A stretch of 64,000 nucleotides of DNA. It comes from an uncultured Erysipelotrichaceae bacterium (GTDB taxonomy: Bacteria > Bacillota_I > Bacilli_A > RFN20 > CAG-826). The notes beneath the pieces were generated by a model, which saw only the letters and a list, made by a program, of their open reading frames with translations, did no database searches and was not told the origin of the DNA. The stretch covers positions 232-64,231 of the forward strand of contig CADBUF010000012.1 in the NCBI GenBank assembly GCA_902797795.1, read 5' to 3'. The translations under genes were made by a program, and so were the position numbers. This document shows positions 1 through 64,000 of this stretch, piece after piece; position 1 is the first letter of the stretch; each line of letters starts with the position of its first letter.

Positions 1-564
1 TAAAAGTTCAAATTGGGCTAAAGTTCTATTCTTTGGATCTTTTTTGAGCTCATATGTTCTTTCAAGGGTAAGAATGACATCACTTTCACTACCTGGAGTT
101 AAATCGAGTTTTGCTCCATATTTTTGAATTCTTTGATATCTTTCTTTGGACATATTATCTGGCATAATGACAATCGCGTCATATTTCATTAAGTTAGTGA
201 TGTAAGAAACACCAATACCAAAGTTACCAGTACTTGGTCCTAAAATTGTGTGTTTGCCTGGGATGATTTCTTTATCAACACAACCTTCGATTAAAGTTGA
301 GTAGGCTGGTCCCACTTTGTGGGAGCCACTTGGGAAATATTTACCAAGTAAAACAACGATATTTGCATCAACTCCAGTAATTTCTTTTGGAAGAATAATC
401 TTATTAACTTCATTCTTTTCATTTTTCCAAGTGATATTGAATAAGTTAATTGGATCAAGTTCATTTTCATTTTTAGCTTTAAGAGCAGCTTTTCTTACTT
501 CTGGATCTTGATGATTTGGGTTCAACATTTCATCATATGTTGGACCAAATGGGATTTTTGACAT
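1..564 (-). CDS. PLP-dependent fold-II enzyme (cysteine synthase / TrpB-like family), N-terminal part; gene continues beyond window start
   Basis: Reverse-strand translation from ATG at 564-562: MSKIPFGPTYDEML...FPSGSHKVGPAY...GPSTGNFGIGVSY...PDNMSKERYQRIQKYGAKLDLTPG. Lys-containing PLP motif and Gly-rich loop typical of the beta-family. No stop before window edge. Confidence 0.5.
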   Translation of the reverse strand, partial: MSKIPFGPTYDEMLNPNHQDPEVRKAALKAKNENELDPINLFNITWKNEKNEVNKIILPKEITGVDANIVVLLGKYFPSGSHKVGPAYSTLIEGCVDKEIIPGKHTILGPSTGNFGIGVSYITNLMKYDAIVIMPDNMSKERYQRIQKYGAKLDLTPGSESDVILTLERTYELKKDPKNRTLAQFELL

Positions 565-567
565 ATT

Positions 568-1815
568 TTAAATTACTCCTTTTTCTTTTAAATAAATGTC
601 TAATTTTTTCATGTTTGGCTCCATGATTTCTGGTTTGACAATTGCCTTTTGAGCGTTGTTTGGATCTTTTAGTCCGTTACCAGTGATGATGACAGTGACA
701 CTTTCATCTTTACTAATAACTCCTTCTAATAGAGCCTTCTTTAATCCAGCAACAGAGGCTACTGCCGCTGGTTCGCCAAATATTCCTTCAGTTCTTCCAA
801 GTAATGACATAGCCTTTAATATGTCTTCATCTGGAACACTGATCCACGCGCCTTTAGAGTTTTCAATAGCTCTAAGAGCTTTAAGTGGATTACGAGGAAT
901 ACCTACGGCAATTGAATCAGCTAATGTGTTTTCTTCCGCTTCTTCTAGTGGCTTATGATTTCTACTAGCAATAACGAATGGTTCACATCCTTCTGATTGT
1001 ACCCCTAGAATTCGAGGAACCTTTTCAATTAGGCCCAACTTATATAATTCTAAGAAGCCTTTATAAACACCTCCAACTGTGCAGCCATCTCCTACTGAGA
1101 CCACTACCCAATCAGTGGGTTTAAAATTAAGTTGTTCTGCAATTTCTAAGGAAACAGTTTTCTTTCCTTCCACCATGTATGGGTTAATTGCAGCGTTACG
1201 GTTATACCAACCGTATTTGCTAATCGCCTCTTTTGATAAGCTGAAGGCAGCTTTATAATCACCATCAACAATCACAAGAGTTGCTCCATATAAGGAGATT
1301 TGTGTAAGTTTTCCTATTGGCGCACGTTTAGGAACAAATATTACAGCGGGTAAACCCATATGGGCAGCGTGACAAGCGCAACTACTAGCAGCGTTACCTG
1401 TAGAAGAACAGGCGATAACTTTAGCGCCACTTTCAATTGCTTTCAGTACCGCTACTCCACTAGCCCTATCTTTACTACTACCGCTTGGATTAAGTCCATC
1501 ATCTTTGATGTATAACTCTTTAAGTCCAAGCTCTTTAGCAAGATTATGACTCTTATTTAATGGAGTCCATCCAATTCTTAGCATCTCATCGATATGACTT
1601 TCTTCAATTCCCATCATTGGGGCGTATCTCCACATCGAATAATTCTTATTGTTTTGGAAATATTCTTTGGTGAGGACTTTCTTTAAAGCATCATAATCAT
1701 ATTCGACGTCTAAGATTCCTTTTTCTCCGCATACTGGACAAGTAAGTTCAGCTTCGCCAGGAGCGAAGAATTTGCCACATACTGTGCACCTATAACCACG
1801 TATGTATTTACTCAT
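568..1815 (-). CDS. threonine synthase-like PLP enzyme (ThrC family) with N-terminal Cys4 zinc ribbon
   Basis: 415 aa. N-terminal CxxC...CxxC (YRCTVCGK...CPVCGEKG). SSKDRASGV PLP-lysine motif and glycine-rich loops of fold-type II. 8-nt overlap with upstream gene. Confidence 0.6.
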   Translation of the reverse strand: MSKYIRGYRCTVCGKFFAPGEAELTCPVCGEKGILDVEYDYDALKKVLTKEYFQNNKNYSMWRYAPMMGIEESHIDEMLRIGWTPLNKSHNLAKELGLKELYIKDDGLNPSGSSKDRASGVAVLKAIESGAKVIACSSTGNAASSCACHAAHMGLPAVIFVPKRAPIGKLTQISLYGATLVIVDGDYKAAFSLSKEAISKYGWYNRNAAINPYMVEGKKTVSLEIAEQLNFKPTDWVVVSVGDGCTVGGVYKGFLELYKLGLIEKVPRILGVQSEGCEPFVIASRNHKPLEEAEENTLADSIAVGIPRNPLKALRAIENSKGAWISVPDEDILKAMSLLGRTEGIFGEPAAVASVAGLKKALLEGVISKDESVTVIITGNGLKDPNNAQKAIVKPEIMEPNMKKLDIYLKEKGVI

Positions 1816-2659
1816 TGATACCTCCTTCTTTTATATCCATAACGAACTTTTTAAGAAGATTCATCGCCACTTTATGACGATATTCTTTATTACTTCGTTG
1901 ATCAGTTATTGGAGTCACTAATGGAGCGTAGTCATTAATTACTTCATTAATATCAAGTTCGTTAATATTTCTACCAATGTATTTATTTTCAATTTCACGG
2001 TTTCTAACAGTTTTAATCGCAACTGAGCCAAAAGAGACACGGAAATCTTTAATAACTTTATTTTCAATTTTTACACCACCAAGGAAACTAACTTTGGTAA
2101 TGCTTTCAGCTTTACGAGAACCAACTTTGCGATAAAAATAACTGAGTTCTTGCGGCTTTAGGACAATTTCAGAAATGAGTTCATTCTTTTCTCTATGGAT
2201 TTTTCTTACCCCATAGACGAATTCATCGACTTTCATTTTTCTTTCTCCATTAGCACTAGTAAGGACGACTTCAGCGTCATTAAGAACAAGTGGCACTAAA
2301 GTGTCTCCAGCAGGAGATGCATTAGCGATATTGCCACTTATAGTTGCCATATTTCTAATGTTAGGAGAGGCAATCTCTTTGATTACTCTTTTATATATAT
2401 TAGGAATTAAAGGAGAATTTTCTATTTCTACATATCTAGTTGACGCACCGATATGAATCCCTTCCTCATCTTTTTTAATATAATCGAGTTCTTTCAAGTT
2501 ATTGATATATAAAACATCTTTATCAAATTTTGGTAATAAGCCAGTACTTACATGTTTTTGCACCATTAAATCAGTGCCACCATTCATAATGTAACAATCA
2601 TGTTTATTAAGAATTGTAAGAGCTTCTTTTAAATTTTTAGGAACGAAATGATTAATCAT
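1808..2659 (-). CDS. molybdopterin dehydrogenase FAD-binding subunit (xanthine dehydrogenase family, medium subunit)
   Basis: 283 aa. Size, position directly downstream of 2Fe-2S and Mo subunits with 4-nt overlaps, and GG-rich FAD-binding N-terminus (YIMNGGTDLMV). Confidence 0.75.
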   Translation of the reverse strand: MINHFVPKNLKEALTILNKHDCYIMNGGTDLMVQKHVSTGLLPKFDKDVLYINNLKELDYIKKDEEGIHIGASTRYVEIENSPLIPNIYKRVIKEIASPNIRNMATISGNIANASPAGDTLVPLVLNDAEVVLTSANGERKMKVDEFVYGVRKIHREKNELISEIVLKPQELSYFYRKVGSRKAESITKVSFLGGVKIENKVIKDFRVSFGSVAIKTVRNREIENKYIGRNINELDINEVINDYAPLVTPITDQRSNKEYRHKVAMNLLKKFVMDIKEGGINE

Positions 2660-3123
2660 AATTCAATTCCTTTCTTTGCAGCTAACATCACCGCGTCAAC
2701 AATTGCTTGATAACCTGTGCAACGGCATAAATTACCACTTAGGGCTAGTCTAGCTTCTTCTTCACTTGGATGAGGATTCTTCTTAAGTACAGCGTAAGTA
2801 GCAAGTATCATACCAGGTGTACAGAATCCACATTGGCTTCCACCTTGAGAAGCAAAGGCATCAGCAATAATGCGATATGATTTAGTTTCTCTAAATCCTT
2901 CAATTGTCATAACTTCTTTATTAGCGACATTTATAATAGGAGTAAGACAAGAATTATATGGTTCATCATTCACTAAAACAGTGCACGCTCCACATTCTCC
3001 TTCTCCACATCCTTCTTTTGTGCCGGTCAAACCCAAAACATCGCGAACTACATCAAGTAAACGCATCGATGGAGAAACATCAACTTCAACATTCTTTTTG
3101 TTTAAAATAAAACTAATCTTCAT
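2656..3123 (-). CDS. [2Fe-2S] iron-sulfur small subunit of molybdenum hydroxylase
   Basis: 155 aa. CGEGECGACTV plant-ferredoxin-type motif plus second cluster motif CGFCTPG...CRCTGY. Confidence 0.85.
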   Translation of the reverse strand: MKISFILNKKNVEVDVSPSMRLLDVVRDVLGLTGTKEGCGEGECGACTVLVNDEPYNSCLTPIINVANKEVMTIEGFRETKSYRIIADAFASQGGSQCGFCTPGMILATYAVLKKNPHPSEEEARLALSGNLCRCTGYQAIVDAVMLAAKKGIEL

Positions 3124-5209
3124 TTTCTAAAATCTCCATGATGTATTCTGGTGTTGCTGGAATCTTATGGACTTTGTGTTTAATTGCTTGCTCTAACGCA
3201 ATTGCAAAAGCCGGAGCGCCACCAGCAAAAGTTAATTCACCAGCCCCTTTGGCACCAAATGCTCCATAAGGGAATGGGTTATCAATTAAAGCAGTCTCCA
3301 TTTTTGGAAGATCGACCATTGTTGGAATCACATAGTCAGATAATGTTTTTTGCTTAAACATTCCGTTTTCTGCTTCTTCTTTTTCTAGATATGCCCATCC
3401 TAAAGCTTGAGCAAGCCCACCATCGGCTTGACCCATTAAAATTCTTTCATCAATTGCGTGTCCAACGTCATAAGTTGACCAGCAACCTTCAATATTTACT
3501 TCATAAGTTAGTGGGTCAAATGACACTTCAACAACATTTACTCCCCAAGCATAACCAGGATAAGCATCTCCTTGCATGGTGTCTTCATCCCACTTAATGA
3601 AATCTGGTCCCACATATGGTTCAACAATTTCTTGTTCTTCACCGTCTTTCCAGATTTCTTTAAGATGACGCGCTGCTTTAGCAGCTAATCCACCAACAAT
3701 AATAATTGTTCTGCTAGCAGCAGTTGGTCCGGTTGATAAAGTAATATCAGTATCAGGAGCGTCATAAATAACGTGATCTTCAGGAATACCTAAAGTATCA
3801 ACAACGATACGTTTAAGGGTAGTTCTATTACCTTGTCCAAAATCAACTTGTGATGTATAGAAGGTAACGATATCATTTTTATCTTTCTTAATTTTAAGTT
3901 GAGCGTTAATAATCGTACTTTCTCCACTTCCTGTAAAGCCACATCCATGTAGGAAAGTAGACATACCAATACCACGATTACTTCCAGGTTTAGAATATTC
4001 GGCAAGTTTACGTTTGTAATCACTCATCTCCATCGCTTTATCCATTAATTCTTTAAGAATAATTGGGTCGCGATAAATTCCGTTTGTAGGAGTAATATCA
4101 CCAGTTTTAACTAAATATTTATTACGTAAATCTAATGGTTTTACATGTAGGAAGTCCGCTAAATGGTTGATAAATAGTTCCATCGCAAAGATTGATTGAG
4201 GGGATCCAAATCCTCTAAAAGCAGCACTAGGAACTTTGTTTGTACAATATGCATCACCAATAACATGAACATTTTCGAATGTATATGTATTGTTACACGC
4301 GATTAAAGCGCGTGAAAGAACAACCATAGAACAGCCAACGTAGGCTCCTCCATCAATACCGACATGAATTTTAACTCCAAGGATATTGTCCTTTTCATCT
4401 AAGTAAGCAGTAATCTCCGTTTTACTTGGATGACGTTTGGTGGTAAAAGTAATATCTTCTTTACGATCAAAAATCATCTTCAAAGGTTTTTTTATCTTAA
4501 CAATTGCAATTGCAAGTTGAGCGGCCATTAAGGATGGATAATGTTCTTTACCTCCAAATGCTCCTCCAACTGCAGGTTGAATTACTCTAACTTTATCTTC
4601 AGAGCAATTTAAAACTCTAACAACAGCCTTCTTGATGTAGAAAGGACATTGCATTGATGCTTTAATGGTGATTTTTTCACCATCAAGATACATAAGCATC
4701 GCTTGTGGTTCTAAATAAATTTGTTCTTGATAGCCAGTTGAGAACGATTCAGAGAAAGTCTTTTTAGCGTTAGCGAAAACTTTATCTGGATTACCTTTTT
4801 TAAATTCTTTATGAACATAGGAATTCACCATTTCAAAGACTGGTTCAAATTCCTTATGTTCACACTCAACTAACGCAGCTAATTCCAAACATTTTTCTTT
4901 ATTTGGTCCGACGATTATACCAATGGTCTCGCCTTTATAGTGGACTTCTTTATCTGCGAAAACAGGCCAATCGGAAGCAATGATATTACAAACATTTTCT
5001 CCAGGAATATCTTTTGCAGAAATAAAGCTATAATCCTTAGGTAAATTAGGAACATTAATTTTTAATAATTTTCCATAAGAAATAGAAGATCTAACTGGAA
5101 TAGCAAAATAAGCATCATCCATTTTGATGTCACCAGTAAAGATTGCCATTCCTGACATCTTTTCTTCGTTATCTACTTTTTTAACTGAATCTTTATATTG
5201 ATGAATCAT
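3113..5209 (-). CDS. molybdopterin-binding large subunit, xanthine dehydrogenase / aldehyde oxidase family (enzyme 2)
   Basis: 698 aa. GGAFGGKE and other conserved Mo-hydroxylase motifs. Operonic with the 2Fe-2S and FAD subunits. Confidence 0.85.
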   Translation of the reverse strand: MIHQYKDSVKKVDNEEKMSGMAIFTGDIKMDDAYFAIPVRSSISYGKLLKINVPNLPKDYSFISAKDIPGENVCNIIASDWPVFADKEVHYKGETIGIIVGPNKEKCLELAALVECEHKEFEPVFEMVNSYVHKEFKKGNPDKVFANAKKTFSESFSTGYQEQIYLEPQAMLMYLDGEKITIKASMQCPFYIKKAVVRVLNCSEDKVRVIQPAVGGAFGGKEHYPSLMAAQLAIAIVKIKKPLKMIFDRKEDITFTTKRHPSKTEITAYLDEKDNILGVKIHVGIDGGAYVGCSMVVLSRALIACNNTYTFENVHVIGDAYCTNKVPSAAFRGFGSPQSIFAMELFINHLADFLHVKPLDLRNKYLVKTGDITPTNGIYRDPIILKELMDKAMEMSDYKRKLAEYSKPGSNRGIGMSTFLHGCGFTGSGESTIINAQLKIKKDKNDIVTFYTSQVDFGQGNRTTLKRIVVDTLGIPEDHVIYDAPDTDITLSTGPTAASRTIIIVGGLAAKAARHLKEIWKDGEEQEIVEPYVGPDFIKWDEDTMQGDAYPGYAWGVNVVEVSFDPLTYEVNIEGCWSTYDVGHAIDERILMGQADGGLAQALGWAYLEKEEAENGMFKQKTLSDYVIPTMVDLPKMETALIDNPFPYGAFGAKGAGELTFAGGAPAFAIALEQAIKHKVHKIPATPEYIMEILENED

Positions 5210-5211
5210 AA

Positions 5212-6303
5212 TTATTTGAAAAATTTAATCGCCTTAGTTGGACATTTAGAAGCACATAATCCGCATCTAAAGCATTTAGAAGCATCAAATTCAGGAACTT
5301 TTTGTTCATTTAATTTGATAGCGAAATATGGGCAATTTCTTTCGCACATTCCACAATGTGAGCATTTAGAGGAATCAACACTTGGCATTTCATGTTCATA
5401 TTCAACATCATTTTTAAGTTGTGTATCAATGACTTCTTGAATAGAGGAGAATCCATATTTTTCTAATTCTTTAGGAAGATCAGCAATGACTTTTGCGTAT
5501 AATTCTTTTCCTCTTAACATAGGAGCAGAAAGCATTCCTACTGCACTAGCGCCCGCTAAAAGGAATTCAATAACATCTTTAGCAGAAGCTACTCCACCAA
5601 CACCAATAACAGTTAATGATGGTTCGGCTTGTTTGATTGTGTAAACAGTGGCTAAAGCAAGTGGTTTAACAACTGGTCCGCTCATCCAAACAAAACCTTT
5701 GTCATTAGAGCAAAGCATTTTACGATGTTCAACGTCGATAACCATGCTTGGTCCAAGCGAGTTAATAGCAACAACACCATTAGCGCCATTCTCTTTGATG
5801 ATATGAGCAAATCCAGCAGGATCAGGAATATGTGGTGAAATCTTCATATAGAAGGGTTTCTTTGTATGTTTTCTAATGGTTCTAACAGTTTCAGCAACTT
5901 TGGCGTGGTCAGTACCAACATAGTGACAACTCACTTCAAAGGCATCAGCAAATTCATCTAATAGAGGAATAAGCTCTTCCATATCCTCTTTGGTATAACC
6001 AACAGAAATAATTAAAGGAGTGTCTCCCTTTTTAGCTTTAAGTTCTGGAAGGAATTCATTAATCCATTTTTCTTTTGGGTATTCTGTCCAGAGCTCACAG
6101 TTAAAAATCTTATCCATCCCTTCACCAACAATACATGGATGAGGAATGTGAGCATCTTTAGTGGAAATGGTTTTAGCAACTAAAGCACCTAAACCTTGAT
6201 CTTTGAGCCACAGCATTTTGTCTGCATCACCAACAAGTGGTCCTGCTGCTGGCATGAGGGGATTTTTGAGAACTAGTCCATCAAATTTTGTACTTAAATC
6301 CAT
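5212..6303 (-). CDS. dihydroorotate/dihydropyrimidine dehydrogenase-like flavoprotein (PreA family) with C-terminal 2x[4Fe-4S] ferredoxin domain
   Basis: 363 aa. DHOD-like TIM-barrel flavoprotein sequence. C-terminal CSHCGMCERNCP...CFRCGLCASKCP twin CxxCxxCxxxCP motifs. Confidence 0.7.
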   Translation of the reverse strand: MDLSTKFDGLVLKNPLMPAAGPLVGDADKMLWLKDQGLGALVAKTISTKDAHIPHPCIVGEGMDKIFNCELWTEYPKEKWINEFLPELKAKKGDTPLIISVGYTKEDMEELIPLLDEFADAFEVSCHYVGTDHAKVAETVRTIRKHTKKPFYMKISPHIPDPAGFAHIIKENGANGVVAINSLGPSMVIDVEHRKMLCSNDKGFVWMSGPVVKPLALATVYTIKQAEPSLTVIGVGGVASAKDVIEFLLAGASAVGMLSAPMLRGKELYAKVIADLPKELEKYGFSSIQEVIDTQLKNDVEYEHEMPSVDSSKCSHCGMCERNCPYFAIKLNEQKVPEFDASKCFRCGLCASKCPTKAIKFFK

Positions 6304-6306
6304 TGA

Positions 6307-7605
6307 TTATTTCTCCTTAACTTTGTTCCAAAGTTCTTTACTGTATTTTCTAGATTCGATTAATTCGTTTTTAAGTTTTTTAGAAGTCAACTCTTGATTA
6401 TGAACAACTCTTAAACCATCAACATAAACATCAACTGGTTTGAAATTTGGAAATAACCCAAAGAATAAATGGCCAAATGCATTAGATTTATTCATTTCAG
6501 TAAATGGAGTGTAATTAACAAGCATAAAATCACTCACAAAAGACTTCTTGATTTTACCAATGCGAATGCCTAATCTATCACTTACATATTTATAAGCATT
6601 ATTTATTATATCAATAATGGTACCTAAATTCATAGCAGTAGGATTAGAATTTTTTAAGTGAGTTAAATAATAGGCATTTAAATATTCTGTTGCCATTGAA
6701 CTACTTAGGCCATCATTGCCAATCATTACTGGTATATTTTTTGACAAATAATTGTTTATATCGGGGATGCCAACCGCGTTATTGAGATTGCTAGTTGTGT
6801 TAACAACCATATACGCGCCACGTTTTTTAACAATATCTAACTCTTCATCTTTAATATGCACGCCATGAACTATTAACGAATCTTTATTAATAAGATGATA
6901 TTTATCTAATCTTTCGATGATGTTCATATTATATTTTTGTTCACAATCTGCTTCATCCATAGCGCTTTCAGCAACATGAATATGAATTGGTACATCTTTC
7001 AATTTCTTAGAGATTAGTTTGTATGATTCGTTGCTTAAAGACATCGAAGCATGCATACCAAATAAGCCTGCGACATGCTCATTATGATTGCGAGCGGCAA
7101 AAGATGTGTTTTCCTTAATACAATCTTTAATTGGGAAACGATCACTAGTTTCAAAGCAGAGAATCGCTCTTAGGTGTCCAACATTGACCAGTGATTTCTT
7201 CAACTCATTTAAAGAACCAATAATGTCTGTTCCACTGGCGTGATGGTCAATAACAGTGGTCACACCATTGAGAAGGAATTCACTGCCAGCAGCAATACCA
7301 GAATAATAAGTAATTTTGTTATCAATCTTGCTATCCAGTTTCCACCACATTTGATCAAGGATCTCTTGGAAATTATGTGGATTAAATGGTAAAGCTAGTC
7401 CTCTTGCAAATATGGAATAGATATGTGAGTGAGCACAAACAAAGTTAGGAAGAAGCATTTTGCCCTTTCCATCAATAATTTGATATCCATTATTTTTGAA
7501 ATTAGACATTTGACCTACATCAACGATTGTTTTATCAAAAATGACATAGCCATTTTCAATATAATTTTCATAATCATAGATGCGTACATTGATTAAAGCC
7601 TTCAT
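6307..7605 (-). CDS. ssnA: SsnA-like aminohydrolase / chlorohydrolase-family amidohydrolase
   Basis: 432 aa. HxH metal motif (CAHSHIYS), amidohydrolase superfamily. Context with Mo hydroxylases as in ygeW-ygfM-type clusters. Confidence 0.6.
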   Translation of the reverse strand: MKALINVRIYDYENYIENGYVIFDKTIVDVGQMSNFKNNGYQIIDGKGKMLLPNFVCAHSHIYSIFARGLALPFNPHNFQEILDQMWWKLDSKIDNKITYYSGIAAGSEFLLNGVTTVIDHHASGTDIIGSLNELKKSLVNVGHLRAILCFETSDRFPIKDCIKENTSFAARNHNEHVAGLFGMHASMSLSNESYKLISKKLKDVPIHIHVAESAMDEADCEQKYNMNIIERLDKYHLINKDSLIVHGVHIKDEELDIVKKRGAYMVVNTTSNLNNAVGIPDINNYLSKNIPVMIGNDGLSSSMATEYLNAYYLTHLKNSNPTAMNLGTIIDIINNAYKYVSDRLGIRIGKIKKSFVSDFMLVNYTPFTEMNKSNAFGHLFFGLFPNFKPVDVYVDGLRVVHNQELTSKKLKNELIESRKYSKELWNKVKEK

Positions 7606-7608
7606 TTT

Positions 7609-8916
7609 TTATTCTCCTTCTTTGCAATTTATGAGACACCCTTTTCTTGGGAAAAATTTACCATCTTTGAGAACGAATTTTCCTCTTATAATTGTGCTTT
7701 CAACGGTGATATTAACAAGCATGTTCTCATATATTGAATAATCAACAGACCCATGTGGTTTTCCAATGGTTTGATTACGTCCAGAAATAATTGCAAAATC
7801 TGCAAAATTTCCAACTTTTATTTCACCTTTTCCGGCAAATCTCTCTAATTTTGCAACATTTTTGCTCATCTTATCAATTACCTTATCGCCAAAGATTTTG
7901 TGCATAACAACAAAGCTAGTTTCAATTCCACCAACACCTAATGGCATGCCTTTGAGATAGACATGACTCTTCTTATCTTCTATATTAAATGCGCAATGAT
8001 CTGTACCAATTGTAGAAACATAATCAATGCAGTCGATAAGTAGTTTTCTCTCAGATTCAGAACGAAGTGGAGGAGCAAAGGTAAATAAATAACCATTTTT
8101 ACCCTTCAATACATTATTGTTAAACACAAAATATTGTGGACAAGATTCAATAAATATATTAATTCCAAGGTTTTCACCATATTGATCATATATTTTCTTA
8201 AGCGTATCACCACTCGAGCAGTGGACCATGTATAAATAGCCACCTGTCTGTTTAGCAAATTTGCATAATTTCAATGCTTCTGAGGACTCAGCATAAGAGC
8301 TTCTAGCCTCAGAAAGTTCCATATAAGTCAATCGCTCATCACGATTAATCAAATCATCGTTTTCAATGTGAGCGCAAACCATGAAATTATATTTTTTGGA
8401 TAATCTTAATAATTTCTTAATATCCCTATCATATGTACGACGATGAGTTTCAGAATAAGTAGTAAATAATTTGATGGTGTTCATGCCAAGTTTTTTCATC
8501 ATTAATACATATTCTTCTAAATCACCATTAGGCTCGCGTATACACGCATGAAAATGGTAATCGCAATTACAGTTTTTCGCTTTTGCCAATCTTTCAAAGA
8601 AAGATTTCTTAAGTTCTTCAGCGTTTCTTGTAGGGTCCAAGAAATCTACGATGGTTGTAACTCCACCATAAATGGCGCTCTTTGAACCGTAATAAAAATC
8701 ATCTCTACTAGGAATAGTACCACAGAACAAATCAAAATGAACATGAGGGTCAATTAATCCAGGAATGACTTTTTTGTTCTTAGCATCAACCGTTTCTAAG
8801 GATTTGAAAACAGTTTTGCCTAAATAGACTATCTTTCCATTTCTGACTCCTATGTTAAGACGTTTAAAAACGCCTTCATGATAAACTAGACCATTCTTAA
8901 TAAAGAGATCAAACAT
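7609..8916 (-). CDS. cyclic amidohydrolase (dihydropyrimidinase / D-hydantoinase-like)
   Basis: 435 aa. IDPHVHFD metal-binding motif near the N-terminus, amidohydrolase fold. Paralogous to the 55768-57147 gene. Confidence 0.65.
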   Translation of the reverse strand: MFDLFIKNGLVYHEGVFKRLNIGVRNGKIVYLGKTVFKSLETVDAKNKKVIPGLIDPHVHFDLFCGTIPSRDDFYYGSKSAIYGGVTTIVDFLDPTRNAEELKKSFFERLAKAKNCNCDYHFHACIREPNGDLEEYVLMMKKLGMNTIKLFTTYSETHRRTYDRDIKKLLRLSKKYNFMVCAHIENDDLINRDERLTYMELSEARSSYAESSEALKLCKFAKQTGGYLYMVHCSSGDTLKKIYDQYGENLGINIFIESCPQYFVFNNNVLKGKNGYLFTFAPPLRSESERKLLIDCIDYVSTIGTDHCAFNIEDKKSHVYLKGMPLGVGGIETSFVVMHKIFGDKVIDKMSKNVAKLERFAGKGEIKVGNFADFAIISGRNQTIGKPHGSVDYSIYENMLVNITVESTIIRGKFVLKDGKFFPRKGCLINCKEGE

Positions 8917-8917
8917 A

Positions 8918-11242
8918 TTATTTCCTTAATTCTTTTAAGCCCTTGAGAATCTTTTCAGGGGTTATTGGAAGTTTATGAATACGAACACCAGTGGCATTAT
9001 AAATAGCGTTACAAATAACCGCTGGAGGTGTATCAATACCAATCTCACCAACAGACTTAGCTCCAAATGGACCAGTAGGTTCATAAGAATCGGCAAATTC
9101 CGTGGTTAATTTATGAATTTCTTTATGTGTAGGGATGTGGTAATTGAGGAAATTATTAGAAAGAAGGTTTCCTTTTTTATCATATTTAACATCTTCAAAA
9201 CACGCCATACCAAGTCCTTGAACAACACCACCTTCAACTTGTCCTCTAGCTAACATTGGGTTAATTGTTGTTCCACAGTCAGTAACTGTAACATAGTTAC
9301 AGATTTCATATTCTCCAGTTTCTAAATCGACTTCAACTTCAGCATAAGCAGACATAAATGGAGGAGGAGAAACATGTCCAAAATAAGATTCGGTAACTTG
9401 GACCTGTTGTTGATTTTTATTGTATAGAAGTTTGATTGATAATTCGTTTAAAGTGATAGATTTCTCACCAGAAATAAAGATTTTGCCGTCAAATTTAACA
9501 GTTTCTTCTTTTACTTCAAGGAATTCAGCAGCTTCTTTAATTAAACGTTTTCTCATCTTCTGAGCTGCTTTCCACGCAGCATTGCCAGAAACATATGTAG
9601 TACTAGAAGCATAAGCCCCACAATCAAATGGAGTTAAGTCTGTGTCAGAAGAATAGATGATAACTTTATCAACTGTAGTCTCTAATTCTTCAGCAACAAT
9701 TTGGCTAATAATTGTGTCGCTACCTTGACCAATATCAGTAGCACCGACAGTTACCATATAGGTACCGCCATCATTAAGTTTGATAGAACAGCTACCCATA
9801 TCCATGAATGGAATACCACTACCTTGCATAGCGATAGCCATACCATATCCTCTGACTTTAGTTGGGCTAATAACTTTTCTTGGCCAATTATGTTCCCAAT
9901 CAATTAATTCCGCACCACGTTTAATACAATATGGGAGCTTACATGATTCCATTATCATAGCTGTACCTTTGGTACCTTCACCCATAATCTCAAAGATAGG
10001 AGATGTTTCCTTTTCTCTCATGGAATTCAATTCTCGAATCTTTTTAGGATCCATTCCAAGCTTTTCAGCAAGAATATCTATAGTTGATTCAAGAGCATAG
10101 TTGCCTTGAATAGCACCATATCCTCTATAAGCACCAGCAGGGACGTGGTTAGTGTAAACGACACGGCCACCAAAACGTACCGCATCAACTTTGTTATATA
10201 AAGGAAGAACCTTACTACCAACAATCATAAAGACTGTTAAAGAGTGTTCTCCATAAGCTCCTGTGTCACTTAATGAACGACAATCAATCGCGTTGATTCT
10301 TCCATCTTTCATCGCTCCGATTTTAAGACTAATTTTCATTGGGTGACGAGTGTAAGAAGCACCAAAGACTTCTTCACGAGTATAAACAAATCTACTTGGC
10401 TTACCAGTTCTTAATGTTGTTAAAGCGCAGAAAAATTCACCATGGAAACATTGTTTTCCACCAAAACCACCGCCAACTCTCGGTTTAATAAAACGAATTT
10501 GGTGTAGAGGAATGCCTAAAGTTGTCGACATAATTCTTCTCATGTGGAATGGTGTTTGTGTAGAAGAATAAATAACTAATCTATTGTGTTCATCTAAACG
10601 TGCGTTACTACTATGAGTCTCAAGCATAGCATGCGCTTGAGCTTGTGAATAGAAAGTCTCTTCCACAACGACATCACTCTTAGCAAGTTCTTTTTCCACA
10701 TCGCCAACTTCCATCTCATAAGTGGCAGCAACATTCTTCTTTGGTTCGAAACCAATTGGGAACATTTCATAAATTCCATCTTCTGGATGGATAATTGATT
10801 TATTTTCATATGCGGTCTCAAAATCTAATACAGGTTCAAGGACCTCATATTCAACTTTTATTAATTTTAGAGCGTCTTCAGCAATTTCTTCATTAATAGC
10901 GGCAACCATTGCAACTTCATCACCAACATAACGAACATATTCATCTAAGATGAATTTGTCATGTGGAGATGGTTCTGGATACCCTTGTCCTGCTCTACTC
11001 ATAGAAACATGAGGGACATCTTTATAAGTTAAAACAAGGGCAACACCATTAAGTTTTTGAGCTTCGCTAACATCAATATTCTTAATATGAGCAAAGGCGT
11101 GTGGAGAACGTAAAATTTTAATGACTAAACTTCCTTGAACGGCTAAGTCATCTGTATAATAACTGCGGCCTTGCATTAAACCTTTTCCATCGACGGAGTG
11201 GGTTTTATTATTAACAACGCGCATCTTTTTCTTATCAACCAT
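8918..11242 (-). CDS. molybdopterin-binding large subunit, xanthine dehydrogenase family (enzyme 1)
   Basis: 774 aa. VGGGFGGKQ motif, Mo-hydroxylase large-subunit conservation throughout. Confidence 0.85.
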   Translation of the reverse strand: MVDKKKMRVVNNKTHSVDGKGLMQGRSYYTDDLAVQGSLVIKILRSPHAFAHIKNIDVSEAQKLNGVALVLTYKDVPHVSMSRAGQGYPEPSPHDKFILDEYVRYVGDEVAMVAAINEEIAEDALKLIKVEYEVLEPVLDFETAYENKSIIHPEDGIYEMFPIGFEPKKNVAATYEMEVGDVEKELAKSDVVVEETFYSQAQAHAMLETHSSNARLDEHNRLVIYSSTQTPFHMRRIMSTTLGIPLHQIRFIKPRVGGGFGGKQCFHGEFFCALTTLRTGKPSRFVYTREEVFGASYTRHPMKISLKIGAMKDGRINAIDCRSLSDTGAYGEHSLTVFMIVGSKVLPLYNKVDAVRFGGRVVYTNHVPAGAYRGYGAIQGNYALESTIDILAEKLGMDPKKIRELNSMREKETSPIFEIMGEGTKGTAMIMESCKLPYCIKRGAELIDWEHNWPRKVISPTKVRGYGMAIAMQGSGIPFMDMGSCSIKLNDGGTYMVTVGATDIGQGSDTIISQIVAEELETTVDKVIIYSSDTDLTPFDCGAYASSTTYVSGNAAWKAAQKMRKRLIKEAAEFLEVKEETVKFDGKIFISGEKSITLNELSIKLLYNKNQQQVQVTESYFGHVSPPPFMSAYAEVEVDLETGEYEICNYVTVTDCGTTINPMLARGQVEGGVVQGLGMACFEDVKYDKKGNLLSNNFLNYHIPTHKEIHKLTTEFADSYEPTGPFGAKSVGEIGIDTPPAVICNAIYNATGVRIHKLPITPEKILKGLKELRK

Positions 11243-11246
11243 AGCC

Positions 11247-11696
11247 TTACTCCTCCTTTAAATATGCTTTGATAGCCTTCAGTTGAGATTGAAGACCAGA
11301 ACAGCGGCAAAGATTACCGACAATATAATTATTAATTTCTTCTTCAGATGGATTTTTAAGTTCACGTTTTAAAGCATAAACAGTAAGAGCTAATCCAACA
11401 TTGCAGAATCCACATTGATCAGCCCCTTCTTCTCCAAAATAATGCGCAATTTTCGCGGCTTCTTCTTGAATTCCTTCAATAGTAGTAATGTGTTTGCCTT
11501 CAATTGAGGCACTTAAAATAGAACAGCTCATCATTGGTTTTCCATCAATTAAAAGGGTACAACTACCACATGATGATTCATTACATCCAACTTTGACACT
11601 TTTAATACCATGACTTCTTAAAGTTTTAGCAAGATATTCATTAGGCGCGACATCAAAGCTAACCTCTACATCATTTAAATAAAATTTAACTAACAT
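11247..11696 (-). CDS. [2Fe-2S] iron-sulfur small subunit of molybdenum hydroxylase
   Basis: 149 aa. CNESSCGSCTL and CGFCNVG...CRCSG motifs. Confidence 0.85.
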   Translation of the reverse strand: MLVKFYLNDVEVSFDVAPNEYLAKTLRSHGIKSVKVGCNESSCGSCTLLIDGKPMMSCSILSASIEGKHITTIEGIQEEAAKIAHYFGEEGADQCGFCNVGLALTVYALKRELKNPSEEEINNYIVGNLCRCSGLQSQLKAIKAYLKEE

Positions 11697-12481
11697 TATT
11701 TGCTAACCTCCTCAAGACCACGTCTAACATAGACTTTTGTTAAGTCTTGACGATATTCTTTACTAGCGTTCATATTATCTAAACAAGATAATTCCTCTAA
11801 GACAAGTTCAGCAGCTTTATTAAAATCTGGCTTGCTTTCTTTGTTTAAGTAATCCATGGCTTTATGTGCTAAGGAGGCCACCATTGGTCTAGAGCCAACA
11901 GCAACGGCATATTTACCATTTACTTTACTAATAGCAACATTAAGAATTGGGAAATCAAGAGCGGTTGTCTTTACTTTTTTAAAGTAACCTTTGCCGTTTC
12001 CCTTTTTAATATGAATGTTTACCAAAATAGCGTTAAGACGACCTTTATAATTTAAATAGTCTTCTAGACTCATCTTTTGAGATGGATAAAATTCCAAAGA
12101 AACATCATAAGGAAGTAATCCACAGATAACATCAGAGAATGTATACCTTCCCATGATAGAACCACCTATAGTGGCAATGTTACGGAAATTAACACCCATT
12201 ACTTCTCTAACTGCAAAAGCAAGAGAGTCATTAAATAAAGACTTAATAATAGGGGAGTTCTCAAAATCTCTTTGAGTAACCATGCTTCCCACTATAATTT
12301 CGTCTTTGGTTTCGCTAATTTTGTTTAAGCCAAGGGTAGATAAATCGATTAAGCAATTAACACTTAATCCCATTTTCTTGATCCAAAGTCCACCAGCGAG
12401 TAATGAGTTCTTAGGATCTTCTTGTAACTTATGGTACGCATCTTCTAAAGAAGATGGTCGGTAGTATTCATTAACTTTCAT
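11696..12481 (-). CDS. molybdopterin dehydrogenase FAD-binding subunit
   Basis: 261 aa. LLAGG...ATIGGSI FAD-binding motifs. 1-nt overlap with the Fe-S subunit. Confidence 0.7.
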   Translation of the reverse strand: MKVNEYYRPSSLEDAYHKLQEDPKNSLLAGGLWIKKMGLSVNCLIDLSTLGLNKISETKDEIIVGSMVTQRDFENSPIIKSLFNDSLAFAVREVMGVNFRNIATIGGSIMGRYTFSDVICGLLPYDVSLEFYPSQKMSLEDYLNYKGRLNAILVNIHIKKGNGKGYFKKVKTTALDFPILNVAISKVNGKYAVAVGSRPMVASLAHKAMDYLNKESKPDFNKAAELVLEELSCLDNMNASKEYRQDLTKVYVRRGLEEVSK

Positions 12482-12485
12482 ACTA

Positions 12486-13085
12486 TCATTTCCTTTCGTT
12501 AATATTTACCTTATGAACATCAAAAACATTATTAATGTTTAATAAAATGTTTTCGTCTTTCACGTTTATTATCTCATACTTTTTACTATCGCGAAATAAT
12601 TTTAGATTGTAATCTAACGGACACTTTAATAATTCATCTATATACTTCTTAGAAATATATATAGGGTGACCGTCTTTATCAAGATATCTCACTACTCTAA
12701 TATCTTTTGAGCCAGAGAGGATTTTTTTATAGGTATCAGCTTTAACAAAGGGACAATCACCAGGAATAAGTAAAAAGTCATTACTAACTTGTTTAACTCC
12801 AGCTAAAACACTTGAAAACATTCCAAGTTCAAAGTCAGGGTTGTAAACAAAAGTTACATCTTCATCTTTTAAAGCCGCTCTTATATCTTGATCATATTTA
12901 CCAGTAACTACAAAAATACGATTCACAAACTGCTTCATCCCATGAATCGTGTGCCATAAAAGAGGATGACCATCTATTTCTAGTAGCATCTTGTTGGTAT
13001 TCATTCTGGTTGATTTACCACCAGCAAGAATAATTCCATCAATCATTAATAAAATTATATTTTGAAAATGTTGATAAATCAACAC
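12486..13085 (-). CDS. mocA: MobA-like NTP transferase (molybdenum cofactor cytidylyltransferase MocA-like)
   Basis: IILAGGKSTRM nucleotidyltransferase motif. Likely true start at the internal Met (about 13046). Sits at the head of the Mo-hydroxylase operon. Confidence 0.6.
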   Translation of the reverse strand: MLIYQHFQNIILLMIDGIILAGGKSTRMNTNKMLLEIDGHPLLWHTIHGMKQFVNRIFVVTGKYDQDIRAALKDEDVTFVYNPDFELGMFSSVLAGVKQVSNDFLLIPGDCPFVKADTYKKILSGSKDIRVVRYLDKDGHPIYISKKYIDELLKCPLDYNLKLFRDSKKYEIINVKDENILLNINNVFDVHKVNINERK

Positions 13086-13107
13086 TATCTAAATATATAA
13101 CATGTAA

Positions 13108-13860
13108 TTATTCGTGGAAGTAACGTTCGTTACGCGTTAATACAAAGATATAAAGAATAACTCCATATATAACAGCAACAACGCCAATAACAATCGCCGT
13201 TATATATTTAGCAGCATCAGATAGTGTTATCGAATAGATATTTTCAACAAAAATTAAATTAAAGAAATTAAAGATGAAGTGAAATCCAATACATAGTGGT
13301 AATGAGTAGGTATATTCAAAAATCAATGCAAGTATTAAACCTAAGAAGAAAGAATAACCAACTTGAATTAAAACGCCGACCAACGCATTAACATTTGAAA
13401 CGTTAACAAGATTGAGCAAATGGAAGAGTGCAAAAATGCCTGCAGAAGCAAAAATTCTCTTTAAACTGCTGGCATTTACCAGTGAATTTTGAATAAATAG
13501 CCTAAAAAGAAACTCTTCGCAAATTACACCCAATAGGTGATAAATAATAACAAGAATTAAGAATTTGATCGAGCTGCCAGAAGCAAAATTTGCTCCACTA
13601 ATTCCCGCGGCAATTAGATTAGAAAAGCAAACTAGAACAAATGGAAGAAAGAGTAACCCGTTTCTATAATTAGCAAACTTAAATATGTTAATTCTATATG
13701 ACCATAATATATAAATGTAGTATAAAACTAACAAAAATCTAAGTCCGATTTGGATTAATAAACGATAAAAACTAGAAATATTAAGTAAATCAACAGGAAA
13801 AGAGCTAACAAAAATGAATAGAAGTGCAAATAAGAGAATGTCTAAAAATCTAAATTTCAT
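13108..13860 (-). CDS. CPBP family intramembrane glutamic endopeptidase (CAAX protease-like)
   Basis: 250 aa polytopic membrane protein with EEFLFR...FALFH motifs. Confidence 0.7.
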   Translation of the reverse strand: MKFRFLDILLFALLFIFVSSFPVDLLNISSFYRLLIQIGLRFLLVLYYIYILWSYRINIFKFANYRNGLLFLPFVLVCFSNLIAAGISGANFASGSSIKFLILVIIYHLLGVICEEFLFRLFIQNSLVNASSLKRIFASAGIFALFHLLNLVNVSNVNALVGVLIQVGYSFFLGLILALIFEYTYSLPLCIGFHFIFNFFNLIFVENIYSITLSDAAKYITAIVIGVVAVIYGVILYIFVLTRNERYFHE

Positions 13861-14626
13861 TATGATTATTCTCCTCTACTTTTTTAACATAATAATTCTT
13901 TAAGAAGAAACATAAAGGAACAGCTAAAACTACTAACACTATACACCAATATTGAGATGGAGATAAACCGTTTAACTGTCCTCTTTCATCACCTCTAAAA
14001 AATTCAATAATAAATCTAAAAGTTCCGTAAAAAACCATATAAATTACAAAATTAAAAGAAAAATTATGTTTAAATGCTAAATATATTAGGCACGCAGATA
14101 AGAGCAATAAAAATGCGCATTCGATAAGTTGAGTAGGTAATACTTTATGATCATGGCCAGGAAATAAAATACCTATCGACGAATCTGTATCAACGCCGTA
14201 GCAACACCCCGAAAGAAAACAACCGACTCTACCAATTGCGTGTCCCAAAGTAATAGAAGCTGGTGCAATAATTAAAACCTTGTCCATGATGGGTGAGTTA
14301 TGTCTTAAAAAGTAAAACTTATATATTAAAACAAATGTAGGAACGCCTAATATAAGCCCACCATAGAAAGTCATTCCCCATGTCCATTTTAAATTTGTAT
14401 GGTAAATTGACGATTTGATTGCTTCATATAAATTTTCAAATAAAATGGTGCCAATCATTCCCATTAGGGCTGTACCAACAATGATAAGAAGTACATCGAG
14501 ATAACATGACTTATCTACTTTTCTGAAGTGAAGATAAATAAATAAAAGAATAGTTGCAAAAACAAATCCTAAAAGAATCATTACAACCATCGAAAAACCT
14601 TTGATACCAAATAAATCAGGATACAT
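13850..14626 (-). CDS. lgt: prolipoprotein diacylglyceryl transferase
   Basis: 258 aa membrane protein. Lgt signature GRVGCFLSGCCYG. Confidence 0.8.
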   Translation of the reverse strand: MYPDLFGIKGFSMVVMILLGFVFATILLFIYLHFRKVDKSCYLDVLLIIVGTALMGMIGTILFENLYEAIKSSIYHTNLKWTWGMTFYGGLILGVPTFVLIYKFYFLRHNSPIMDKVLIIAPASITLGHAIGRVGCFLSGCCYGVDTDSSIGILFPGHDHKVLPTQLIECAFLLLLSACLIYLAFKHNFSFNFVIYMVFYGTFRFIIEFFRGDERGQLNGLSPSQYWCIVLVVLAVPLCFFLKNYYVKKVEENNHNEI

Positions 14627-14726
14627 AACTCTTATATTTTACACTGATTACTTTCTTTTTAAGAATAATTGTTGTTTCACATTTCAAAAATGATATAGTT
14701 ATTTTTGGATATAGGAGAAATTACAA

Positions 14727-15641
14727 ATGAGATATGTTGTCAGTTTAGGTGGCAATGCTTTAGGTAACAATGCTGAAGAGCAAAGACTTTTAGTTAGTAA
14801 TGTTGCTAAATACATTGTCAAATTAATGAAAGATGGTCATGAAGTTGTGATTGTCCACGGTAATGGGCCACAAGTCGGAATGATTAATAATGCATTCACA
14901 GAAGCAAAAGGCGTACCTGATATGCCATTCCCAGAATGTGGAGCAATGAGTCAAGGATATATTGGCTACCATTTGCAAAACGCATTACAAAACGAATTAA
15001 GAGCGCAAGGTGTAAAAAGAAATGTTGCTACAGTAGTAAGTCAAGTCCTTGTAGATAAAAATGATCCTCTCTTTTTAAATCCAACTAAACCAGTTGGCTC
15101 ATTTATGAGTAAAGAAGAGGCAGAAAAAGTAGCTAAAGAAAAAGGCTATACAATGAAAGAAGACGCTGGAAGAGGTTATAGAAGAGTAGTTCCTTCCCCA
15201 CTTCCAATCGATATTGAAGAAAAAGAAATTATCACCACTTTAGTAAAAAACGGTGATGTTGTTATCTGTGCTGGAGGAGGAGGAATTCCAGTCATTAAAG
15301 AAGGCAATAAATTAGAAGGTGTTGCCGCTGTTATTGATAAAGATTATGCTTCTGCTTTAGTAGCTGAACTCGTTAGTGCGGATTACCTTGTTATCCTTAC
15401 TGCGATTGATAATGTTTGTATTAATTACAAACAACCAGACGAAAAGAAACTTGGTAAAGTCAGTGTTGATGAAATCAAGGAATATCTAAAAGGCGACTAC
15501 TTTGCTAAAGGAAGTATGTATCCAAAAGTGAATGCCTGTGTGAAATTCTTAACACGTTGCCCAGGAAAAACCGCAATCATTGCTGCGCTAGAAAATGCTG
15601 CGTTAGCCTTTGAAGAAAAAAGCGGAACCATTATTCGCTAA
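14727..15641 (+). CDS. arcC: carbamate kinase
   Basis: 304 aa. VVSLGGNAL...IVHGNGPQVG amino-acid-kinase-family motifs. GGAG-type RBS. Divergent from the catabolic cluster. Confidence 0.85.
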   Translation: MRYVVSLGGNALGNNAEEQRLLVSNVAKYIVKLMKDGHEVVIVHGNGPQVGMINNAFTEAKGVPDMPFPECGAMSQGYIGYHLQNALQNELRAQGVKRNVATVVSQVLVDKNDPLFLNPTKPVGSFMSKEEAEKVAKEKGYTMKEDAGRGYRRVVPSPLPIDIEEKEIITTLVKNGDVVICAGGGGIPVIKEGNKLEGVAAVIDKDYASALVAELVSADYLVILTAIDNVCINYKQPDEKKLGKVSVDEIKEYLKGDYFAKGSMYPKVNACVKFLTRCPGKTAIIAALENAALAFEEKSGTIIR

Positions 15642-15653
15642 TAACATAAAGAA

Positions 15654-15687
15654 AAGTGCCTCACCATTCGGTCGGGGCACTTTTTTA
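15654..15687. terminator. rho-independent terminator (bidirectional, between convergent arcC and serA)
   Basis: GTGCCtcaCC...GGtcGGGGCAC imperfect hairpin followed by TTTTTT. Confidence 0.6.
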
Positions 15688-15702
15688 AAAGGATTTAAAA
15701 AT

Positions 15703-16848
15703 TTATTTGATTAAATGCACTTTTAAGACGCCAGAAACAAGCTCTAATCCGCTTGGTTCTTTTTCTAAATCAGCAATTAAAGCACCAAAGTTACCTTTGA
15801 CACCTTTTGCCATTTTTAATACTCCAGCTCCTTTTAATACTTTAGAAATTTCTTCTTCAGCGTTAGGAGTATTTTTAAATAAAACTGTCACTCTAATTCC
15901 ATGTGGAGTTCCTAAATCTAAATTAGGATAGTTAACAGAGTTAACAATATTACCATTTTCAATGAAATTAACAACTTGAGAAGCCGCCATATGGGCACAG
16001 TTATCTTCCGCTTCTTCAGTTGAAGCACCTAAGTGAGAAATTGCTACTACACCTTCCATATTAGCGGTTTTAGCATTTGGGAAGTCCGTAACATATTTTC
16101 TGACTTTGCCGTTTTTAAGAGCAACTTCTAAATCTGCATCATTAATTAAAGCGTCTCTAGCAGCGTTAATAATAATTACTCCATCTTTCATCTTATTAAA
16201 TGCTGCTTCATTTAACATGCCTCTTGTGGCATCTAATAAAGGTACGTGAACAGTGATATAATCACTCTCTTTTAATAATTCATCTAACTCGACAAATTTC
16301 ACATTTCCTAATAAGGAAGCATTTCGTTCTCTAGTCGCAGCACTTGGTTCAACGCCTAAGACTCTCATACCAAGTTTACTAGCAGCGTCAGCAACTAAAG
16401 CACCAATCGCGCCACAGCCAATAACACCTAAAGTCTTTCCCATGATTTCCGTTCCAGCATAGGCTGCTTTGGCTTTTTCCATGGTTTTATTGATTTCAGG
16501 ATCTCCTTTATTAGCTTTTACCCACTCCATTGATCCTCTTAGATCACGAGCAGCAAGAAGCATCATTGCAATGGTTAATTCCTTGACCGCATTAGCATTA
16601 GCGCCAGGAGTGTTAAAAACGACAATCCCTTTTTCTGCGAATTTTTCTAATGGAATATTATTAACACCTGCTCCTGCTCTAGCAACACAAAGAACGCTTT
16701 TTGGGAGTTCCATTTCATGCATTGCAGCGCTTCTTACTAATATAGCAGACACTTTATCATCTAAAGTATCAACTACTTTGTAGTTATTAGGGAGAGCTTT
16801 TAATCCAACAGGAGAAATCTTATTTAAACAATGTACATTTCTTTCCAT
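15703..16848 (-). CDS. serA: D-3-phosphoglycerate dehydrogenase (2-hydroxyacid dehydrogenase family)
   Basis: 381 aa. GVIGCGAIG Rossmann motif, catalytic His/Glu region. Adjacent to serC. Confidence 0.75.
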   Translation of the reverse strand: MERNVHCLNKISPVGLKALPNNYKVVDTLDDKVSAILVRSAAMHEMELPKSVLCVARAGAGVNNIPLEKFAEKGIVVFNTPGANANAVKELTIAMMLLAARDLRGSMEWVKANKGDPEINKTMEKAKAAYAGTEIMGKTLGVIGCGAIGALVADAASKLGMRVLGVEPSAATRERNASLLGNVKFVELDELLKESDYITVHVPLLDATRGMLNEAAFNKMKDGVIIINAARDALINDADLEVALKNGKVRKYVTDFPNAKTANMEGVVAISHLGASTEEAEDNCAHMAASQVVNFIENGNIVNSVNYPNLDLGTPHGIRVTVLFKNTPNAEEEISKVLKGAGVLKMAKGVKGNFGALIADLEKEPSGLELVSGVLKVHLIK

Positions 16849-17933
16849 TATTTGTGTGCCTCTTCAAATTCTTTCAAGTATTTGACTAAAGCTTTAACAC
16901 CTTCAATAGGCATCGCGTTATAAATGGACGCTCTTAATCCACCAGTGGATCTATGACCTTTGAGGTTGGTAAATTTATATTTTTTCGCGCCTTCTAAGAA
17001 TTCAGCGTCAAGTTCATCACTTGGAGTTCTAAAAGTAACGTTCATTAATGAACGAGAACCCTTTTCAACTGATGTTTGATAGAAATCAGAACTATCTAAA
17101 TAGTCATATAAAACTTTGGCTTTTTCTTCATTTAAGATACGACGTTTTTCAAGACCACCATTTTTAAGTAACCATTTGAAAACTTTGCCACAAATATAAA
17201 TACCATAAGTTGGTGGAGTGTTATACATAGAGCCATTTTCCACGTGTGGTAAATATCTTAAATATACTGGAAGAGGAAGTTCAGCAGAACGAGCCACTAA
17301 ATCATCACGAATGATAACAATAGTAACTCCAGCAGGGCCAACATTCTTTTGCGCTCCAGCGTAAATCATGCCAAATTTACGGACATCGATTGGTTCGCTT
17401 AAGAAGCAGCTACTCATATCACAAATTAGAGGAATCTTACCAGTATCTGGATATTCTTTAAATTTGGTACCATAAATTGTGTTGTTATCACACATGTAAA
17501 CATAATCTGCATCTTCATTGATATGAAGGTTCTTCATAGAAGGAATATAAGAAAATTTCTTATCTTCACTACTAGCAATAACTCTTACTTCGCCAAATAA
17601 TTTCGCATCTTGAATAGCCTTTTTAGTCCATACACCAGTGTTGATAAAATCAGCTTTCTTATTGATGGTCATTAAATTCATTGGAATCATTCCAAATTGA
17701 AGTGTTGCCCCACCTTGAAGGAAGAGAACTTTGTAATTCTCAGGAATACCGACTAATTTACGAAGGTCAGCTTCTGCTTCATCAATAATTTGTTGATATA
17801 CTTTGGAACGGTGACTCATTTCCATGACGGACATGCCACATCCACGGTAATCAAGCATTTCTTCTGCGGCTTCTTTTAATACTTCTTCTGGAAGCATTGC
17901 TGGGCCGGCAGAAAAGTTATAAATTCTTGCCAT
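16848..17933 (-). CDS. serC: phosphoserine aminotransferase
   Basis: 361 aa. FSAGPAMLP N-terminus, class-V aminotransferase motifs. Confidence 0.9.
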   Translation of the reverse strand: MARIYNFSAGPAMLPEEVLKEAAEEMLDYRGCGMSVMEMSHRSKVYQQIIDEAEADLRKLVGIPENYKVLFLQGGATLQFGMIPMNLMTINKKADFINTGVWTKKAIQDAKLFGEVRVIASSEDKKFSYIPSMKNLHINEDADYVYMCDNNTIYGTKFKEYPDTGKIPLICDMSSCFLSEPIDVRKFGMIYAGAQKNVGPAGVTIVIIRDDLVARSAELPLPVYLRYLPHVENGSMYNTPPTYGIYICGKVFKWLLKNGGLEKRRILNEEKAKVLYDYLDSSDFYQTSVEKGSRSLMNVTFRTPSDELDAEFLEGAKKYKFTNLKGHRSTGGLRASIYNAMPIEGVKALVKYLKEFEEAHK

Positions 17934-17945
17934 ACTTTTTTCTCC

Positions 17946-19169
17946 TTATTTTGTTATTTTTTTGGCTTCTAAATAATATCTTTTTTCACTTGCGTGTCCC
18001 ATCGAGAAAGATTTACGTGGGAGGACAAGGTCGCCAGCGATGTAATCAAAGAGATCATCTTTAGTTAACGCGGGCATTTTAATCGCTACTGAATTTGTAT
18101 TTTTATCAGTAACAGAAAGTAATTCATCTTCATCATGAATGAAGTCGATTTTTATTTCTTTATGTTTAGACATATATTCATCTAAAAATGATTGAATTTC
18201 TTTATACGCTTTCGGAGCGTTTTTGTTCATTTTAAACGCTTTCTTTCCAGTTTTAGAAGAATAAATATAAGTAGAGAAGTCGCCTTTACTTATTTTATTA
18301 AGTTCATTTATAAATTCATCATCAACGTTAAATAAGACGCGGTGAATTGGTTCAAAAATGATCCCTTCATCATACAAATTATTAGCTTCCACTAATGCAA
18401 ATCTTGCAGGATGATTTTTTCTTTCTTCTTCATTAAGATCTTTTTTAATCAAATCCCAGTGTGCTTTCGCGGTCGCTAAAGAGTGATTCCCATCACCAAC
18501 GATAAAGAGTAACCCGTTATTATTTTTGTTAAATAATGCATCAAATTTAGTGATTACTTCTTTAGTGTTATTAATCTTATAACCACGGATATGACCACCG
18601 TCTTTATTGAGTTCAAAGTCATAAACTTTTTCTAAAGAATTTCTATTCTTATATAATTCTTCAACAATGCTCTTTTCTTTGTCATCAAAAAGAACAAGGA
18701 TGTGTGGTAATTCAATAGGGGCGTTCTTTCTAATCTTTAGTCGAGGTGGGATACGTTCAACGATCGTTGCTTCACTAGCCTTAATAGAAGCTTTATTTCC
18801 TTTTTCATAAGAATAATCTTCTAAATCAATGGCAAGCATTAACCCAAGACGACGAACTCCAAAAGAAGTAACACGTTCCACTAATATGAAGCATTCACCA
18901 ATATCCACTAAATCGCCATTAGCTAAATAAGAAGAAATATTCTTATTAATATTAGCGATATATGCATCATTATCAGTGGTTTCTAAATATGCTTCTGGAT
19001 AAATCATATGAAGTGTAGAAACACTGTCACCAACGTATTTACTTAAAGAATCCCAATATTGTAAATTAGAAGTATATTGGTCACAGGCAATGACCGCATA
19101 TTTAGACATATCCACACCTTTTCTAGGTAGATATATATGAGGGGCTTTAATGGTCCCAATCATTAGCAA
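17946..19169 (-). CDS. DUF1015-type conserved protein commonly linked to serA/serC
   Basis: 407 aa. Call based on size and conserved genomic association with serA-serC in Firmicutes. No catalytic motif identified by eye. Confidence 0.4.
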   Translation of the reverse strand: MLMIGTIKAPHIYLPRKGVDMSKYAVIACDQYTSNLQYWDSLSKYVGDSVSTLHMIYPEAYLETTDNDAYIANINKNISSYLANGDLVDIGECFILVERVTSFGVRRLGLMLAIDLEDYSYEKGNKASIKASEATIVERIPPRLKIRKNAPIELPHILVLFDDKEKSIVEELYKNRNSLEKVYDFELNKDGGHIRGYKINNTKEVITKFDALFNKNNNGLLFIVGDGNHSLATAKAHWDLIKKDLNEEERKNHPARFALVEANNLYDEGIIFEPIHRVLFNVDDEFINELNKISKGDFSTYIYSSKTGKKAFKMNKNAPKAYKEIQSFLDEYMSKHKEIKIDFIHDEDELLSVTDKNTNSVAIKMPALTKDDLFDYIAGDLVLPRKSFSMGHASEKRYYLEAKKITK

Positions 19170-20509
19170 ACTCCTTGCGCAAGCATCGCATCATACACTT
19201 TTAAGAATCCAGCGATATTAGCGCCTAAAGCTAAGTTACGTGGTTGACCAAATTTAACCGCAGTTTCATGACATGCTTTAAAGATTTTCTTCATGATCTC
19301 TTCAAGCTTTTGATCGACTTCTTCAAATGTCCAGCTTAAATGCATAGCGTTTTGACTCATTTCAAGGCCACTAACAGCAACTCCGCCAGCATTACTAGCT
19401 TTACCAGGAGCGAATAAGACATCATGAGTGTTGAAGTATCTAATTGCTTCAACGTCTGTAGGCATATTAGCGCCTTCAACTAACATAAAACAGCCATTCT
19501 TTTTAAGTTCTTCGGCTTCTTTAAGAGCAATTTCACCTTGTGTAGCACATGGGAGAGCAATATCGCAAGGAACGGACCATAATCCTCTAGGACCTTCAAC
19601 AAATTTGGCGCCTTTATGAGTTGAAGCATATTCTTTAGAGAACATTCCTTTGGCTTTAGATAATTCGACGATATATGGAACATCTAATCCGTTTGGATCG
19701 CTAACATAACCATCAATATCGCTCATACCGACAAGGATTGCGCCTAATTGATGGGCTTTTTCTGCCGCCATACCACCGACTTTGCCACAGCCAGAAATTA
19801 TTACTCTTTTACCTTTGAAATCGGTGTTGAAATAGGTCTTTAACATTTCTCTAGCGTAATAAAGTAAGCCATAACCAGTAGCCTCAGGTCTAGCTAAAGA
19901 ACCACCATAAGAGATGCCTTTACCAGTAAAGACTCCACTCCATTCATCACGGAGTTTCTTATAATAACCAAACATATAACCAACTTCACGAGCCCCAAAA
20001 CCTAAATCACCAGCAGGTACGTCAGTGTCTGGTCCAATATGACGATAAAGTTCACTCATAAAGGATTGACAGAATCTCATCACTTCCCCATCGCTTTTAC
20101 CACGTGGATCAAAGTCCGCGCCACCTTTACCGCCACCCATTGGAAGGCCAGTTAAACTGTTTTTAAATGTTTGTTCAAAACCTAAGAATTTTAAAATTGA
20201 TAAGTTGACAGATGGATGGAATCTCATTCCACCTTTATATGGGCCAATCGCGGAATTAAATTGCACACGATATCCAGTGTTCACTCTGATTTTTCCACTA
20301 TCATCAACCCAAGGGACTCTCATTTGGATAACTCTTTCAGGAACGATAAGTCTTTCAAGAATTGAATATTGTTCAATCTTTGGATCTTTTTCCACTAAGA
20401 AATCCATGGAATCGAAGAATTCTTCAACCGCACTAACGAACTCTTTTTCATGTCCATATTTGGTTTTAACTTCTTCAAGCAATCTGTTTAGATAAGCACT
20501 TTTATACAT
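19163..20509 (-). CDS. gdhA: NADP-specific glutamate dehydrogenase
   Basis: 448 aa. GLPMGGGKGGADFDP catalytic lysine motif, Rossmann GCGKVGG. Confidence 0.9.
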   Translation of the reverse strand: MYKSAYLNRLLEEVKTKYGHEKEFVSAVEEFFDSMDFLVEKDPKIEQYSILERLIVPERVIQMRVPWVDDSGKIRVNTGYRVQFNSAIGPYKGGMRFHPSVNLSILKFLGFEQTFKNSLTGLPMGGGKGGADFDPRGKSDGEVMRFCQSFMSELYRHIGPDTDVPAGDLGFGAREVGYMFGYYKKLRDEWSGVFTGKGISYGGSLARPEATGYGLLYYAREMLKTYFNTDFKGKRVIISGCGKVGGMAAEKAHQLGAILVGMSDIDGYVSDPNGLDVPYIVELSKAKGMFSKEYASTHKGAKFVEGPRGLWSVPCDIALPCATQGEIALKEAEELKKNGCFMLVEGANMPTDVEAIRYFNTHDVLFAPGKASNAGGVAVSGLEMSQNAMHLSWTFEEVDQKLEEIMKKIFKACHETAVKFGQPRNLALGANIAGFLKVYDAMLAQGVC

Positions 20510-20668
20510 TTTCTCCTCCTATCCATAGCAAAAAAGTATTTTGAAGCAAGCCAAAATAACTAGCTATGAATTTTATATATATGTTTCATCAACACATTAA
20601 CTTTAACACTTTAAATTTTATTTTCAATGAGAAAAGAAAAAAGGGCGTCATAGTTAGAGAGCAAAAGA

Positions 20669-20688
20669 AAGGTCCTTTAGTCAGGACC
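20669..20688 (-). terminator. rho-independent terminator downstream of GT28-like gene
   Basis: GGTCCTttagtcAGGACC hairpin. On the minus strand it is followed by TTTCTTTTGCT. Confidence 0.5.
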
Positions 20689-20696
20689 AATCACAT

Positions 20697-22130
20697 TTAT
20701 TTTTTTCCCTTAACAGCGAGTTTAACGCATTCATAGGCTCCATCATAATGACCTTGAGCTTTTAGTTCATTAATGCGCCTACACATATGAGGAATTAGTT
20801 CTTTATCACTTATTAATCTATCAAGCATCGCGTTAGCCTCTTTTTTAGTAGGACATTCAGGAGTGGAGTCACCATTTTCTCTACCGTTTATCGCTCCATA
20901 TACTTCATGACCACCGATGTGTCTCATGAATAATTTTGGAATTGGATAATAAGCTAATTCACTTGGTTTAGTCACTAATAAATCAGTAACAGGCATTAAT
21001 AAGTTTGTCGAATAAACAGCCTCAAAGATATTCTTATTGTATATACAATAAACACCTTCCGCATCTCCATTTTTAATCTCTTTGACTAAGTCTAAGAGTT
21101 TGCCATATTCGTTAAAATAATTCTTGGTCTTAAGTTCAACCTTTTTAATGAGTTTATTATAAACAGTTAAGTGATCACCAAAGTTGATGAATAAGGCCAC
21201 TTTCTTCTCTTTTACATAAGGAAGAAGATATTTGACCATTGAGAGGAACATATCAAAACCCGCTCCCGCTCCTCCTACTGTCATAAGGATACGAATTGGT
21301 TTACCATTAACAACTCGATTAATTCTTCTTTCGTTATCTTCTTCTAAATTAACAAGTAATTCATGGTCGATGAAGCAACCCACCATTTTGAGTTGATCTT
21401 CAGGAATGCCATTGAGTGGTTTTTTATCAAACCCGTTAAGAGTCTTATAACCGAAATAGGCAAAAGGAGTTTGTACAGTGTGAATTGCTCCTTCAGAAAG
21501 ATGTAAGCCCATTGGCCAATTATCAGGAATGGCATTAACGACATGTGTCATACCAGCATGAATTGCGGCTTGGCTAGGCCATACGTGAGTGGCAATATAA
21601 GGGATTTCTTTAGGGATATTTCTAAAAATTGGAACGAGTAGTTCACTATTAGCTTGATCTTTCGCATTGTAGGAAATCTTTTTAAATCCTTCAGAGTTAA
21701 GTGGTTCCCAAACAAGTTTGTTAAATAGTTTAGATTTTTGAGAAATACGACTCGCTAAAGAATATAAATCGTTTTGTTCTCTTATCATTTTACTACCAGT
21801 TGCGTCAAAAGAAGCGAGGTCTAACCAATATGGTTTATAACCAAGCGCTTTAGCGGCACTGGCCATGGCAATAGAGATACGGTAATGTCCAAAACCCATA
21901 CGGATGTTACCAACAATTAAGGCTTTATCATCAAACTTTTGGTTCTCTTTTCCAAAGATGATATTATCCGCATTAATGAAATCTAAAGTTGGAATTGATT
22001 CGAAACTAATCTTGTATTCTTTAGAAGAATCATCACCATATTTTTTTATGTATTTCTTTTTGCTTTTATATGCACCCTTAACCACTTTCTTTGGTTGAGG
22101 ATTATTAAATATTGATTGAGATTTATTCAT
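20697..22130 (-). CDS. GT-B fold glycosyltransferase (GT28 / MGDG-synthase / UgtP-like)
   Basis: 477 aa. N-terminal ALIVGNIRMGFGHYRIS (GxGH motif as in MurG/UgtP) and C-terminal MTVGGAGAG donor-binding-domain start. Confidence 0.5.
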   Translation of the reverse strand: MNKSQSIFNNPQPKKVVKGAYKSKKKYIKKYGDDSSKEYKISFESIPTLDFINADNIIFGKENQKFDDKALIVGNIRMGFGHYRISIAMASAAKALGYKPYWLDLASFDATGSKMIREQNDLYSLASRISQKSKLFNKLVWEPLNSEGFKKISYNAKDQANSELLVPIFRNIPKEIPYIATHVWPSQAAIHAGMTHVVNAIPDNWPMGLHLSEGAIHTVQTPFAYFGYKTLNGFDKKPLNGIPEDQLKMVGCFIDHELLVNLEEDNERRINRVVNGKPIRILMTVGGAGAGFDMFLSMVKYLLPYVKEKKVALFINFGDHLTVYNKLIKKVELKTKNYFNEYGKLLDLVKEIKNGDAEGVYCIYNKNIFEAVYSTNLLMPVTDLLVTKPSELAYYPIPKLFMRHIGGHEVYGAINGRENGDSTPECPTKKEANAMLDRLISDKELIPHMCRRINELKAQGHYDGAYECVKLAVKGKK

Positions 22131-23736
22131 CGTGTAGCACTCCTTTTTCCGTGTTATAAACTAGTTTATGATTCTTATTATCAAGTTCATAAATGATATC
22201 TATATATTTTCTACCTCTTCGAGAAATAGAAACAACTTTCGCATTCTTAAATAAATTTAAAGCATTAGATAAAACGTCTTTCTTCTCTTCATCATAACTA
22301 GCGATATTGTCACTAGTCATAAGCACGCTTCCAAATAGAGCATTTATAATTGTTAAAGCTTTTCTTTGTTCTTTGCTCAAAGAGATATTGGTGTCTCTTA
22401 GTAAGAATACGTCAGGATCATTTCCAAATAGATGTTGGTCAAAGATATGTCGATATATCGTATTTTGTAACGTCACTTTAGTGGATATTCTTTCTCTATG
22501 GAACATCCTCATAAAGGCGACGTCATCAAAGGATAAAGAGACATCTGGTCCCACTCTTAGATAATCGAATTCTCCGTAGGAATCAATAATATTTGCTCCA
22601 CATCCAAGGATGAGTTTGTCTTTTAAAACTTCTCTAAGAAAATGGTAGGCTTCTTTTTGGCTCATTGAACGACTCTTGCCTTTAGTAGGGAGAAGAGCAC
22701 AAGCATAAAGGAAATCGAGTTTAAAGAAATCAAAGCCAAGATCGACATAATGTAACAAACACTTTTTGATATATTCTCTAGCGTCCTTATTATAAATATC
22801 TAAAGAATAGAAACCTGACCAGTTACCACCAGCCTTAAGTGGTTTGCCGTGTTTATCTTTTACTAGCCAATCTTGATGCTCTTTAAAGGTTTTGGAATTT
22901 GTTTCCACTGCGAAAGGAGCAAGCCATATACCAGCCTTATATCCTTTAGAGTGGATTTTATCCACAATTCCTTCTAGCCCATTAGGGAATTTCTTTTGAT
23001 CAATTTCTAACCAATCACCAACAAAGCTTTCATAACCATCATCAATTTGGAAGATATTAAATCTTTCATCTAATGCATCTAAATCTCTTAAAATGATTTC
23101 CTCATTGATGTTTTGATAATAGTTATACCAAGATGTATAACCAAATAATTTTTCTTTATTTAAAATAGGGAAGTCTATATTAAATCCTTCAATACCTTCT
23201 TCATATGAATTGAAATAACGGTAATCAAAGACATTAATTTCTTCACCTTTTTTTAGTTCAATTCCTTTAATGTCACTCACTAAATGGAGACATCTTTGGT
23301 TTTTGATGAGTTCAATAATTAGATAAGCGTTAGAGTAATTGAGTGAATATAAGAAGCATTCATATTTCCCTCTCGCATAGAAAATATCATAACCATGGCT
23401 CTTGTTAATAGAGTAATGGTAAAAAGAACTGTCACCATATTTATCCATAGCGTACATATGTGTAATGATGTGTGGAGATTTTTTAATGTTTCTTAATCTT
23501 TTTAATAAATAAAACTCTTTGGTGTCTGTCCAAGATTGATAACCATTAAGGAAATAATGATCGAAATAATTCACAAAGAAGGCAATTTTAGTATCCGCGC
23601 TTACTAAAGTGATATCTTTTTTTGCTTTAATAGAAACAACGTGACGATTATCTTTGTGAAAGGAAAAGACTTCCATGTCCATGTTAGACATAGAAGTTTT
23701 CATATGCTTATTATTTACTAAATAATGAACAAACAT
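22123..23736 (-). CDS. GH36-like glycoside hydrolase (alpha-galactosidase / raffinose-synthase-like)
   Basis: 537 aa. FQIDDGYESFVGDW...KGYKAGIWLAPF motifs typical of GH36/melibiase catalytic domain. Confidence 0.55.
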   Translation of the reverse strand: MFVHYLVNNKHMKTSMSNMDMEVFSFHKDNRHVVSIKAKKDITLVSADTKIAFFVNYFDHYFLNGYQSWTDTKEFYLLKRLRNIKKSPHIITHMYAMDKYGDSSFYHYSINKSHGYDIFYARGKYECFLYSLNYSNAYLIIELIKNQRCLHLVSDIKGIELKKGEEINVFDYRYFNSYEEGIEGFNIDFPILNKEKLFGYTSWYNYYQNINEEIILRDLDALDERFNIFQIDDGYESFVGDWLEIDQKKFPNGLEGIVDKIHSKGYKAGIWLAPFAVETNSKTFKEHQDWLVKDKHGKPLKAGGNWSGFYSLDIYNKDAREYIKKCLLHYVDLGFDFFKLDFLYACALLPTKGKSRSMSQKEAYHFLREVLKDKLILGCGANIIDSYGEFDYLRVGPDVSLSFDDVAFMRMFHRERISTKVTLQNTIYRHIFDQHLFGNDPDVFLLRDTNISLSKEQRKALTIINALFGSVLMTSDNIASYDEEKKDVLSNALNLFKNAKVVSISRRGRKYIDIIYELDNKNHKLVYNTEKGVLHDE

Positions 23737-23737
23737 A

Positions 23738-25276
23738 TTATTCTTTTTCGTTTTCGATAGCTTTTAAGAATTCTTTGTCTTCTTCTTTAGCGATGGTCTT
23801 CATAATGTGTTTTTCACGATAGAACATGAGAAGAATCGCACCTAAAACACAGAATCCAACCGCAACACAGGCAACGATAATCATTCCAGACTTGTCTGGA
23901 TAGACTTCATCTGCACTTGATCCTTTAGAGGACATTGCGACCGCTAAAGAGGTAAAAAGGATCATAGCGATTGATTGGCCAAATTTCATTGCAAATGTAC
24001 GAGCGGCAAAGAACATACCTTCTCTATTTTGACCTGTTGTCTTAGCTTCAGCTTCAGCAACATCGGCAACGATGGATTGAGGAATGATACCAAGTAAGGC
24101 CATTGGTAAAGCAGAAATAACCATGATTGCAATACCGAATGCCCAGCTTAATCCGTTGGCTCCAGCGCCTTCTTCAGGACAGAATCCTGGAATAGAACAT
24201 AAGGCCGCAATCGCATAACATAACGCTAAGCCCAAGAAACCAGCAATAACGAGTTTCTTTTTGCCAAACTTCTTAACAAATTTAGTAACGAATGGATAAA
24301 AGACAGCGGCCAAGATAGACATTCCACCCATGAAGAGCATGACCATACCTGCATCAAAGCCCATTGAAACTTTAACAAAATATGGTAAACCAGTTTGGAA
24401 CATTGTAAGTCCAACCCAGTACATGATGTCACTAGCGGAGAACGCTCCGAAATCTTTGTTTTTAAATGTCGAAGCTAAGGATCTGAAAACATTTTCGTTT
24501 GATGGTTTTGGATCGATGAAATCTGTTTCCTTTAAAGCAAAGGAAGGAATTAACATCGCTACGCAAGCAATGACAGCTAAAACAATGAAGCAAATTCTAA
24601 AGCTCCAAGCATATGCACTTGCTTGATCCATACCGCCATTAACTAGCATGGAAGTAACCATTTTATTAGTTATTACACCTGTATCAGTATTCATACTTGC
24701 CCCAGCAACAACGAATGGAATATAGGCAAATAATGTACCGAATAAATAAGTAAAGGAAATAGAGGTAGAAATAAACATTCTATCTTCTTGGTTTTGTCCA
24801 AATTCAGAAATTAATGCATTGTAAGGTGTGCAATACATTGTCATGAATAAATAAAACAAAACAATCATGATGGAAACCCATAAAATGTTGAGCCAGTTTT
24901 CTGCTCCAAAATCAATGCAGAATAATAAAACTGTGACAACTGCAAATGGAATAGCGGCAACTTGCATAAATGGGATACGACGTCCTCTTTTACATTTACT
25001 GCTATCACTTAAAGAAGCAATTAAAGGATCAGTAACCGCATCAAAAATACGGCTAGTCGCAGTAATTAAACCGATGATTGTTAAAAAACCACCAATAGCT
25101 AACCCACCAATAATATATTGAGTTGCTCCAAGTTGAGCGTCGGCTTTTGTTGGCATAAAGAATGTAACAAGCCACGCAGAGATGATACCACCAAGCAAGG
25201 ACCAACCAAATTGTCCAAGGGAGAAGATAATCATCTGTTTCTTTGATAATCTTTTTTTCATAAATATTTCGTGCAA
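23738..25276 (-). CDS. glycoside-pentoside-hexuronide (GPH)-type MFS sugar:cation symporter
   Basis: 512 aa, 12-TM-like hydrophobicity, GPH/MelB-like N-terminus. The listed start codon is TTG. An in-frame ATG at 25261 is an alternative start. Confidence 0.7.
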   Translation of the reverse strand: MHEIFMKKRLSKKQMIIFSLGQFGWSLLGGIISAWLVTFFMPTKADAQLGATQYIIGGLAIGGFLTIIGLITATSRIFDAVTDPLIASLSDSSKCKRGRRIPFMQVAAIPFAVVTVLLFCIDFGAENWLNILWVSIMIVLFYLFMTMYCTPYNALISEFGQNQEDRMFISTSISFTYLFGTLFAYIPFVVAGASMNTDTGVITNKMVTSMLVNGGMDQASAYAWSFRICFIVLAVIACVAMLIPSFALKETDFIDPKPSNENVFRSLASTFKNKDFGAFSASDIMYWVGLTMFQTGLPYFVKVSMGFDAGMVMLFMGGMSILAAVFYPFVTKFVKKFGKKKLVIAGFLGLALCYAIAALCSIPGFCPEEGAGANGLSWAFGIAIMVISALPMALLGIIPQSIVADVAEAEAKTTGQNREGMFFAARTFAMKFGQSIAMILFTSLAVAMSSKGSSADEVYPDKSGMIIVACVAVGFCVLGAILLMFYREKHIMKTIAKEEDKEFLKAIENEKE

Positions 25277-25316
25277 TTTCGCACGCCTCCTCTTTTTTAT
25301 TTATGCTCGCATGATT

Positions 25317-25940
25317 TTACGAGTTTTTAAGTGCGTTTAGGAATGTATCAATGAGACATTTGATCTCTTCATCTTTATTAATTTGTTCATCTTGATGAAG
25401 GACACTTCTCTCATAAGATAATTTTTTGCAGAGTTCGATCAATGCGTGCGTGGAAGTGAAATAAAATAGCTCTAAATCACTCAGAACACGCACGCTTTGA
25501 TCTTTTAATCCCAATTCATAGGCTCTTATATAGGCATTTTTAAAGAAGGCAAGACCGTCCTCATAGGCTTCAAGATTTTTGTCATCTTCTTTAATCATTA
25601 ATAAATCAAATTCACGAATAAATCTGAAATAGTTAGGACGTGTTTTAAAAACATCAAGATAAGAATTATAGAAAATCGCTAATTTCTCATAGCCAGTAAC
25701 GCCTGAATCCATTTTGAAAAAATCTTGGGAAACTGAATTTTGTAATGTCATCACTGCTTCATAGACAATTGCTTGTTTCTTGCCAAAATAACGATAGATA
25801 GTCATTTCACCAACATTAGCAGCTTTAGCAATGTCTTCAATTGCGATGTTTTCGATTCCGTGTTCAAGAAATAGACCGGTCGCGGTCTCAATAAAAAATT
25901 TTCTCTTAACATCTCTTAATGTCATAATTCTGATAGTCAA
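25317..25940 (-). CDS. TetR/AcrR family transcriptional regulator
   Basis: 207 aa. N-terminal HTH (IENIAIEDIAKAANVGEMTIYRYF) typical of TetR. Confidence 0.8.
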   Translation of the reverse strand: MTIRIMTLRDVKRKFFIETATGLFLEHGIENIAIEDIAKAANVGEMTIYRYFGKKQAIVYEAVMTLQNSVSQDFFKMDSGVTGYEKLAIFYNSYLDVFKTRPNYFRFIREFDLLMIKEDDKNLEAYEDGLAFFKNAYIRAYELGLKDQSVRVLSDLELFYFTSTHALIELCKKLSYERSVLHQDEQINKDEEIKCLIDTFLNALKNS

Positions 25941-26064
25941 ACTACCATTTTGATAACTTGTCTATCACTATTCTATTCTTTTATCCATATTTTAAACAAG
26001 AAAAAAGTGTTTTAAAGAAAAAAGAATTGCAAAGCAATTCTAATTTTTTTAAGTAATTAAAATT

Positions 26065-27210
26065 CTAATAAAAAACTTTTCTGATAAACGGAATCATCTT
26101 CAGTAGTTGAACGATATAAGTATCAACATATGATAATAAGAACGATCCCACTAAAGTGCAAATTGCAACAATTGGAATATATAACGCCGCGCTTAATGGT
26201 TCAAAGATTGGACCAAGCCAGATTTGGAAAATGAACATCACAAAGACATGTAACAAATAAATACCAAACGATTGTTTGGAAACGAGGTTAATACCTTTTC
26301 TAAACCATCCAGCGTTTTCCTTATTCTTTAAATATTGTTTAGCAAGAACAAAGGCCACCATTGCATTACCAACAATATTGATAGAGCAGAATTCATAGAA
26401 TAAGTAATCTGGATGACCGACGTGAAAAGTTAAACCCGCCGCGCCAAAAATCGTAGTTAGTAAACATATTCCACCCAAAATATAGAAGATCTTTTTATGT
26501 TTGATATCAAATTCAGATAGGTACCATCCTAAAACAAAATAGCCAATATAACCAAGTACTTGATATACTTTGACTTTGTCTAAAACAATAACAAAAGAAG
26601 CAAGGACATTATTTTCAGGACTAGATAAACGAGTAATCATCAATATGGCTTGAGCAAAAACACTTTGGAAAATGATAGCTAATATGAGGAAATATTCAAC
26701 GTATTTCCTATTATCCTTTTTCACCAACAATCTAAAGATTGGAGTGATGAGGTATAGACCAATTAACATTGGGATAAACCACAAGTGATAATGTCCATCT
26801 CTAAATGCGTTCCAGAAAAATTCACTAATGACAGGTTTGCCATCTATTGAAGGCATAATGATTTCAAAGAAAATAGCGTACAATAGCGACCAAACAACAT
26901 AAACTATACACATTCTAACAATGTGCTTTGCCATTTTCTTTCCAGTAAAATGATAAGATTCGTTTAAAAATAACGCTCCTGAAATCATGATGAATAAAGG
27001 AACAGAAATTCGACAAATAGAGTCTAAAATATTAGCGATCCAATAATCTGGACTTGATAAATAGTTTGGTAGTCCATTAAAAGAAATTGGCAAATTCGCG
27101 GGATTGATATTAAAAAGCACTGTCGCTGCAGTGTGAACAATGATAACCATGAAGCAAGAGATTGCTCTAAGGAAATCGAAATAGAATAAGCGCTCTTTCT
27201 TTTCTCCCAT
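26065..27210 (-). CDS. acyltransferase family 3 membrane protein (OatA/OafA-like)
   Basis: 381 aa, about 10 TM. FDFLRAISCFMVIIVHT N-terminal motif of Acyl_transf_3. Confidence 0.75.
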   Translation of the reverse strand: MGEKKERLFYFDFLRAISCFMVIIVHTAATVLFNINPANLPISFNGLPNYLSSPDYWIANILDSICRISVPLFIMISGALFLNESYHFTGKKMAKHIVRMCIVYVVWSLLYAIFFEIIMPSIDGKPVISEFFWNAFRDGHYHLWFIPMLIGLYLITPIFRLLVKKDNRKYVEYFLILAIIFQSVFAQAILMITRLSSPENNVLASFVIVLDKVKVYQVLGYIGYFVLGWYLSEFDIKHKKIFYILGGICLLTTIFGAAGLTFHVGHPDYLFYEFCSINIVGNAMVAFVLAKQYLKNKENAGWFRKGINLVSKQSFGIYLLHVFVMFIFQIWLGPIFEPLSAALYIPIVAICTLVGSFLLSYVDTYIVQLLKMIPFIRKVFY

Positions 27211-27357
27211 AAGCCTTGATAATTATATCATTTTATATAAAATGTACTACTTTTATTTGATGCAGTTTGGAAAAAATAATTATATAAGTGGTGAAATAGA
27301 CACCTAGAATATACGTAATTGTTTGTTTTTTTGTTATAACAAAATATAATTAATGGG

Positions 27358-28383
27358 ATGGAAGAAAAAATAGTAAGTAAACCAGTTAGAAAGCAAAGAG
27401 ATATATTTGATTTAACCAAATATGTTTTGTGTTTCATTGTTATCATGGTCCACAGTTCTTTTTTAAGAGAATATTTGTATCCATGGACTAGAATCATTGT
27501 TCCTATCTACTTCATGATCAGCGCTTTCTTATTTTGTGAGAAATTAAATAGAACTCCAGAAGCAGAACACTGGAAAGTCACGAAGAAATATATATGGAGA
27601 AACGTTACATTATATTTGTTCTGGTTTATTGTCCTCAGCCCAATTACCTTCATTTTTAGAGAAGGGGTGTGGAGTGGAGAAAATAGTCTATTAAGCATCA
27701 CAAAAGTTTTGGAGACTTTATTCTTAACAAATTCATTCTTTTCATCTTGGTTTATCACCGGCTGTATCTATGGGGCTTTAGCAATCTTTTTAACACGTAA
27801 AGTTCCTACTTGGGTATTAGTGACGATTATTTGTGTGGCGTTCACTATATTTTGTTTCTTCTCTTCCTATTCCTTTGTGTTTGGAAGAGTGAACGAATTT
27901 GCTACATTTTATGCGCCTAATGCGATTGTGTGGATGTTACTTGGTGCCTTAGTAGTGAGACATAACATCGAAATAAAGAGCAAAAAAGGATTTATCATTG
28001 TTGGTTCTCTTACCGCTTTAACCTTAGGTTTACTATTTGTAGAATGGTATTTTGTTAGAAGAACTACTGGAGTATTTACCTGGGATACACTTTTCTTTGT
28101 GTTACCACTAAGTTTTCTCACTTTTGTTTTAATTAAGGATATCCCTGTTAAAGTTAAACATGCGAAAACAATGAGAAAACTAAGCACTACTCTTTACACT
28201 ACACATTTTTCACTTATTGCAGTTTTTAATTTTATATTAGAAAAGATCTGCCCTGATTTGAACGCATACCTTTATACATTTATCCTCTTTGCGGCCTCCG
28301 CAATAGTGGCTCATCTCATCTCATATTTAATTTTCTATCTCGAAAAGAAACCGCATCTTAGCTTTTTGCGTTACTCATATTAA
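27358..28383 (+). CDS. acyltransferase family 3 membrane protein (second, divergent copy)
   Basis: 341 aa. FDLTKYVLCFIVIMVHSSF motif, polytopic. Confidence 0.7.
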   Translation: MEEKIVSKPVRKQRDIFDLTKYVLCFIVIMVHSSFLREYLYPWTRIIVPIYFMISAFLFCEKLNRTPEAEHWKVTKKYIWRNVTLYLFWFIVLSPITFIFREGVWSGENSLLSITKVLETLFLTNSFFSSWFITGCIYGALAIFLTRKVPTWVLVTIICVAFTIFCFFSSYSFVFGRVNEFATFYAPNAIVWMLLGALVVRHNIEIKSKKGFIIVGSLTALTLGLLFVEWYFVRRTTGVFTWDTLFFVLPLSFLTFVLIKDIPVKVKHAKTMRKLSTTLYTTHFSLIAVFNFILEKICPDLNAYLYTFILFAASAIVAHLISYLIFYLEKKPHLSFLRYSY

Positions 28384-28395
28384 GGAGAGAATCTT

Positions 28396-30267
28396 ATGGA
28401 ACATTCAAAACTATTCTTTTTAGCCTTATTCCCACTTTTATTGACTTCTTGTGGAAATGAACCTACCCCAACCCCCACTCCAGGATATATTCCTGTGACT
28501 AGTATCACTACGATGGAGCCAGAATTCACTCTTGAAATCGGTGAAGAACATGAACTCCAATACGAAATCAAACCAGAAAATGCGACTTATAAGTCTGTTA
28601 TCACCTCAACGTTATCTACAAATATCGCTCTTGAAGGAACAACAGTTACCGCATTGTCCGCCGGAGAAGCCACTATTGTTCTTGAAACCGTAGATGGAGG
28701 CTATACGCTTATTTATACAGTCACTGTTAATGATGATGAACCAGTATTACAGGAAATTGATATTACTGGCGATTACAAATCTGTTTATTTTGTTGGCGAA
28801 GAATTTGACCCAACTGGTTTAATGGTTATGGCAATTTATGACGAAGGTGAACCAGTTGATGTCACTAGCGAATGTGAATTCAGTGGCTTTGATTCTTCTG
28901 AAGTTGGAATTATCACTATTACCGCTACTTATAAAGATAAGTCAGCAGACTTTGAAGTAGCTATTGAAGAAAAAAATCCTACAAGAGGTGTGGTTACTTT
29001 TAAACTAGGTTCAAAAGCTTCTAAAACTCCAAAAGGATATTTCTTATCTTTTAATCATGACAATGAATATTTCACTAACTCTGCTAAAGTGCTTAATAAT
29101 GACTTAAAAAAACTTTCTTATGGTGTAGCTTTATGTAACGTAACTGCAAAAAGCGGCGAATATTTCTATACTGCTATGGGATACGAAGATTATCTTTCTG
29201 AAGGTTACGACGAAGAGTCATTTGACAAGGTATCTTATTCTATCGCTCATAAAAATATTGGCGATTATGATTTAGTAGCCCTTTCTATTCGTGGCCAGGG
29301 TTATGGCACTGAATGGGCTAATAACTTTATTGTCGGAAAAGAAGGCAACCACAAAGGATTTGATGAATGCGCAAATAAGATTTATGACACATTAAAAGAA
29401 TATATTTCAAATCACTCAACCTCTAATTTCAAACTATGGGTCAGTGGTTATTCAAGAGGTGGCGCAATTGCTAACGTTTTAGCAAGTAAACTCTTAAAAG
29501 AACGTAACGAAATCGAAATTAGCCAAGATAACTTATTTGTTTATACTTATGAAGCTCCAAATGCTTTAACTCTAGAGAATGCTGTTGCGTATGAAAACGT
29601 TTTTAATTTCATTACTGAAAAGGATTTCGTACCTAATGTTGCTCCAAGTAAATATGAACTATATAGATGCGGTGTTGATATAAGTATCGATGAAGGAAAA
29701 GATATCGATGAATGTTTTGCCAAATTCGATCCAGAAGTCACTCTTCCTAAATTCACACCAGTTAGTCCTGAAGAATCTTCTAGTTTCTATTACGCTAGCG
29801 AAGAAGAATTAATCGACAAATTAATGGATGCCCTAGTTGAAGATGTTGAACTTGATGTTAAACATAAAATTTCAACTAGAGAACTCTACGCAGATACCTT
29901 TGAAAATGAAATTGCTTATTTCTTTGAAGTCTTTATGTCATTAAATGACGAAACCTTTAGTGATATCATCGCTAAGGCAAAAGCATTAGATATGTCCAAA
30001 ATTTTTACGATGATTACCACTGATAGCGGTATCTATAATTTCATTGAACCTATCTTAAGAGAGCATGAATTCCCTTATGATGAGGCAAAATTAACCGCGA
30101 CATGTGATGCAGCTAGGGATTTAATCCAATCAAAAGTATCTTTCTTCATTAGTAATTTTGTTGATTTCTCTACTATGTCACTCAAACAAAATCGTATTGA
30201 TAGCGTTATGCGCTGCGCCTATATCCATTTTCCAGAGGTTATCTATTCTCTAATTGCTGATTTATGA
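28396..30267 (+). CDS. secreted lipoprotein: Ig-like (Big_2-type) domains + class-3 lipase domain
   Basis: AAGGAGAG RBS. Signal peptide with lipobox LLTSC. Beta-rich repeats (TALSAGEATIVLETVDGGYTLIYTVTV). Lipase_3 motifs YDLVALSIRGQGY and nucleophile elbow VSGYSRGGAIA. Confidence 0.7.
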   Translation: MEHSKLFFLALFPLLLTSCGNEPTPTPTPGYIPVTSITTMEPEFTLEIGEEHELQYEIKPENATYKSVITSTLSTNIALEGTTVTALSAGEATIVLETVDGGYTLIYTVTVNDDEPVLQEIDITGDYKSVYFVGEEFDPTGLMVMAIYDEGEPVDVTSECEFSGFDSSEVGIITITATYKDKSADFEVAIEEKNPTRGVVTFKLGSKASKTPKGYFLSFNHDNEYFTNSAKVLNNDLKKLSYGVALCNVTAKSGEYFYTAMGYEDYLSEGYDEESFDKVSYSIAHKNIGDYDLVALSIRGQGYGTEWANNFIVGKEGNHKGFDECANKIYDTLKEYISNHSTSNFKLWVSGYSRGGAIANVLASKLLKERNEIEISQDNLFVYTYEAPNALTLENAVAYENVFNFITEKDFVPNVAPSKYELYRCGVDISIDEGKDIDECFAKFDPEVTLPKFTPVSPEESSSFYYASEEELIDKLMDALVEDVELDVKHKISTRELYADTFENEIAYFFEVFMSLNDETFSDIIAKAKALDMSKIFTMITTDSGIYNFIEPILREHEFPYDEAKLTATCDAARDLIQSKVSFFISNFVDFSTMSLKQNRIDSVMRCAYIHFPEVIYSLIADL

Positions 30268-31778
30268 AAAAAATAACCCTATTTATTACTTCATTACTAT
30301 TTAGCGCACTGTCTTTTTCAGCGTGCTCTTCATCAATGAATGGAAGTAATAACCCTATTATTCCTCAAGGAGAAACTAACCCTGAAGAAGGAACTCCTGA
30401 AGATAGTGGCGAACAAGGTCAAGGAGAAGAACAAGGACAAGGTGAAGAAGAAAATCCACCAGAGGATGACGATCCTGCTAACTATAAAGTGATCGACACA
30501 TTCTCAAAAAGAATGCCCGCTGAATTTGAACCAGTGTCAATGGTTAAAGTGGTCTATCCAAACATGATGCCACTAAGCGCATATAAAACAATATCAGAAG
30601 ATATTCCTCTTCTTGTTTTGGTTAATCCTGATAACAGTAATAAATCAAGAATCTCAAAAGCAAAAAGTGAATTCGCTAACGCTGGCATAACTAACGCAAC
30701 ATATATCGATATGCCGCTTGATTATGATTATGCTGCCTGGGTTAGAGATTTTTCACCGTTTTATATCTTTGATGATAAATCAGTAACCGCTGTTGATTTC
30801 ACTTATAATCGTAATCGTTATGAACAAAACGCTGTTCCTAAAAAAATAGCGGAATATTTAAATATCCCATATAGCAAAATGAACATCACCCATACCGGTG
30901 GTAATTTAATGCAAGATGGAAGAGGCACCGCTTTTAGTGATGACCTTGTTGTTAGTGAAAACGGCAATAATAAAAGTAATGTAATTAATAAAATGAAAGA
31001 ATATACCGGTACTGATAACTATGTTATCACTATCGATCCTCAGGGTGACTATATTGCTCATATTGATTGCTGGGCAAAAATAGTAGCCCCAGATAAAATC
31101 ATCGTTGCTAAACTACCAAAGTCTAATAATAGATATCAATATTACGAAGATGTCGCTAATGAACTTGCTAACACCACTTGTGCATATGGATATAAATATA
31201 AAATCTATCGTGTTGAAGAACCTGGTGGAACTACTGTTGCCCCATACACCAATTCATTAATCGTGAACAATAACGTTTATATGCCTTTAGGCGACAATGA
31301 AACATATAATCAAAAAGCTCTTGCGGTTTATAAAGAGGCATTGCCTAGTTATAACATTAAAGGAATCAAAGGTTATAATTCTGGACATGATCAAGAATTT
31401 TTGAATACTGACGCACTTCATTGCCGCACTCATGAAATTCCAAATCAAGATATGCTCTTTATTGATTCAAGAGAAGTTTATCAAGGTTCTGTCGTGTTAA
31501 AGGATGAATATGTCGTTAAAACAAACATTGTTAGCTATGCAAGCAAAGATGTAAATGAAGAAGATGTGAATATCTATTATTCCATCAATGATGGTGAATA
31601 TGTTAAAGCTAACATGAATAAATATAAAGACACTACTAACTTCACATTCTCATTTACTAATCTCACCATAGGTGATGATGTTAAATATTATATTGAAGCC
31701 ACTGACAGTGGAAGCAACTATTCAATCGATCCAACTTGCGGAAAACTTGATCCACATCACTTCACAATATCAGCATAA
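30264..31778 (+). CDS. secreted lipoprotein of the PAD_porph family (agmatine deiminase / peptidyl-arginine deiminase-like) with acidic low-complexity linker and extra C-terminal domain
   Basis: ATGA overlap with lipase gene. Lipobox SFSAC. GEQGQGEEQGQGEEENPPEDDD linker. Guanidino-modifying fold motifs WVRDFSP, HIDCW, and catalytic-Cys motif TDALHCRTHEIP near the C-terminus of the catalytic domain. Confidence 0.6.
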   Translation: MKKITLFITSLLFSALSFSACSSSMNGSNNPIIPQGETNPEEGTPEDSGEQGQGEEQGQGEEENPPEDDDPANYKVIDTFSKRMPAEFEPVSMVKVVYPNMMPLSAYKTISEDIPLLVLVNPDNSNKSRISKAKSEFANAGITNATYIDMPLDYDYAAWVRDFSPFYIFDDKSVTAVDFTYNRNRYEQNAVPKKIAEYLNIPYSKMNITHTGGNLMQDGRGTAFSDDLVVSENGNNKSNVINKMKEYTGTDNYVITIDPQGDYIAHIDCWAKIVAPDKIIVAKLPKSNNRYQYYEDVANELANTTCAYGYKYKIYRVEEPGGTTVAPYTNSLIVNNNVYMPLGDNETYNQKALAVYKEALPSYNIKGIKGYNSGHDQEFLNTDALHCRTHEIPNQDMLFIDSREVYQGSVVLKDEYVVKTNIVSYASKDVNEEDVNIYYSINDGEYVKANMNKYKDTTNFTFSFTNLTIGDDVKYYIEATDSGSNYSIDPTCGKLDPHHFTISA

Positions 31779-31796
31779 GAAAAGCCCACAAATGGG

Positions 31797-32720
31797 CTAT
31801 TTCTTTTTCTTTTTCTCTGTGTCTTCTTTATGAATCTGTTTCATTTCTTCTGTGTCTTGTTTGCCAGAAGTTTCGTTATAGAAGTTAACAATAATAGAGG
31901 TGATGACCGCCACAACGACAATGCCGTACATACCAAGAAGCACAGTAACTACTCTACCAATTAACGTTTTAGCAGTGAAATCGCCAAAACCAATCGTAGT
32001 GACAACCGCAAAAGAGTACCATAATCCATCACCAAAAGTTGTAATCGATTCTTCAAAATAGGCAAAGACAATCGCAGAAGCCACTACCATGGTTAATAAA
32101 CCAAGGAGAACTTCTAAAGCGAAAGTACGGATGATGATTTTTAATAATGTCTTTAGTTTTAATTGTAAGAAAGCGTTTGCAAGAACTTCGATTAAAGAAG
32201 CAATAATGACAATAAAACAAACTATCATAATTGGGGCAAACATTTCCGTAGGTCCATAAGGCACAAATAAACCAAGAGCGAGTAAAGCAAATAAAGTAAT
32301 AATAAGAGCGTTTAAAACAATACTTCTAACCGTCGGCTTTTGAATGATTTTAAAGATACGGGAAATAATAATAGAGATACAGAATATTCCCCCGCATGCA
32401 GAATAACAATAGGAGTTATCTTTACCAAAGTAGGCAATTACGCCTAGAGAAATATTTAGAACAAATAAAAAGGCAAATCTTATTAAATTAGTTCTTGTTC
32501 GATCTCTTAAATACGTAACGAATCTTGATAAACCTAAAACAATAAAGATTAAAAACATATAAACCGACACCATAGTAGCGTCAGGTGGAGTTAATCTTGC
32601 GTAATATAAGGCCATGATTGAAAAGGCCATGATGATAGTTGAAATAGCACTACCAAGAGTGAGCAAAAGCACCCTTACAGTGGTTTCAGTTAATTTTATT
32701 CTTCCGTGTTTTTTACTCAT
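31797..32720 (-). CDS. potassium-channel-like membrane protein (paralog A)
   Basis: 307 aa. Multi-TM N-terminus, pore helix + selectivity filter WYSFAVVTTIGFGD followed by an inner helix, Lys-rich C-tail. Confidence 0.65.
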   Translation of the reverse strand: MSKKHGRIKLTETTVRVLLLTLGSAISTIIMAFSIMALYYARLTPPDATMVSVYMFLIFIVLGLSRFVTYLRDRTRTNLIRFAFLFVLNISLGVIAYFGKDNSYCYSACGGIFCISIIISRIFKIIQKPTVRSIVLNALIITLFALLALGLFVPYGPTEMFAPIMIVCFIVIIASLIEVLANAFLQLKLKTLLKIIIRTFALEVLLGLLTMVVASAIVFAYFEESITTFGDGLWYSFAVVTTIGFGDFTAKTLIGRVVTVLLGMYGIVVVAVITSIIVNFYNETSGKQDTEEMKQIHKEDTEKKKKK

Positions 32721-32741
32721 GCTATCACCTCAACTTGTCGC

Positions 32742-34586
32742 TTATTTATTATACGCGTTAGAAAGATATTCTCCAATCGCGTTAAAATCATAGAATTTAG
32801 AAACATCTGGCAAATCTGGGTTTAGTGGGTTTTCTTTAATCTCTAATTCAAAGTCAACAGGAACACCACTATCAATGTTTTCACCTTTGGCGTTAGATAA
32901 ACATTTTTCAGATGAATGGGAGAACATTAATCCTTCCACTGTGGTGTTAAGCTCAACAGTGCAACTACCGCCACCACTTCTCTGGCCTAATGTTTTATAA
33001 CCCATTTCTTTTAATAAAGAAGGTAATAAGTTACCACAAGAGAAAGAGAAATTAGTGGTAATGATTCCATAATTAAAGTTAAAGTTAATCGCTTCTTCGT
33101 AATCTAAAGAATCCCATTTACCATCTAAATTAATATCGACAAGAACGTGTTCAGTGTTACGGTTATGGTGACTCACATTATTTAAACTAATTGAGGATCT
33201 CGCCCCATTCATTAAACCGATAATGCCGTGGACAATAGCAGTGCTGCCTCCTCCGTTAGCGGATAAATCTAAGACGAGGTTTTTCGCATTATCTTCTTTA
33301 GCTTGATAGAGTTTTGATCTCACAAAAGCATATGTATCAGTATTAACAGGCGCTTCACTTGGATCTTTGCTTTTTTTATAGAATTCATCCCAACTACGAG
33401 CGTCATACGCAAAGCTATCAAAACCAATATAAGCGGTTTCTGTCGCGTTATCGTAATAATAATAGTTAGCCCCATCAGTGTAACCTGGGAAAAGATTTCT
33501 TCTTTGGGCAACTAAAAGCATTGCTAACATATGTTTTTTAGCATCAACTTTAAACGCACCATCTATAGCCATCGCGATTTCTTTAGCGTATTCTTCTTGA
33601 TCGAGTTTATCGATAGAGTATTGTCCTAAATCTACATCAGCGTTACTAATTAATGACTTAGTGTGACCTCCATCATACATCCCACCCATAAACAAGTTAT
33701 AGCCTTCGTAATATTTTTCTTTGTCACTAGAAAGAAGGAGTTCTCTAATTTTTGGGTAATATTCTAAAAGTAATCCATTCGTACCTAAAGAAAGGAGATT
33801 GTTATCGCCAAAATTAAGTTGAGAAGTTAAACCACGGAAATGATCAAAGGTGAGACATATTTGTCCATAGTTATAAGTGATAATATCGTTTTCTCTAGGA
33901 GAAGAAAAATCTTTAAGAATTGAATAATAACCTTCGTAATAATCAGGAACGCGTTTCACTCCATTAGAGAGGATTCCTTGATAATCAATCACGTAGATAT
34001 CTTTACCATTATAAGCAACGTTATATAACCAACTCGCACCAGAGAAGATGCCTAGTAATTGAAGAGGAACATAAACGTTATCCCCTTCTGAATGGATATC
34101 AATCTTGTAGTCATTGAGATTGATGATTTTTTCAACGTAACCATGGCTAGAAGAATAATCCAGTTTTAAAAAAGATTGTCCGTTAAAATTAATTGCCTCT
34201 TTATGATTAGAAAATGAATCAGTGCCACTAAAGGCAAAGATGTTATATTTGGAATCAAATCTTAAATAGTCATCGTTATTATTGATGAGTTGATAAACAT
34301 AATCATCTCTTAGTAAGAGATAGTCATCATGAGCAAAGAATTCCTTATAATATTCTTTAACATTAACATAAGGGATATTTGGAGTGTTTTGATAAAACCT
34401 CACTGGGAACAATTTGTCGACTTTATTATTTTCACGGTAGATGTTAACCCCTTTTATCACATATGGCTCAACATCGATATAGGCGACAGTGATGTAATTA
34501 TCAAGAGAATCACTACACCCAGTTAAAAACATCATTGGAGAAGATAATAACGCGGTTAATAAAGCTAATTTTGATTTGATTTTCAT
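32742..34586 (-). CDS. S41-family (tail-specific/C-terminal processing-like) peptidase lipoprotein
   Basis: 614 aa. Lipobox LTGCSD. LDLSANGGGS motif resembling the S41 IDLRxNxGG catalytic-region motif. Confidence 0.5.
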   Translation of the reverse strand: MKIKSKLALLTALLSSPMMFLTGCSDSLDNYITVAYIDVEPYVIKGVNIYRENNKVDKLFPVRFYQNTPNIPYVNVKEYYKEFFAHDDYLLLRDDYVYQLINNNDDYLRFDSKYNIFAFSGTDSFSNHKEAINFNGQSFLKLDYSSSHGYVEKIINLNDYKIDIHSEGDNVYVPLQLLGIFSGASWLYNVAYNGKDIYVIDYQGILSNGVKRVPDYYEGYYSILKDFSSPRENDIITYNYGQICLTFDHFRGLTSQLNFGDNNLLSLGTNGLLLEYYPKIRELLLSSDKEKYYEGYNLFMGGMYDGGHTKSLISNADVDLGQYSIDKLDQEEYAKEIAMAIDGAFKVDAKKHMLAMLLVAQRRNLFPGYTDGANYYYYDNATETAYIGFDSFAYDARSWDEFYKKSKDPSEAPVNTDTYAFVRSKLYQAKEDNAKNLVLDLSANGGGSTAIVHGIIGLMNGARSSISLNNVSHHNRNTEHVLVDINLDGKWDSLDYEEAINFNFNYGIITTNFSFSCGNLLPSLLKEMGYKTLGQRSGGGSCTVELNTTVEGLMFSHSSEKCLSNAKGENIDSGVPVDFELEIKENPLNPDLPDVSKFYDFNAIGEYLSNAYNK

Positions 34587-34632
34587 ACTTAAACCTCAGC
34601 AATAAGATTATACATTATCTTATTTTCTCTGT

Positions 34633-35475
34633 TTATATAAATAATTGTTTGATTGTTTTGACAATCTTTCGTCTTTTTCCTTGATATATTCCATCACCAG
34701 AATATAGAACCTTAAATCCACACTTATCTAAAACCCTTAAGCTTGCCTTGTTGTTTTCAAGAACAACACCATAGACTTCTTTTAAATTTGTGTTTCTCTT
34801 TAAATATCCTAAGAAAAGATTTACGGCTTCTGTTGCATACCCTTTTTTGGTAAATAGTTTAGCGATGTGATAGCCTATTTCCCATCCTTCTTTTATTTTT
34901 ACTAATTGAATGTAACCAATATTTGCATTATCGTCTTTTCTAATAATTACGTATACAAACGGACCGTTTTCGCTACCATAGTTTTTAATAATTTGATCTA
35001 CCACTTCGCTAGCTTCTTCTAAAGATTCAAAGACTTCATCTGGAGAAAATTTTCTGTTGTCTTCGTCTTGTGAATTACGAAACACATCATAATACATGGA
35101 TTGATTCATTTTAGCTATATAGAGTCTATTTCCATCAATAAGTTTTTCACTTGTGTTTAATAACTCTTTGTTAACAATGTCTTTCCAATCTTGAAAATGA
35201 GAAAGAACACGTAATATAAATACGGTTTTTGTTGATTCGTTAATTTGATAAATAGCAATGTGATTTAAGCAAACTAAATAGTAAGACCTTGCATAATCAA
35301 ATAATGAATTTCTAATTTTGATTCCGCGGCTTGGAAAAGTAGATAAAGATTCCAATTTATCAAATATTTTTTCAATGTAATGAGTCGCAGCATTTATATT
35401 ATCAGCAGAAATAAAAGACTTGATGTTCTCCAAGTCTTTAAAGGCAGAATTAGAAATAATAACATTATATGTCAT
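34633..35475 (-). CDS. fusion protein: ParE/RelE-family type II toxin domain (N-term) + GNAT N-acetyltransferase domain (RimL/Acetyltransf_3-like, C-term)
   Basis: N-terminal about 95 aa has ParE/RelE hallmarks (FPSRGIKIRNSLFDYARSYYLVCLNHIAIYQINESTKTVFILRVLSH). C-terminal part has GNAT motifs (IGYIQL...GYATEAV...NKASLRVLDKCGFK). 4-nt overlap with the upstream antitoxin gene. Confidence 0.65.
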   Translation of the reverse strand: MTYNVIISNSAFKDLENIKSFISADNINAATHYIEKIFDKLESLSTFPSRGIKIRNSLFDYARSYYLVCLNHIAIYQINESTKTVFILRVLSHFQDWKDIVNKELLNTSEKLIDGNRLYIAKMNQSMYYDVFRNSQDEDNRKFSPDEVFESLEEASEVVDQIIKNYGSENGPFVYVIIRKDDNANIGYIQLVKIKEGWEIGYHIAKLFTKKGYATEAVNLFLGYLKRNTNLKEVYGVVLENNKASLRVLDKCGFKVLYSGDGIYQGKRRKIVKTIKQLFI

Positions 35476-35720
35476 AGCAATTTCTTTTTTGCCTCGGACA
35501 AAGGCATCATTCTTCCATTTGCAATATCCGCAATACCTTCATTAATTTTTTGCATTAAATCAATACTTCGATATAGTTCGTCTAAAACATGAGAAGCGAC
35601 AATAGCGGTATCTTCTTTACCATTTACAGTAATATATACAGGCTCTTGCGTTAATTTGCACAGCTCACTTATTTCTTTGTATTTGTTTCTTAAGTCTGCA
35701 CTTGGTCTAATAATCGCCAT
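35472..35720 (-). CDS. Phd/YefM-RelB-like type II antitoxin
   Basis: 82 aa. MAIIRPSADLRNKYKEISE...PVYITVNGKEDTAIV resembles Phd/YefM antitoxin fold. Overlaps the toxin gene by 4 nt. Confidence 0.55.
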   Translation of the reverse strand: MAIIRPSADLRNKYKEISELCKLTQEPVYITVNGKEDTAIVASHVLDELYRSIDLMQKINEGIADIANGRMMPLSEAKKKLL

Positions 35721-35880
35721 AAAGATGCCTCCTTTTTATATCATAATTATATCATATATATCATTTTTTGCAATTCAAGCAACACGAAATTTGATTTTGC
35801 CAAAAGTAGATGCTTTATGAACAGAAAATGAAAAAAGTCACCTTAAGGTGACTCTAATCTAATCGTTAATTTTGATTAAA

Positions 35881-36393
35881 TTATTCTTCTTTTGATAATA
35901 AAGCGCTGAGTAAGAAGAATAAACCATAAACAGCGACAAGTACGCCGATAATAATCCAGAATACTTTGTAGAAGCTTGGAATATAGATGTAGCAGAAACC
36001 TAAAGCAAAAACGCCACCACCAATAACGATTTGGCCAAGGCCAGCAAATAAACCTTGTTTGAAGATAGTGTAAATGCCATATAAGACTAATGCTGCACCA
36101 GCGGCAATCATGATTAAGATAAATGCTTCAATAAAACGATCGAAACTGTAATATCTAGCAATCAAGAATGAACCGATTAATAAACCTGCTAAAGCGGCAA
36201 ATACTGAACCAAAAGCTAAGACTTTTGTTTTAACTAATCCAACAATTGAGAGGATTAAGAATAATGCACCAGCAACAACAAGCAAGACACCGAAATAGAT
36301 ATCTAAAACAGTTTGTCCACCGAAGCACGCCATAAGTACACCGATAACAATAGCAAGGGCACCTTCACAAATAGCGAGTAATTTCTTTTCCAT
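35881..36393 (-). CDS. small 4-6 TM membrane protein (HdeD/DUF308-like)
   Basis: 170 aa, Gly/Ala-rich repeated TM pairs. No enzymatic motifs. Confidence 0.35.
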   Translation of the reverse strand: MEKKLLAICEGALAIVIGVLMACFGGQTVLDIYFGVLLVVAGALFLILSIVGLVKTKVLAFGSVFAALAGLLIGSFLIARYYSFDRFIEAFILIMIAAGAALVLYGIYTIFKQGLFAGLGQIVIGGGVFALGFCYIYIPSFYKVFWIIIGVLVAVYGLFFLLSALLSKEE

Positions 36394-36496
36394 TTTTATC
36401 TCCTTTCAATGCGATATTATATTCTTAATTATTAAGAATTAAAATAGTTGAATGTGATATCTTATTATTTAATAATATTGTTTAGGGGAAACAATT

Positions 36497-38020
36497 ATGA
36501 AACTATTAAGGATTATCTTTTCTAAATGGAGTATTTCCATCATTTTACTTTTAGCCCAAGTTGCGGCGATTGGACTAATTATTTATTTCTTAAATGCCTA
36601 CTATTACATTTTCCAAATCGTCTCTCTTGTCATTGGAATAATTGTCTTCTTTGTTCTTATAAATCGAAAAGAGAACCCAGAATACAAAATTCCTTGGCTC
36701 TTCTTAGTTCTCATTCTTCCTCTATTTGGTGTCCTTTTCTATTTGATGTTTTCCAAACAACACGCGAGTAAAAAAACGAGAAAATTCTATAAAGAAGCCT
36801 TAGATAAACTCGCCCCATATGTCGAAAATAATGAAGACAATGAAAAAGTCTATGAATATATGGGTGAATATCAAGGTGTTGCTAAATATTTAAAACAAAC
36901 ATCTGGCTTAGGTGGCCAACTTAATAACGACATCAAATACTACCCAGTAGGTGAAAAGATGTGGGTTGATATGTTAGAAGCACTTAACTCCGCGAAGAAA
37001 TTCATCTTAATGGAATATTTCATTATTGATCCAGGAATCATGTGGGATTCAATTCATGAAATTTTAGTCAAAAAAGCGAAAGAAGGCGTCCGCGTTCACC
37101 TTGTCTATGATGATTTAGGAACGATGACAATGCTTAAAAGTAGTTACTATAAGAAGCTTCGTAAAGAAGGTATCGATGCGCACAAATTTAATCCATTCAC
37201 TCCAATTGTGAGTGCAGTATATAATAACCGCTCACACCGTAAAATTATGGTGGTTGATGGAGAAGTTGCCTTCACTGGTGGTATTAACCTTGGTGACGAA
37301 TATATCAATAAAAATGATCGACTTGGTCACTGGAAAGATACTGGTATTAGAGTTAAAGGAAGTGCTGTAAATACTTTAACCGCTTTATTCTTCTTTGATT
37401 TCATCGTTGCTAAAAGAAAAATTCCAGAATTTGATTTCTACTTCAATCCAAATCCAAAGAAATTTAATCAAGAAGGGGCAATCGTTCCTTTTGGAGATGG
37501 TCCAAAGCCAATGTATGAAGACCAAATTGGTGAAGAGAGTTTAATAAGTGTTATTGGTAGAGCCACTAAATATTTCTATATCACAACCCCATATCTCATC
37601 ATTGATTATCATCTCACTATGGCGCTTAAAGACGCCGCTAAAAGAGGGGTTGATGTTAGACTAGTAACTCCTCATATTCCAGATAAGAAAGCAGTTTTCT
37701 GCTTAACAAGAAGTTCGTATAAATTCTTAAGAGAATCAGGTGTAAAGGTTTATGAATACACTCCTGGATTCATCCACGAAAAAACATATCTATGTGATGA
37801 TGTAATAGGATTTGTAGGAACAATTAACCTTGATTATCGTAGCTTAACCCATCACTATGAATGTGGCGCGATTATTTATAAACACGAATGCTTAAAAGAT
37901 ATCAAAGAAGACTTTGAACATATATTCTCCATTTCGCAATACATTGATGACAGCTTTAAATTGTCAGTGGGTGCGAAGTTAGTAAATGCATTGCTCGCTG
38001 TCTTTAGAGCGTTGTTCTAA
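36497..38020 (+). CDS. cls: cardiolipin synthase
   Basis: 507 aa. Two N-terminal TM helices and two PLD HKD motifs (HRKIMVVDGEVAFTGGINLGDEY and HEKTYLCDDVIGFVGTINLDYRS). Confidence 0.9.
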   Translation: MKLLRIIFSKWSISIILLLAQVAAIGLIIYFLNAYYYIFQIVSLVIGIIVFFVLINRKENPEYKIPWLFLVLILPLFGVLFYLMFSKQHASKKTRKFYKEALDKLAPYVENNEDNEKVYEYMGEYQGVAKYLKQTSGLGGQLNNDIKYYPVGEKMWVDMLEALNSAKKFILMEYFIIDPGIMWDSIHEILVKKAKEGVRVHLVYDDLGTMTMLKSSYYKKLRKEGIDAHKFNPFTPIVSAVYNNRSHRKIMVVDGEVAFTGGINLGDEYINKNDRLGHWKDTGIRVKGSAVNTLTALFFFDFIVAKRKIPEFDFYFNPNPKKFNQEGAIVPFGDGPKPMYEDQIGEESLISVIGRATKYFYITTPYLIIDYHLTMALKDAAKRGVDVRLVTPHIPDKKAVFCLTRSSYKFLRESGVKVYEYTPGFIHEKTYLCDDVIGFVGTINLDYRSLTHHYECGAIIYKHECLKDIKEDFEHIFSISQYIDDSFKLSVGAKLVNALLAVFRALF

Positions 38021-38028
38021 TGCACAAG

Positions 38029-38054
38029 AAAAGCGGGATTCCCGCTTTTTCTCT
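38029..38054 (+). terminator. rho-independent terminator after cls (possibly bidirectional)
   Basis: AAGCGGGAttCCCGCTT hairpin followed by TTTTTCTCTT. Confidence 0.7.
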
Positions 38055-38971
38055 TATTCCTTCTTGTTTTGTTCTTCAAGTTCCTTGATTTGTTTTTCAA
38101 GTCGCTCAATATCTCTTTGTTCTCTTTTCTTGTTCATTTCGTTATAGAAGTTAACGATGAAGGAAGTGAATACCGCGACAACGGCGATGCCACTTATTCC
38201 CAAGAAAACTGATAGAATTCTTCCAAAAGTAGTAACTACATATACATCACCAAAACCAATCGTGGTGATAACCGCAAATGAATACCACAAAGAATCAACA
38301 TAACTCACAATATTTGGTTCCACTAAAGTGAAATATAAGGAACATAAAATAACAAGGATAGATAGAGTTAAGATAATCTCATTAATAAGTGACTTTTTAA
38401 TGATGTTACTAATGACATTGAATTTTAATATGTTTTGATAAGGGAAGAGCAAATTCTTACCACTAGAAACAATGATCATCGAAGAAAAACATAGAACGAT
38501 AAAATTAGAATTACTAACTGAGGTAGCGTGTTTACCATAGATTTCTGGGAAAAAGAACACAAAAGAGAAGAGGAACGCTAAAGTGATACATAAACAGTTG
38601 AATATGATTGATTGTAAAGAACGATCTTCTCTTATCTTAAGTAAACGATAAACAACGATTGTTAAAGAATATAAGAACATCGAAGTAATAAGGAAATATA
38701 TGCTATATTTAGTAAGTGAGACTAAGACAGCAAGAACAAAAATAAAGGCGGTTAAGAAAATGTTTTCAAACATGTTCTTTTTAAAATTTGAAAGGTGTAA
38801 ACCAACGCGATTAATACCTAAACATACTAAGGCAATTGATAATGTGTAAAGACCAACGTAACTATCCTCCACTGAAAAAGCAACTGTGGCTATACAAAAA
38901 CCAATCGCGATTATTCCACTAATTAAGCCAAATATGTAGTAAGGGTTTTTTCTGTTTCCAACTTTTTCCAT
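38054..38971 (-). CDS. potassium-channel-like membrane protein (paralog B)
   Basis: 305 aa. WYSFAVITTIGFGD filter, same architecture as 31797-32720. Charged coiled-coil-like C-tail (EQRDIERLEKQIKELEEQNKKE). Confidence 0.65.
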   Translation of the reverse strand: MEKVGNRKNPYYIFGLISGIIAIGFCIATVAFSVEDSYVGLYTLSIALVCLGINRVGLHLSNFKKNMFENIFLTAFIFVLAVLVSLTKYSIYFLITSMFLYSLTIVVYRLLKIREDRSLQSIIFNCLCITLAFLFSFVFFFPEIYGKHATSVSNSNFIVLCFSSMIIVSSGKNLLFPYQNILKFNVISNIIKKSLINEIILTLSILVILCSLYFTLVEPNIVSYVDSLWYSFAVITTIGFGDVYVVTTFGRILSVFLGISGIAVVAVFTSFIVNFYNEMNKKREQRDIERLEKQIKELEEQNKKE

Positions 38972-39050
38972 AATTAATCTTCTATATTATATATAAAAAC
39001 GTCAACTAATGTTATTTTCTTGTAATGTAGTCAATTAATAATTCAAATGA

Positions 39051-41162
39051 TTACATTTTAATAATAAGGATATTTTTGTTATTAGAGTAATAATAATCAA
39101 TAGCCTTACTAATGTTACGAATAATAGAGATACCTAATCCTCCAACAATCCCTTCTTCAACGTTTTCTTGAACGGTTCTATTTTTCATTTTCAAAGGATT
39201 GAATGGGTGAGAATTATCAATAAAGATTAAGGTAATATCATCTTTTTTCTTTTCTACTTGGATAGTAATCTTTTTATTTGTTTTAGCCTTGCCGTAGGAG
39301 ATGATATTATTCAAAGCATCATCGATGATAACTCCAATTTTACTAACGACATCAACTGGTGACTCACTTAAATATTCACCAACTTGATTTGTGACTTTTT
39401 CAATATCGTCATAACAAGGATTTTCAATTTCAATATTTAAGATCTCTGGTCTAATTTTTAAAGAGAGAATTGTAATATCATCAAATTGTTCTTCCTTACC
39501 TCTAAATTTAGTAATGTCATCAATCGTATTATCGATTTTTTCTTTGATTTCTTTGTCATTATTCAAATCATCAAAAATTCTTTGATAACCATATTCTTCT
39601 TTTTTCTCATTAATCGCTTCATTTAATCCATCGGTGTGTAAGAATATTTCATCATTTTTATCAAGTTGGATAGATTCTTGTTCATAAATGAAATCTTCTT
39701 CTAAACCTAAAACAAAGTTAGAGTTAACTTTTAATTGTTGAAGTTTGCCTTTGTGTTTTACAAACGGACGTTCATGACCAGCGTTTACAAATTCAAATTT
39801 ATAAGTTTTCACATTAAGTACACCTAAGAAGACAGTGACAAAATATCCTTCTTTATTATTGATGCACAAACTGTTATTAACTTTGTTAAGTACTTCAGAT
39901 AAGCTTCTTTCAATGTGACATGCGGCTTTAATTTTTTCTTTCGCTCGCATCATAAATAAGCTAGCAGGAATACCTTTACCAGAGACATCAGCGATAACGA
40001 CCGCTAAGTGGTCTTTATCAACGAAGAAATAATCATAGAAATCCCCACCTACTACTTTAGCAGGAAGAATGAGGGTTCTAACTTCAATGTTATGTTCAAA
40101 ATATGTTGTGTCTGGTAAAGAATCCAATTGAATCTTACTAGCGATTTCTACTTCCGTATTAAATTGTTGCTCTTTAGCTTTAGCCTTTTTGATATTATCA
40201 ACATATTCAATGATTTGGTGTTGCATCTCATTAAATTCATTAGATAAGTCTCTAACTTCATCATTAGATTTGATGTTACTATTAATAACTTCTAAAGGTT
40301 CATCATTTTTCATCTTCTCAACGAAAGAAGTTGTCGCTTTTGATAATTTGCGGAAATTCTTAATAAGGAAAAATTTCGTAAATAAAGCATATATAACAAC
40401 TAGAACAATCGCTGCTCCAATAGTGATTAATAATTCAGTGGTTAATTGTTGATTGAATGTTTTATTAAATTCATATAGAGGATATTGAGTAACGATATAG
40501 CAACGGTATTTACTATCATCAACCCCCTCGGTGTAATATTTTAAGTAGGCATAAGAAGCATAATCATCCGCATATTTAGTGCTTGCTTGATTAGATGAAA
40601 GGAAAGATAATTCCGTATTATTAGTGACCCGATACGCTAATCCAACCACCCCGTAATTACCAGTAAGAGGGATACTACCTTCGACTAAATCGATGATCTT
40701 TCCTCTAAGAGCGTCATAAACAAACATTCGACTATTAACTGAAGTATAACGTTCGCTCACAGATTGAATGCTCGTAATAATTGAACCATAAAAGTTATTT
40801 CTAGCAGCCTGAATAAAAGATAAGCCCATTCCGCTGGTGCTACCAAATAAAGAAATTCGAGTATCTCCTTGATATTTAGCTAATTCAGTAGGGTCTAATT
40901 GCTCATAAGTATCCGCGACTGTTTCATATCTACTAATGAGCTCTTCAATAATCGATTGAAAGCCGTTATTTGGATCTGGAATAACTCTTACAACATCGTT
41001 AATAGAATTAGTGACTTGCTCACAAGTATTTGTGTAATTGTTTTTAGTGTTTTTATGGGAAATTAATAAGTTTACAGTTAGACTTGTGGTCACAATTAAA
41101 ATCGTCAACCCACCGGTTAACAAAATAATCTTACCAAGTAAACCAAGTCTAATTTTTTTCAT
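39051..41162 (-). CDS. membrane sensor with extracytoplasmic domain, HAMP linker, PP2C/SpoIIE-type Ser phosphatase domain and C-terminal RsbW-like HATPase_c_2 Ser-kinase domain
   Basis: 703 aa. TM1 (aa about 10-33), about 210-aa extracellular region, TM2 (LLITIGAAIVLVVIYALFTKFFLI), HAMP-like helices. PP2C motifs VGGDFYDYFF...ADVSGKGIPASLFM...HTDGLNEA. RsbW-like N/G boxes (IIDDALNNIISYG, IFIDNSHPFNP, GGLGISII). Confidence 0.75.
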   Translation of the reverse strand: MKKIRLGLLGKIILLTGGLTILIVTTSLTVNLLISHKNTKNNYTNTCEQVTNSINDVVRVIPDPNNGFQSIIEELISRYETVADTYEQLDPTELAKYQGDTRISLFGSTSGMGLSFIQAARNNFYGSIITSIQSVSERYTSVNSRMFVYDALRGKIIDLVEGSIPLTGNYGVVGLAYRVTNNTELSFLSSNQASTKYADDYASYAYLKYYTEGVDDSKYRCYIVTQYPLYEFNKTFNQQLTTELLITIGAAIVLVVIYALFTKFFLIKNFRKLSKATTSFVEKMKNDEPLEVINSNIKSNDEVRDLSNEFNEMQHQIIEYVDNIKKAKAKEQQFNTEVEIASKIQLDSLPDTTYFEHNIEVRTLILPAKVVGGDFYDYFFVDKDHLAVVIADVSGKGIPASLFMMRAKEKIKAACHIERSLSEVLNKVNNSLCINNKEGYFVTVFLGVLNVKTYKFEFVNAGHERPFVKHKGKLQQLKVNSNFVLGLEEDFIYEQESIQLDKNDEIFLHTDGLNEAINEKKEEYGYQRIFDDLNNDKEIKEKIDNTIDDITKFRGKEEQFDDITILSLKIRPEILNIEIENPCYDDIEKVTNQVGEYLSESPVDVVSKIGVIIDDALNNIISYGKAKTNKKITIQVEKKKDDITLIFIDNSHPFNPLKMKNRTVQENVEEGIVGGLGISIIRNISKAIDYYYSNNKNILIIKM

Positions 41163-41165
41163 TAT

Positions 41166-41465
41166 CTATTCCACTGTTAAGAATTTATCAAAACCAGTGA
41201 CGGAGAAAATTTCTTTAATGACGTCGTTACAGTTTTTAATCACTAATTTCTTATTAGTGGCTTGTGCGTCTTTTTTAAAGGCGATTAATAGTCTTAATCC
41301 AGCAGAAGAGATGTATTCGAGTTTTGCAAAATCCAAAACAACATCTAAATCATTTCTTTCTTCATGAGGAACTTTTTCAGTTAATTCTTGGGAAGTAACG
41401 GTGTCTAATCTTCCTTCTAAGGCGATTGTGATAACACCTTTTTCTTTAGTTGTTTTAATAGTCAT
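41166..41465 (-). CDS. STAS-domain anti-sigma-factor antagonist (SpoIIAA/RsbV-like)
   Basis: 99 aa. ITIALEGRLDTVTSQEL...LDFAKLEYISSAGLRLL with conserved phosphorylatable Ser in the YISSAGL motif. Confidence 0.8.
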   Translation of the reverse strand: MTIKTTKEKGVITIALEGRLDTVTSQELTEKVPHEERNDLDVVLDFAKLEYISSAGLRLLIAFKKDAQATNKKLVIKNCNDVIKEIFSVTGFDKFLTVE

Positions 41466-41467
41466 AA

Positions 41468-43234
41468 TTACGCTCCTTGTAAATTAATTTCTAAATATGT
41501 ATTGTTGGTATTTAACACTCTTGTGTAAGACATGTTAGATATCACTTTTCTCACTAATAATATACCACTAGTGGAGAATTCATGTTCATCTTCTTTATAT
41601 TGGGTTGGATCGAAGATGATTCCATCATCTCTAATAGAGAGTAACATTTTATCATTACTTATTCTTAAGGTGACGTCGATATAATAACGATGATTTTTAA
41701 AGCGATAACCATATTGGATGATATTAGCCACCATTTCTTCAGCGCCAATAGAAATCATCGTCGCATCTCTTTTATTCGCCCCATGTTTTAAGGCATATTC
41801 TTTTACTTCCATTGATAATTCTTCAACTTCATTGATGTCGTTAGTAATCGTGACATCATATTTATCTTGAATTTCAATATTAGGAATCATTAATAATCCT
41901 TCGGAAGTAGTTTTCTTCTTCTTGTTATAAATATAAATAAAGATATAAGTGATAAAGACAGTTCCTAATTCTGTTGCCGCTTGAGACACACAATATCCCT
42001 TTAAACCATAAGAGAATAATAGGCCTAAAGTTAAAGGAATAACTAAAATTAATTCTCGACATAATACAGTGACATAGGCAGGAACATTTTTAGTAATAGT
42101 CGGGTAATACATTTGATTGTATTTAGAAATCTCATAAGGAATAAAAGCAGCGAGATAAATCCAAATACATGTAAAGGTAAGACCGCTATTAGAGGTATAT
42201 TCACTAAATCCAAAGACTGTGCAATAAACTCCAGGGAAGATGGCAATAAGAGCGGTTAAAAAGACAGTTACCGCTAAATTAATAATGAAGATTTTTTTCG
42301 CTATTTTTCTTAAGGCGTAATAATCTCTTTCCCCATAAAGCACCCCACAAATATTTGGAATGGTTTGGATAATTCCACCTGCAAATAAATCAAAGACAAA
42401 GACCATGTTGGCAAGAATTCCAAAGATCATAATCTCAAAATTATCTTCAATTACTTTTGAAACATAGATCGAACAAATCGACATCTGTATCGCCGTTAAA
42501 AACATATTAAGGGCAAGCGAACTACTAGCCTTCAATGAATCAATCAAGCACTCCTTAGATGAGTCAAATTTAAAGGTCAATGAAAGCATACGTTTTTTGC
42601 TCTTAATATAGAAAAATACGAGCAAAATGCCGACAAAATATCCAAAACCGGTAGATAAAGCCGCTCCATACATCCCCATATCGCACCACTTAATAAAGGC
42701 GTATTCGGAACCAATTTTAAAGATATTAGCGACGATATACATCGCTGAAGCAAGACGTGGATTATTGTCTGCGCCAATGAAAGATCCTAAAAGTAAAGCA
42801 AGGGTGATAATTGGATCAGTGAGCATGAAGATAAGAATATATTGTCTAGCGTATTCAACGATATCGTTTGGGCAGAATAATTTCGCTAATGGTTCAGCAG
42901 TTAAATAGGCTAGTCCAGCAAATAAAAGAGAAAAAGCCATACCAATAATTAAACATAACGAGAATGTTGTTTTGGATTTAGAGACATTCCGTTTGCCTAA
43001 ATAATTAGCCACTACAATAGCACCACCCGTACCGATAGCAAATCCAGGCAATTGAATGATATATAAAATCGGTAAAACAAGAGAGGAAGCACTTAAAGCG
43101 TCATTACCAATGAAGTTACCAACAAAGATACCATCCACAAGCGAGCCAAATTGCATCGCAAAAATCATGAACATTGAAGGAAGAAGATATTGGATAAGTT
43201 TTTTATCCATCAATTTAGAATTACGAGCAAGCAT
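41468..43234 (-). CDS. MATE-family transporter fused to C-terminal RsbW/SpoIIAB-like HATPase_c_2 (anti-sigma-factor-type Ser kinase) domain
   Basis: 588 aa. N-terminal about 440 aa 12-TM MATE hallmark (LLPSMFMIFAMQFGSLVDGIFVGNFIGNDALSASSLVLPI...GTGGAIVVANYLGKRN). C-terminal about 140 aa with kinase N-box EMVANIIQYG, G1 IRDDGIIFDP, G2 STSGILLV. Confidence 0.65.
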   Translation of the reverse strand: MLARNSKLMDKKLIQYLLPSMFMIFAMQFGSLVDGIFVGNFIGNDALSASSLVLPILYIIQLPGFAIGTGGAIVVANYLGKRNVSKSKTTFSLCLIIGMAFSLLFAGLAYLTAEPLAKLFCPNDIVEYARQYILIFMLTDPIITLALLLGSFIGADNNPRLASAMYIVANIFKIGSEYAFIKWCDMGMYGAALSTGFGYFVGILLVFFYIKSKKRMLSLTFKFDSSKECLIDSLKASSSLALNMFLTAIQMSICSIYVSKVIEDNFEIMIFGILANMVFVFDLFAGGIIQTIPNICGVLYGERDYYALRKIAKKIFIINLAVTVFLTALIAIFPGVYCTVFGFSEYTSNSGLTFTCIWIYLAAFIPYEISKYNQMYYPTITKNVPAYVTVLCRELILVIPLTLGLLFSYGLKGYCVSQAATELGTVFITYIFIYIYNKKKKTTSEGLLMIPNIEIQDKYDVTITNDINEVEELSMEVKEYALKHGANKRDATMISIGAEEMVANIIQYGYRFKNHRYYIDVTLRISNDKMLLSIRDDGIIFDPTQYKEDEHEFSTSGILLVRKVISNMSYTRVLNTNNTYLEINLQGA

Positions 43235-43236
43235 AA

Positions 43237-46200
43237 TTAATCGTCCCTTTCAAAGTAATCTAAGGAAATCAAAGACTTAATAGCCTTAGTTAAATATTCT
43301 TGGTCAGTAATTGGCCATTTATAGCCTAAGCGGTAAAGCGCTTTAATCGAAAATGAATTATCGGTAAGGATATAAGAGTGAGAATGATTATCACTACTTG
43401 TATAAGTAATTAAAGCAGACACTTTCTTGCTCTTAACGTCATCATTTGTAGCTTTAATAACCTCATCCATAAATTCTTTATCCCCAACTTTTTCAATCTT
43501 TAAGCCACAGTCATTCATTGCTTCAATCACATCACCCATTTCTACAGGATGAGAATTTGCACTATGGAAGACGGTGAATTCTTTTGGAGCGGTCGCTAAA
43601 ACGAGAATGCTCTTAGCGACTTCATCAATTGGAGAGAAGTCGGTCGTTTCATCCAAAGAAGAGATTGGGAATTTTCCTAAAGCGTAATAACCTCGTAGAG
43701 ATCGCATAAATCCGTTAGTAATAGAGTTAATTTGGAATTCTCCATCGCTTTGACGTGACATCAAATTACCGACACGAACAATCTTTCCATCTAATCCATC
43801 TTTATTAATTGCCTCTAACATCGCTGCTTCCGCCATAAACTTAGAATGGATATATTTGTTAGAAATATCTTGTCCGATGTCTAATTGGTTTTCTTTCATA
43901 CGGAAGTTTTCAGCGAACTTATGGTCAATATTTTCGCCCGCAACTGATAAAGTGGAGATTTGAATCATTCTCGCATTATGCTTTAAAGCGATTCCAATGA
44001 GGTTTTTCACCCCTCCAACATTAATTTTTTCAATGATATCATCATTTGAGAAATGTTTAACAATCGCTGCTGAATTAATAAGTGTGTCAAATTTGATATC
44101 TTTGAGTTTATCGGTTAAGTTCTCGTCTGCAATATCTCCATCAACGATATGAATAAAGCTATCAAGTTCTTCAGTAAATGGAGAATCGAAATAATATTCA
44201 AGTAATAGAGAAAGTCTACTATGTAAGGAGATTTGTTTACTTCTTACTAACACATATGTTTCTATGTGCTGATCAATTAATTCTTTAAGAATATGAATTC
44301 CTAAAAAGCCAGTCGCACCAGTTAAAAGGACAACACCTAAATCTCTTTCTTTATGAATATCATCAACATATTCAATCGTGTTTTTATTAAGCGCTGCATA
44401 TTTATTATCCTTAGATTCTTCTACTGCTTTTTCTTCTTCCACCACCTCTTCATCTTTATTAATTAATGAAGCAAGTTCAAGGGCAGTAGAATGTTCAAAA
44501 ACATCTTTATAGGCAATTGGTAAGCCCTCTTTAAGAGCGAGCATTGCAACTTTTGAAGCGCTTAAAGAAGTACCACCTAATTCAAAGAAATCTTCATCGA
44601 TTCCGATATCTTGTTTTCCAAGGGCTTTAGCAAAGATTTCACAAATCGTTTTTTCAGTTTTGTTTCTAGGTGCTTTCTTTTCTTTATTAGAGGAAGTAGA
44701 AACAATTTCTGGTAATGATTTCTTATCAATCTTGCCATTAGGAGTAAGAGGGATACGATCAAGTTGCATCATTGCTTTAGGAATCATATATGGGGTAAGT
44801 GATTTTGCCATATATGAAGTTAAAGTTTCTTTATCTAAAGGTTTTGACGCGGTGTAATAAAGCGCTAAATAGTCGCCATCAACATCATTATTTTTCACTA
44901 AAATGACGCATCTAGTGACGTCTGGATGAGAATTACAAACGTTTTCAATCTCATCTAATTCAATTCTTAATCCATGTAATTTTATTTGGTTATCAAGACG
45001 TCCAAAGAATTCGGTGTTACCTTCATTATTCATTCTAGCAAGGTCACCACTTCGATAGGCTCTTTTACCGTTTAAATCAATAAATGAGGCTTTGGTTTTT
45101 TCTTCAAGTTTATAATAGCCAATACCAACACTATCACCGGCAATAGTTAAATCACCAATCGCATTAATTGGTAAAATATGACCAGCCTTATCCAAGATGT
45201 AATAGCTAGTGTTAGCAACAGGTTTACCAATAGTGACATATTTATCAGTAATAAAGGTCATTGATGAAGTAATCGTTGTTTCTGTTGGACCATAACCATT
45301 ATCAATCAGGCAATCAATGCCATGTTTTCTTATACGATCCACTAATTCATAAGGAACAGCCTCTGCTCCCATATCAAGCACTTTGAAGTTCTTTAATGCT
45401 TCAACAAATTCTAGAGTATCTAAAACGTTAGAAACGTATGAAGGAGTTAAGAACATAATGTTAACTCCATATTTCTTTAATGTTTGTGATAATAAAAGTG
45501 GGTTTTCAATCTCTTCTTCACTAGCGATCACTGCTTGATAACCATGAGAGAGAATGACACATTCTTCTTGTAAAGAAGCATCAAAAGCAAAAGAAGCAAA
45601 CGAGCAGCTAGACACTTTGTCTTTAATAATGCGATATTCGTTAGTGGCTAAATTAGCGCCATCTAAGACATAATTTGATAAATTCTTATGACTAATCATC
45701 ACCCCTTTAGGTTTACCAGTGCTACCAGAGGTATAGATGATGTAACATAGTGAATCTAGTGGGATACCAATATTTAAATTGCTTGTCTTATTAGATTTCA
45801 AAATGTCTTCAATTAAAAGAACTTTAATCTTTGTCTTTTTAATGAGGTCATGTTTTTCTTTTTCAATATCTTTAGTGGTTATTAAAATCTTCGCGTCACT
45901 ATCGGTGATGATATATTCAATACGATCATCAGGATATTTAGGATCAATAGCGACAAAGGCTCCACCCGATTTAAGAATACCTTCTCTAACGAAATAAGCA
46001 CTTACTCTTCTAGGCATGAGCATGATTACTCTTTCACCAAGAGCGACTTTATCTTCAGACAAAGCATGAGCGACTTTATTCGCGTTTTCGTTAAATTGTT
46101 TATATGTATATTCTCCATCAACACCCGCTAAAGCGAGTCTATTTGGATATTTCTCCACTATTTCTTCTACGATCTTAGGGTAGGCTTTATTTGAAGGTTT

Positions 46201-49200
46201 AACATATGTTTGGTTAAATTCTTCATATAACTTTTTATCAACTTCTGGTAAGCAGTTAATTTCACTGATGTGTTTTTTAGATGTCACTTCCAGTAACGCC
46301 AATTCAAATAATCTAGCAAATGATTCAATCGTATTCTTGTTATACATTGATTCATCATATTCAAAATGAAGTTTGAATTTATTATCTTCGATGAAAACAT
46401 CTAAAGAGAATAGTGATTTCGCATCATCTGAATCCAATATCACACTTTCAGCTTTCTTATTACCGATTTCATTAAATTCAAATAAGTCTCCTTGATAAGC
46501 AAACATCACATCACTAGTGATATTAAAGGCTGAGGCTATTTCTTGGAAAGAATAGATGTCGTTTATTTGTGAAGACTCTAATTGTTTCTTCATCTCTTCT
46601 AGTAGAGATAACACTTCATCATTTTCTTGATATTTAACATAAACTGGTAAAGTTTTTACCATCATCGAAACAGTGTTCATGTTCTTAGATGAATTTCTCC
46701 CATTATAGATAGTGACAAACAAAGCATCCTGCTTATAAATAAATTTAGAGAAGGTAAAACCAAATACGAAGTTAGTGATCGCATTTAGGGTTAAATTGTT
46801 CTTACTAGCGAATTCTTTAATCGCTTTGACATCAATATTAGAATAGATATCTTCAACATGTAATTTAGCGACTTCTTCAGTCTTTAAATCTTTCTTCATG
46901 AGATATCCATCTTCGACATCTTTCAATAAAGTAGCGTAATATTCTTTCGCATTTTCATAGGCTTTTGAATTACGTTTATCGTTCTCTTCTAAAGCAAGTT
47001 CATAGCCAGTGAAGGTTTCTTTTTCAAGCTTTTCACCAGAATAAGCTTTATTAATATCATTTAAAAGGATATTTTCACTAGTGCCATCACAGATAAGATG
47101 ATGAACATCTAAGAAGAGGTAATTATTATCTTTACATTCATAGATTTCAACACGATATAAAGGACCACCAACGATTTCAAAAGGTCTAACCAAAGATTTT
47201 TGATCGAGCTTATTAGCTTTAATAATTTCAACTTTTGGTTCAGCTTCTTTTCTTATAGCCTTGATGTTCCCATCATCGTCCATCTTCAAAGTTGTTAAAA
47301 GATATTCATGAGCCTTTAAGGCCTTAATCACACTTTCATTAAGTTTATTGATATCGATAGACTTATCAATTTTAAATAATAAAGGAATGTTATAATTTGT
47401 ACTTCCAACTTTAGCGATTGATTCAATAAAGATACCTTCTTGAGTCTTGGTTAATGGGTATTCACTTAATAAATCATAAGTCTTGTTTTCATCTTGTTCT
47501 TCCATCAAAGAAGCGAGTTCTTTAATGTTAGGGTGCTCGTTTAAATCTTGAGAAGAGATCTCTTTATTAAATGCTTTAGATAATCTCACAGTTAAAGTGA
47601 TAGAAGAAATAGAGGTAATACCAGCCTCATATATATCAGTAGTCACTCCAAAAGAATCATGACCTAAAATCTCTTTTATAATATCAAAGATCTTTTGTTC
47701 ATTTTCAGTGCTAGGTTTAACGACATCCTCCACTTTCAATTCAGGAACTGGTAAAGCTTTTTTATTCACTTTTTGGTTTTGATTAAGTGGAATTGCATCT
47801 ATTTGCATAATATATGGGGGGACCATATAAGGTGGCTTTTTACTTTTAATGAAAGCTTTTAAGTCATCAACGTCAATCTTTTTATCACTGACGATATAAC
47901 CCACGATATATTTAACTCCAGCGGGGTCCGCAAAATCTTTAACAGTCGCGTCTTTAATGTCTGGATATTGTCTAATAACTTGTTCGACTTCACTTAATTC
48001 CACACGGAAGCCACGTATTTTCACTTGGAAGTCTTTTCTTCCAATAAAATCGATATCTCCATTTGGAAGGAATCTTACGATATCACCAGTCTTATAAAGT
48101 TTTTTAAATCGAGGATCATCATCGAAAGGATTAATCAAGAAGGCCTTTTTATTTTCTTCGTCTCTATTTAGATATCCACGAGACACTTGAGGACCAGAAA
48201 TATATAACTCACCTTTAGCAAGATATGGTAATCTCTTTTTATTTTCGTCTAATACATAGAATTTATAATCGCTTAAAGCGTGACCAATTGGGATACGATG
48301 ATAAAGTTTATCAACATGATATCCGGAACAATATATTGTTCCTTCTGTTGGTCCATATAAATTGAATAGCTTATAGTTTTTAGGTGGGTCAAGAGGGACT
48401 AACTTTTCTCCTCCTACAGAAATAGTTCTAATCGTTTCAAATGTTAATTCACTCACTAATTGTCGACCTACTTGAGTAGTAAAGAAGGCATCAGTAATTT
48501 TATTTTCATTTAAATATTTATTTAGTCCAATGAGATCTAATCGCATCTCTTCAGGAATGATATAAATAGTTCCCCCGACCACGATAGTTGGATATAAATC
48601 AAGCATATCAGCGTCAAATCCATATGAAGCATAGGCACTCACTCTCGCGTCATGTTGGAGATTTCTAAAATTAATATCAACATTACAAACTGACATGATG
48701 TTTTGGTGTTCTAACATTACTCCTTTAGGAACACCAGTGGAGCCAGAAGTATATAACATGATAAAAAGGTTTTCAGGTCTAGGTCTATTTGTAGGTCGAG
48801 ATTCATCTTTCAATTTATCAAATTCATCAAGATAAATAACTGGGCCTTTATATTCATCGAGTAAATCAATATATTGTCTTTCGGCGATAACAACTTTACT
48901 AGATGCATCCTTAACCATGAAGTTAAGTCTTTCTTTAGGATAAGAAACATCTAATGGTTGATAGGCTGCACAAGATTTAATAACTCCTAAAGAGGCAATA
49001 ACAATATATTCACTTTTCGAAATAAGGATTGAAACTTTGTCTTCCTCTTTAACACCAAGTCTAATCAATTCATTAGCGATTCTATTTGAATAGAGGTCAA
49101 CTTCCTTATAGGTGTAACTCTTATCTTTATAGACCACTAAGGTTTTATTGGGCTCCTTATTAAGCCAATAATCAAATTTATCAAGAATTGTTTTTCCCTG

Positions 49201-50472
49201 TTCAAGTTGACTCATATCAACATGATTAAAGTCATCTAAAATCTTGATTTGTTTTTCATCTAAAAGTTCAATTTCTTCAAGTTTTAATGGTGATTTGAGC
49301 AGTTTTTTAAGAATTATGTCATATAAATCAATGATTTGATTAATCGAGTCATCACTATATAAATCACTTCTAAATTCAAACCAAATATAGAACTTATTTC
49401 TATCTCTATGGATCTCAATAGACATGATTCCTTTTCCATCTTTTTCTTCGATTTGTTTAGCCACTACTTCTTTGTCGTTGAATGTTGTTTTAAACATATA
49501 ATCACCTTGATAGGCAAATAAGATTTCAGGAGAGACACCTAAATTTGTAACAACTTGAGAGAAGGAATATAAATCATGTTTAACATTATTAATCAATTCG
49601 TCATTAACCTTATTAAACATTTCTTTGGAAGTTTTGATATTTTCTAAATTGAGATAAAGAGGGAATGTCCTTACAAACATACCAAAAGTATTTTCTAATG
49701 TTTCATCTCTACCATTATGAATGGAAGCAATTATTACTTCTTTGTCCATGTTCACTTTTGAAAGGAGGAACATAAAACAAGAGATAAAATAGCTTGATGT
49801 TTTAATTCCTTGCTTATGAGTAAATTCACGAACCTCACTAGCGTCAACTTTTAATTCTTTTTTAATCGTATGATGACTAATTTCTTCTTTTTTATAGTCC
49901 TCGACTATTGTACTTTCAGTGTCGATTCCACCATAGTTGTCTTTATAATATTTTTCAGCTTCTTTAAATTCCTTGGATTTTAGAAGTTTTTGTTCGCGCT
50001 TACAGTAGGAGAAGACATCTTCTTTTTCAGAAGGTATTTTCTTTCCTTTATATAAAGCATCTAAGGAATCAATGAATAATTTAATTGTGTTACCATCAGC
50101 GATGATGTGATGGAAATCAAAAAATAGATAATATTCTTTATTAACTTTTAAAAGCTCAAAACGATATAAGTGATGGTTAAATAGATCAAATTCCTTCACC
50201 AACCCTTTTTCATTAATCTTTTTTAATTCTTTAAGAGGGACTTTGATATCTTCTACATGACATTCTTTGTAGAAGTTTCCTTCATCATCTTTTTTAATGA
50301 TCGTAAATATCCCTTGATGGACTTTACTAAACTCATTAATAGCGGCCTCTATTTTCTTGGCGTCAACATCTTCTCCTAAAGGTAATAAAGAAGGGAGGTT
50401 ATATTTAGTTGTCGGTTTTAAACATTCAAACAAAATCCCTAATTCAGATTGCGATAAAAGATACTTTTCCAT
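43237..50472 (-). CDS. dimodular non-ribosomal peptide synthetase, C-A-T-C-A-T-R (terminal thioester reductase)
   Basis: 2411 aa. C1 HHIIADG (aa 121-127). A1 cores LYTSGSTGVPKGV / NLYGPTEG / YKTGDIVRF...GRKDFQVKIRGFRVEL with FDAD (Asp235). T1 GITSIS. C2 HHLICDG. A2 YTSGSTGKPKGV / NGYGPTET / YRSGDLARM...GRLDNQIKLHGLRIEL with FDAS. T2 LGGTSLSA. R domain Rossmann VVLLTGATGFLGIHIL. Confidence 0.95.
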   Translation of the reverse strand: MEKYLLSQSELGILFECLKPTTKYNLPSLLPLGEDVDAKKIEAAINEFSKVHQGIFTIIKKDDEGNFYKECHVEDIKVPLKELKKINEKGLVKEFDLFNHHLYRFELLKVNKEYYLFFDFHHIIADGNTIKLFIDSLDALYKGKKIPSEKEDVFSYCKREQKLLKSKEFKEAEKYYKDNYGGIDTESTIVEDYKKEEISHHTIKKELKVDASEVREFTHKQGIKTSSYFISCFMFLLSKVNMDKEVIIASIHNGRDETLENTFGMFVRTFPLYLNLENIKTSKEMFNKVNDELINNVKHDLYSFSQVVTNLGVSPEILFAYQGDYMFKTTFNDKEVVAKQIEEKDGKGIMSIEIHRDRNKFYIWFEFRSDLYSDDSINQIIDLYDIILKKLLKSPLKLEEIELLDEKQIKILDDFNHVDMSQLEQGKTILDKFDYWLNKEPNKTLVVYKDKSYTYKEVDLYSNRIANELIRLGVKEEDKVSILISKSEYIVIASLGVIKSCAAYQPLDVSYPKERLNFMVKDASSKVVIAERQYIDLLDEYKGPVIYLDEFDKLKDESRPTNRPRPENLFIMLYTSGSTGVPKGVMLEHQNIMSVCNVDINFRNLQHDARVSAYASYGFDADMLDLYPTIVVGGTIYIIPEEMRLDLIGLNKYLNENKITDAFFTTQVGRQLVSELTFETIRTISVGGEKLVPLDPPKNYKLFNLYGPTEGTIYCSGYHVDKLYHRIPIGHALSDYKFYVLDENKKRLPYLAKGELYISGPQVSRGYLNRDEENKKAFLINPFDDDPRFKKLYKTGDIVRFLPNGDIDFIGRKDFQVKIRGFRVELSEVEQVIRQYPDIKDATVKDFADPAGVKYIVGYIVSDKKIDVDDLKAFIKSKKPPYMVPPYIMQIDAIPLNQNQKVNKKALPVPELKVEDVVKPSTENEQKIFDIIKEILGHDSFGVTTDIYEAGITSISSITLTVRLSKAFNKEISSQDLNEHPNIKELASLMEEQDENKTYDLLSEYPLTKTQEGIFIESIAKVGSTNYNIPLLFKIDKSIDINKLNESVIKALKAHEYLLTTLKMDDDGNIKAIRKEAEPKVEIIKANKLDQKSLVRPFEIVGGPLYRVEIYECKDNNYLFLDVHHLICDGTSENILLNDINKAYSGEKLEKETFTGYELALEENDKRNSKAYENAKEYYATLLKDVEDGYLMKKDLKTEEVAKLHVEDIYSNIDVKAIKEFASKNNLTLNAITNFVFGFTFSKFIYKQDALFVTIYNGRNSSKNMNTVSMMVKTLPVYVKYQENDEVLSLLEEMKKQLESSQINDIYSFQEIASAFNITSDVMFAYQGDLFEFNEIGNKKAESVILDSDDAKSLFSLDVFIEDNKFKLHFEYDESMYNKNTIESFARLFELALLEVTSKKHISEINCLPEVDKKLYEEFNQTYVKPSNKAYPKIVEEIVEKYPNRLALAGVDGEYTYKQFNENANKVAHALSEDKVALGERVIMLMPRRVSAYFVREGILKSGGAFVAIDPKYPDDRIEYIITDSDAKILITTKDIEKEKHDLIKKTKIKVLLIEDILKSNKTSNLNIGIPLDSLCYIIYTSGSTGKPKGVMISHKNLSNYVLDGANLATNEYRIIKDKVSSCSFASFAFDASLQEECVILSHGYQAVIASEEEIENPLLLSQTLKKYGVNIMFLTPSYVSNVLDTLEFVEALKNFKVLDMGAEAVPYELVDRIRKHGIDCLIDNGYGPTETTITSSMTFITDKYVTIGKPVANTSYYILDKAGHILPINAIGDLTIAGDSVGIGYYKLEEKTKASFIDLNGKRAYRSGDLARMNNEGNTEFFGRLDNQIKLHGLRIELDEIENVCNSHPDVTRCVILVKNNDVDGDYLALYYTASKPLDKETLTSYMAKSLTPYMIPKAMMQLDRIPLTPNGKIDKKSLPEIVSTSSNKEKKAPRNKTEKTICEIFAKALGKQDIGIDEDFFELGGTSLSASKVAMLALKEGLPIAYKDVFEHSTALELASLINKDEEVVEEEKAVEESKDNKYAALNKNTIEYVDDIHKERDLGVVLLTGATGFLGIHILKELIDQHIETYVLVRSKQISLHSRLSLLLEYYFDSPFTEELDSFIHIVDGDIADENLTDKLKDIKFDTLINSAAIVKHFSNDDIIEKINVGGVKNLIGIALKHNARMIQISTLSVAGENIDHKFAENFRMKENQLDIGQDISNKYIHSKFMAEAAMLEAINKDGLDGKIVRVGNLMSRQSDGEFQINSITNGFMRSLRGYYALGKFPISSLDETTDFSPIDEVAKSILVLATAPKEFTVFHSANSHPVEMGDVIEAMNDCGLKIEKVGDKEFMDEVIKATNDDVKSKKVSALITYTSSDNHSHSYILTDNSFSIKALYRLGYKWPITDQEYLTKAIKSLISLDYFERDD

Positions 50473-50477
50473 AATTG

Positions 50478-51092
50478 TTATTCCTCCAAAGAATTGATTT
50501 TCTTAATATTTATATTAAATGGTTTTTCCTCTTTTAAAGTAAGAGATAACGAATAGCCATCATATATCATCGATTTAGTGTAACCACCATATCTATTTCC
50601 TTCTAAAGGAAGGCCCTTTATTTTTCTTATATCCATAAGCGAATTAGAGAAACATTTAATAAGGCTTTCTTTATTAGACCAAAGAAGGAATAAATCATTG
50701 ATATCATTAATTTCTTTTTCTTCATCCACTAATGAATATTTAATCGCCCCAATTTTGCTTTGATCAATGCGTTCAATATCCACTCCAACATCTCTATCTA
50801 TAGAGACAGCAAGAACAACATATTCCCCTGAATGTGACAAATTAAAATATGGTCCATTTTCCATATAAGGCTTACCATTATCGGTAAATTTAATCTCTTT
50901 ATGTGGAAGAAATTTATATAGTAAATACCCTCCACCCAAGGAGAGAATTTGATCCTTTTTTTGAACGAACCTATTAGCTTTTTCAATTCGACTTTTATCA
51001 ATATGAGAAACAATAAAAGAATAATTGTCGTTTACAAAAGAAGTATGAAGAATATAGACATTAATTTCATTCATTAAAAAATATTCTAACAC
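50478..51092 (-). CDS. Sfp-type 4'-phosphopantetheinyl transferase
   Basis: 204 aa. VGVDIERI and WSNKESLIKC (W..KE...K) motifs. 5-nt gap to the NRPS start. Confidence 0.8.
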   Translation of the reverse strand: MLEYFLMNEINVYILHTSFVNDNYSFIVSHIDKSRIEKANRFVQKKDQILSLGGGYLLYKFLPHKEIKFTDNGKPYMENGPYFNLSHSGEYVVLAVSIDRDVGVDIERIDQSKIGAIKYSLVDEEKEINDINDLFLLWSNKESLIKCFSNSLMDIRKIKGLPLEGNRYGGYTKSMIYDGYSLSLTLKEEKPFNINIKKINSLEE

Positions 51093-51149
51093 ACCTATGT
51101 ATTACGCGTTAATAATTTCCGTTCAATAAATTGAAAGAGGATTATATAA

Positions 51150-51929
51150 CTAATATTTTCCGAAAAGAAGAACCGCTACGACGAGAATTTGGCTTTTTGA
51201 CAATGAATCAGTGATTTCATATTTTATTGATAAGTCATAAAGAGTGATATAGTTACCACTAATAGAGGCATAAAAACCACCAAAAATTTTATTGATGTTA
51301 CTACCACTCAATTCATAAAGATAGCCACCGAAAGCGTTTTTAATTTGATTGCCTCTAATTTCAAAAACTGGTCCATATCCTTCTTGATTAACCATATCAT
51401 TTTCAATACGGTAATATGTATTTGTTCGCATATCTAAAATACGGCTACCATCAATTCTTAATATCGGTCCATAACCAACTTGTTTAACATATATAGTGGA
51501 AATAGAAGAATAACGGTAAGAGGTTCTTTCATCTCTTTCTGCTTTATAAAAATATTCATTATTTTTCTCTATTTCAATCTCACTTTTTTCATTAAAAGAA
51601 GAGGTTTCTTTCGCGTCTTTATTCTCTTCTATATCTTTTTCTTCTTTAAATTCGCTTGGTATTGGAGCGTTTATTTTGTTCTTATTTGACACATATTGGA
51701 TAGTAAAAAAGACTAGAAAAACAAGTAAGGCAATAATTCCGATAATGAGCAAAATTAAACCAGAAATAAATAGACCTTCGCCTTTTTTAAAATTGTAAAT
51801 TAAAGAAGACGCTCCATAGGCGGTTCCAATAATTCCAAACACCGCAATTGTCCAAAGAAAATATCGTCTTCTCATAACTAATAAAAGTTTATCATAAGTA
51901 ATACTTATTCTATATATAAAATGTAACAC
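51150..51929 (-). CDS. membrane-anchored hypothetical protein with C-terminal Gly/aromatic-rich tandem repeats
   Basis: 259 aa. N-terminal TM segments. C-terminal imperfect about 14-22 aa repeats (YGPILRIDGSRILD / YGPVFEIRGNQIKNAFGGYLYELSGSNINKIFGGFYASISGNYI). No known motif recognised. Confidence 0.35.
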   Translation of the reverse strand: MLHFIYRISITYDKLLLVMRRRYFLWTIAVFGIIGTAYGASSLIYNFKKGEGLFISGLILLIIGIIALLVFLVFFTIQYVSNKNKINAPIPSEFKEEKDIEENKDAKETSSFNEKSEIEIEKNNEYFYKAERDERTSYRYSSISTIYVKQVGYGPILRIDGSRILDMRTNTYYRIENDMVNQEGYGPVFEIRGNQIKNAFGGYLYELSGSNINKIFGGFYASISGNYITLYDLSIKYEITDSLSKSQILVVAVLLFGKY

Positions 51930-52028
51930 CGCTTTTATAAAAAGACAGTAGATGAATTAGTGGACTACATCGATAAAATGATTGCTATGATCATTAATAT
52001 TTAAAATATCGGAAAAAATAATTATACC

Positions 52029-52931
52029 TTAAATTAATCCCGCTAAAGTATTTAACGCCATCCCTATAGAAACAAGGATAATGATTAATAATAACTGGAG
52101 TTTATTTTTGCTTTTAAAGAATAATACTGTACCTAAAGAAACGATGATGAAATCTAATCCAACAATCACATTAACAATCGCAGGAATCGAATTAGAATAA
52201 GAGAAGGCTCTATATTTTGCCACTACTGTTAAAGCGTTAAATACCGCTCCTAAGAAGATAAATAAATGACCCTTCCAATTAATAGTTACCACTTCTTTTA
52301 TTGATTTAGTGAAAATAGAAGATAAAAGCATCGCTATAAATAAGATGAAGGTTTGATGAAAAGAAATAACGTCAGATGGTAAATCACTTAACTTTAATTT
52401 GACGATTAATAAAACAAAGGCAAAAGCAATAACAGACACGAGAGCAAATATCACCCAATGTGCCTTCGCTTTAGAATTGATCTTTTTATTAAAAACAATA
52501 TAGATAAGGGCCGCTAATAAAAGGGCTAAACCAATAAAATATAAAGCGATATTTGCTGGTTTACCACCACCAGTAACAAGTGAAAAAGTAAAGATTATAA
52601 ATAAAGAGTTAGCGAAAAACAAAGTTCCCGCACTACAAAATGGTGAGAAAGCTTCTAAATGAGACCTTTTAATAGCGAGGAAATAAAATAACCAGTTTAT
52701 CGCCATTAAAATTCCAACCAAAGAAATCCAAAGCCACTGTTCTAGTGACAAGTTATATAAAGTTGGAACGTGGCCAAGAGCTAAACATATAAAGAAACAA
52801 GCAATAACCATAAAAAATGATTTAAGAGCTGCATTTGTTATGGCCGAAGCTTTATTCGCGCCCAATTTATTAAAAATAGTGTTGCCACTAGAGGCAAGCA
52901 AAGCTAGAAAAGCAAATAAAATATATTCCAC
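52029..52931 (-). CDS. DMT-superfamily (EamA-like) transporter
   Basis: 300 aa, about 10 TM. Two-half internal symmetry typical of EamA. Confidence 0.45.
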   Translation of the reverse strand: MEYILFAFLALLASSGNTIFNKLGANKASAITNAALKSFFMVIACFFICLALGHVPTLYNLSLEQWLWISLVGILMAINWLFYFLAIKRSHLEAFSPFCSAGTLFFANSLFIIFTFSLVTGGGKPANIALYFIGLALLLAALIYIVFNKKINSKAKAHWVIFALVSVIAFAFVLLIVKLKLSDLPSDVISFHQTFILFIAMLLSSIFTKSIKEVVTINWKGHLFIFLGAVFNALTVVAKYRAFSYSNSIPAIVNVIVGLDFIIVSLGTVLFFKSKNKLQLLLIIILVSIGMALNTLAGLI

Positions 52932-53022
52932 GATTAATAGGATACTCTTTTTTATAAAAAGGCGATAGAAAAAGGACTCTTTAATAACCTATTTTGAATA
53001 AGAGGTTAATAGGAGTAAATCG

Positions 53023-54501
53023 TTATTGCTCTTCGTTTTTCTCTACGTTATCTTCATTTAACGATTCAACATCTTTTTCAATTTTCTTTTTTGAAAGGAA
53101 TTGCCACAAAAAGAAGGCCGCTCCTAAAACAATCCAAACCGCAAAGATGATGTAAGACGGAATAGAGAAGTTAACTCCTAGTCCACCAATAGGAACTAGT
53201 TGGATAACAATAAAGACAATCGAAAAAGCTAACCCTGACAGGGTTATGATTTTCATAAAGATGCTTCCATCTTTTTCTTTTTTCATTGTGATGAAAGCCG
53301 CTAAACAGGTAAATCCAAAGCCAATAGAAGTACCAATCGAAGCCATATCCACAAACCAGCTTAAGGCGTTTCTTCCTAAAAATGGTCCGACCAAAGAAAT
53401 GATTAAACAGAATAAAATAGCAAATTGTGGGACGCTATGTTTTTTATCAACTGTGCCAAATCTTTTTGGTAGATATCCTTCTCTTCCCATAGAGAATATT
53501 AGTCTACTAGAGGCCATATAAAAGCCCATGATACCCGATAAAATAGCGCTTAATACAGCTACCGCTAAAATGATTGTTCCAGGGATCTTTCCTAAGATTT
53601 GTTGAGCAGCATATAATAGTGGCCAACTACCACCGCTAGCGATGTATTCTGGCCATTTTTCAATCACTAAGGCAGTAATCGTATTATTAGCAACATAGAC
53701 AAATGTTCCAAACAAAATAGCGATCACCATGATAAAGATAACTTTTTTAAAGCTGAATTTAAATTCTTCCGCAGCTTGAGGAATTGTTTCAAAACCAACG
53801 AATGCCCAAGGGGCAATTGCTAAAGTCGCAAATATTGATGAAGTAATTCCGATGCCACCTAATTTAGGATCATCAGGCAATTTGAAATATCCCCAAATGT
53901 TACCCATATTGCTCCATTTAGTAAGTGGAGAGGCTAAAGCGGCTATAACTAAAACAATAACCGTCGAACCTAATAACACCGCTAGAATGGTTTGTACAAT
54001 CCCAGCCTTTTTAGTTCCTAACATATTAATGACAGCGAAAAGTATTAACACTCCACACGCTAATAAGATTTCACCTAAATAAATTGTTTTCCCGGCTATT
54101 TCATAAGAAAAGCCAAAATGTAATGATCCTGGAGCAATGCCATCCACCACAAGCCCTAAGGCTGTTGAATTAAGTGGGACATTAGATAAATAAGCAGCAA
54201 TTAAAAACCAACCACATATATAAGCAGGAATTCTACCAAAACATTGCTTAGCAAAAATAAATTCTCCGCCTGCTTTTGGATGTTTTTTAATCATATAGGC
54301 ATAGCTAAAGGAGATAATTATCATAATTATTGCTCCTATTGCTATAGCAATTGCAGTACCTAAAACACCAGAATTAGGAAGGAACTTTTCTCCAGGATTG
54401 ATGAAAGCTCCCCAACCGATGATACAACCAAACGCAATGGCCCATACGTCCATTGGGTTAAGTTTCTTTTTAAATTGTTGCTGTCCTTCTGGTTTATTCA
54501 T
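53023..54501 (-). CDS. APC-family amino acid permease
   Basis: 492 aa, 12-13 TM. APC-type N-terminal region (WAIAFGCIIGWGAF), acidic C-tail. Confidence 0.7.
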   Translation of the reverse strand: MNKPEGQQQFKKKLNPMDVWAIAFGCIIGWGAFINPGEKFLPNSGVLGTAIAIAIGAIIMIIISFSYAYMIKKHPKAGGEFIFAKQCFGRIPAYICGWFLIAAYLSNVPLNSTALGLVVDGIAPGSLHFGFSYEIAGKTIYLGEILLACGVLILFAVINMLGTKKAGIVQTILAVLLGSTVIVLVIAALASPLTKWSNMGNIWGYFKLPDDPKLGGIGITSSIFATLAIAPWAFVGFETIPQAAEEFKFSFKKVIFIMVIAILFGTFVYVANNTITALVIEKWPEYIASGGSWPLLYAAQQILGKIPGTIILAVAVLSAILSGIMGFYMASSRLIFSMGREGYLPKRFGTVDKKHSVPQFAILFCLIISLVGPFLGRNALSWFVDMASIGTSIGFGFTCLAAFITMKKEKDGSIFMKIITLSGLAFSIVFIVIQLVPIGGLGVNFSIPSYIIFAVWIVLGAAFFLWQFLSKKKIEKDVESLNEDNVEKNEEQ

Positions 54502-55765
54502 AATGTTTATCTGCCTTTAAAACAGCATTGAGCATGACACTAGCTCCTAACATACAGTGTTTAGGATCGGAATATTCTTCTTCACAATGTGATAAACCTT
54601 TTTTTGATTGCACAAAAATCATTGTGGTAGGAATGATATAAGAAACAAATTGTGCATCATGTCCTGCTCCACTATGGATGTATTGATGTTTAACATCAAG
54701 TTCTTCACATGATTCTTTGACAAATTTCACTAAATCTTTGTCCCAATAGACTGTATCTCGATTCCACATTGGAATAACTTTACATGTACATTTAGCGAAT
54801 TCTTTTCCATCAAATGATTTAACAATTTCTAACACTTTATCTAAAACTTTAGGATCTTCATGTCTAACATCTAAAGAGAAATTGACATAATCAGGAACAC
54901 AAGTATGAACATCTGGGTGACAAACAATCTCACCAGTTGTGTACACTAATTCGGGTCTATTTAAGGCATCAATTTTTTGATGTAATTCGATTAACGCTAA
55001 ACTTGCCGCATATAAAGCATCTTTTCTTTTATGCATTGGGAAAGTTCCCGCGTGAGTAGTTTGACCATGGAATTCTAAGCGATAATTAAACATTCCAAGA
55101 ACACAATCAACAACTCCGATTTCATTACCCGCATCTTCTAAGATTGGGCCTTGTTCAATATGGGTTTCAAAATTACAAACATATTTGTCTCTAGATAATC
55201 GATTTTCTTTTTTGCCTTTATATTTAAAGGCTTCTAAAGCTTCTTTATAGGTTGTGGTTTTATCTAAGACATTGATTGAGGCCATCATCTTATGATATTC
55301 CACACTAGGTTTAATATAATCAGGCAAATATTCATAAGCCACCATTCCACTTGTCATAATTGCTGGTGGATATAAAGAGCCTTCTTCATTAGTCCAAATC
55401 ATCGCGGTGATTGGATGTTTATGAGGTATTTTCTTTTCAACGATTGTCTCTAAGACTTCCATCGCTGACATAACTCCTAAAATGCCGTCATAATTACCAC
55501 CGTTTTTCACAGAGTCACAATGTGAACCCATCACAATTCTTTTGGCTTTTGGGTCACTTCCTTCAATTGTCGCATACATATTGGCCAAATCATCTACTTC
55601 GATTTTTGCCCCAATCGCTGTCATTCTTTTAACGAATTCATCACGCGCCATCTCGTCTTCTTTACTTAATGCATATCGAGTAATACCGCCGTGCCCAGCA
55701 TCACCAAATTTGGAGAATGTTTTAATCTTATCTTCCATTCTCTTTAAATCACATAAATAGGCCAT
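54494..55765 (-). CDS. M20-family Zn amidohydrolase (N-carbamoyl-amino-acid amidohydrolase / allantoate amidohydrolase family)
   Basis: 423 aa. N-terminal GDAGHGGITRYALSKEDEMARDEF...MGSHCDSVKNGGNYDGILGV matches the hydantoinase/carbamoylase-family amidase signature. 8-nt overlap with the permease gene. Confidence 0.8.
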   Translation of the reverse strand: MAYLCDLKRMEDKIKTFSKFGDAGHGGITRYALSKEDEMARDEFVKRMTAIGAKIEVDDLANMYATIEGSDPKAKRIVMGSHCDSVKNGGNYDGILGVMSAMEVLETIVEKKIPHKHPITAMIWTNEEGSLYPPAIMTSGMVAYEYLPDYIKPSVEYHKMMASINVLDKTTTYKEALEAFKYKGKKENRLSRDKYVCNFETHIEQGPILEDAGNEIGVVDCVLGMFNYRLEFHGQTTHAGTFPMHKRKDALYAASLALIELHQKIDALNRPELVYTTGEIVCHPDVHTCVPDYVNFSLDVRHEDPKVLDKVLEIVKSFDGKEFAKCTCKVIPMWNRDTVYWDKDLVKFVKESCEELDVKHQYIHSGAGHDAQFVSYIIPTTMIFVQSKKGLSHCEEEYSDPKHCMLGASVMLNAVLKADKHYE

Positions 55766-55767
55766 AA

Positions 55768-57147
55768 TTATTTTCCTTTATACCTTTCTCTTTTAATAAA
55801 TTTACCATAGCCACGTTCACCAAGGAACTCACCATCTTTAAAGACTAATTTGCCTCTTAAATATGTAGAAGTTACATATCCGTGACATTTATAGCCTTCC
55901 CAGATTGTGTGGTCATAATTAGAATGCATATTTTTTACGGAAACAGTGAATTCTTTCTTTGGATCAAATAGAACAATATCTGCATCTTTTCCGACTTCTA
56001 AGCTTCCCTTATCTTTGCAGCCAAAGATTTTAGCAGGATTATAAGAACAAACTCTCACCACTGTTTCATATGTGGTCTTTCCTTCGTTAGCTTTAGCGAG
56101 CATATAAGGATACATGTTTTCAATACCTGCACATCCATTAGGGATTTTCGTAAAATCATCTTTGCCCCATAATTTTTCACTTTGTTGGAATGGACAATGA
56201 TCTGTCGCTACTGTATCAATATAGCCTTCATTTAATGCTTTCCATAATGCTTCAAGGGAATCTTGACCTTTCATTGGTGGAGAACAAACGAAGTTGATTC
56301 CATTTTCTCTTTTAAATACTTCGTTAGTGAATTCTAAATAATGTGGACAAGTTTCAACTTTAACGTCATACCCTTTCTTTTTGGCGTCAATAATTGCGTC
56401 AAGTCCTTCTTTATCTGACATATGAACAATATAAACAGGGGTATTAAGATGAGTGGCCCAATGAACCGCTCGTTTATCTGCTTCGGCAGCCACAAATTCT
56501 GGTCGAGATAAATAGTGGTACCAGGCGCTAGTCTTGCCTTCTTTTAGGAATTGTTCACTTCGAACATCGATGATGTCTGGATTTTCAGCGTGTAAGTTGA
56601 GCATCGCACCCACTTCTTTACATCTTAAAAGGAGTTGATAAATCATTCCGTCATCCACCATCATTCCTTCTTTTTTATAGACCATATAACCTTTAAAAGA
56701 AGTGATACCAGATTCACAAGCTTCATCCATCTCTTTTAATATTTCTCCATCATTGAAATTAGTGATCGCAACGTGGAAAGAATAATCACAGCAGGCATCT
56801 TTTTCACACATTTCAAATCTTGGTTTAAGTGTTTCTTTAATTGAATTGCCCTTTCTTTGGCATGGGTAATCAATAATTGATGTCGTTCCACCACATAAGG
56901 CCGCTCTTGTACCAGTAAAATAATCATCAGCGGAAATCGTTCCACCAAAAGGCATCGCTAGATGGGTGTGAACATCAATTGCTCCAGGAACAACTATCTT
57001 TCCTGAGGCGTCCACCACTTCTTTTGCAGGCTCTAAAATGCTTTCTTTAATTAAAGCAATCTTTCCTTCCTTAACAGCGATATCTACTTTTTTTATTCCA
57101 TTAGGTAAAACAACTTGGCCATTTTTAATCAAAAGATCAAATTCCAT
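55768..57147 (-). CDS. hyuA: D-hydantoinase / dihydropyrimidinase
   Basis: 459 aa. GAIDVHTHLAMPFGGT metal-binding motif, carboxylated-Lys region and amidohydrolase fold. Confidence 0.8.
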   Translation of the reverse strand: MEFDLLIKNGQVVLPNGIKKVDIAVKEGKIALIKESILEPAKEVVDASGKIVVPGAIDVHTHLAMPFGGTISADDYFTGTRAALCGGTTSIIDYPCQRKGNSIKETLKPRFEMCEKDACCDYSFHVAITNFNDGEILKEMDEACESGITSFKGYMVYKKEGMMVDDGMIYQLLLRCKEVGAMLNLHAENPDIIDVRSEQFLKEGKTSAWYHYLSRPEFVAAEADKRAVHWATHLNTPVYIVHMSDKEGLDAIIDAKKKGYDVKVETCPHYLEFTNEVFKRENGINFVCSPPMKGQDSLEALWKALNEGYIDTVATDHCPFQQSEKLWGKDDFTKIPNGCAGIENMYPYMLAKANEGKTTYETVVRVCSYNPAKIFGCKDKGSLEVGKDADIVLFDPKKEFTVSVKNMHSNYDHTIWEGYKCHGYVTSTYLRGKLVFKDGEFLGERGYGKFIKRERYKGK

Positions 57148-57330
57148 AAATAGTTTTCCTTTAATAAATTATATTTATTTTATCATTTAGTTCTTATGGC
57201 GTCAAAGACGCTCATATAGAAATGAGCAAGTTGTTATAGCAAAACAAACAACGCTAACTATGGTTAGTTATTTTTGAACTCATCAATTTTTTAATAGTTC
57301 ATTCTATAGTGTTGAAGCTGCCACGAACAA

Positions 57331-57356
57331 GAAAAAAACCGAGCTTTTACACTCGG
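57331..57356 (-). terminator. rho-independent terminator ending the minus-strand accessory island
   Basis: On the minus strand: CCGAGtgtaaaagCTCGG hairpin followed by TTTTTTT. Confidence 0.6.
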
Positions 57357-57629
57357 CATTTACTTAATTAGATTGCGCCAATAGGTATATCGCTCCACAC
57401 TAAATAGTCAATAAGCAATTTATAACGGAGTTAATAATATAGAGCATTTAACAAAATTCCATCAAAATACTTAAGCGACGAAATCAAATATCTTTTAGCT
57501 ATATATTTGTTCCCACCATGCCTAAATCTTGGAAAAAAGAAAATTCACATCTTTTTAACACTTTTTTCATTTGCTGGTGCGGTTAATACATAATATTCGT
57601 TTTTTCAGGTGTTTAATGTCATTAAACAA

Positions 57630-58862
57630 TTATTTAAGAAGAGAAGTTAGAAATACCTCGGCTTGGACAGCATTAACACTTTTGTCTATTCTACTTGTAT
57701 CCGTTAGTATCTCAACATAAATCAAGGACTTTTTGCAATCATCATTAATCGCAACCAAATTTCCTATTTCTCTATCGAAATTATCTCCAGTAAGAGAATA
57801 AGCTACCTGAACATGATTACCTGAATAATTAAAATCAATTTCGCCTTCAACGTTGTTTTTCTCACCAATTATTAATAAACCAGTCGAGTCAATCTTATTT
57901 TGCTTTAAATGTAGAAATACGGCAGTTTCTAATGCGGAAGTTAGTTTATGATTCGGAACTTTGCATTGTTCATACGCAATGCCACTATCACAGCAGTAAT
58001 ATTTTTTATTTAGGCCAATCATTTCTAGTGGTGTTTTTCTGCCATACGATTCGTTGTCAAAAGGACTAAATAAGAAAGATTTAGTTACAATGTCTAAATA
58101 ATCTTTAACTTCCCTTCGTAATTGAGCTTTTTGACTTTTATCAAAGCCATAATGTTTGCACATTTCATCGACAACTCTAACAGTACTAAAAGGAGTAGAG
58201 CCCGAGAATAGATTAGACATAATACTATCCATGTCTTCTTTTGATAGATATAAAAAGTTTTCTTTTATTGTTCTATCCACAATATCTAATTGATATATCT
58301 GTTTGTAAATATAATCTATCTCTGTATCTTTTGATTTTGTATTTACAACTGTTGGCAGACCACCATATTTCAAATAATCAAGCAAAGAGTATGTTTTCTT
58401 AACAGCTCTAATTTCTTTGAAAGTTAAAGGATAGAGATATACTATATCCGCTAATTCTTTAAAACTTTCAACTATATCAGCGGACAAAGTATTGCTGTTC
58501 GAACCAGTAACATACAAATCAATATTTGGATAATCATAGATAAAATCTTTAAGAACTTTGTGATAGTTTTCTGCTTCTTGAACTTCATCTATGAAAATGA
58601 TTTCTGGATTGCTGTCTACGACGGTTTTTAATAGTGATCTGAACAACTCTTCGCTTTTATATTTCTTGTGCTTTCCAGTTAAATATATTTTTGTAAAAGA
58701 ATTCTTACCGAGCTTATCTTTTTCAGAAACATATTCATAAAATAAAGTATCTAGAAGATATGTCTTGCCACATCTTCTAACTCCGGCAACAATTTTAATC
58801 TTTCCATTATGAAGTTTTTTGTATAATTCTTTTACTTTGGTGTTTCTTTTAAATTTGCTCAT
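57630..58862 (-). CDS. AAA_14 + DUF4143-type P-loop ATPase
   Basis: Walker A GVRRCGKTY, Walker B IIFIDEVQ. Probable start ATG at 58862 (GGAG 9 nt upstream, 1 nt after the upstream TAA) rather than the ORF-track start 58877. Confidence 0.7.
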   Translation of the reverse strand: MSKFKRNTKVKELYKKLHNGKIKIVAGVRRCGKTYLLDTLFYEYVSEKDKLGKNSFTKIYLTGKHKKYKSEELFRSLLKTVVDSNPEIIFIDEVQEAENYHKVLKDFIYDYPNIDLYVTGSNSNTLSADIVESFKELADIVYLYPLTFKEIRAVKKTYSLLDYLKYGGLPTVVNTKSKDTEIDYIYKQIYQLDIVDRTIKENFLYLSKEDMDSIMSNLFSGSTPFSTVRVVDEMCKHYGFDKSQKAQLRREVKDYLDIVTKSFLFSPFDNESYGRKTPLEMIGLNKKYYCCDSGIAYEQCKVPNHKLTSALETAVFLHLKQNKIDSTGLLIIGEKNNVEGEIDFNYSGNHVQVAYSLTGDNFDREIGNLVAINDDCKKSLIYVEILTDTSRIDKSVNAVQAEVFLTSLLK

Positions 58863-58863
58863 A

Positions 58864-59958
58864 TTATTGGACTCCATAAGTTAAAAAGTTTTTTACGCTC
58901 ATATATGTAACACCGTGTTCATCGACATAAGTATCAATATCGTCCATGATAATAATGAATCTTGGATACAGCGATCTATATCTATAGTATCTCTCCAAAG
59001 AATCTTGATTTTCTGTAAAATATAATTTCAATAAAAATTGTTTGGTTTTTGAAACCACGAAATATGTATTTGCTAAAGCGTTAGAATGCTTATTCTCGCT
59101 ATTGCGATAGACCGCTTTGTATGTGAGATTATTATCATTAATTAATTTAGCAATAATCGCAGTTTCATAAACGCTTCTTCTTTGCTTATCTATATTAGTT
59201 ACACTCCTACATATTTGTGATATGTCCGCTGGATAACAGTATAAATAATTGGGTAGTTTGTCCATTTTTTTTAAATCAAATCTGTTTAATGCATAGAAGA
59301 ATCTATGATGTGCAGCGTAATTGAAAATGCCAACAAATGTATTTAAACTAACGTCTGGCGACATATTCTCAAACATTCCTCTAAAGTTTACAGGATAGCC
59401 GACATTTTTCGCTATATAATCGCATATCTTTTCCACTTCGTTTTTATACTTGAATGTTGGAATATAATCAAATAGTTTTTCATCAGTGTCTTCAACATAA
59501 TTAAGTAAATCAAAAGTATGATGATTATCCAAGAAATCGCTATACAAAAAAGGTGGAAATGCAATATACTGTACTCTTCCTCTAATCACGGTTGATCGAT
59601 TACCTAACAAATCTTCTAAATGAATATTGGATGAAGCGATTAAATCAACATTCGAATTACCAGCAAATAGATTGATAATCCCATCTATATCGTTATAATC
59701 TGGTAGCCTATCAATTATAAAAATCTTTTTTACACTATCTTCTGTTGAAAGGTTTTCTGAAAGATGTTCTAACAAATCAACCTTTGTAAATACACTGCCT
59801 ATATAATAAACATTCTTAAAAGTTTGTCTAATTTCATCCACTAGAAATTCTTTCATGGTTTTTGAATAAGCGCCACAAAGGATTTTTACTTTTCCATTTC
59901 CTAAGCTACTCTTTATTTCTTTTTTAATATTATCTCTCATGATTAAACTATAAAGCAT
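58864..59958 (-). CDS. degenerate paralog of the downstream AAA_14-type ATPase (pseudo-ATPase; Walker A/B not conserved)
   Basis: 364 aa, alignable with the downstream ATPase (KVKILCGAYSKT vs KIKIVAGVRRCGKT; IFIIDRLP vs IIFIDEVQ). Translationally coupled to the downstream gene. No convincing SD at either candidate start. Confidence 0.5.
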   Translation of the reverse strand: MLYSLIMRDNIKKEIKSSLGNGKVKILCGAYSKTMKEFLVDEIRQTFKNVYYIGSVFTKVDLLEHLSENLSTEDSVKKIFIIDRLPDYNDIDGIINLFAGNSNVDLIASSNIHLEDLLGNRSTVIRGRVQYIAFPPFLYSDFLDNHHTFDLLNYVEDTDEKLFDYIPTFKYKNEVEKICDYIAKNVGYPVNFRGMFENMSPDVSLNTFVGIFNYAAHHRFFYALNRFDLKKMDKLPNYLYCYPADISQICRSVTNIDKQRRSVYETAIIAKLINDNNLTYKAVYRNSENKHSNALANTYFVVSKTKQFLLKLYFTENQDSLERYYRYRSLYPRFIIIMDDIDTYVDEHGVTYMSVKNFLTYGVQ

Positions 59959-60113
59959 CTGTAAAATAATTTCAATTTTTAATTATTGTTTTTGATTTTT
60001 TTGACATTTTTTGCAAAATAATTCAGTACAATAACTGTCTAATCAAAAGCAGAGAGCTCAAAATAATTGATACCTTTAAAAACCAATGCAAGGAAACAGA
60101 GTGCTTCAATCCA

Positions 60114-63113
60114 TTAATCCTTCTTTTTTGGGCTACTGCAGAATTCAAGCAGTTTTAGTTGAGGGATTCCTGTTATTTTAGAAATATTAGCACACTGCTC
60201 ACTATTTAAACCATTTTTTATGGCAAACACACGCACAACTCTATTAATAATTAATAATTTTTCTTTATTCTTTTCTGGTTCTTTATAGAAATATTTTATT
60301 TGGCTACAGAAAGCATCAAAGTTTCCTGTCTCAGCATAAGTAATAATCTTAAATAATTTTTTAAAGAAAACATCATCCTCTAGTTTATTAATTATTGGCA
60401 ATGATACTCTCGAACTAATGATGTTTGACATTGTTGTTTCAATATTCAAAACAAAAGTAATTAGCATATCATAAAAAGCGTGAACGATATCCATATCTTC
60501 AACTTGTTTAATAATGCGTTCATTAATACCATTTTCTTTTGCGTTGTCAATCCATTGCTTTTTGGCATTATTAAAATCTTCTTCAACTTCTTTGATTTCT
60601 TCTTCACTGCTAAAGCTGAAAAGCAAGTTCACAATTTTCAAAGATGCAGAGATTGTTTTATCCAAAAACAAATATCTTGTCTCGGAATCTATTTCGCTAG
60701 GAAAACCAGCAATTACTTTGCAAGATATCTCAATTAATTTTGCAATTTTATTAATGGCGTTGATTTCTTTATCTTCTTCTACATCAAAAGCCTTCCTTTC
60801 ATTATCTCTTGCTGATTCGATTCTTCTTCTATTTTCTGTATCCAATCTTTCATATAAAGCTTTCTTGTTCTCAGCTTGTCTTTTGGTTTCGGGAATCAAC
60901 TTTTTATTAAGTTTTAGAATAGGATTATTTTTTGTTTCAAAGTTTATTTCCTCAAACTTGCTTAAAAGCTTGTCTAAAGTGTCATGGATATCAAAAAACA
61001 CGTTGATAGTTTTAAGCTGGTAAACGACGAAAACAAAGATGTCGCCATTTATTCCGTAAACAATATTATCAACAATCTTATTGAAATAATCTGTTTTGCC
61101 AGATTGGTAAAGCCTGATAATTTCTAGCGATGCAAAATAAGCTAAAAATGAATTTCTTTCAAACCTATACTCGTTGTCTTCTTTATAGACAAGTTTTGAA
61201 CCAACTAGAATTCTAAGAACATCTTCGTCGGTTAATTTGATATGAGTAAAGTCTTTGCGTCTTTCTTTTACACATTTTGAAATATCTGCAAAGTCAAAAG
61301 AAGATCCTTGCTTAACAAACACCGTGTGCAAAGCAAGAAGCTGGATAACGCTTATACAATCATCTAAAGACTCTCCGTTAGATGCGTTTAATATGGCGCT
61401 TCTCAAAGAATGTTCAAAAATAATGGTGAAAGCGTTTTGGGTATCACGTTCTTGGTAGAGTTTATTGTTATATATTTGAGAAATTAATGGTAGCAAATAG
61501 CTCGGATCAGAAATATCCAAAACACTACAGGTTGAAATAGAAGCCTCAATAGCATTTGTAATTAATGACAATTCATTTTCGCTAATAATATTCTTTTGTT
61601 TTAAATATTTGTTATAGAATTCGATTCTTTGCTTAATTGAGAAACCACCTATGATGAACGTTTCGTTTTCTTCGAAATATCTCTTTATTAAATTACTTAG
61701 TGATTCGTTCTTTTGAATAGAGGAAACGATAATAATGCCAAACTTTTCTTTCAAATAATCCAGTATTTCATTCTTTTTGTAATCCTTTTCAACACAATCA
61801 AAATTATCAATTAAAATAATCTTTTCATCTAATGGTGATTCAATAAAATCATCATATACATTGATTGCACTTCTATATTCCTCATTAAAAGCGTTTTTAA
61901 TCGCTGTCTCAATGTTGTTAGGATATTCATATTTGACATCAAGGTATATGCACCATTTGTCATTTTTAAAATATTCAAACAACCTATGCAGCAAGATACT
62001 TTTTCCACAATTTGGATTTCCGAACAAATAAACTTTATGTTGCTTTCCGATATGGTCTACAAAAGATTGAAAATCGTTAATGTTTTCCTGCTTGCCGGAA
62101 GCTTTCAATAAAGGCATTACAAAAATGTCTCTCTCACGAACATCATCTTTCAACAAAGGGTTGATAATAGTCGAAATAAAAGTGTCTTTAATTAATAAAG
62201 GCGTGTTAGTTTTTAGATTCTCTTTTTCAAAATGGTGCCTTTTGAATTTATTCTTTTTATAATCAAACACAAATTTAAACATTTCGCAACGGCTGCAATC
62301 ATCGTTGACATAATAAGCGGCCAAACTACCAGTTATTGCTCCTGAGTTTACATTTAATTCGCCGCCTTTTGAAATGATTGTCGAGCCTTCTTCATAATCA
62401 ATTCTTACTTCTTTAATTTCACAAGTATGCTCATGACCATAAAATCCAAATGTAGCAACAGTATTCTCAAAGTCTTCAAGAGCTGTTTTTGCACTGTACA
62501 CAAACCAATCTGGTCTATGATGTGAAACAAGTATCTCTATGGTTGTCTTTCCTTTTTGAGGATCTCCATGAATTGGATAATTGTTTGGTAGCAAATAATG
62601 AATTCCTTTATCTTTATCATTAGAGCCCAACATAGAAAAAGGCGCAGAATTGACTAATACAAAATGGAATCTTGTTTTATTGGTATCAAACGTCTTATAG
62701 ACAATACTATTTTTTGAAAAATCAATGCCGTATTTCTTGCAATAATTGATTGACTGTTTTTGGTTTTTAAGCGTTTCAACATACAGTTTCTTAACGTCGC
62801 CACTTTTCATGTTTGTGATGGAACGATACTGTTCTTGCTTGCTTTCATCAATTGATATGTCATGATTCCCAGGGACAAGGATTAATTGGCAATCAACACC
62901 ATATTTTCTGTCTATTAATCCTTTTATGTTGTTAATCAAAACATCAAAAGCAGATATCTCTTCATCAAGATGTTGTTGGCTAAAGTCACCAGTAAAAATA
63001 ATAAAGCAATTCTCAACCGCAATACCTGATGGCAATTCAGAAACAATGCCATTGATATCAACCGTAGAAGAATCCCCAATATGTATATCGCTTAAATGTA
63101 ATAATAGAGTCAT
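60114..63113 (-). CDS. calcineurin-like metallophosphoesterase domain fused to STAND/AAA-type P-loop NTPase and C-terminal alpha-helical region
   Basis: Likely start at 63113 (MTLLLHLSDIHIG; AGGGGAG RBS), not the ORF-track 63197. Phosphoesterase motifs DIH / FTGD / PGNHD / GHEHT. Walker A LFGNPNCGKS, Walker B IILIDNFD. About 400-aa helical C-terminus. Confidence 0.65.
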   Translation of the reverse strand: MTLLLHLSDIHIGDSSTVDINGIVSELPSGIAVENCFIIFTGDFSQQHLDEEISAFDVLINNIKGLIDRKYGVDCQLILVPGNHDISIDESKQEQYRSITNMKSGDVKKLYVETLKNQKQSINYCKKYGIDFSKNSIVYKTFDTNKTRFHFVLVNSAPFSMLGSNDKDKGIHYLLPNNYPIHGDPQKGKTTIEILVSHHRPDWFVYSAKTALEDFENTVATFGFYGHEHTCEIKEVRIDYEEGSTIISKGGELNVNSGAITGSLAAYYVNDDCSRCEMFKFVFDYKKNKFKRHHFEKENLKTNTPLLIKDTFISTIINPLLKDDVRERDIFVMPLLKASGKQENINDFQSFVDHIGKQHKVYLFGNPNCGKSILLHRLFEYFKNDKWCIYLDVKYEYPNNIETAIKNAFNEEYRSAINVYDDFIESPLDEKIILIDNFDCVEKDYKKNEILDYLKEKFGIIIVSSIQKNESLSNLIKRYFEENETFIIGGFSIKQRIEFYNKYLKQKNIISENELSLITNAIEASISTCSVLDISDPSYLLPLISQIYNNKLYQERDTQNAFTIIFEHSLRSAILNASNGESLDDCISVIQLLALHTVFVKQGSSFDFADISKCVKERRKDFTHIKLTDEDVLRILVGSKLVYKEDNEYRFERNSFLAYFASLEIIRLYQSGKTDYFNKIVDNIVYGINGDIFVFVVYQLKTINVFFDIHDTLDKLLSKFEEINFETKNNPILKLNKKLIPETKRQAENKKALYERLDTENRRRIESARDNERKAFDVEEDKEINAINKIAKLIEISCKVIAGFPSEIDSETRYLFLDKTISASLKIVNLLFSFSSEEEIKEVEEDFNNAKKQWIDNAKENGINERIIKQVEDMDIVHAFYDMLITFVLNIETTMSNIISSRVSLPIINKLEDDVFFKKLFKIITYAETGNFDAFCSQIKYFYKEPEKNKEKLLIINRVVRVFAIKNGLNSEQCANISKITGIPQLKLLEFCSSPKKKD

Positions 63114-63596
63114 CAAGTACTCCCCTATCTCGTATCTATAAAATATTATGTTATAAGAAATCTTATTAATAAAGAAAATAAGCATACAAATGAACAATAA
63201 TAAGAATAATAATCTTTAAATAATAAAATTTCGGAAACACGACAATCATCTTCGTGAGTAATCATATGTTAACATATGTAAGATTTAAACCATAGCTAGT
63301 AGACTTCATAGATCATATCTTGCGATATTGGATCGAGAAAGGCCCATTTCATCCGCGAATTGTGTTTGGCTTAAGTTGAATAGTTTTCTAATTGTTTTTT
63401 ATGTCTTTTTTACATTGAATGTTTTCACAAACAAATTGTAGCATTTGCTACATTTTATTTTAAGATTGCACTGATTAAATAGAAAAGACCTATTTATAGG
63501 TCTTTAATATCTATATCAGTAGTAATTGTGGTTGTCTAAGGTCAGTTATTCAATTTGATCTAAAAATTCGTATAGTTTTTGAAATTAAAGGCATTA

Positions 63597-63646
63597 AAAA
63601 AGTACCTCTAGTTCTAGAAATTAGATAGAGGTACCTTTTATTATTT
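63597..63646 (-). terminator. rho-independent terminator for the minus-strand gene ending at 63657
   Basis: On the minus strand: AGGTACCTCTAtctaatttctagaacTAGAGGTACT hairpin followed by TTTTTT. Confidence 0.6.
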
Positions 63647-63656
63647 TTTAAGATTA

Positions 63657-64000
63657 TTATTTTTCAGTGATTACTACTTTAATCTCACTAACTCCTTTAA
63701 CAGGAATTAAAGTAAAGGAATAATCTTGTTCATTAAATGGAACATTAGCCCCGTTATAAGTAATAACGATATTCTTATCAAATAAAGAGTGTTCATCATC
63801 ATTACCCGCTAATTTGTAGCTAACAGGTTCTCCAACATTAACTGGTTCACTAGTTAATCCTTCGATTTTATATCCTTCGCTGATATTTGCAGTTAGGACT
63901 ACTTTTTGATTAATAGTTTGGACTAAGAATTCATATTCGCTTCTAGAAGCGTCAAAAACATAAGTTGCAACTCCTAATTCATTAACTAAGTAATCAGTTC
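63657..64000 (-). CDS. C-terminal part of an unknown (probably surface/beta-rich) protein; gene starts beyond window end
   Basis: Open frame to window edge ending ...NIVITYNGANVPFNEQDYSFTLIPVKGVSEIKVVITEK, stop TAA at 63657-63659, followed by a terminator. Confidence 0.35.
   Translation of the reverse strand, partial: TDYLVNELGVATYVFDASRSEYEFLVQTINQKVVLTANISEGYKIEGLTSEPVNVGEPVSYKLAGNDDEHSLFDKNIVITYNGANVPFNEQDYSFTLIPVKGVSEIKVVITEK

Follow-up and report, generated by a model that had tools for sequence, protein, structure and literature searches.

The genes for a transmembrane sensor phosphatase, a STAS protein and a MATE transporter fused to an RsbW-like domain, all located in the 64-kb stretch of DNA analysed here (hereinafter the window), occupy the 3' end of a PPTase-NRPS-MATE operon that is conserved. 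The function that we consider most likely, with about an even chance of being the right one, is that of a sigma-independent partner switch of the NRPS cluster which regulates the cluster's MATE exporter post-translationally. The operon consists of five minus-strand genes separated by gaps of 2-5 nt, in the order PPTase, NRPS, MATE-K (the transporter fusion), STAS and PP2CK (the sensor phosphatase). The first gene of the conserved cassette (50478..51092, minus strand) encodes a 4'-phosphopantetheinyl transferase (PPTase; Pfam AASDHPPT_N, 3.6e-09; ACPS, 1.1e-06) and is spaced by 5 nt from the NRPS gene (43237..50472, minus strand). The 2411-aa product of the latter is, according to Pfam, a two-module NRPS of the C-A-T-C-A-T-R layout with a terminal reductase (two Condensation, two AMP-binding and two PP-binding domains, and NAD_binding_4 at residues 2050-2289). 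A scan of positions 38000-53200 for promoters and terminators found promoter-like sites to be rarer than in shuffled sequences and no clear intra-operon terminator. A 259-aa ORF (51150-51929), with neither a Pfam match nor a homolog in related loci, was left out of the cassette.

The same C-A-T-C-A-T-R layout was reportedly described by Guo et al. in 2017 for the dipeptide-aldehyde NRPS family of gut Clostridia. The clusters of this family, which include those for ruminopeptin and pyrazinones (PMC12327764), resemble the present one in having a reductase-ended two-module NRPS and in belonging to gut/rumen Firmicutes; by this analogy, the product of the NRPS is probably a dipeptide aldehyde or a pyrazinone-type compound. 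A literature search that covered sources other than the primary papers on the dipeptide-aldehyde clusters found no report of a module of MATE-kinase, STAS and PP2C proteins in such clusters, and neither a survey of rumen BGCs (PMC8241843) nor the BiG-SLiCE paper mentions the cassette.

The NRPS, MATE-K, STAS and PP2CK genes occur together in 38 of the 45 related loci, two further loci being cut by contig ends. The NRPS gene (53-81% identity) lies directly upstream of MATE-K in 44 of these 45 loci and the STAS gene follows MATE-K in 42; PPTase homologs are found in most of them, in two cases (L035 and L044) downstream of the phosphatase gene. The cassette is hosted by rumen Bacilli/Erysipelotrichaceae, Acholeplasmatales and Clostridia/Christensenellales, and the genes that flank it are unrelated between loci. 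Because the gene set is conserved in more than 40 independent loci, a chance association is ruled out. Three loci (L028, L031 and L032) encode an intact MATE-K domain without an adjacent STAS or phosphatase gene, and two others (L024 and L041) retain STAS but carry a response-regulator-like gene in place of the phosphatase; these loci imply that the coupling is not obligatory or that the partners act in trans.

The 588-aa MATE-K protein (41468..43234, minus strand) combines a DinF-like MATE transporter (Pfam MatE, 1.6e-25, in two stretches) with a C-terminal RsbW-like domain (HATPase_c_2, 6.4e-11), in agreement with the first-pass annotation, which had assigned a second kinase domain to the MATE fusion. 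It has several hydrophobic segments, and the nearest solved structure is DinF-BH (5c6o, 6.4e-23 over residues 11-434). The HATPase_c_2 domain (residues 464-572; 41519..41845, minus strand) contains the N-box EEMVANIIQYGY, the G1 box RDDGIIFDPT and a reduced G2 box, STSG, all three of which are invariant across 12 family members. The comparison with 67 divergent representatives gave the same picture, with the N-box Glu present in 67-68/68 sequences, the N-box Asn in 64/68, the G1 Asp in 65/68 and the single G2 Gly in 64/68. The near-invariance of the N-box Glu/Asn and of the G1 Asp argues for retained nucleotide binding; the kinase activity of the domain is uncertain because its G2 box is down to one Gly. 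Both this domain and the HATPase_c_2 domain of PP2CK score above the Pfam gathering threshold (42.7 and 42.8 bits against 27.4). A profile search with the MATE-K domain resulted in matches to RsbW (6m36) and SpoIIAB (1tid), the matches of both HATPase_c_2 profiles to these proteins being weak (E between 1e-3 and 3e-2); phmmer searches of the PDB with the single sequence of each domain returned only noise, and RsbW and SpoIIAB were reached by profiles.

Fusions of MATE and HATPase_c_2 are a large unstudied family. More than 120 clusters of MATE-K homologs were found, all with both MatE and HATPase_c_2, and among the 150 top representatives (at 50% identity) 67 have the MATE+HATPase_c_2 architecture; NCBI names the MATE-K homologs 'hypothetical protein', and a literature search for papers pairing 'HATPase_c_2' with 'MatE' found none. 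Divergent members (approximately 30% domain identity) have partner-switch neighbours at four of six loci: SpoIIE and HATPase_c_2 at L046; STAS, HATPase_c_2 and SpoIIE at L047; a STAS protein and MatE at L049; and, at L051, the order NRPS R-domain, MATE-K, STAS. At the first three of these loci the STAS or SpoIIE neighbours are present and the NRPS is missing, which makes the transporter the constant partner. These loci therefore also weigh against the explanation that the switch serves synthesis or self-protection instead of gating export, for example through binding of STAS or STAS-P to the NRPS or as a sensor of envelope or product-toxicity stress. The strict linkage of the cassette to the NRPS is consistent with such a role, and for a product of the reactive aldehyde class (by analogy; PMC12327764) timing or self-protection would be useful, but no domain of the NRPS resembles a partner of STAS or RsbW, and we regard this explanation as very unlikely.

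The presumed carrier of the signal to the transporter under the export-control reading is the 99-aa product of the gene that follows MATE-K (41166..41465, minus strand), a single-domain STAS protein similar to RsbV/SpoIIAA (Pfam STAS, 2.7e-16; STAS_2, 8.7e-13). Its predicted phospho-acceptor, Ser54 (codon 41304..41306, minus strand), is located in the sequence YISSAGLR; we take it, from a by-eye alignment with SpoIIAA, to be the equivalent of SpoIIAA Ser58. The motif Y[IV]SSAGLR is unchanged in 39 orthologs, so the replacement of this Ser among orthologs, which the first-pass annotation had envisaged, does not occur in this set. The claim that a single STAS substrate is encoded here held as well, given that tblastn of the window recovered a single STAS domain, a single PP2C domain and no more than two HATPase_c_2 domains.

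The last gene of the operon (39051..41162, minus strand) encodes PP2CK, a 703-aa protein for which Pfam, AF2 and conservation indicate the succession TM1, extracytoplasmic domain (ECD), TM2, HAMP-like segment, PP2C and HATPase_c_2. The ORF coordinates, Pfam matches and hydrophobic segments (residues 6-24 and 244-262, flanking a loop of approximately 210-220 aa) agree with the architecture and loop originally described, and the AF2 model of the full-length protein has a pLDDT of 86.9. The ECD (residues ~25-243; 40434..41090, minus strand), for which disorder had been considered at the outset, is modelled confidently by AF2 (pLDDT 92.7, pTM 0.87) as four helices and a six-stranded sheet of Cache/PDC-like appearance. 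It has no Pfam match and is the fastest-evolving part (mean p-distance 0.78). Its best Foldseek matches in the PDB are Cache/PDC sensors (PctD 7prq, 2.4e-3; 8py0; WalK 4ywz; 3lie; Chlamydia RsbU 6mab), all of them weak, with none at E<=1e-3 and TM of approximately 0.3. The proposed HAMP domain corresponds to a helix-loop-helix after TM2 (residues ~266-330; 40173..40367, minus strand), and the topology and Pfam differ on it: the AF2 model, in which one helix extends to residue 285 and another spans 302-348, with the loop at 286-301 between them, is compatible with HAMP, and the conserved DE[IV]xxLSxxFxxM motif of the PP2CK homologs is consistent with it, but the Pfam match scores 18.2 bits, short of the gathering score of 25, and covers the AS2 half only. 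The SpoIIE/PP2C phosphatase domain (residues 383-570; 39453..40016, minus strand; Pfam SpoIIE, 7.4e-43) has structural matches to RssB, SiaA and SpoIIE, and in 48 homologs D374, D377, D392, G395, D511, G512, D561 and D562 are invariant, the metal-binding Asp residues (D374, D392, D511, D561 and D562) thus being intact.

The C-terminal HATPase_c_2 domain of PP2CK (PP2CK-K; residues 599-701; 39060..39368, minus strand; Pfam, 7e-11) retains the N-box and a canonical GGxG G2 box, with D614, N618, N619, G674, G675 and G677 invariant, and has a degenerate G1 box. Most orthologs have S, T, V, C, N or K at the position of the G1 Asp; PP2CK-K of the window keeps this Asp, and its G1 Gly is replaced by Ser, as it is across its clade. 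In GHKL ATPases the G1 Asp contacts adenine, and its absence from most orthologs makes a second kinase in PP2CK doubtful. Of the two kinase domains counted in the first-pass annotation, both are thus present as HATPase_c_2 domains, but the kinase status of each is in doubt, owing to G1 in PP2CK-K and to G2 in MATE-K. Likewise, the pairing of phosphatase and RsbW-like domains in one chain, initially singled out as a combination of opposing activities, is real but not unusual, considering Rv1364c, HsbR and CrsR. This pairing invites an alternative modelled on the latter proteins, in which PP2CK would be a bifunctional kinase/phosphatase toggled by the extracellular signal and the MATE-K domain an inert reader of the STAS state. 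An RsbW-like domain likewise comes after PP2C in HsbR (PMC6482189) and in Rv1364c, whose RsbU+RsbW domains are the top fold match of PP2CK (3ke6, E 1.8e-16, 357 columns); moreover, STAS and PP2CK are fused in one homolog (P0148), and it is PP2CK-K that possesses the canonical G2 box, that of MATE-K being non-canonical. Nevertheless, the G1 substitutions of PP2CK-K, set against the conservation of the N-box Glu/Asn and the G1 Asp of MATE-K in 64-68/68 divergent representatives, render this alternative quite unlikely.

The STAS protein also appears to have evolved with the transporter fusion. STAS distances correlate most strongly with those of the MATE-K domain, partial r being 0.54 (permutation p ~5e-4) when NRPS is controlled for, and the correlation with MATE-K exceeded that with PP2CK-K in 98% of bootstraps; a mirror-tree correlation of this kind is weak evidence because similar rates and one operon history are common to all the genes. 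As the first-pass annotation had stated, there is no sigma factor nearby: no ORF of at least 90 aa in the window has a Pfam match to sigma-factor families, and neither a sigma factor nor a transcription factor is found in the conserved block in the three annotated related contexts (L001, L003 and L004). We accordingly down-weight the sigma-factor explanation, although a sigma factor from another part of the genome could still be sequestered by an RsbW-like domain tethered to the membrane. The companion claim, that no output domain is nearby, is not supported in our view, the RsbW-like domain on the operon's own MATE exporter being the most plausible output and not merely a second input.

The view of that domain as a second input leads to the two-input model of the first-pass annotation, in which the MATE-fused kinase would report the transport state and the sensor phosphatase an extracellular ligand, the output of STAS being encoded elsewhere, for instance as an orphan sigma/anti-sigma pair or another target protein. 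Such a model would account for a single STAS being served by a PP2C and as many as two HATPase_c_2 domains, and for the lack of any sigma, HTH or GGDEF output-type domain in the cassette; remote targets of STAS proteins are known, as with HsbA, FlgM and HsbD (PMC6482189), and additional STAS genes are present at L001 (upstream), L011, L024 and L041. However, the cassette moves as a unit across unrelated contexts and phyla, which is hard to square with a host-specific remote partner, and the failure to find a sigma factor in 64 kb, the closer co-evolution of STAS with the MATE-fused domain and the missing G1 Asp of most PP2CK-K orthologs all point the other way. We consider the model unlikely and, given that the switch domain is fused to the cluster's MATE pump, prefer control of export to control of a sigma factor.

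In the scheme for export control that we infer, including all the binding and phosphotransfer steps, whether export is raised or lowered, which compound is exported and what the ligand is, unphosphorylated STAS would bind the RsbW-like domain that the MATE pump carries at its C-terminus in the cytoplasm and would thereby alter transport activity. The MATE-K domain, with its N-box and G1 box kept, would phosphorylate Ser54 and so release STAS. PP2CK would be the equivalent of RsbU, with the Cache-like outer domain as the sensor, the HAMP-like segment as the transmitter and PP2C as the effector; an extracellular cue perceived by the outer domain would lead to dephosphorylation of STAS, which would thus be re-armed. 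For PP2CK-K, with its degenerate G1 box, docking or sequestering of STAS seems likelier than the role of a second kinase. The most specific form of this proposal, to which we give somewhat less than an even chance, is that the phospho-STAS switch directly gates the MATE transporter via the fused RsbW-like domain, so that the Cache-like sensor phosphatase could determine when a reactive NRPS product is released into the rumen or gut.

The putative switch shares its components with the RsbU-RsbV-RsbW and SpoIIE-SpoIIAA-SpoIIAB modules of Bacillus: the phosphatase is of the PP2C type, the STAS protein consists of one domain in which the Ser is conserved, and the HATPase_c_2 domain is of the RsbW type. 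Unlike these modules, it is accompanied by a sigma factor neither in the cassette nor in the window, carries the RsbW-like domain on a 12-TM MATE transporter and a second, G1-degenerate HATPase_c_2 on the phosphatase, and resides inside an NRPS operon. In Chlamydia trachomatis, RsbU is similarly a membrane phosphatase of the RsbU type with an extracytoplasmic PDC/Cache-type domain (6mab, rank 23 among the fold matches of the ECD and a weak one, with E 0.17 and TM ~0.28), but it is neither fused to a kinase-like domain nor linked to a transporter or BGC; Chlamydia is not known to have a SigB-type output. Rv1364c of Mycobacterium tuberculosis, HsbR of Pseudomonas aeruginosa and CrsR of Shewanella, the latter two of which combine phosphatase and kinase/anti-sigma functions (PMC6482189), resemble PP2CK in the order of PP2C and RsbW-like domains. 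They differ from it in receiving their input through PAS or REC domains in place of a transmembrane Cache-like/HAMP-like sensor, and the present system differs further in the G1 Asp lost from most PP2CK-K orthologs and in the additional RsbW-like domain on the transporter. Outputs other than sigma factors have a precedent in the HsbA-HsbD partner switch (PMC6482189), and regulation of a transporter by a STAS protein, the output proposed here, is paralleled by Escherichia coli MlaB, which binds MlaF, the cytoplasmic nucleotide-binding part of a transporter that requires MlaB to function (PMC7367683). MlaF, however, is an ABC ATPase, whereas the domain proposed as target here is RsbW-like and fused to a MATE pump, and that paper describes no kinase/phosphatase cycle for MlaB-MlaF.

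Partner switching is usually regarded as a means of sigma factor control. An anti-sigma-type domain that is attached to an efflux pump and moves together with an NRPS points instead to metabolite export, and not transcription, as the process under fast and signal-dependent control. If this is correct, the module would represent a new output class for partner switching, the first such system with a transporter as its output, as well as the first instance of a post-translational control circuit within biosynthetic clusters of this type. The same principle would then generalise to, and explain, the wider unannotated family of MATE+HATPase_c_2 proteins, and the sensor domain and Ser54 of the STAS protein would offer a handle with which to activate silent, hard-to-express peptide-aldehyde-type clusters of the gut and rumen.

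The genes for the sensor phosphatase and the STAS protein belong to a compact minus-strand operon with intergenic gaps of 2-5 nt. This operon consists of genes for a PPTase (50478-51092), a 2411-aa NRPS with the domain organization C-A-T-C-A-T-R (43237-50472) and, at the 3' end, a 588-aa MATE transporter with a C-terminal RsbW-like HATPase_c_2 domain (MATE-K, a name used here also for the domain; 41468-43234), located directly upstream of the 99-aa STAS protein (41166-41465), and the 703-aa membrane sensor phosphatase (PP2CK, with its own C-terminal kinase-like domain PP2CK-K; 39051-41162); the latter two ORFs are as described in the first-pass annotation. Comparison of contexts showed that three members of the family at 51-61% identity carry the same five genes within wholly different flanks. 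When one genome was scanned for each species, 41 loci were obtained, all from rumen or ruminant MAGs labeled Erysipelotrichaceae, Bacilli, Acholeplasmatales, Clostridia or Christensenellales. By tblastn, the order NRPS, MATE-K, STAS, PP2CK is present in 38 of 45 loci; contig ends cut two further loci after STAS, L024 and L041 retain STAS and carry response-regulator-like and bacteriocin-type genes instead of PP2CK, and MATE-K lacks an adjacent STAS or PP2CK gene in L028, L031 and L032. The NRPS gene lies directly upstream of MATE-K in 44 of the 45 loci, that is, wherever upstream sequence exists. Given this conserved order and the unrelated flanks, the partner-switch genes belong to a biosynthetic cassette that is both conserved and mobile, and do not form a stand-alone signaling pair, being embedded in a PPTase-NRPS-MATE-K operon.

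Several loci encode additional components. In the variant cassettes of L024 (8325-17666) and L041 (11745-21099), the response-regulator-like gene that takes the place of the sensor phosphatase is followed by a radical-SAM-like gene and two genes for transporter-like proteins of ~725 aa, and then by two further STAS genes, one of which encodes a 384-aa STAS fusion. A second STAS gene is found upstream of the PPTase in L001 (1770-2069), and STAS/PP2C-kinase pairs are located downstream of the cassette in L011 (14682-17670, a second pair) and upstream of it in L030 (3-1836). The window itself encodes two Ion_trans_2 (K+ channel-like) membrane proteins that are paralogs of each other (31797-32720 and 38054-38971, minus strand), one immediately downstream of the cassette; in L023 and L026, too, homologs are found close to the cassette, but this is not the rule among the loci.

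Pfam search of PP2CK identified SpoIIE/PP2C (residues 383-570, 7.4e-43) and HATPase_c_2 (residues 599-701, 7e-11) domains, and the hydrophobic segments at residues 6-24 and 244-262 bracket a loop of about 210-220 aa, in agreement with the ~210-aa loop noted originally. The proposed HAMP domain scored below the Pfam threshold (18.2 bits vs a gathering score of 25, with the second helix alone matched), but the conserved 'DE[IV]xxLSxxFxxM' motif and the helix-loop-helix predicted by AF2 after TM2 fit a HAMP-like transmitter. All 48 homologs compared, some with as little as 29% identity, have the PP2C metal-binding aspartates (D374, D392, D511, D561 and D562), and the phosphatase is probably active. 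The best fold match of the whole protein is the RsbU+RsbW fragment of Mycobacterium tuberculosis Rv1364c (3ke6, E 1.8e-16, 357 columns), in which a phosphatase is likewise joined to a kinase-like domain; this single-chain arrangement is known, and is shared by HsbR and CrsR (PMC6482189). In the 812-aa metagenomic homolog P0148, a STAS domain (residues 1-98, 65% identical to the STAS protein of the window) and the sensor-PP2C-kinase protein share one continuous reading frame; the fusion may be natural or may have arisen artificially through assembly or readthrough.

The STAS assignment (Pfam, 2.7e-16) is accompanied by the motif 'Y[IV]SSAGLR', invariant in 39 orthologs, in which Ser54 presumably corresponds to the phosphorylated Ser58 of SpoIIAA, judging from a by-eye alignment to the 'DSSGLG' motif of that protein. 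No additional STAS, PP2C or HATPase_c_2 copies were detected by tblastn within the 64-kb window, so that the STAS protein is indeed single there.

The second kinase-like domain, correctly placed on the transporter by the first reading, spans residues 464-572 of MATE-K (HATPase_c_2, 6.4e-11; MatE, 1.6e-25). The two domains are mutually homologous (hhalign probability 97.9%), and in profile searches the closest matches of each are RsbW (6m36) and SpoIIAB (1tid and related entries), although these matches are weak (E 1e-3 to 3e-2). Which ATP-binding motif is retained differs between them: MATE-K has an invariant N-box ('EE..xNI..YGY') and G1 box ('RDDG..FDPT') and an equally invariant 'STSG' in place of the 'GGxG' expected in the G2 box, whereas PP2CK-K keeps the N-box ('DE..NN..SY') and G2 box ('GG[FL]G'), with the G1 Asp position occupied by S, T, V, C, N or K in most orthologs (in the clade of the window, the Asp is retained and the Gly is replaced by Ser). 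Because the G1 Asp of GHKL ATPases contacts adenine, MATE-K appears more likely than PP2CK-K to be the nucleotide-binding counterpart of RsbW, and PP2CK-K resembles a degenerate domain with a docking or regulatory role. Two HATPase_c_2 domains are present as claimed, but their description as two kinases is doubtful. An HsbR-like model, with PP2CK as a true bifunctional enzyme and MATE-K as an inert receptor, is doubtful given the lack of conservation of the PP2CK-K G1 box. Across the 26 loci with all genes, pairwise STAS distances, in partial correlations controlling for NRPS distances, tracked MATE-K most closely (r 0.54), followed by the MATE membrane part (0.36), PP2CK-K (0.25) and the PP2C domain (0.13); MATE-K exceeded PP2CK-K in 98% of bootstrap resamples over loci, and p was about 5e-4 in a Mantel-type permutation test. 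This apparent co-evolution of STAS with MATE-K is no more than suggestive, given that the genes have all shared the history of a single operon.

Homologs of MATE-K form more than 120 clusters (51-98% identity), each containing the two domains; the single NCBI-named one is a 'hypothetical protein'. An exhaustive phmmer search with the domain retrieved 1612 representatives at E<=1e-3 (135 at E<=1e-10), and 67 of the top 150 are 540-800 aa long with the domain at the C-terminus. Among ten proteins checked with Pfam, nine are MatE+HATPase_c_2 fusions, two of these with tandem C-terminal HATPase_c_2 domains (P0331 from L047 and P0269 from L051), and the tenth, P0241 (140 aa), has HATPase_c_2 alone. 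In the 67 MATE-K-type representatives, scored out of 68, the N-box Glu is found in 67-68, the N-box Asn in 64, the G1 Asp in 65 and the single G2 Gly in 64. Six divergent contexts (~30% domain identity) were examined: L046 encodes a HATPase_c_2 fragment, SpoIIE and MATE-K; L047 encodes MATE-K, an AAA ATPase-like protein, a protein without a Pfam match (both genes unrelated), STAS, a stand-alone HATPase_c_2 and SpoIIE; L049 encodes a 252-aa STAS protein, MatE and MATE-K; and L051 encodes an NRPS reductase domain, MATE-K and STAS. On the short contigs of L050 and L052, no STAS, PP2C, RsbW-like or NRPS genes adjoin MATE-K. The contexts of L046, L047, L049 and L051 therefore indicate that STAS, PP2C and RsbW-like genes are consistently accompanied by the transporter fusion, whether or not an NRPS is present. 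Control of the NRPS by the switch, or a self-protection stress circuit, is accordingly improbable, as MATE-K/STAS/SpoIIE sets exist without NRPS. The building blocks are all of known kinds; our literature search found no account of an RsbW-like/MATE fusion or of a complete partner-switch set inside a conserved NRPS operon, and both appear to be undescribed.

Other genes of the window, all on the minus strand, include an unusual toxin-antitoxin fusion, namely a 280-aa protein with an N-terminal ParE toxin domain and a GNAT acetyltransferase domain (34633-35475), overlapped and preceded by an 82-aa antitoxin-like ORF (35472-35720). The region 57630-63197, which encodes a 1027-aa Metallophos and nSTAND3 NTPase protein, a 364-aa protein without a Pfam match and an AAA_14 ATPase, may be a defense island. 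The genes at 1808-12481 (two sets of xanthine-dehydrogenase-type FAD, 2Fe-2S and molybdopterin-binding subunits, two amidohydrolases, a DHO-dehydrogenase-like Fe-S protein and a MobA-like transferase) probably constitute a purine or pyrimidine degradation cluster. The gene for a 477-aa DUF6937+DUF6938 protein (20697-22130; E 1e-109 and 2e-84) adjoins those for a melibiase-like glycosidase and an MFS_2 sugar transporter.

As first observed, no sigma factor is encoded nearby: none of the 47 ORFs of at least 90 aa in the 64-kb window matches a sigma-factor family, and the sole DNA-binding regulator is a distant TetR (25317-25940). The original interpretation, a two-input integrator with a remote sigma factor or another target as its output, seems unlikely considering that the cassette moves among unrelated genomes and that no conserved regulator is found near it. 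Going beyond sequence features, synteny and co-evolution, we infer, as the reading with the best support, a sigma-independent partner switch with the cassette's own exporter as the output, a specific mechanism that we regard as an even proposition. Under this mechanism, STAS would bind the RsbW-like domain that the MATE pump carries and would be released upon phosphorylation of Ser54 by that domain (or, less likely, by PP2CK-K), and an extracellular cue would cause the PP2C phosphatase, with its putative Cache-like and HAMP-like regions, to re-arm STAS. A precedent for STAS acting on a transporter, as proposed for MATE-K, is MlaB-MlaF, where a STAS protein regulates the nucleotide-binding module (PMC7367683), and HsbA-HsbD is a partner switch with a non-sigma target (PMC6482189). 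What the pump exports is probably the product of the NRPS; reductase-terminated dipeptide NRPSs of gut Firmicutes yield dipeptide aldehydes or pyrazinones (PMC12327764). We are far more confident that, whatever the mechanism, the module is a functional part of the NRPS/MATE cassette.

Follow-up and report, generated by a model that had tools for sequence, protein, structure and literature searches.

A MATE exporter fused in frame to an RsbW/SpoIIAB-like HATPase_c_2 domain is encoded in the analysed window, a stretch of 64,000 nucleotides from an uncultured rumen bacterium of the Erysipelotrichaceae. The fusion belongs to a five-gene operon with the order PPTase, NRPS, MATE-kinase, STAS, and a membrane sensor that combines PP2C with a second HATPase_c_2 domain. 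The cassette suggests an undescribed way to switch natural-product export on and off. We give close to an even chance to the reading that it is a partner-switching module embedded in a biosynthetic cluster, where the exporter would stand in the sigma factor's place and export would be gated post-translationally, with no transcription factor. The genes and domains are the following.

50478..51092, minus strand: Sfp-type 4'-phosphopantetheinyl transferase (PPTase) of 204 aa, operon gene 1; Pfam AASDHPPT_N (3.6e-09) and ACPS (1.1e-06)
43237..50472, minus strand: two-module NRPS of 2411 aa, C-A-T-C-A-T-R; Pfam Condensation, AMP-binding, and PP-binding, twice each
41468..43234, minus strand: MATE-kinase fusion, one uninterrupted frame of 588 aa with an ATG start
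41915..43234, minus strand: transporter half (DinF-type MATE), aa 1-440, with about 12 TM helices; Pfam, NCBIfam, structure model, and Foldseek
41864..41914, minus strand: linker KKKKTTSEGLLMIPNIEIQ, aa 441-457, basic and hydrophobic, with low model confidence at 451-455
41471..41863, minus strand: A-type HATPase_c_2 domain (A-domain), aa 458-588; Pfam, profile, model, and Foldseek
41723..41740, minus strand: N-box of the A-domain
41603..41629, minus strand: G1 box of the A-domain
41552..41575, minus strand: degenerate lid of the A-domain
41166..41465, minus strand: single-domain STAS protein (anti-sigma-factor antagonist type) of 99 aa; Pfam STAS (2.7e-16)
41304..41306, minus strand: predicted phospho-acceptor S54 of the STAS protein, from alignment with the phospho-serine of SpoIIAA and TM1442
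39051..41162, minus strand: sensor gene, 703 aa, PP2C and second HATPase_c_2; Pfam
40434..41090, minus strand: extracytoplasmic domain of the sensor, aa 25-243, between TM1 (aa 6-24) and TM2 (aa 244-262); hydropathy scan
39453..40049, minus strand: PP2C domain (SpoIIE/RsbU-type) of the sensor, after a HAMP-like linker; Pfam SpoIIE (7.4e-43)
39054..39395, minus strand: B-type HATPase_c_2 domain (B-domain), aa 590-703, at the sensor C-terminus; Pfam (7e-11)

The sequence-only reading had described the transporter and the kinase-type domain as one continuous frame, which a sequencing error could have created. The conservation of the fusion in frame across many species excludes such an error. The best 120 database matches are all 549-597 aa long and carry both Pfam domains, at 98% to 51% identity. 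The in-frame fusion recurs in more than 120 protein clusters over this identity range, in 40 species-level rumen genomes, and in at least 68 further, more distant 50%-identity clusters from many samples. The MATE part is present in 68 of 70 long representatives, and the family comprises 1049 representatives at an E value of 1e-10 or lower. An artefact would mean that separate MATE and RsbW-like genes had been joined by a frameshift from sequencing or assembly, or by faulty gene calling. The one locus that would speak for it is L041, where gene calling gave two overlapping genes (MatE, 427 aa; HATPase_c_2, 168 aa). However, this split goes back to a single frameshift within TM12, and the rest of its 90% cluster consists of intact 603-aa proteins. 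The junction DNA contains no long homopolymer. We therefore reject the artefact, whose probability we regard as practically negligible.

The MATE half and its roughly 12 TM helices were borne out by Pfam, by the AlphaFold2 model, and by Foldseek. Pfam MatE matches in two stretches (E value 1.6e-25), and NCBIfam PRK09575 spans aa 10-438. The scores lie below the NCBIfam cut-offs, with 101.6 bits against 445 for PRK09575 and 88.6 against 147.4 for TIGR00797; judged by its sequence, this half is a divergent MATE and no orthologue of a named pump. In the AlphaFold2 model, aa 7-440 fold into a helical bundle of mostly high confidence, with Foldseek matches to PfMATE (PDB ID 6FHZ, TM score 0.81 on the target), DinF-BH (PDB ID 4LZ6), and VcmN (PDB ID 6IDP). 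An acidic residue in TM1 (D40 in DinF-BH, D41 in PfMATE) provides proton/substrate coupling in MATE proteins. Here, D34 aligns with DinF-BH D40, a position occupied by Asn in entry 5C6N, and is invariant in 30 family members. The exporter half is functional-looking.

The linker motif G-[LIV]-[FL]-[ML]-[IL] is kept across the subfamily, and distant relatives show a hydrophobic LL[LM][LI] stretch in the linker. In the full-length AlphaFold2 model, the linker between the A-domain and the transporter has low confidence. An internal start at M449, giving a free A-domain, was considered and dropped, as this Met is not conserved and is replaced by Leu in many orthologues.

The C-terminus had been assigned to the RsbW/SpoIIAB-like HATPase_c_2 domains from its motifs, and both profile and fold searches place it there. 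The Pfam HATPase_c_2 match covers aa 464-572 (E value 6.4e-11) and reaches 42.8 bits against a cut-off of 27.4. The C-terminal 151 aa as a single-sequence PDB query returned nothing relevant, so that a family profile was required, to which SpoIIAB and RsbW provide the five best PDB matches. The A-domain model, with the order strand-helix-helix-strand-strand-lid-helix-strand-strand, superposes with SpoIIAB and RsbW at TM scores of 0.6-0.73. Foldseek finds SpoIIAB (PDB ID 1L0O and 1TH8) at a TM score of 0.73, and also RsbW, UsfX, and Rv1364c (PDB ID 6M37, 8IH8, and 3KE6).

The N-box (EMVANIIQYG) and the G1 box (DDGIIFD) named in the sequence-only reading are both present and conserved. All 41 orthologues share E499, E500, and N504 of EEMVANIIQYG; the latter two, which correspond to the Glu and Asn of SpoIIAB SEAVTN in the alignment, are kept also in 10 divergent relatives. 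Within RDDGIIFDPT, the invariant residues in 41 orthologues are D536, D537, G538, F541, P543, and T544, where R-D536-D537-G538 aligns with SpoIIAB R-D-E-G. The wider family shows DDG in 43 sequences, DNG in 11, and DSG in 3. The proposed G2 motif SGILL holds up as sequence but not as a canonical G2 box. The lid of the window protein reads S-T-S-G-I, with G557 as the sole Gly kept, and the family consensus is x-T-[S/G]-G-[I/L]; position 555 is Thr in 40 of the 41 orthologues, and position 556 is Ser in 31 and Gly in 7. The G-x-G of other lids (GGLG in RsbW, SGMG in SpoIIAB) is missing from the A-domain, a loss that is visible when aligned to B-type and RsbW-like sequences. A-type and B-type domains cluster apart, with the A-type forming its own clade.

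Kinase activity of the A-domain appears plausible, given the invariance of the catalytic-Glu, Mg-binding Asn, and G1 Asp-x-Gly positions and of the STAS Ser. It is uncertain because the lid is degenerate, because even the lid Gly is absent from the L038 orthologue, and because the G1 box of the divergent locus L055 is D-N-C. SpoIIAB holds SpoIIAA or sigma-F only with ADP or ATP bound, so a domain that merely binds its partner would also be expected to keep the nucleotide-binding residues.

The gene neighbourhood is as tight as first described, with 2 nt between the NRPS stop and the MATE start and 2 nt between the MATE stop and the STAS start, and it extends in the same way to both sides, with 5 nt from the PPTase stop to the NRPS start and 3 nt from the STAS stop to the PP2C gene start. 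The NRPS has, by Pfam, the layout of reductase-terminated dipeptide NRPSs, which is C-A-T-C-A-T-R with an adjacent PPTase, and ends in an NAD-dependent reductase (NAD_binding_4, aa 2050-2289). In the 40 genome loci, its identity is 52-85%, and wherever the sequence reaches far enough, it is the gene immediately before the fusion. Most related loci also have a PPTase homologue, either upstream or at the far end, after the PP2C gene. Behind the fusion, 37 of the 40 species genomes have the STAS and PP2C-B genes in immediate succession, and the whole operon order recurs in L041 and L056. In the remaining three genomes (L023, L026, and L028), the fusion motifs are intact but the downstream STAS and PP2C genes are absent. 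A promoter and terminator scan yielded fewer promoter-like sites than in shuffled sequence and no convincing internal terminator. Neither the cassette nor the conserved neighbourhood of the 40 loci contains a sigma factor, DNA-binding, or cyclase domain.

The STAS protein scores 65.6 bits against NCBIfam ant_ant_sig (cut-off 53.45), with a further weak match to mlaB_1. Its segment Y51-I-S-S-A-G-L-R58 is invariant in 38 orthologues, and S54 aligns with the phospho-Ser of SpoIIAA (the Ala of the mutant in 1TID_B) and with the Ser of TM1442, suggesting S54 as the putative phospho-acceptor.

The sensor gene, with its PP2C and second HATPase_c_2 domains, had gone unmentioned in the sequence-only reading. 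Its extracytoplasmic domain has no Pfam match and a mean identity of only 13% among orthologues. Across 33 orthologues, the metal-binding motifs of the PP2C domain (GGDFYD, DVSGKG, TDGLN, and FDDxT) show little or no variation. The B-domain clusters with standalone RsbW-like proteins, and its N-box D-E/D-x-x-N-N and lid G-G-x-G are invariant in the 33 orthologues. The position of the G1 Asp is occupied by Ser in 19, Asp in 5, and Thr in 4 of the 33, the window sequence being D-N-S.

Several of these features bear on how the fusion might work. The sequence-only reading had proposed that substrate flux or binding gates the phosphorylation of the adjacent STAS protein. In a fuller form of this model, the transporter would be the sensor: substrate binding or the inward/outward MATE cycle would alter the activity or accessibility of the tethered A-domain acting as a kinase, and phosphorylation of STAS would report intracellular product load or export flux to a target other than the exporter, such as PP2C-B, the NRPS, or a regulator elsewhere. 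Consistent with this are the SpoIIAB-type catalytic residues kept in all 41 A-domains, the loss of the G1 Asp from the B-domain of most members, which leaves the A-domain as the best candidate kinase, the invariant STAS Ser and phosphatase, and the short linker of about 17 residues to TM12. However, the cassette travels with no conserved output component and already has a separate membrane sensor of its own, and the lid of the A-domain is degenerate. We consider this explanation improbable overall, though deserving of some weight.

The exporter as a target or docking site of the STAS switch fits better and is in our view likelier than a transporter that gates a kinase. Apart from the exporter and the NRPS, the cassette offers no output device, and it contains a dedicated sensor with two TM helices, an extracytoplasmic domain, a HAMP linker, and PP2C. 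The A-domain lid is degenerate while a second, more canonical HATPase_c_2 domain accompanies it in most of the divergent systems covered. Furthermore, the divergent locus L055 pairs MATE-A with STAS-enzyme fusions and has no phosphatase in its 10.7 kb of sequence, which gives the impression of docking or regulation taking place at the exporter and not of a signal sent away from it. This direction of information flow between exporter and switch is one that we infer.

With the exporter as the target, the sensor phosphatase would respond to an extracytoplasmic cue, possibly the exported product itself, and dephosphorylate Ser54 of STAS. Unphosphorylated STAS would then bind the nucleotide-loaded A-domain on the exporter and change either its export activity or its docked partners, and phosphorylation of STAS would reset the switch. 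Since the rumen subfamily does not conserve the adenine-binding Asp in its B-domain, its resetting kinase would most likely be the A-domain; in other subfamilies, the canonical B-domain would take this role. In this way, the NRPS product would have its export gated after translation and without a transcription factor.

The census of divergent contexts draws on 12 individual contig look-ups. A more canonical second HATPase_c_2 domain lies beside MATE-A in 5 of 8 divergent contexts and in the tandem variant P0191. The B-domain takes three forms, being standalone, fused to PP2C, or fused after A; the A+B tandem on the MATE C-terminus is found in P0191/L045, P0256/L046, and P0290/L049, and standalone B with STAS in the systems of L049 and L051. 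In L054, STAS, PP2C-B, and MATE-A surround a different small NRPS. The enzyme fusions of L055 are a STAS-APH and a STAS-adenylating-enzyme protein, with neither PP2C nor a second GHKL domain in the 10.7 kb of sequence. STAS was not found nearby in L052 and L053, which together with L023, L026, and L028 indicates that the A-domain can exist without an adjacent switch.

Alternatively, the A-domain could be a pseudokinase scaffold that neither phosphorylates STAS nor gates transport. It would pair with the B-domain, much as RsbW and SpoIIAB dimerize, and hold the PP2C-B sensor, or enzymes tagged with STAS, in place at the exporter, forming a membrane complex for biosynthesis, sensing, and export. 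The A+B tandems on one polypeptide, the various placements of B, the degenerate lid together with the L055 and L038 variants, and the three genomes with MATE-A but no adjacent STAS or PP2C are in line with such a role. In contrast, the invariance of Glu, Asn, and Asp in 41 A-domains exceeds what a scaffold would need, though nucleotide-dependent binding could explain it, and L055 has A and STAS but no B. A distance-matrix (mirror-tree) analysis gave a partial r of 0.40 for A-B, no higher than the 0.55 of A-STAS (B-STAS, 0.55), and the analysis does not discriminate because the fast-evolving extracytoplasmic domain was correlated equally highly. Taken together, we find the scaffold quite unlikely.

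A bolder form of the exporter-as-target reading, which we regard as a real possibility although somewhat short of even, is that the GHKL domain has been co-opted as a built-in receptor of the exporter. Unphosphorylated STAS or STAS-tagged enzymes would gate or channel the efflux of a reactive peptide aldehyde, the sensor phosphatase would set the state, and the whole would be a portable, transcription-independent module common to many small gut and rumen NRPS clusters.

The module resembles the Bacillus systems SpoIIAB-SpoIIAA-SpoIIE and RsbW-RsbV-RsbU/P in having a GHKL kinase-type domain, a STAS protein with Ser at the same aligned position, and PP2C encoded side by side. Unlike in Bacillus, no sigma factor is encoded alongside, the genes are embedded in an NRPS operon, and two GHKL domains are present per one STAS. 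The Bacillus kinase is a free dimer of about 145 aa, whereas the kinase-type domain here is tethered to a 12-TM exporter and has a degenerate G2 lid. The 703-aa sensor, with PP2C followed by an RsbW-type domain, is similar to Mycobacterium tuberculosis Rv1364c (PAS-PP2C-RsbW-STAS, PDB ID 3KE6). Rv1364c and the Vibrio fischeri protein SypE (RsbW-REC-PP2C) act on a STAS substrate, and the output of SypE is non-sigma. Unlike these two, the sensor spans the membrane twice and has an extracytoplasmic domain, the G1 Asp is often missing from its GHKL domain, and a further GHKL domain resides on the transporter.

Among transporters, work by Gee et al. of 2012 in Sci Signal is said to have found that the cytoplasmic pseudokinase domain of mycobacterial MviN/MurJ controls the transporter through phosphorylation-dependent binding. 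Like the fusion, MviN/MurJ is a MOP-superfamily transporter with a C-terminal cytoplasmic kinase-like extension; its extension has the Hanks-type fold and works with PknB and FhaA, whereas the domain described here has the GHKL/Bergerat fold and is paired with STAS and PP2C. SulP/SLC26 proteins with their C-terminal STAS and MlaB of the MlaFEDB lipid transporter also place one component of the anti-sigma/antagonist pair on the cytoplasmic side of a transporter (STAS proteins are reviewed in PMC8256260). These carry the STAS half, while here the kinase/anti-sigma half is on the transporter and STAS is separate, and the transporter superfamily is MOP/MATE. ClbM of the colibactin island (PDB ID 4Z3N), a Foldseek match, is likewise a MATE inside an NRPS-type cluster and presumably the product exporter, but it lacks a cytoplasmic signalling domain and is not accompanied by STAS or PP2C genes. 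In Anabaena, the STAS-glycosyltransferase All4160 and HenR form a partner-switching-like system with a non-transcriptional output, in which STAS phosphorylation controls a biosynthetic or export-related membrane process (bioRxiv 10.64898/2026.04.08.717354). The L055 proteins STAS-APH and STAS-adenylase are comparable fusions, although the kinases of the Anabaena system are free proteins and it has no transporter-linked GHKL domain. On the biosynthetic side, PMC12327764 summarizes gut C-A-T-C-A-T-R NRPS clusters whose products are dipeptide aldehydes or pyrazinones, including that for ruminopeptin of Ruminococcus bromii and those of Guo et al. 2017; as presented there, these share with the window the NRPS domain order, the terminal reductase, the adjacent PPTase, and gut anaerobe hosts.

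Literature searches for MATE with HATPase_c_2/RsbW fusions, for partner switching with MATE and nonribosomal, and for peptide aldehydes with anti-sigma, STAS, or SpoIIE returned no description of the architecture, which annotation pipelines merely label. A survey of rumen biosynthetic clusters (PMC8241843) does not mention the MATE-GHKL architecture.

Partner switching is a textbook form of sigma factor control, with a few non-sigma outputs known, and the present module, if our reading is true, would add direct post-translational control of small-molecule export. MATE-A would then be the mirror image of the SLC26/SulP transporters with their STAS half. The NRPS clusters that house the module form a very widespread gut and rumen family. 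Clusters of this type are reported to yield dipeptide aldehydes that inhibit proteases, and such products have been hard to obtain from cultures according to PMC12327764. If the switch holds off export or synthesis, production could be turned on in a practical way through the STAS variants S54A or S54D, a phosphatase deletion, or truncation of aa 441-588. The family is large, modular (A alone, A+B tandem, free B, PP2C-B, and STAS-enzyme fusions), and apparently unstudied, and may therefore offer a clean system for following how GHKL and STAS domains are rewired.

Window positions 41468..43234 (-) hold one uninterrupted 588-aa reading frame, in which Pfam recognises MatE in two stretches (E 1.6e-25) and HATPase_c_2 at aa 464-572 (E 6.4e-11; 42.8 bits, gathering score 27.4), the general HATPase_c model giving only a marginal score. 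The NCBIfam MATE model covers aa 10-438, and RsbW matches at aa 475-550 are weak. The best 120 matches in a collection of 5.8 billion proteins are 549-597 aa long and 98% down to 51% identical, and all 120 carry both PF01554 and PF13581, confirming the single-ORF fusion of a MATE transporter and a GHKL domain that had been proposed from the sequence alone; 30 of these 120 were aligned and are collinear through the MATE/GHKL junction. When one genome per species was scanned, 40 genomes had the gene. All are metagenome-assembled and carry the labels Erysipelotrichaceae, Bacilli, Clostridia, Christensenellales or Acholeplasmatales, and those with a named source come from ruminant gut (rumen, omasum). 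A profile of the C-terminal domain yielded 6560 matches at E <= 1e-3 and 1049 at E <= 1e-10 among 1.84 billion cluster representatives; the best 150 included 142 new sequences, 70 of them at least 540 aa long, and a MATE N-terminal part is found in 68 of these 70. Pfam assigned MatE and HATPase_c_2 to all 10 sampled representatives. Given the in-frame relatives down to 51% identity, the 40 species genomes and a junction (…AACAAGAAGAAGAAAACTACTTCC…) in which a long homopolymer is absent, a sequencing artefact is essentially excluded as the source of the fusion. The sole split copy that we met (locus L041) has one frameshift within TM12, and the rest of its 90% cluster consists of intact 603-aa proteins.

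AlphaFold2 models the full-length protein with a mean pLDDT of 78 and gives a confident helical bundle at aa 7-440. The MATE half matches the folds of PfMATE (PDB ID 6FHZ; TM 0.81, target-normalised), DinF-BH (4LZ6) and VcmN, with the colibactin exporter ClbM lower on the list. D34, invariant across the family, is aligned to D40 of DinF-BH, the residue changed to Asn in entry 5C6N. Together, the fold matches and D34 suggest that the transporter half is functional and of the proton-coupled DinF type.

Modelled alone, the C-terminal domain (pLDDT 74) has the order strand-helix-helix-strand-strand-lid-helix-strand-strand. Its fold matches are SpoIIAB (1L0O, 1TH8; TM 0.73), RsbW (6M36/6M37), UsfX (8IH8) and the RsbW domain of Rv1364c (3KE6), all ranking above histidine-kinase catalytic domains, and the five best PDB matches of the family profile are SpoIIAB and RsbW. 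In the profile alignment, E500 and N504 coincide with Glu and Asn in S-E-A-V-T-N, and R-D536-D537-G538 falls on R-D-E-G. The Pfam score and these top profile and fold matches thus uphold the assignment to the HATPase_c_2 family. The linker that joins TM12 to the GHKL domain (window 41864..41914, -) contains a short hydrophobic motif after a basic stretch, as do its equivalents in loci L044 and L051-L055. The forms are GLLMIP, GIFMLE, ILLLS and MLMLE, kept in relatives only about 25% identical, and the motif may be a membrane-interface or docking element.

The fusion gene belongs to a cassette of five co-directional genes, which are 2-5 nt apart and have their ribosome-binding sites within the genes that precede them.

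Genes of the cassette in the window
50478..51092 (-), Sfp-type PPTase
43237..50472 (-), 2411-aa NRPS, C-A-T-C-A-T-R
41468..43234 (-), MATE-GHKL fusion
41166..41465 (-), 99-aa STAS protein
39051..41162 (-), 703-aa sensor protein

In the sensor protein, TM helices at aa 6-24 and 244-262 flank an extracytoplasmic domain of about 220 aa, and TM2 leads into a HAMP-like linker, after which come a SpoIIE/PP2C domain (E 7.4e-43) and another HATPase_c_2 domain, called B here, the MATE-linked domain being A. A sigma factor, a DNA-binding protein and a nucleotide cyclase are all absent from the cassette genes. Promoter-like sites turned out to be less frequent than in shuffled sequence, and a search for an internal terminator gave no convincing candidate. 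In tblastn searches of the 40 genome loci, the NRPS is directly upstream of the fusion in every locus with a contig long enough, the STAS and PP2C-GHKL genes are directly downstream in 37/40, and the PPTase gene is either upstream or after the PP2C gene. The fusions of L023, L026 and L028 have intact motifs but unrelated downstream genes.

Several neighbouring features were also observed. The genes at 38054..38971 (-), directly after the operon, and at 31797..32720 (-) encode paralogous multi-TM proteins, each about 305 aa long, whose C-terminus carries an Ion_trans_2 potassium-channel pore domain; homologues lie near the cassette in L019 and L021. A second STAS gene is close to the cassette in L007 (14682..17670), L025 (3..1836) and L039 (1794..2054), accompanied in L007 and L025 by a second PP2C gene; these organisms have several such modules, and cross-talk is possible. 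In L042/L043, a related cassette appears fragmented into numerous short ORFs, among them two AMP-binding fragments (245 and 212 aa), a reductase encoded separately (243 aa) and MATE-GHKL pieces of 161 and 203 aa; this represents either a decaying copy or a low-coverage assembly (about 8x). Elsewhere in the window, 568..13085 (-) and 14727..15641 (+) form a large cluster resembling anaerobic purine/urate degradation. Its molybdenum enzymes of the xanthine-dehydrogenase family make up two sets that include FAD and 2Fe-2S subunits. The cluster also has genes for a PreA-like DHO_dh/4Fe-4S protein, two amidohydrolases that lie side by side, a PLP-dependent lyase and a MobA-like cofactor enzyme, as well as one gene of the carbamate-kinase type; a further amidohydrolase is found at 55768..57147. 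A 477-aa protein (20697..22130, -) consists of DUF6937 and DUF6938 (E 1e-109 and 2e-84), its gene being flanked by a glycoside hydrolase/MFS sugar transporter pair and a glutamate dehydrogenase gene. In the 280-aa ORF at 34633..35475 (-), a ParE toxin domain (aa 5-97, E 1.9e-14) precedes a GNAT Acetyltransf_3 domain (aa 117-255, E 1.8e-22); this may be one protein with two different toxin-type activities or two genes called as one.

A motif census over 41, 38 and 33 orthologues indicates that the STAS/PP2C pair is intact. The STAS motif Y51-I-S-S-A-G-L-R58 is invariant, and S54 aligns with the Ser that accepts the phosphate in SpoIIAA (Ala in 1TID_B) and in TM1442. The PP2C motifs GGDFYD, D-V-S-G-K-G, T-D-G-L-N and F-D-D-x-T show little or no variation; judging from them, the phosphatase is almost certainly active, so that some kinase would phosphorylate the STAS protein. 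Measured against the window proteins, mean identity is highest in the MATE part (53%), followed by STAS (48%), PP2C (46%), A (44%), B (30%) and the extracytoplasmic domain (13%).

By their motifs, A and B each have one weak spot. In A, E499, E500, N504, G509, Y510, D536, D537, G538, F541, P543 and T544 are invariant, and the lid reads x-T-[S/G]-G-[I/L] (Ser in 31, Gly in 7), so that only one Gly is conserved, as against the GGLG of RsbW. All motifs named in the sequence-only reading are present, although SGILL, which it took for G2, is not a canonical G2 box. In B, D614, E615, N618, N619 and the lid G674-G675-x-G677 are invariant, and the G1 Asp position is Ser in 19/33, Asp in 5/33 and Thr in 4/33 (D-N-S in the window). 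In the rumen subfamily, selection on the adenine-contacting Asp is confined to A, which makes A the better candidate STAS kinase there. SpoIIAB requires bound nucleotide to hold SpoIIAA or sigma-F, and conserved ATP-site residues alone are therefore no proof of catalysis. The catalytic-type residues that are invariant in A speak for the sequence-only proposal that the transporter is itself the sensor, with transport gating STAS phosphorylation, which we consider rather unlikely overall.

A and B fall into separate groups: A domains share 34% identity on average and B domains 25%, against 19% for A versus B, and the standalone RsbW-like protein P0184 groups with B. The A signature consists of EE..N, Y-I-D, R-x-R-D-D-G-x-x-F-D-P-x-x-Y, the one-Gly lid and Y-x-R-x-L-x-x-N-N-T. 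Divergent fusions, 19-37% identical to the window protein, were compared in eight contexts.

Gene contexts of divergent fusions
L045, NRPS reductase end, MATE-A-B (tandem GHKL domains), STAS
L049, MATE-A-B, then STAS, free canonical GHKL protein, SpoIIE without GHKL domain
L051, MATE-A, 3015-aa NRPS, free canonical GHKL protein, STAS
L054, STAS, PP2C-B (canonical D-D-G and GGLG), two further genes, MATE-A, molybdenum hydroxylase, A-T-C NRPS
L055, MATE-A, STAS-APH fusion, acyltransferase, STAS-adenylating-enzyme fusion, short-chain dehydrogenase
L046, GH3, MATE-A-B, APH, A-T-C NRPS
L053, 2472-aa NRPS, MATE-A, PPTase
L052, MATE-A, adenylating enzyme

An NRPS or adenylate-forming enzyme adjoins the fusion in 8/8 of these contexts and STAS is present in 5/8. 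The embedding in small NRPS clusters is consistent. A second GHKL domain, usually with the full canonical motif set, occurs in five of the eight and in the tandem variant P0191. Tandem C-terminal HATPase_c_2 domains, A-type then B-type, are found on MATE proteins of L045 (P0191, 786 aa), L046-L048 (P0256, 754 aa) and L049-L050 (P0290, 757 aa), whereas the window has A and B on two different proteins. Such variants suggest A:B pairing, through which A could be a pure scaffold, a role that seems to us less probable still than that of transporter as sensor. A mirror-tree comparison of distance matrices did not discriminate, with partial r of 0.55 for both A-STAS and B-STAS and 0.40 for A-B, and an equally good correlation for the fast-evolving extracytoplasmic domain. 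In L055 (GCA_024712465.1, JAMQYI011463577.1), STAS is N-terminal to an APH-type kinase (404 aa; 4956..6170) and to an adenylate-forming enzyme (624 aa; 7437..9311); both fusions retain the Ser of the YI[ST]S.GLR motif, and the adjoining MATE-GHKL fusion has D-N-C as its G1 box. PP2C and a second GHKL domain were not found within the 10.7 kb examined there. A and STAS can thus co-occur without the other parts, with STAS on biosynthetic enzymes.

We tentatively favour a partner switch with the exporter as its target, the mechanism being wholly inferential. The membrane sensor phosphatase would set the amount of unphosphorylated STAS, which would bind nucleotide-loaded A on the exporter tail and alter export or what docks there; STAS phosphorylation, by A in the rumen subfamily and by canonical B elsewhere, would reset the switch. 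We prefer the exporter as target because the cassette is self-contained without other output and already has a dedicated sensor, because A is a specialised clade that accompanies STAS and, in most though not all cases, also a further GHKL domain of more canonical type, and because STAS-enzyme fusions adjoin MATE-A in L055. The small remaining weight is left to some explanation that we have not considered.

All the domains and the logic of partner switching are already known, and the fusion is present in databases under automatic labels, 'Na+-driven multidrug efflux pump/anti-sigma regulatory factor (Ser/Thr protein kinase)' at JGI and 'ATP-binding protein' at NCBI. Our literature searches for a MATE plus GHKL/RsbW-type architecture found no paper. 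The tethering of a GHKL anti-sigma-type domain with its own sequence clade to a MATE exporter appears to be undescribed, as does the regular partnership of A with STAS, PP2C and a second GHKL domain in NRPS clusters of gut and rumen anaerobes. The system is surprising for signalling specialists, can be tested directly with few constructs, and could help to switch on a class of gut natural-product clusters.

Follow-up and report, generated by a model that had tools for sequence, protein, structure and literature searches.

An uncultured rumen bacterium carries a two-module nonribosomal peptide synthetase (NRPS) whose product, as predicted from the sequence, is most likely an N-acyl dipeptide aldehyde that would be unable to cyclise to a pyrazinone. 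The NRPS is the second gene of a nearly gap-free operon of five genes (39051–51092, minus strand), which encode, in order, a phosphopantetheinyl transferase (PPTase), the NRPS, a MATE transporter fused to an RsbW-like domain, a STAS protein, and a membrane sensor (Table 1). We refer to the whole stretch of 64,000 nucleotides that we analyzed as the window. The explanation that we propose, in which a capped dipeptide aldehyde is exported by the MATE protein under STAS-linked regulation, seems reasonably probable as a whole. The NRPS is not unusual as an enzyme: it belongs to a family with known members among gut and rumen anaerobes. What is new here is the operon that joins regulators to an exporter, the fixed code of the second adenylation domain (A2) next to the variable code of the first (A1), and the conservation of histidine in the first condensation domain (C1).

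Table 1. Genes of the operon and domains of the NRPS, with their positions in the window.
Feature	Position	Strand	Details
Sfp-type 4'-phosphopantetheinyl transferase	50478..51092	minus	204 aa; GTG start, alternative ATG at 51074
NRPS, C1-A1-T1-C2-A2-T2-R	43237..50472	minus	2411 aa, from Pfam and motifs; single ORF with ATG start, stop codon within the end coordinate
C1, N-terminal condensation	49213..50463	minus	aa ~4-420; HHIIADG
A1, adenylation	47728..49185	minus	aa ~430-915; code DALFSGLIYK
T1, carrier	47509..47697	minus	aa 926-988; Ser954; Pfam PP-binding
C2, condensation	46234..47463	minus	aa 1004-1413; HHLICDG
A2, adenylation	44731..46167	minus	aa 1436-1914; code DAQFDGGITK
T2, carrier	44458..44655	minus	aa ~1940-2005; Ser1969
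R, thioester reductase	43237..44331	minus	aa 2048-2411; TGATGFLG, Thr2174, Tyr2207, Lys2211
MATE efflux protein with C-terminal RsbW/SpoIIAB-like HATPase_c_2	41468..43234	minus	588 aa; Pfam MatE and HATPase_c_2
Single-domain STAS protein	41166..41465	minus	99 aa; Pfam STAS 2.7e-16; phospho-acceptor equivalent Ser53
Membrane sensor	39051..41162	minus	703 aa; TM1, sCache-like, TM2, coiled-coil, PP2C, RsbW-like

The length of the NRPS reading frame (7.2 kb in DNA of 33% GC) and the scores of its domains show that it is not a chance open reading frame. Pfam identifies two Condensation domains, two AMP-binding domains (with AMP-binding_C), two PP-binding domains, and one NAD_binding_4 domain (aa 2050–2289), with E-values from 1e-139 to 1e-23. 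The condensation motifs begin at residues 121 (C1) and 1124 (C2), the equivalents of Asp235 lie in FDAD at residue 619 (A1) and FDAS at residue 1630 (A2), and the carrier serines are within GITS (T1) and GGTS (T2). In an alignment of 12 diverse homologues, G951, T953, and S954 of T1 are invariant. The original prediction had read the order C-A-T-C-A-T-R from two HHxxxDG motifs, FDAD and FDAS, two carrier serines, and a TGxxGxxG motif; each of these was found, and the order agrees with the Pfam domains and the motif positions. It had also described the adenylation cores as full, and cores A3, A5, A7, A8, and A10 are indeed intact in both A domains. A pseudogenised NRPS is ruled out, as the catalytic Tyr and Lys of the R domain are present.

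The terminal domain is a reductase, as had been predicted, and neither a thioesterase nor an epimerase. It matches NAD_binding_4 (1.8e-33), has the NAD(P)H-binding motif at residue 2051, and carries the Thr/Tyr/Lys triad of the SDR enzymes (the Tyr is in YIHSK), which is invariant in the 12 diverse homologues. The best solved relatives are 6VTJ, which is the PCP-R structure of Mru_0351 (1e-67), and then AusA-R (4F6C, 1.2e-40); MxaA (1.5e-15) and Mtb-R (5e-5) are weaker matches. We also considered whether this might be an R* domain (a Dieckmann cyclase), which is ruled out by the presence of the catalytic Tyr and Lys.

Stachelhaus codes had been suggested as a check for both A domains, and alignment to GrsA-PheA yielded the two codes in Table 1. 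Of 114 database homologues, 99 share the A2 code exactly, as do about 30 of the 35 genome homologues in the group with 53–81% identity, while the A1 code takes 47 forms among the 114. This implies that the residue that bears the aldehyde is fixed and that its neighbor varies. DAQFDGGITK is specific to the window's clade: the equivalent code is DVQFYGGVFK in Lachnospiraceae relatives, and one Ruminococcus relative has a Lys-containing code. We know of no textbook code that matches it. With only one Asp (position 299) and two Gly residues, the A2 pocket would accommodate a long side chain at P1, either polar or cationic. A cationic substrate is made less plausible by one relative (L035), in which position 239 is Arg, next to Asp299. 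In our model, A1 would load a hydrophobic residue that varies between species (by code), and A2 would load the one fixed residue.

Because an N-acyl cap takes away the free amine that is needed to cyclise, N-acylation and pyrazinone formation exclude each other. The second (catalytic) His of C1 is kept in all 44 homologues that we checked, which are 42–81% identical; the first His is replaced by F, Y, or Q in 7 of the 44. The conservation of the catalytic His favors a capped linear aldehyde. The original prediction had combined a pyrazinone-type product with N-acylation of residue 1; of the two, N-acylation is the favored one. C1 and C2 are just 25% identical to each other, and the best PDB matches to C1 are ordinary LCL-type condensation domains with weak E-values. 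Relatives from Bacteroidales and Eggerthellaceae have an additional A-T at the N terminus, and its A domain lacks Asp235, so these enzymes appear to load a starter other than an amino acid in cis. Such a starter is in keeping with N-capped products across the family. To identify C1 as a starter domain, we compared it with the C domain located after the additional A-T in the Bacteroidales relatives, and the argument from orthology failed: that C domain is closer to the window's C2 (31–37% identity) than to C1 (25–29%).

Putting these domains together, the PPTase would prime T1 and T2, C1 would transfer an acyl group from acyl-CoA or acyl-ACP to the amine of residue 1, and C2 would form the peptide bond. 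The R domain would then free the N-acyl dipeptide as a C-terminal aldehyde by an NAD(P)H-dependent two-electron reduction; with its amine capped, the product would be blocked from forming a pyrazinone and would remain a linear electrophile, which the MATE protein would export. Its most likely role is as an inhibitor of proteases whose P1 preference fits the fixed residue. Leupeptin and the flavopeptins are N-capped short peptides with a C-terminal aldehyde, and their P1 residue sets which proteases are inhibited; the predicted product resembles them in its cap, its length, and its aldehyde. Gammaproteobacteria build leupeptin with discrete ligases instead of an NRPS of this type. The cathepsin target that was proposed originally was taken from work on the human gut.

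Two other products deserve consideration. If C1 is unused, or used only in part, then a free dipeptide aldehyde would cyclise to a dihydropyrazinone and on to a pyrazinone, as for AusA and several human-gut clusters. AusA is the top NCBIfam match, its R domain and the window's are homologous, the cassette has no acyl-activating gene, and reviews report that pyrazinones were the form in which many dipeptide aldehydes from the gut were isolated. However, an N-terminal C domain is missing from AusA, and the match to the AusA equivalog model (NF047350) reaches 1118.9 bits where 2500 is the cut-off; its best stretch aligns only residues 8–996, to model positions 1001–1996. Also, C1 is full length and retains its catalytic His across homologues of 42–81% identity, which indicates selection for activity, and the relatives with a starter A-T in cis point to capped products. 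We consider the pyrazinone unlikely. Still less likely, we think, is that the R domain carries out a four-electron reduction to give an N-acyl dipeptide alcohol, a product that would not inhibit proteases as an electrophile. The R domains of MxcG, MxaA, and Mtb Nrp belong to the same superfamily, give alcohols, and are among the matches; and no sequence rule separates two-electron from four-electron R domains (PMC8024701), which leaves room for an alcohol. But the nearest functionally characterised relative is AusA-R (1e-40), which releases an aldehyde and is far ahead of MxaA and Mtb-R, and the characterised gut relatives yield aldehydes, according to the reviews.

The genes of the operon are separated by 2–5 nt: the PPTase stops 5 nt ahead of the NRPS start, and the gene for the MATE fusion starts 2 nt past the NRPS stop. 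The adjacent PPTase that had been noted originally is confirmed by Pfam (AASDHPPT_N, 3.6e-9; ACPS, 1.1e-6) and by the motifs GVDIE and WSNKESLIK; its match to the AusB-like NCBIfam model is weak (47.7 bits, under the cut-off of 225). Among 78 related loci, 46 have a PPTase homologue, 44 (from rumen and gut anaerobes of several phyla) have the NRPS, the MATE fusion, the STAS protein, and the PP2C fusion together, and 22 have the identical order of five genes. The cassette is not obligatory, since the NRPS occurs without the regulators in three loci from Lachnospiraceae and the MATE gene is missing from three loci. We also considered the upstream genes (51150–57147), which encode a 259-aa protein, an EamA protein, a permease, an M20 peptidase, and an amidohydrolase, as part of the cluster, and rejected them, as each lies beside the NRPS in zero or one of the 78 loci. 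A promoter scan gave 47 sites against a mean of 74 in shuffled sequence, so we give little weight to a candidate promoter at 51112..51083. The window contains no rRNA, tRNA, or Rfam matches. The downstream exporter and partner-switching genes, like the invariant module-2 code, were absent from the original prediction.

The exporter combines a MATE transporter with a domain related to anti-sigma factors. Its MatE domain scores 90.1 bits (cut-off 24.9), and it has about 10 hydrophobic segments by a crude hydropathy scan (MATE proteins have about 12 transmembrane segments). With the NCBIfam model TIGR00797 it scores 88.6 bits, where the cut-off is 147.4, which makes it a divergent member of the MATE family. 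All of the 120 best homologues have both MatE and HATPase_c_2. In a profile search, the C-terminal domain matches RsbW (6M36, 4e-7) and SpoIIAB (3e-5). PDB searches with single sequences of the operon's two HATPase_c_2 domains returned only noise, and it took a family profile to reach RsbW and SpoIIAB. In the exporter, the N box, the G1 box, and the DDGxPFDP motif are kept, G2 is reduced to a single Gly, and about 10 aa are missing from the ATP lid. From these features, the domain looks non-catalytic. To our knowledge, no RsbW-like domain fused to a MATE transporter has been characterised, and a search of the literature for a precedent gave only the 2010 genome paper as relevant.

The last two genes encode the other components of a partner switch. 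The STAS protein has the motif EY[IV][SA]S[AS]GLR (YISSAGL in the window), and its Ser is invariant in 51 STAS proteins from such cassettes. In the sensor, an sCache-like ectodomain (aa ~25–243) is followed, after TM2, by a coiled-coil linker, a clear PP2C domain (383–570; SpoIIE, 7.4e-43), and a second HATPase_c_2 domain (599–701). The N and G2 boxes of that domain are invariant, but the Gly of G1 is replaced by Ser in the window's clade, so the activity of the kinase is uncertain in that clade. The ectodomain has a Cache fold, and its top structural neighbors bind formate, urate, urea, and C4-dicarboxylates. It is the fastest-evolving part of the cassette, with 14–41% identity, as compared to 48–67% for the whole sensor and 79–81% for the NRPS.

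Partner switches with bifunctional regulators include HsbR/HsbA from Pseudomonas, SypE/SypA from Vibrio fischeri, and RsbU/V/W, and the RsbU of Chlamydia has a periplasmic sensor domain of the Cache type. As in these systems, the operon pairs a STAS protein that has a conserved phospho-acceptor Ser with a single protein that joins a PP2C to an RsbW-like kinase domain, and its sensor shares an extracytoplasmic domain of the Cache type with the Chlamydia RsbU. (The structure 6MAB is among the matches to the ectodomain.) Unlike in these systems, there is a second RsbW-like domain, with a degenerate G2 box, on the MATE transporter, and neither a sigma factor nor another known output is encoded close by. 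We propose that the sCache sensor would set the phosphorylation state of the STAS protein via its PP2C and kinase domains, and that unphosphorylated STAS would dock on the RsbW-like domain of the exporter, so that a signal from outside the cell would be coupled to export or production. This coupling, which we drew from domain content, is the most speculative step of our explanation.

Other readings of the same genes can be weighed against it. The RsbW-like domain on the transporter could be an anti-sigma factor that is tethered to the membrane, with the sigma factor encoded elsewhere and transcription controlled in the classical way. RsbW and SpoIIAB, to which the domain is homologous, bind sigma factors, and the STAS and PP2C partners are present; yet no sigma factor gene lies in the cassette or its flanks in the window or in two related loci (L001 and L030), and the fusion to a transporter in 120 of the 120 best homologues suggests a functional link to transport. 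We view this reading as doubtful. A similarly low probability attaches to the idea that the product is mainly a signal and that the sCache domain senses the bacterium's own or a competitor's molecule, in a quorum-like autoregulatory loop. An extracytoplasmic ligand-binding domain and an exporter do share one operon, and the ectodomain evolves fastest, alongside the variable A1 code. On the other hand, there is no direct evidence for a signaling role, Cache domains bind many small metabolites, and a reactive aldehyde would be an odd diffusible signal. A narrower version of our own explanation specifies that a partner switch without a sigma factor gates MATE export of a reactive aldehyde, whose P1 residue is the same across more than 100 rumen lineages, and that this is a leupeptin-like inhibitor of Arg/Lys-specific proteases from rumen microbes. 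An extracellular metabolite on the sCache domain would then set STAS phosphorylation, STAS would dock on the degenerate RsbW-like domain, and the transporter itself would be the output. This version is improbable.

The host had been predicted to be an anaerobic Firmicute of the gut type, and the habitat turns out to be the rumen. A 100% identical NRPS protein (P0001) is in public databases, along with over 400 full-length homologues, almost all from rumen metagenome-assembled genomes (MAGs), as are nearly all of the 78 related loci. The window's STAS protein is found on contigs from cattle-rumen metagenomes (PRJEB21624). The MAGs of the relatives are labeled as Bacilli, Erysipelotrichaceae, or Acholeplasmatales, with at most 81% identity of the NRPS; homologues at 43–51% identity are from MAGs labeled as Ruminococcus, Lachnospiraceae, or Clostridia.

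Several known systems resemble parts of this locus. Guo and colleagues reportedly described a family of NRPSs for dipeptide aldehydes from gut anaerobes (Cell, 2017), and Schneider and Balskus (2018) are said to have described the rup (ruminopeptin) cluster of Ruminococcus bromii. Reviews that cite both studies report dipeptide aldehydes from the gut, their stabilisation through an N-acyl tail, and ruminopeptin. By those accounts, these are dimodular NRPSs that end in a thioester reductase, with an optional N-terminal C domain, from obligate gut anaerobes, and the products are protease-inhibiting dipeptide aldehydes, some of them N-acylated. On this description, likening the window's NRPS to the family seems reasonable, although the host is from an uncultured rumen lineage and the A2 code is specific to its clade. 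AusA and AusB of Staphylococcus aureus (aureusimine/phevalin) are likewise a dimodular NRPS with an aldehyde-releasing R domain and an adjacent Sfp-type PPTase, but AusA is A-T-C-A-T-R, without the N-terminal C domain, and gives pyrazinones; it also lacks the exporter and the partner-switching genes.

The closest parallel in gene content is archaeal. In Methanobrevibacter ruminantium, mru0068 has the order C-A-T-C-A-T plus a terminal domain, shown as a thioester reductase in Figure S8 of the genome paper, and is flanked by genes for MatE, an anti-sigma-factor antagonist, and serine phosphatases (Leahy 2010; PMC2812497). This is the same set that surrounds the window's NRPS (MatE, STAS, and serine phosphatase). 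Those authors took the C domain of the first module to imply N-acylation (PMC2812497). The archaeal host is believed to have gained these genes from bacteria. The RsbW-like domains on the MatE protein and the phosphatase, and the Cache ectodomain, are seen here and were unreported there. Mru_0351, whose R domain is the closest solved structure, has four modules instead of two. Searches of the literature for the A2 code string, or for follow-ups on mru0068 or Swol_1094, found nothing beyond genome papers, and no product chemistry is reported for this clade, mru0068, or Mru_0351 in the literature that we consulted (including PMC2812497 and PMC8024701).

In rumen genomes, no class of biosynthetic gene cluster is more numerous than the NRPS clusters, which accounted for 5,346 of the 14,814 clusters in one survey (PMC8241843), and we found no identified products of rumen NRPS clusters in the literature. 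The window's locus is a member of a very widespread rumen family. Across the clade, the same aldehyde-bearing residue with a variable neighbor is predicted, which implies one conserved class of targets. If the products do inhibit proteases, they could matter for the breakdown of protein in the rumen and for competition between microbes. The five-gene unit is a defined set for expression, and it makes a signaling circuit that is attached to an exporter testable. If the RsbW-like domain that is fused to the exporter is the output of the switch, partner switching would have a new use here.

The NRPS is encoded by a single open reading frame of 2,411 codons, counted from ATG, and its domains occur in the order C-A-T-C-A-T-R, just as the original prediction had read them by eye. 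Pfam identifies two Condensation domains, two AMP-binding domains (each with AMP-binding_C), two PP-binding domains, and one NAD_binding_4 domain (aa 2050-2289); the E-values lie between 1e-139 and 1e-23. All of the motifs cited in that prediction are found: HHIIADG (aa 121) and HHLICDG (aa 1124) in the C domains; FDAD (aa 619) and FDAS (aa 1630) in the A domains, each of which also has cores A3, A5, A7, A8, and A10; carrier serines at 954 (GITS) and 1969 (GGTS); and TGATGFLG (aa 2051) and YIHSK (aa 2207) in the C-terminal domain, which is a thioester reductase and neither a thioesterase nor an epimerase. Across an alignment of 12 homologs, with identity down to 44%, the catalytic residues do not vary: the second histidine of each HHxxxDG motif, the serine of each carrier domain, the A10 lysine of each A domain, and Thr2174, Tyr2207, and Lys2211 of the reductase. 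The enzyme is intact, with no sign of being a pseudogene. GC content over the gene (0.31-0.35) is like that of the remainder of the window.

Features of the window and their coordinates
Feature	Position	Strand	Remarks
Gene set like anaerobic purine/uric-acid degradation	568-15641 and 53023-57147
DUF6937+DUF6938 protein	20697-22130	-	E 1e-109 and 1e-84
PLD/cardiolipin-synthase-like gene	36497-38020	+	convergent with channel gene
Hairpin	38028-38050		strong; T-run after, A-run before
Ion_trans_2 channel gene	38054-38971	-	after the operon; own promoter-like site
SpoIIE (PP2C) + HATPase_c_2 protein (sensor)	39051..41162	-	703 aa; last gene of operon
HATPase_c_2 domain of sensor	39051-39458
STAS protein	41166..41465	-	99 aa; 3 nt to sensor gene
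MatE + HATPase_c_2 protein (exporter)	41468..43234	-	588 aa; 2 nt to STAS gene
NRPS	43237..50472	-	2 nt to MATE fusion gene; end coordinate counts stop
PPTase	50478..51092	-	stop 5 nt ahead of NRPS start; ORF begins with GTG at 51092
In-frame ATG in PPTase	51074		may be the true start
Promoter-like -10 element (TAGAAT)	51088-51083		overlapped by the start of the PPTase ORF
259-aa protein	51150-51929	-	one TM segment
Locus that looks like a defense-type locus	57630-63197	-	includes 1027-aa protein

Searching a large protein collection (E <= 1e-50) gave 418 homologs of the NRPS, and the best 111 of these are nearly all ~2400-2450 aa with an identical Pfam set. Besides one 100% match, there are groups at 77-86% identity; at 53-59% (a large group, with source labels of Acholeplasmatales, Erysipelotrichaceae, or Bacilli); at 43-51% (Lachnospiraceae, Ruminococcus, and Clostridia); and at 34-40% (longer proteins of ~3000 aa). 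A genome scan with one genome per species yielded 78 NRPS loci, almost all from rumen MAGs (cattle, sheep, goat, deer, yak, and buffalo). The closest genome relatives are 81% (Bacilli bacterium RGIG4434) and then 79% identical. The window's STAS protein is present on 13 contigs, with cattle-rumen metagenomes of PRJEB21624 among their sources. The host is accordingly described as an uncultured Firmicute of the rumen, from the Bacilli-type lineages. In rumen surveys, which are without product chemistry, NRPSs are the most abundant class of biosynthetic gene cluster (PMC8241843).

The NRPS lies in a five-gene operon whose members share a strand and are almost gap-free. The adjoining PPTase mentioned in the original prediction is real (Pfam AASDHPPT_N and ACPS). 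ORFs were extracted at each of the 78 loci and matched against the window's proteins. The combination of NRPS, MATE fusion, STAS, and PP2C fusion is present at 44 of the 78 loci, and the exact five-gene order of the window is found at 22; most of the others end at contig boundaries. In Prevotella, Muribaculaceae, other Bacteroidales, and Eggerthellaceae, the four components recur, reordered, beside ~3000-aa NRPSs. The regulators are missing at three Lachnospiraceae loci, which do have the NRPS and PPTase, and at another three loci the STAS and PP2C genes are present and the MATE gene is missing. The genes upstream of the PPTase (the 259-aa membrane protein, EamA, permease, M20 peptidase, and amidohydrolase) do not belong to the cluster, as they are absent at other loci; the 259-aa protein is beside the NRPS at none of the 78.

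Some relatives have other neighbors. At the locus of the 79% relative (L001), a PAD_porph protein (agmatine/peptidyl-arginine deiminase family) with CBM56 and an extra STAS gene are directly upstream of the PPTase, and an rve integrase is just downstream of the cassette (locus positions 6867-9316 and 21533-22378). At another related locus, L030, partner-switching parts pile up around the cassette: a His_kinase/response-regulator pair upstream and, downstream, a second STAS, a STAS-APH-type kinase fusion, a second PP2C+HATPase_c_2 protein, and a radical SAM/SPASM enzyme (locus positions 7268-9339 and 21566-26435).

What does the NRPS make? C1 is just 25% identical to C2 and its PDB matches are weak (the best, at 7.6e-17, is TycC), and its catalytic histidine is present in 44 of 44 homologs. 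The ~3000-aa relatives (about 2980-3050 aa; loci L039, L040, L053, L059, L061, L062, L065, L066, L069, L072, L074, and L075) are A-T-C-A-T-C-A-T-R, with an extra A-T at the N-terminus. Their first A domain is without Asp235 (codes such as IATFKVIGGK and TDWFYGN..), so their starter, loaded in cis, appears to be something other than an amino acid; their last-module code is mostly DMKNMGTVSK, with Lys239. In the Bacteroidales relatives, the C domain after the starter A-T resembles C2 of the window more than C1. A C domain in the first module has been taken to imply N-acylation (PMC2812497), and reviews describe N-acyl dipeptide aldehydes from gut bacteria. Because of the conserved C1 histidine, the in-cis starters, the published remark on N-acylation, and the gut precedents, the product is most likely an N-acyl dipeptide aldehyde. 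This agrees with the N-acylated dipeptide aldehyde of the original prediction and speaks against its pyrazinone, which an N-acyl product cannot form. The reductase domain is closest to that of Mru_0351 from Methanobrevibacter ruminantium (6VTJ, 1e-67), then to the aldehyde-releasing domain of AusA, the Staphylococcus aureus aureusimine synthetase (1.2e-40), and then to MxaA (1.5e-15). According to the structural study (PMC8024701), two-electron and four-electron reductase domains cannot be told apart by any rule based on sequence, so an alcohol, made by four-electron reduction, is a possible product as well.

Specificity codes were read from alignments of each A domain with GrsA-PheA; as a control, the reference fragment gave back DAWTIAAICK. 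The codes, which the original prediction had left to be extracted, are DALFSGLIYK for A1 and DAQFDGGITK for A2. Among 114 dimodular database homologs, 99 carry DAQFDGGITK as the A2 code and 6 carry DAQFDGGVTK, whereas A1 has 47 forms, nearly all hydrophobic (for example DAMFAGLVFK, DAMFMGLVFK, and DAMLFGAVFK). The genome loci repeat this pattern. Thus, in the window's clade, the aldehyde-bearing residue is fixed and its neighbor is free to vary. A fixed P1 residue is expected if P1 defines a conserved target. Elsewhere, A2 codes are DVQFYGGVFK (Lachnospiraceae), DMKNMGTVSK (Bacteroidales), or, at one Ruminococcus locus, Lys-containing. The A2 pocket has Asp299 as its sole acidic residue, with glycines at 301 and 322, Gln239, and Thr331, which weakly suggests a substrate with a long side chain that is hydrogen-bond-donating or cationic. 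The suggestion is weak because the A2 code of one related locus (L035) has Arg239 beside Asp299.

The other conserved genes encode an exporter and a putative partner-switching system. All of the best 120 homologs of the whole exporter have both PF01554 and PF13581. Its C-terminal 140 residues are conserved in 29 orthologs, in which the N box (EE..N) and the G1 box (DDGxPFDP) of HATPase_c_2 are invariant and the G2 box is down to a single glycine. In this alignment, the lid region is ~10 residues shorter than that of RsbW. A profile of the C-terminal region matches RsbW (6M36, 4e-7) and SpoIIAB (about 3e-5). In the STAS motif, EY[IV][SA]S[AS]GLR, the second serine (Ser53 in the window) is invariant across 51 orthologs; we take it to be the phospho-acceptor, by alignment to the SpoIIAA motif DSSGLG. 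The sensor has TM segments at 6-24 and 244-262 by hydropathy scan. Its AlphaFold model (40 homologs; mean pLDDT 84.4) has a helical/beta-sheet ectodomain, a long helical linker, a PP2C domain, and a HATPase domain. The ectodomain, modeled separately (pLDDT 89.4, pTM 0.81), is Cache-like: its Foldseek matches are weak (best E 4.6e-3), but they point to domains of the Cache type, among them the periplasmic domain of Chlamydia RsbU. In the sensor's HATPase_c_2 domain, which is RsbW-like as well, the N box and GGxG box are invariant, and the G1 box, which in most lineages reads DNGxxFDP, is DNSHPFNP in the window's clade (the window, L001, and the related locus L002). The domain may have altered kinase activity, or none, in this clade only.

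In the scheme that we favor, the PPTase would prime the NRPS, C1 would add an acyl cap, the reductase domain would release the product reductively as an aldehyde, the MATE protein would export it, and it would act as a protease inhibitor. Most speculatively, an outside ligand would act through the sensor's PP2C and kinase domains to set STAS phosphorylation, and STAS would then bind the exporter's apparently non-catalytic RsbW-like domain. Alternatively, that domain might tether a sigma factor encoded elsewhere; we saw no sigma factor gene within the cassette itself, nor in the regions that flank it in the window, L001, and L030. Or the circuit might sense the NRPS product itself.

The rest of the window holds several other features. 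The purine-type set includes a PALP enzyme, two xanthine-dehydrogenase-like MoCo enzymes with FAD subunits, a DHO_dh+Fer4 protein, two amidohydrolases, and a carbamate-kinase-like AA_kinase; with it we count a permease, an M20 peptidase, and a further amidohydrolase just upstream of the NRPS operon. The DUF6937+DUF6938 protein directly adjoins a melibiase/GH31-like enzyme and an MFS_2 sugar transporter, and may be an uncharacterized partner in glycoside use. The hairpin is likely bidirectional, given its flanking T- and A-runs, and separates the PLD-like gene from the channel gene, which is not conserved beside other cassettes. The 259-aa protein has a repeated GYGP[IV]x[RE]I[DR]G motif and a weak, sub-threshold match to the mycoplasma MAG0920 family, and nothing else. 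The 1027-aa protein has Metallophos and nSTAND3 NTPase domains and adjoins an AAA_14 protein and a 364-aa protein without a Pfam match. There was no rRNA, tRNA, or Rfam match anywhere in the window.

The NRPS is predicted to work like the gut dipeptide-aldehyde synthetases. Architecture, habitat, and homologs of intermediate identity support its probable membership in the Guo/rup family. It is not an AusA: the architecture differs, and the AusA equivalog model gives 1119 bits against a cut-off of 2500. In outline, the five-gene neighborhood is not new. Leahy et al. described it for the M. ruminantium NRPS mru0068, which has a MatE protein, an anti-sigma-factor antagonist, and serine phosphatases around it, and also noted full-length alignment with Syntrophomonas wolfei Swol_1094 (PMC2812497); no more recent open-access work on this gene combination came up in a targeted search of the literature. 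The system would be of more interest only if exporter gating or a leupeptin-like product with a cationic P1 were confirmed. What is added here is that the cassette is defined as five genes, that two of its proteins are RsbW-like fusions, and that the P1 code is invariant.

Follow-up and report, generated by a model that had tools for sequence, protein, structure and literature searches.

What do three genes of the same orientation encode when they lie between strong terminators and next to an operon for pyrimidine catabolism, and do they form a single system? In the window, i.e., the complete stretch of 64,000 nucleotides analyzed here, the interval from 57331 to 63646 contains three open reading frames, all on the minus strand, which are termed genes A, B and C in the following. 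A first reading that was based on the sequence alone had described them as a terminator-bounded, co-directional group that is unrelated to the flanking metabolism, follows the logic of defense islands and does not match any named system. The picture that emerged from our analysis, and to which we assign a probability of roughly 0.7, is that the block is a small defense island consisting of two independent modules, gene A as a member of the DS-8 family on the one hand and an operon of genes B and C on the other. The features that are relevant for the argument are the following:

57338 to 57357, minus strand: terminator 3′ of gene C, a GC-rich hairpin followed by U7 that can work bidirectionally
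57630 to 58862, minus strand: gene C, 410 aa, predicted AAA_14 ATPase of the PDC-S01 candidate family
58864 to 59940, minus strand: gene B, 358 aa, predicted degenerate AAA_14/DUF4143 paralog
59947 to 59975, minus strand: candidate promoter-like site of B–C, TTGAAA, 17 nt spacer, TATAGT
60114 to 63113, minus strand: gene A, 999 aa, distant homolog of the DS-8 family as judged by its sequence profile
63597 to 63639, minus strand: terminator of the upstream gene for a 652-aa protein, a 14-bp stem followed by U6
57520 to 63256, not assigned to a strand: shared cassette with 95–96% nucleotide identity to the unrelated context L077 (blastn)

Both terminators that had been proposed for the borders are indeed strong. 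The hairpin at 57338–57357 together with its U7 tract folds with −12.8 kcal/mol (z −4.9), the one at 63597–63639 together with its U6 tract folds with −19.1 kcal/mol (z −5.2), and in both cases none of 200 shuffled sequences folded as well. The terminator at 63597–63639 shields gene A from upstream transcription. The non-coding flanks, previously estimated at about 480 and 460 bp, measure 482 bp downstream of the block (57148–57629) and 459 bp upstream of it when counted from the TTG at 63197; with the ATG at 63113 as the starting point and the upstream gene, which ends at 63657, as the limit, the upstream flank comprises 543 bp. The abundance of palindromes that had been attributed to both flanks is found in the upstream flank, which contains three hairpins (63597–63639, 63476–63513 with z −6.9, and 63429–63460 with z −2.7), but not in the downstream flank, where the terminator is essentially the only one. 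None of the Rfam families reached its gathering score anywhere in the window, and the long flanks therefore contain no known riboswitch or small RNA. None of the small open reading frames in 57148–57629 exceeds 50 aa or has any remarkable feature.

The genes bordering the block encode a dihydropyrimidinase, an M20 hydrolase and a permease, which are enzymes and transporters of pyrimidine catabolism and, as had been stated, unrelated to genes A to C. A metagenome contig of an uncultured member of the Bacilli (L001), which is identical to the window, shows the genes past the end of the latter. Upstream of A it carries the gene for the 652-aa protein, an AbiEii gene about 3 kb from the block, two genes for C39/ABC exporters and a radical-SAM/SPASM gene. 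The sequence clusters of the island genes comprise 7–8 members, compared with 53 for the dihydropyrimidinase and 136 for the M20 hydrolase. Relatives with a dihydropyrimidinase of at least 90% identity keep the dihydropyrimidinase-hydrolase-permease trio and lack A, B and C. In several of them, the trio is located between rpsF-ssb-rpsR and gdpP-rplI-dnaB. The cargo upstream of the trio is different in every relative and includes, among others, Fic, HTH and DUF6273. At the nucleotide level, the window is homologous to one of these relatives only as far as position 57192. Because the three genes are absent from these relatives, other cargo is present and homology ends close to the block, the latter is not part of the core synteny. 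It is an accessory, variably present element in a variable, origin-proximal region, which was the question behind the earlier proposal of a synteny comparison in relatives. Its G+C content ranges from 0.28 to 0.33, that of the flanking genes from 0.31 to 0.38, without a marked break.

The maximal open reading frame of gene A extends from 60114 to 63197. Homologs begin at the metallophosphoesterase motif and the ATG at 63113 is preceded by GGGGAG, and therefore this ATG was taken as the best start, resulting in a protein of 999 aa. Window positions 60114–63116 served as the reference in searches; this reference has one additional N-terminal residue, such that alignment numbers exceed those of the 999-aa protein by one. 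The sequence-only reading had recognized a giant protein combining a phosphoesterase with a P-loop NTPase, and this architecture is well borne out. A calcineurin-like metallophosphoesterase (residues ~1–300) is followed by a STAND NTPase that is NACHT-like and includes helical and winged-helix domains (~345–655), and by an all-alpha tail (~655–999). In Pfam, Metallophos is matched above the threshold with 34.3 bits, while nSTAND3 stays just under its threshold (25.3 versus 27.2 bits).

A named relative of this protein does exist. DS-8 is a validated single-gene defense system of Escherichia coli (WP_032203427.1) that was found with DefensePredictor. It contains a metallophosphatase as well as a NACHT NTPase and loses its protective effect upon the exchanges D52A, N84A and K375A (DeWeirdt et al., Science 2026; PMC13092281). 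Protein A aligns with the NCBIfam profile for DS-8 (NF053861, DS8_antiphage) from end to end (247.1 bits, E 2.8e-73, residues 7–962 on profile positions 1–972 of 994). As this score is far below 790 bits, the curated cut-off for equivalogs, A is a distant homolog of DS-8 and not an equivalog. Like DS-8, A is a single polypeptide of about 1000 aa in which a metallophosphatase at the N-terminus and a P-loop NTPase of the NACHT type precede a helical region at the C-terminus. Unlike DS-8, it belongs to a Bacilli lineage rather than to Enterobacteria, has a highly diverged C-terminal sensor region, and is known here from its sequence. The alignments of nine representative relatives of A with the DS-8 profile were also end-to-end, at 250–391 bits and thus all below 790. 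Protein A is therefore part of a broad superfamily, of which the DS-8 clade of E. coli represents one narrow branch.

Residue conservation points in the same direction. The motifs DxH, GD, GNHD, H and GHxH, the Walker A motif G-x4-GK and one Walker B aspartate are invariant in 30 homologs of A. They include the GD aspartate, the GNHD asparagine and the Walker A lysine, i.e., the motif matches of D52, N84 and K375 in DS-8. As A was compared with DS-8 via the NCBIfam profile, the equivalence of these residues is deduced from the motifs, and functional equivalence of the two proteins would be an extrapolation. Protein A is a new, divergent member of the DS-8 kind, which has been known since 2025–26. 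A total of 375 relatives was retrieved from 5.8 billion proteins, nearly all of them with a length of 990–1030 aa, and identity to the more distant relatives that match the DS-8 profile is about 20–25%. Among the matches listed in a profile scan of genome contigs with a 10-sequence alignment, there were only distant relatives of A and none from the window's own species. Protein A has no match in the phage collection, and no PHROG family matched; in the plasmid collection, only five partial matches of A were found.

In an AlphaFold2 model of A (pLDDT 86, pTM 0.78), a phosphoesterase with a beta-sandwich fold is followed by an NBD, which is accompanied by helical and winged-helix domains, and the tail from about residue 655 onward is all-alpha. 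The predicted structure fits the general STAND layout, in which NBD, helical domain and winged helix precede a sensor or repeat region. The protein had originally been called STAND/Avs-like. The first part of this designation holds, the second does not, as none of the PADLOC models for Avs (types 1–5) matched A at E ≤ 0.1. Furthermore, the effector of A is a metallophosphoesterase instead of the nuclease, protease or SIR2 domains of Avs/AVAST, and the fold of its NTPase is closer to the animal NACHT proteins NOD2, NLRP3 and NLRC4 than to Avs and other bacterial STAND proteins. The fold matches with NLRC4, NLRP3 and NOD2 span 340–570 columns. The best Foldseek match of the entire model was YydB from Bacillus subtilis in the YydD-YydB model 9a6c (E 3.9e-11), followed by NLRC4 and NLRP3 (1e-8). 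Rv0805 was the first phosphoesterase, and Avs4 ranked lower; A resembles Avs proteins at the level of the fold only. YydB is a metallophosphoesterase from an origin-proximal variable region. Unlike A, YydB and YydD constitute a two-protein complex (PDB 9a6c, an integrative model), and the likeness is a fold match only. Our literature search on YydB and YydD retrieved no functional account.

The phosphoesterase fold of A is nearest to purple acid phosphatase (PAP), Lmo2642, SMPDL3B and Rv0805 and not to the Mre11/SbcD nucleases. The proximity to SMPDL3-like and cNMP phosphodiesterases agrees with the assessment by the authors of the DS-8 study (PMC13092281). Since these closest neighbors act on small molecules or nucleotides, hydrolysis of a nucleotide-type phosphodiester would be the likeliest chemistry for the effector, as judged by the fold ranking only. 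Alternatively, the effector could be a nuclease of the Mre11/SbcD type that degrades DNA once it is activated and thus leads to abortive infection, comparable to the nuclease effectors of Avs proteins. Nuclease effectors are common in STAND defense proteins, as is known from the Avs family, and a sequence-profile search of the PDB returned weak matches of A to SbcD/Mre11 (E 4e-4 to 4e-3). With the fold ranking pointing elsewhere, we consider a nuclease unlikely and retain a phosphodiesterase acting on nucleotide-type substrates as the preferred candidate.

Genes B and C had been described as an ATPase/pseudo-ATPase pair, and both halves of this description proved correct. Protein C matches Pfam AAA_14 with 88.5 bits (cut-off 27) and, over its full length, the PADLOC PDC-S01 model PDLC04787 (4.2e-53, residues 4–411 on positions 4–407 of 412). 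Pfam DUF4143 (PF13635) is absent from the hits of C itself at E ≤ 0.1; C can be aligned over its entire length with proteins that are PF13635-positive, and it has E312, E341, D343, Q352, E365 and K378 in common with them. When C is aligned with 37 relatives, among them canonical AAA_14-DUF4143 proteins, the N-terminal residues G27, R29, G32 and K33, D92 and E93, and S121 and N122 are invariant, and these blocks include Walker A, Walker B (DE) and sensor-1. The same alignment reveals E312, E341-x-D343, Q352, E365 and K378 as invariant C-terminal residues. Protein C is described here as a predicted AAA_14 ATPase with a putative C-terminal DUF4143-like domain; DUF4143 has been classed in the PD-(D/E)XK superfamily (PMC3424549).

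The full-length match, the AAA_14 domain and the invariant acidic residues in the C-terminal part are features that C shares with PDC-S01, a single-gene combination of AAA_14 and DUF4143 (COG1373). Unlike in PDC-S01, the degenerate paralog B lies in front of C, and the two are translationally coupled: the TAA stop codon of B is separated by 1 nt from the ATG of C, and GGAG is located upstream of the start of C. Gene B precedes gene C in every sampled context of the subfamily, such that a single-gene PDC-S01 system does not fit, and no B-like partner is present at 80 canonical AAA_14-DUF4143 loci. When metagenomes were scanned with an alignment of the C subfamily, only canonical AAA_14-DUF4143 genes with 26–31% identity were among the matches listed. 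We propose that B–C is a candidate two-gene variant of PDC-S01.

Protein B has no match in Pfam or NCBIfam, and in PADLOC it is covered by PDC-S01 with its C-terminal half only (6e-10). Comparison of B with the C family by hhalign yielded a probability of 94.8% (E 4.9e-8, 342 columns), and a B profile weakly matched canonical AAA_14 genes. At the Walker A position, B contains GAYSKTMK where C has GVRRCGKT. The Walker B position is occupied by IIDR, the aspartate of which is not kept in close relatives but varies between D, N and H, and the C-terminal E-x-D...Q is replaced by N-T-x-x-V...K. All three signatures of an active AAA_14/DUF4143 member (Walker A GxxxxGK[ST], Walker B hhhhDE and E-x-D...Q) have therefore disappeared, and B is predicted to be a divergent, catalytically degenerate paralog of this family. 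Some distant members of the B family have an intact P-loop; its loss in the window's clade is therefore secondary. The AlphaFold2 model of B adopts an AAA+ fold with ORC2 and the clamp-loader delta subunit as the top matches, i.e., with catalytically inactive AAA+ subunits of mixed complexes. This is an analogy of principle only: apart from the common AAA+ fold, B is not related to these subunits in sequence. Proteins of the B type are rare (four clusters at 90% identity in 5.8e9 proteins, 35 representatives in 1.84e9), and a scan of viral contigs for B found nothing. In the literature and databases searched, this pseudo-ATPase partner is the only element of the block that lacks a precedent.

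Do A, B and C belong to a single three-gene system, as had been assumed initially? In such a system, the ATPase pair would regulate the phosphoesterase-NTPase or sense on its behalf, or vice versa. The genes are co-directional and close-set, the gap of 173 nt between A and B contains no convincing terminator (z −0.57), and the segment from 57520 to 63256 is present as one unit in another context, too, with 95–96% identity. The independent distribution of the two modules argues against this proposal. At least nine independent loci with A homologs have neither B nor C within 8–10 kb. A homolog with 59% identity adjoins NERD, an SRA/NUDIX/NOV_C gene and a DpnII restriction-modification system, another one with 40% identity adjoins AIPR, and a third one with 37% identity adjoins the Thoeris genes ThsA/ThsB, in all three cases without B and C. 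At least five genome loci (in Tissierella, Collinsella and others) contain A-like genes without B or C, and on an IMG/VR viral contig one A-like gene is situated directly 3′ of the tail-fiber, holin and endolysin genes of a prophage lysis cassette. A C-like gene, on the other hand, immediately follows B in four of four distinct contexts, and three independent B–C loci lack A. In these, the pair adjoins Upx-like and Abi_2-like genes (L070), another AAA_14-DUF4143 gene (L074) and an alanine dehydrogenase gene (L076), respectively.

The only other site with all three genes is L077. Its sequence matches window positions 63256–62537 and 60797–57520 with 95–96% nucleotide identity (blastn) and lacks positions 62536–60798. 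This deletion of 1739 bp inside gene A leaves fragments of 197 and 183 aa, and B and C are intact with 96% identity. The neighboring genes in L077 (ISL3 transposase, Schlafen/AlbA_2 ATPase, PDC-S06-like ABC ATPase and PycTM effector) differ from those in the window. Moreover, DS-8 acts as a single gene, and B–C is preceded by a putative sigma-70-like promoter of its own, which was identified as a consensus match only (10 of 12 positions in a consensus scan) and the −10 element of which ends 7 nt before the ATG of B. Taken together, it is very unlikely that A, B and C constitute one system. The block of 5.7 kb travels as a unit, and its two modules are functionally separable. At the cassette ends (57520 and 63256), neither direct or inverted repeats nor att-like sites, an integrase or a transposase were found, and the flanks outside of the cassette have no homolog in any of the loci fetched. 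The joint occurrence of the modules in two contexts with 95–96% identity may nevertheless reflect functional cooperation of A with B–C.

A more far-reaching version of the two-module reading sees B–C as a distinct, previously undescribed two-gene defense system. In this case, the dead B protein would form an obligate hetero-oligomer with active C and act as a phage sensor or brake, as is the case for inactive subunits in ORC and clamp loaders, and synergy between the two modules might underlie the repeated co-transfer with a gene of the DS-8 type. We regard this version as possible, albeit doubtful, and prefer to view B–C as a candidate variant of PDC-S01.

It must also be considered that B–C, and possibly A, are not defense genes at all. 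AAA_14/DUF4143 proteins could be selfish or perform housekeeping tasks such as the maintenance of mobile elements or nucleic-acid processing, and A could be a regulated phosphodiesterase in nucleotide signaling or metabolism. PDC-S01 is a guilt-by-embedding candidate from PADLOC without a validated phenotype, and the one representative that was tested provided no protection against T4, T5 and T7 in E. coli B. The PDC-S01/COG1373 ATPase family is extremely abundant and often present in multiple copies, the phosphoesterase domain of A resembles cNMP and lipid phosphodiesterases, and the block adjoins genes for pyrimidine and purine catabolism. However, A has the complete STAND sensor architecture of validated DS-8, both modules recur in defense-rich neighborhoods, i.e., among bona fide defense genes in unrelated contexts, close relatives with the metabolic trio lack the block, and the terminators insulate it from the flanking operons. 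A role outside of defense is thus quite unlikely. The defense-island logic that had originally been derived from the order of effector, NTPase and helical sensor-like tail and from the active and degenerate ATPase paralogs is well supported by the genomic contexts.

We infer that A and B–C serve anti-phage functions, and the two modules would work as follows. Protein A, as a member of the DS-8 family, would be an immune sensor of the STAND/NLR-like type that works as a single protein and recognizes a phage-derived cue with its helical C-terminal domain. The NACHT-like NTPase would then drive ATP-dependent oligomerization, and this in turn would switch on the N-terminal binuclear metallophosphoesterase. 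Protein B, shorn of ATPase and nuclease-type residues, probably joins C in a hetero-oligomer as a regulatory or sensing subunit, and B–C may therefore represent a hetero-oligomeric ATPase/PD-(D/E)XK-like machine.

As far as A is concerned, our findings would add Firmicutes and a large, diverse superfamily of proteins of about 1000 aa to the known range of the DS-8 architecture, and the relatives of A offer comparative material for tracing the substrate and the trigger of DS-8. In other respects, the block is a typical small defense island in a variable, origin-proximal region. For the abundant PDC-S01/COG1373 ATPases, a rare pseudo-ATPase partner is now flagged that may explain the negative test of the lone representative, and B–C would be a tractable pair for learning about the function of this family.

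Some observations concern the best structural match and a viral homologue of A, the metallophosphoesterase-STAND NTPase protein of the island, and a second genomic context of the same A-B-C cassette, in which an internal part of A is missing.

L161:4974-8027, A-family homologue, 1017 aa, terminal gene on a viral contig from IMG/VR
L077:8569-9827, cassette copy with internally deleted A, equivalent to window 63256-60114

The top Foldseek match of the A model was Bacillus subtilis YydB (PDB 9a6c_B, from the YydD-YydB integrative model), and YydB/YydD might represent a two-protein, split form of the metallophosphoesterase plus NTPase architecture; a literature search for the function of YydB/YydD retrieved no functional work. 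The viral homologue is encoded directly downstream of genes for a tail fibre, a holin and an endolysin. In prophages, this slot is the usual site of defence cargo. In L077, A lacks 1739 bp internally, with only slight microhomology at the deletion junction, and is reduced to fragments of 197 and 183 aa, beside which B and C are intact (96% identity).

Further genes surround the island on its contig, and these include the region upstream of A, which is available from L001, a metagenome contig identical to the window that runs on beyond it.

L001:1-9529, region upstream of A, past the window's right end
window 43237-51092, non-ribosomal peptide synthetase (NRPS), 2411 aa, adjoining a phosphopantetheinyl transferase gene
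window 39051-43234, two adjacent fusion proteins, each containing an anti-sigma-type kinase domain
window 3113-11242 and 20697-22130, two molybdoenzymes resembling xanthine dehydrogenase, and a DUF6937-DUF6938 protein

L001 encodes an AbiEii toxin-like protein with a 107-aa partner, a 652-aa protein without any family match, and two peptidase-C39/ABC exporters that form a RiPP-type cluster with a radical-SAM/SPASM enzyme. The metabolic trio (dihydropyrimidinase, M20 hydrolase, permease) separates the island from the NRPS and phosphopantetheinyl transferase genes, which, like the island, are absent from close relatives. Both fusions are unusual: one joins MatE to HATPase_c_2 (588 aa), the other a SpoIIE phosphatase to HATPase_c_2 (703 aa). 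The molybdoenzymes and the DUF6937-DUF6938 protein suggest a large region for purine/pyrimidine catabolism, of which the dihydropyrimidinase trio bordering the island is probably a part.

The B-C pair also occurs without A, in locus L074.

L074:2650-3878, split C homologue, two ORFs (191 aa and 219 aa)
window 59947-59975, promoter-like site of B (B ATG at 59940)

The C homologue in L074 has probably been split by a frameshift, and the close upstream neighbour of B in this locus is a canonical AAA_14-DUF4143 gene. In the window, the -10 element ends 7 nt ahead of the ATG of B, which has no Shine-Dalgarno sequence, so the B-C mRNA may be leaderless. In the B-family alignment, distant B-like proteins (P0302, P0306, P0308, P0309, P0315) keep the canonical GxxGxGK[ST] P-loop, whereas it is lost in the window's clade, so the pseudo-ATPase state of B is derived within this small family.
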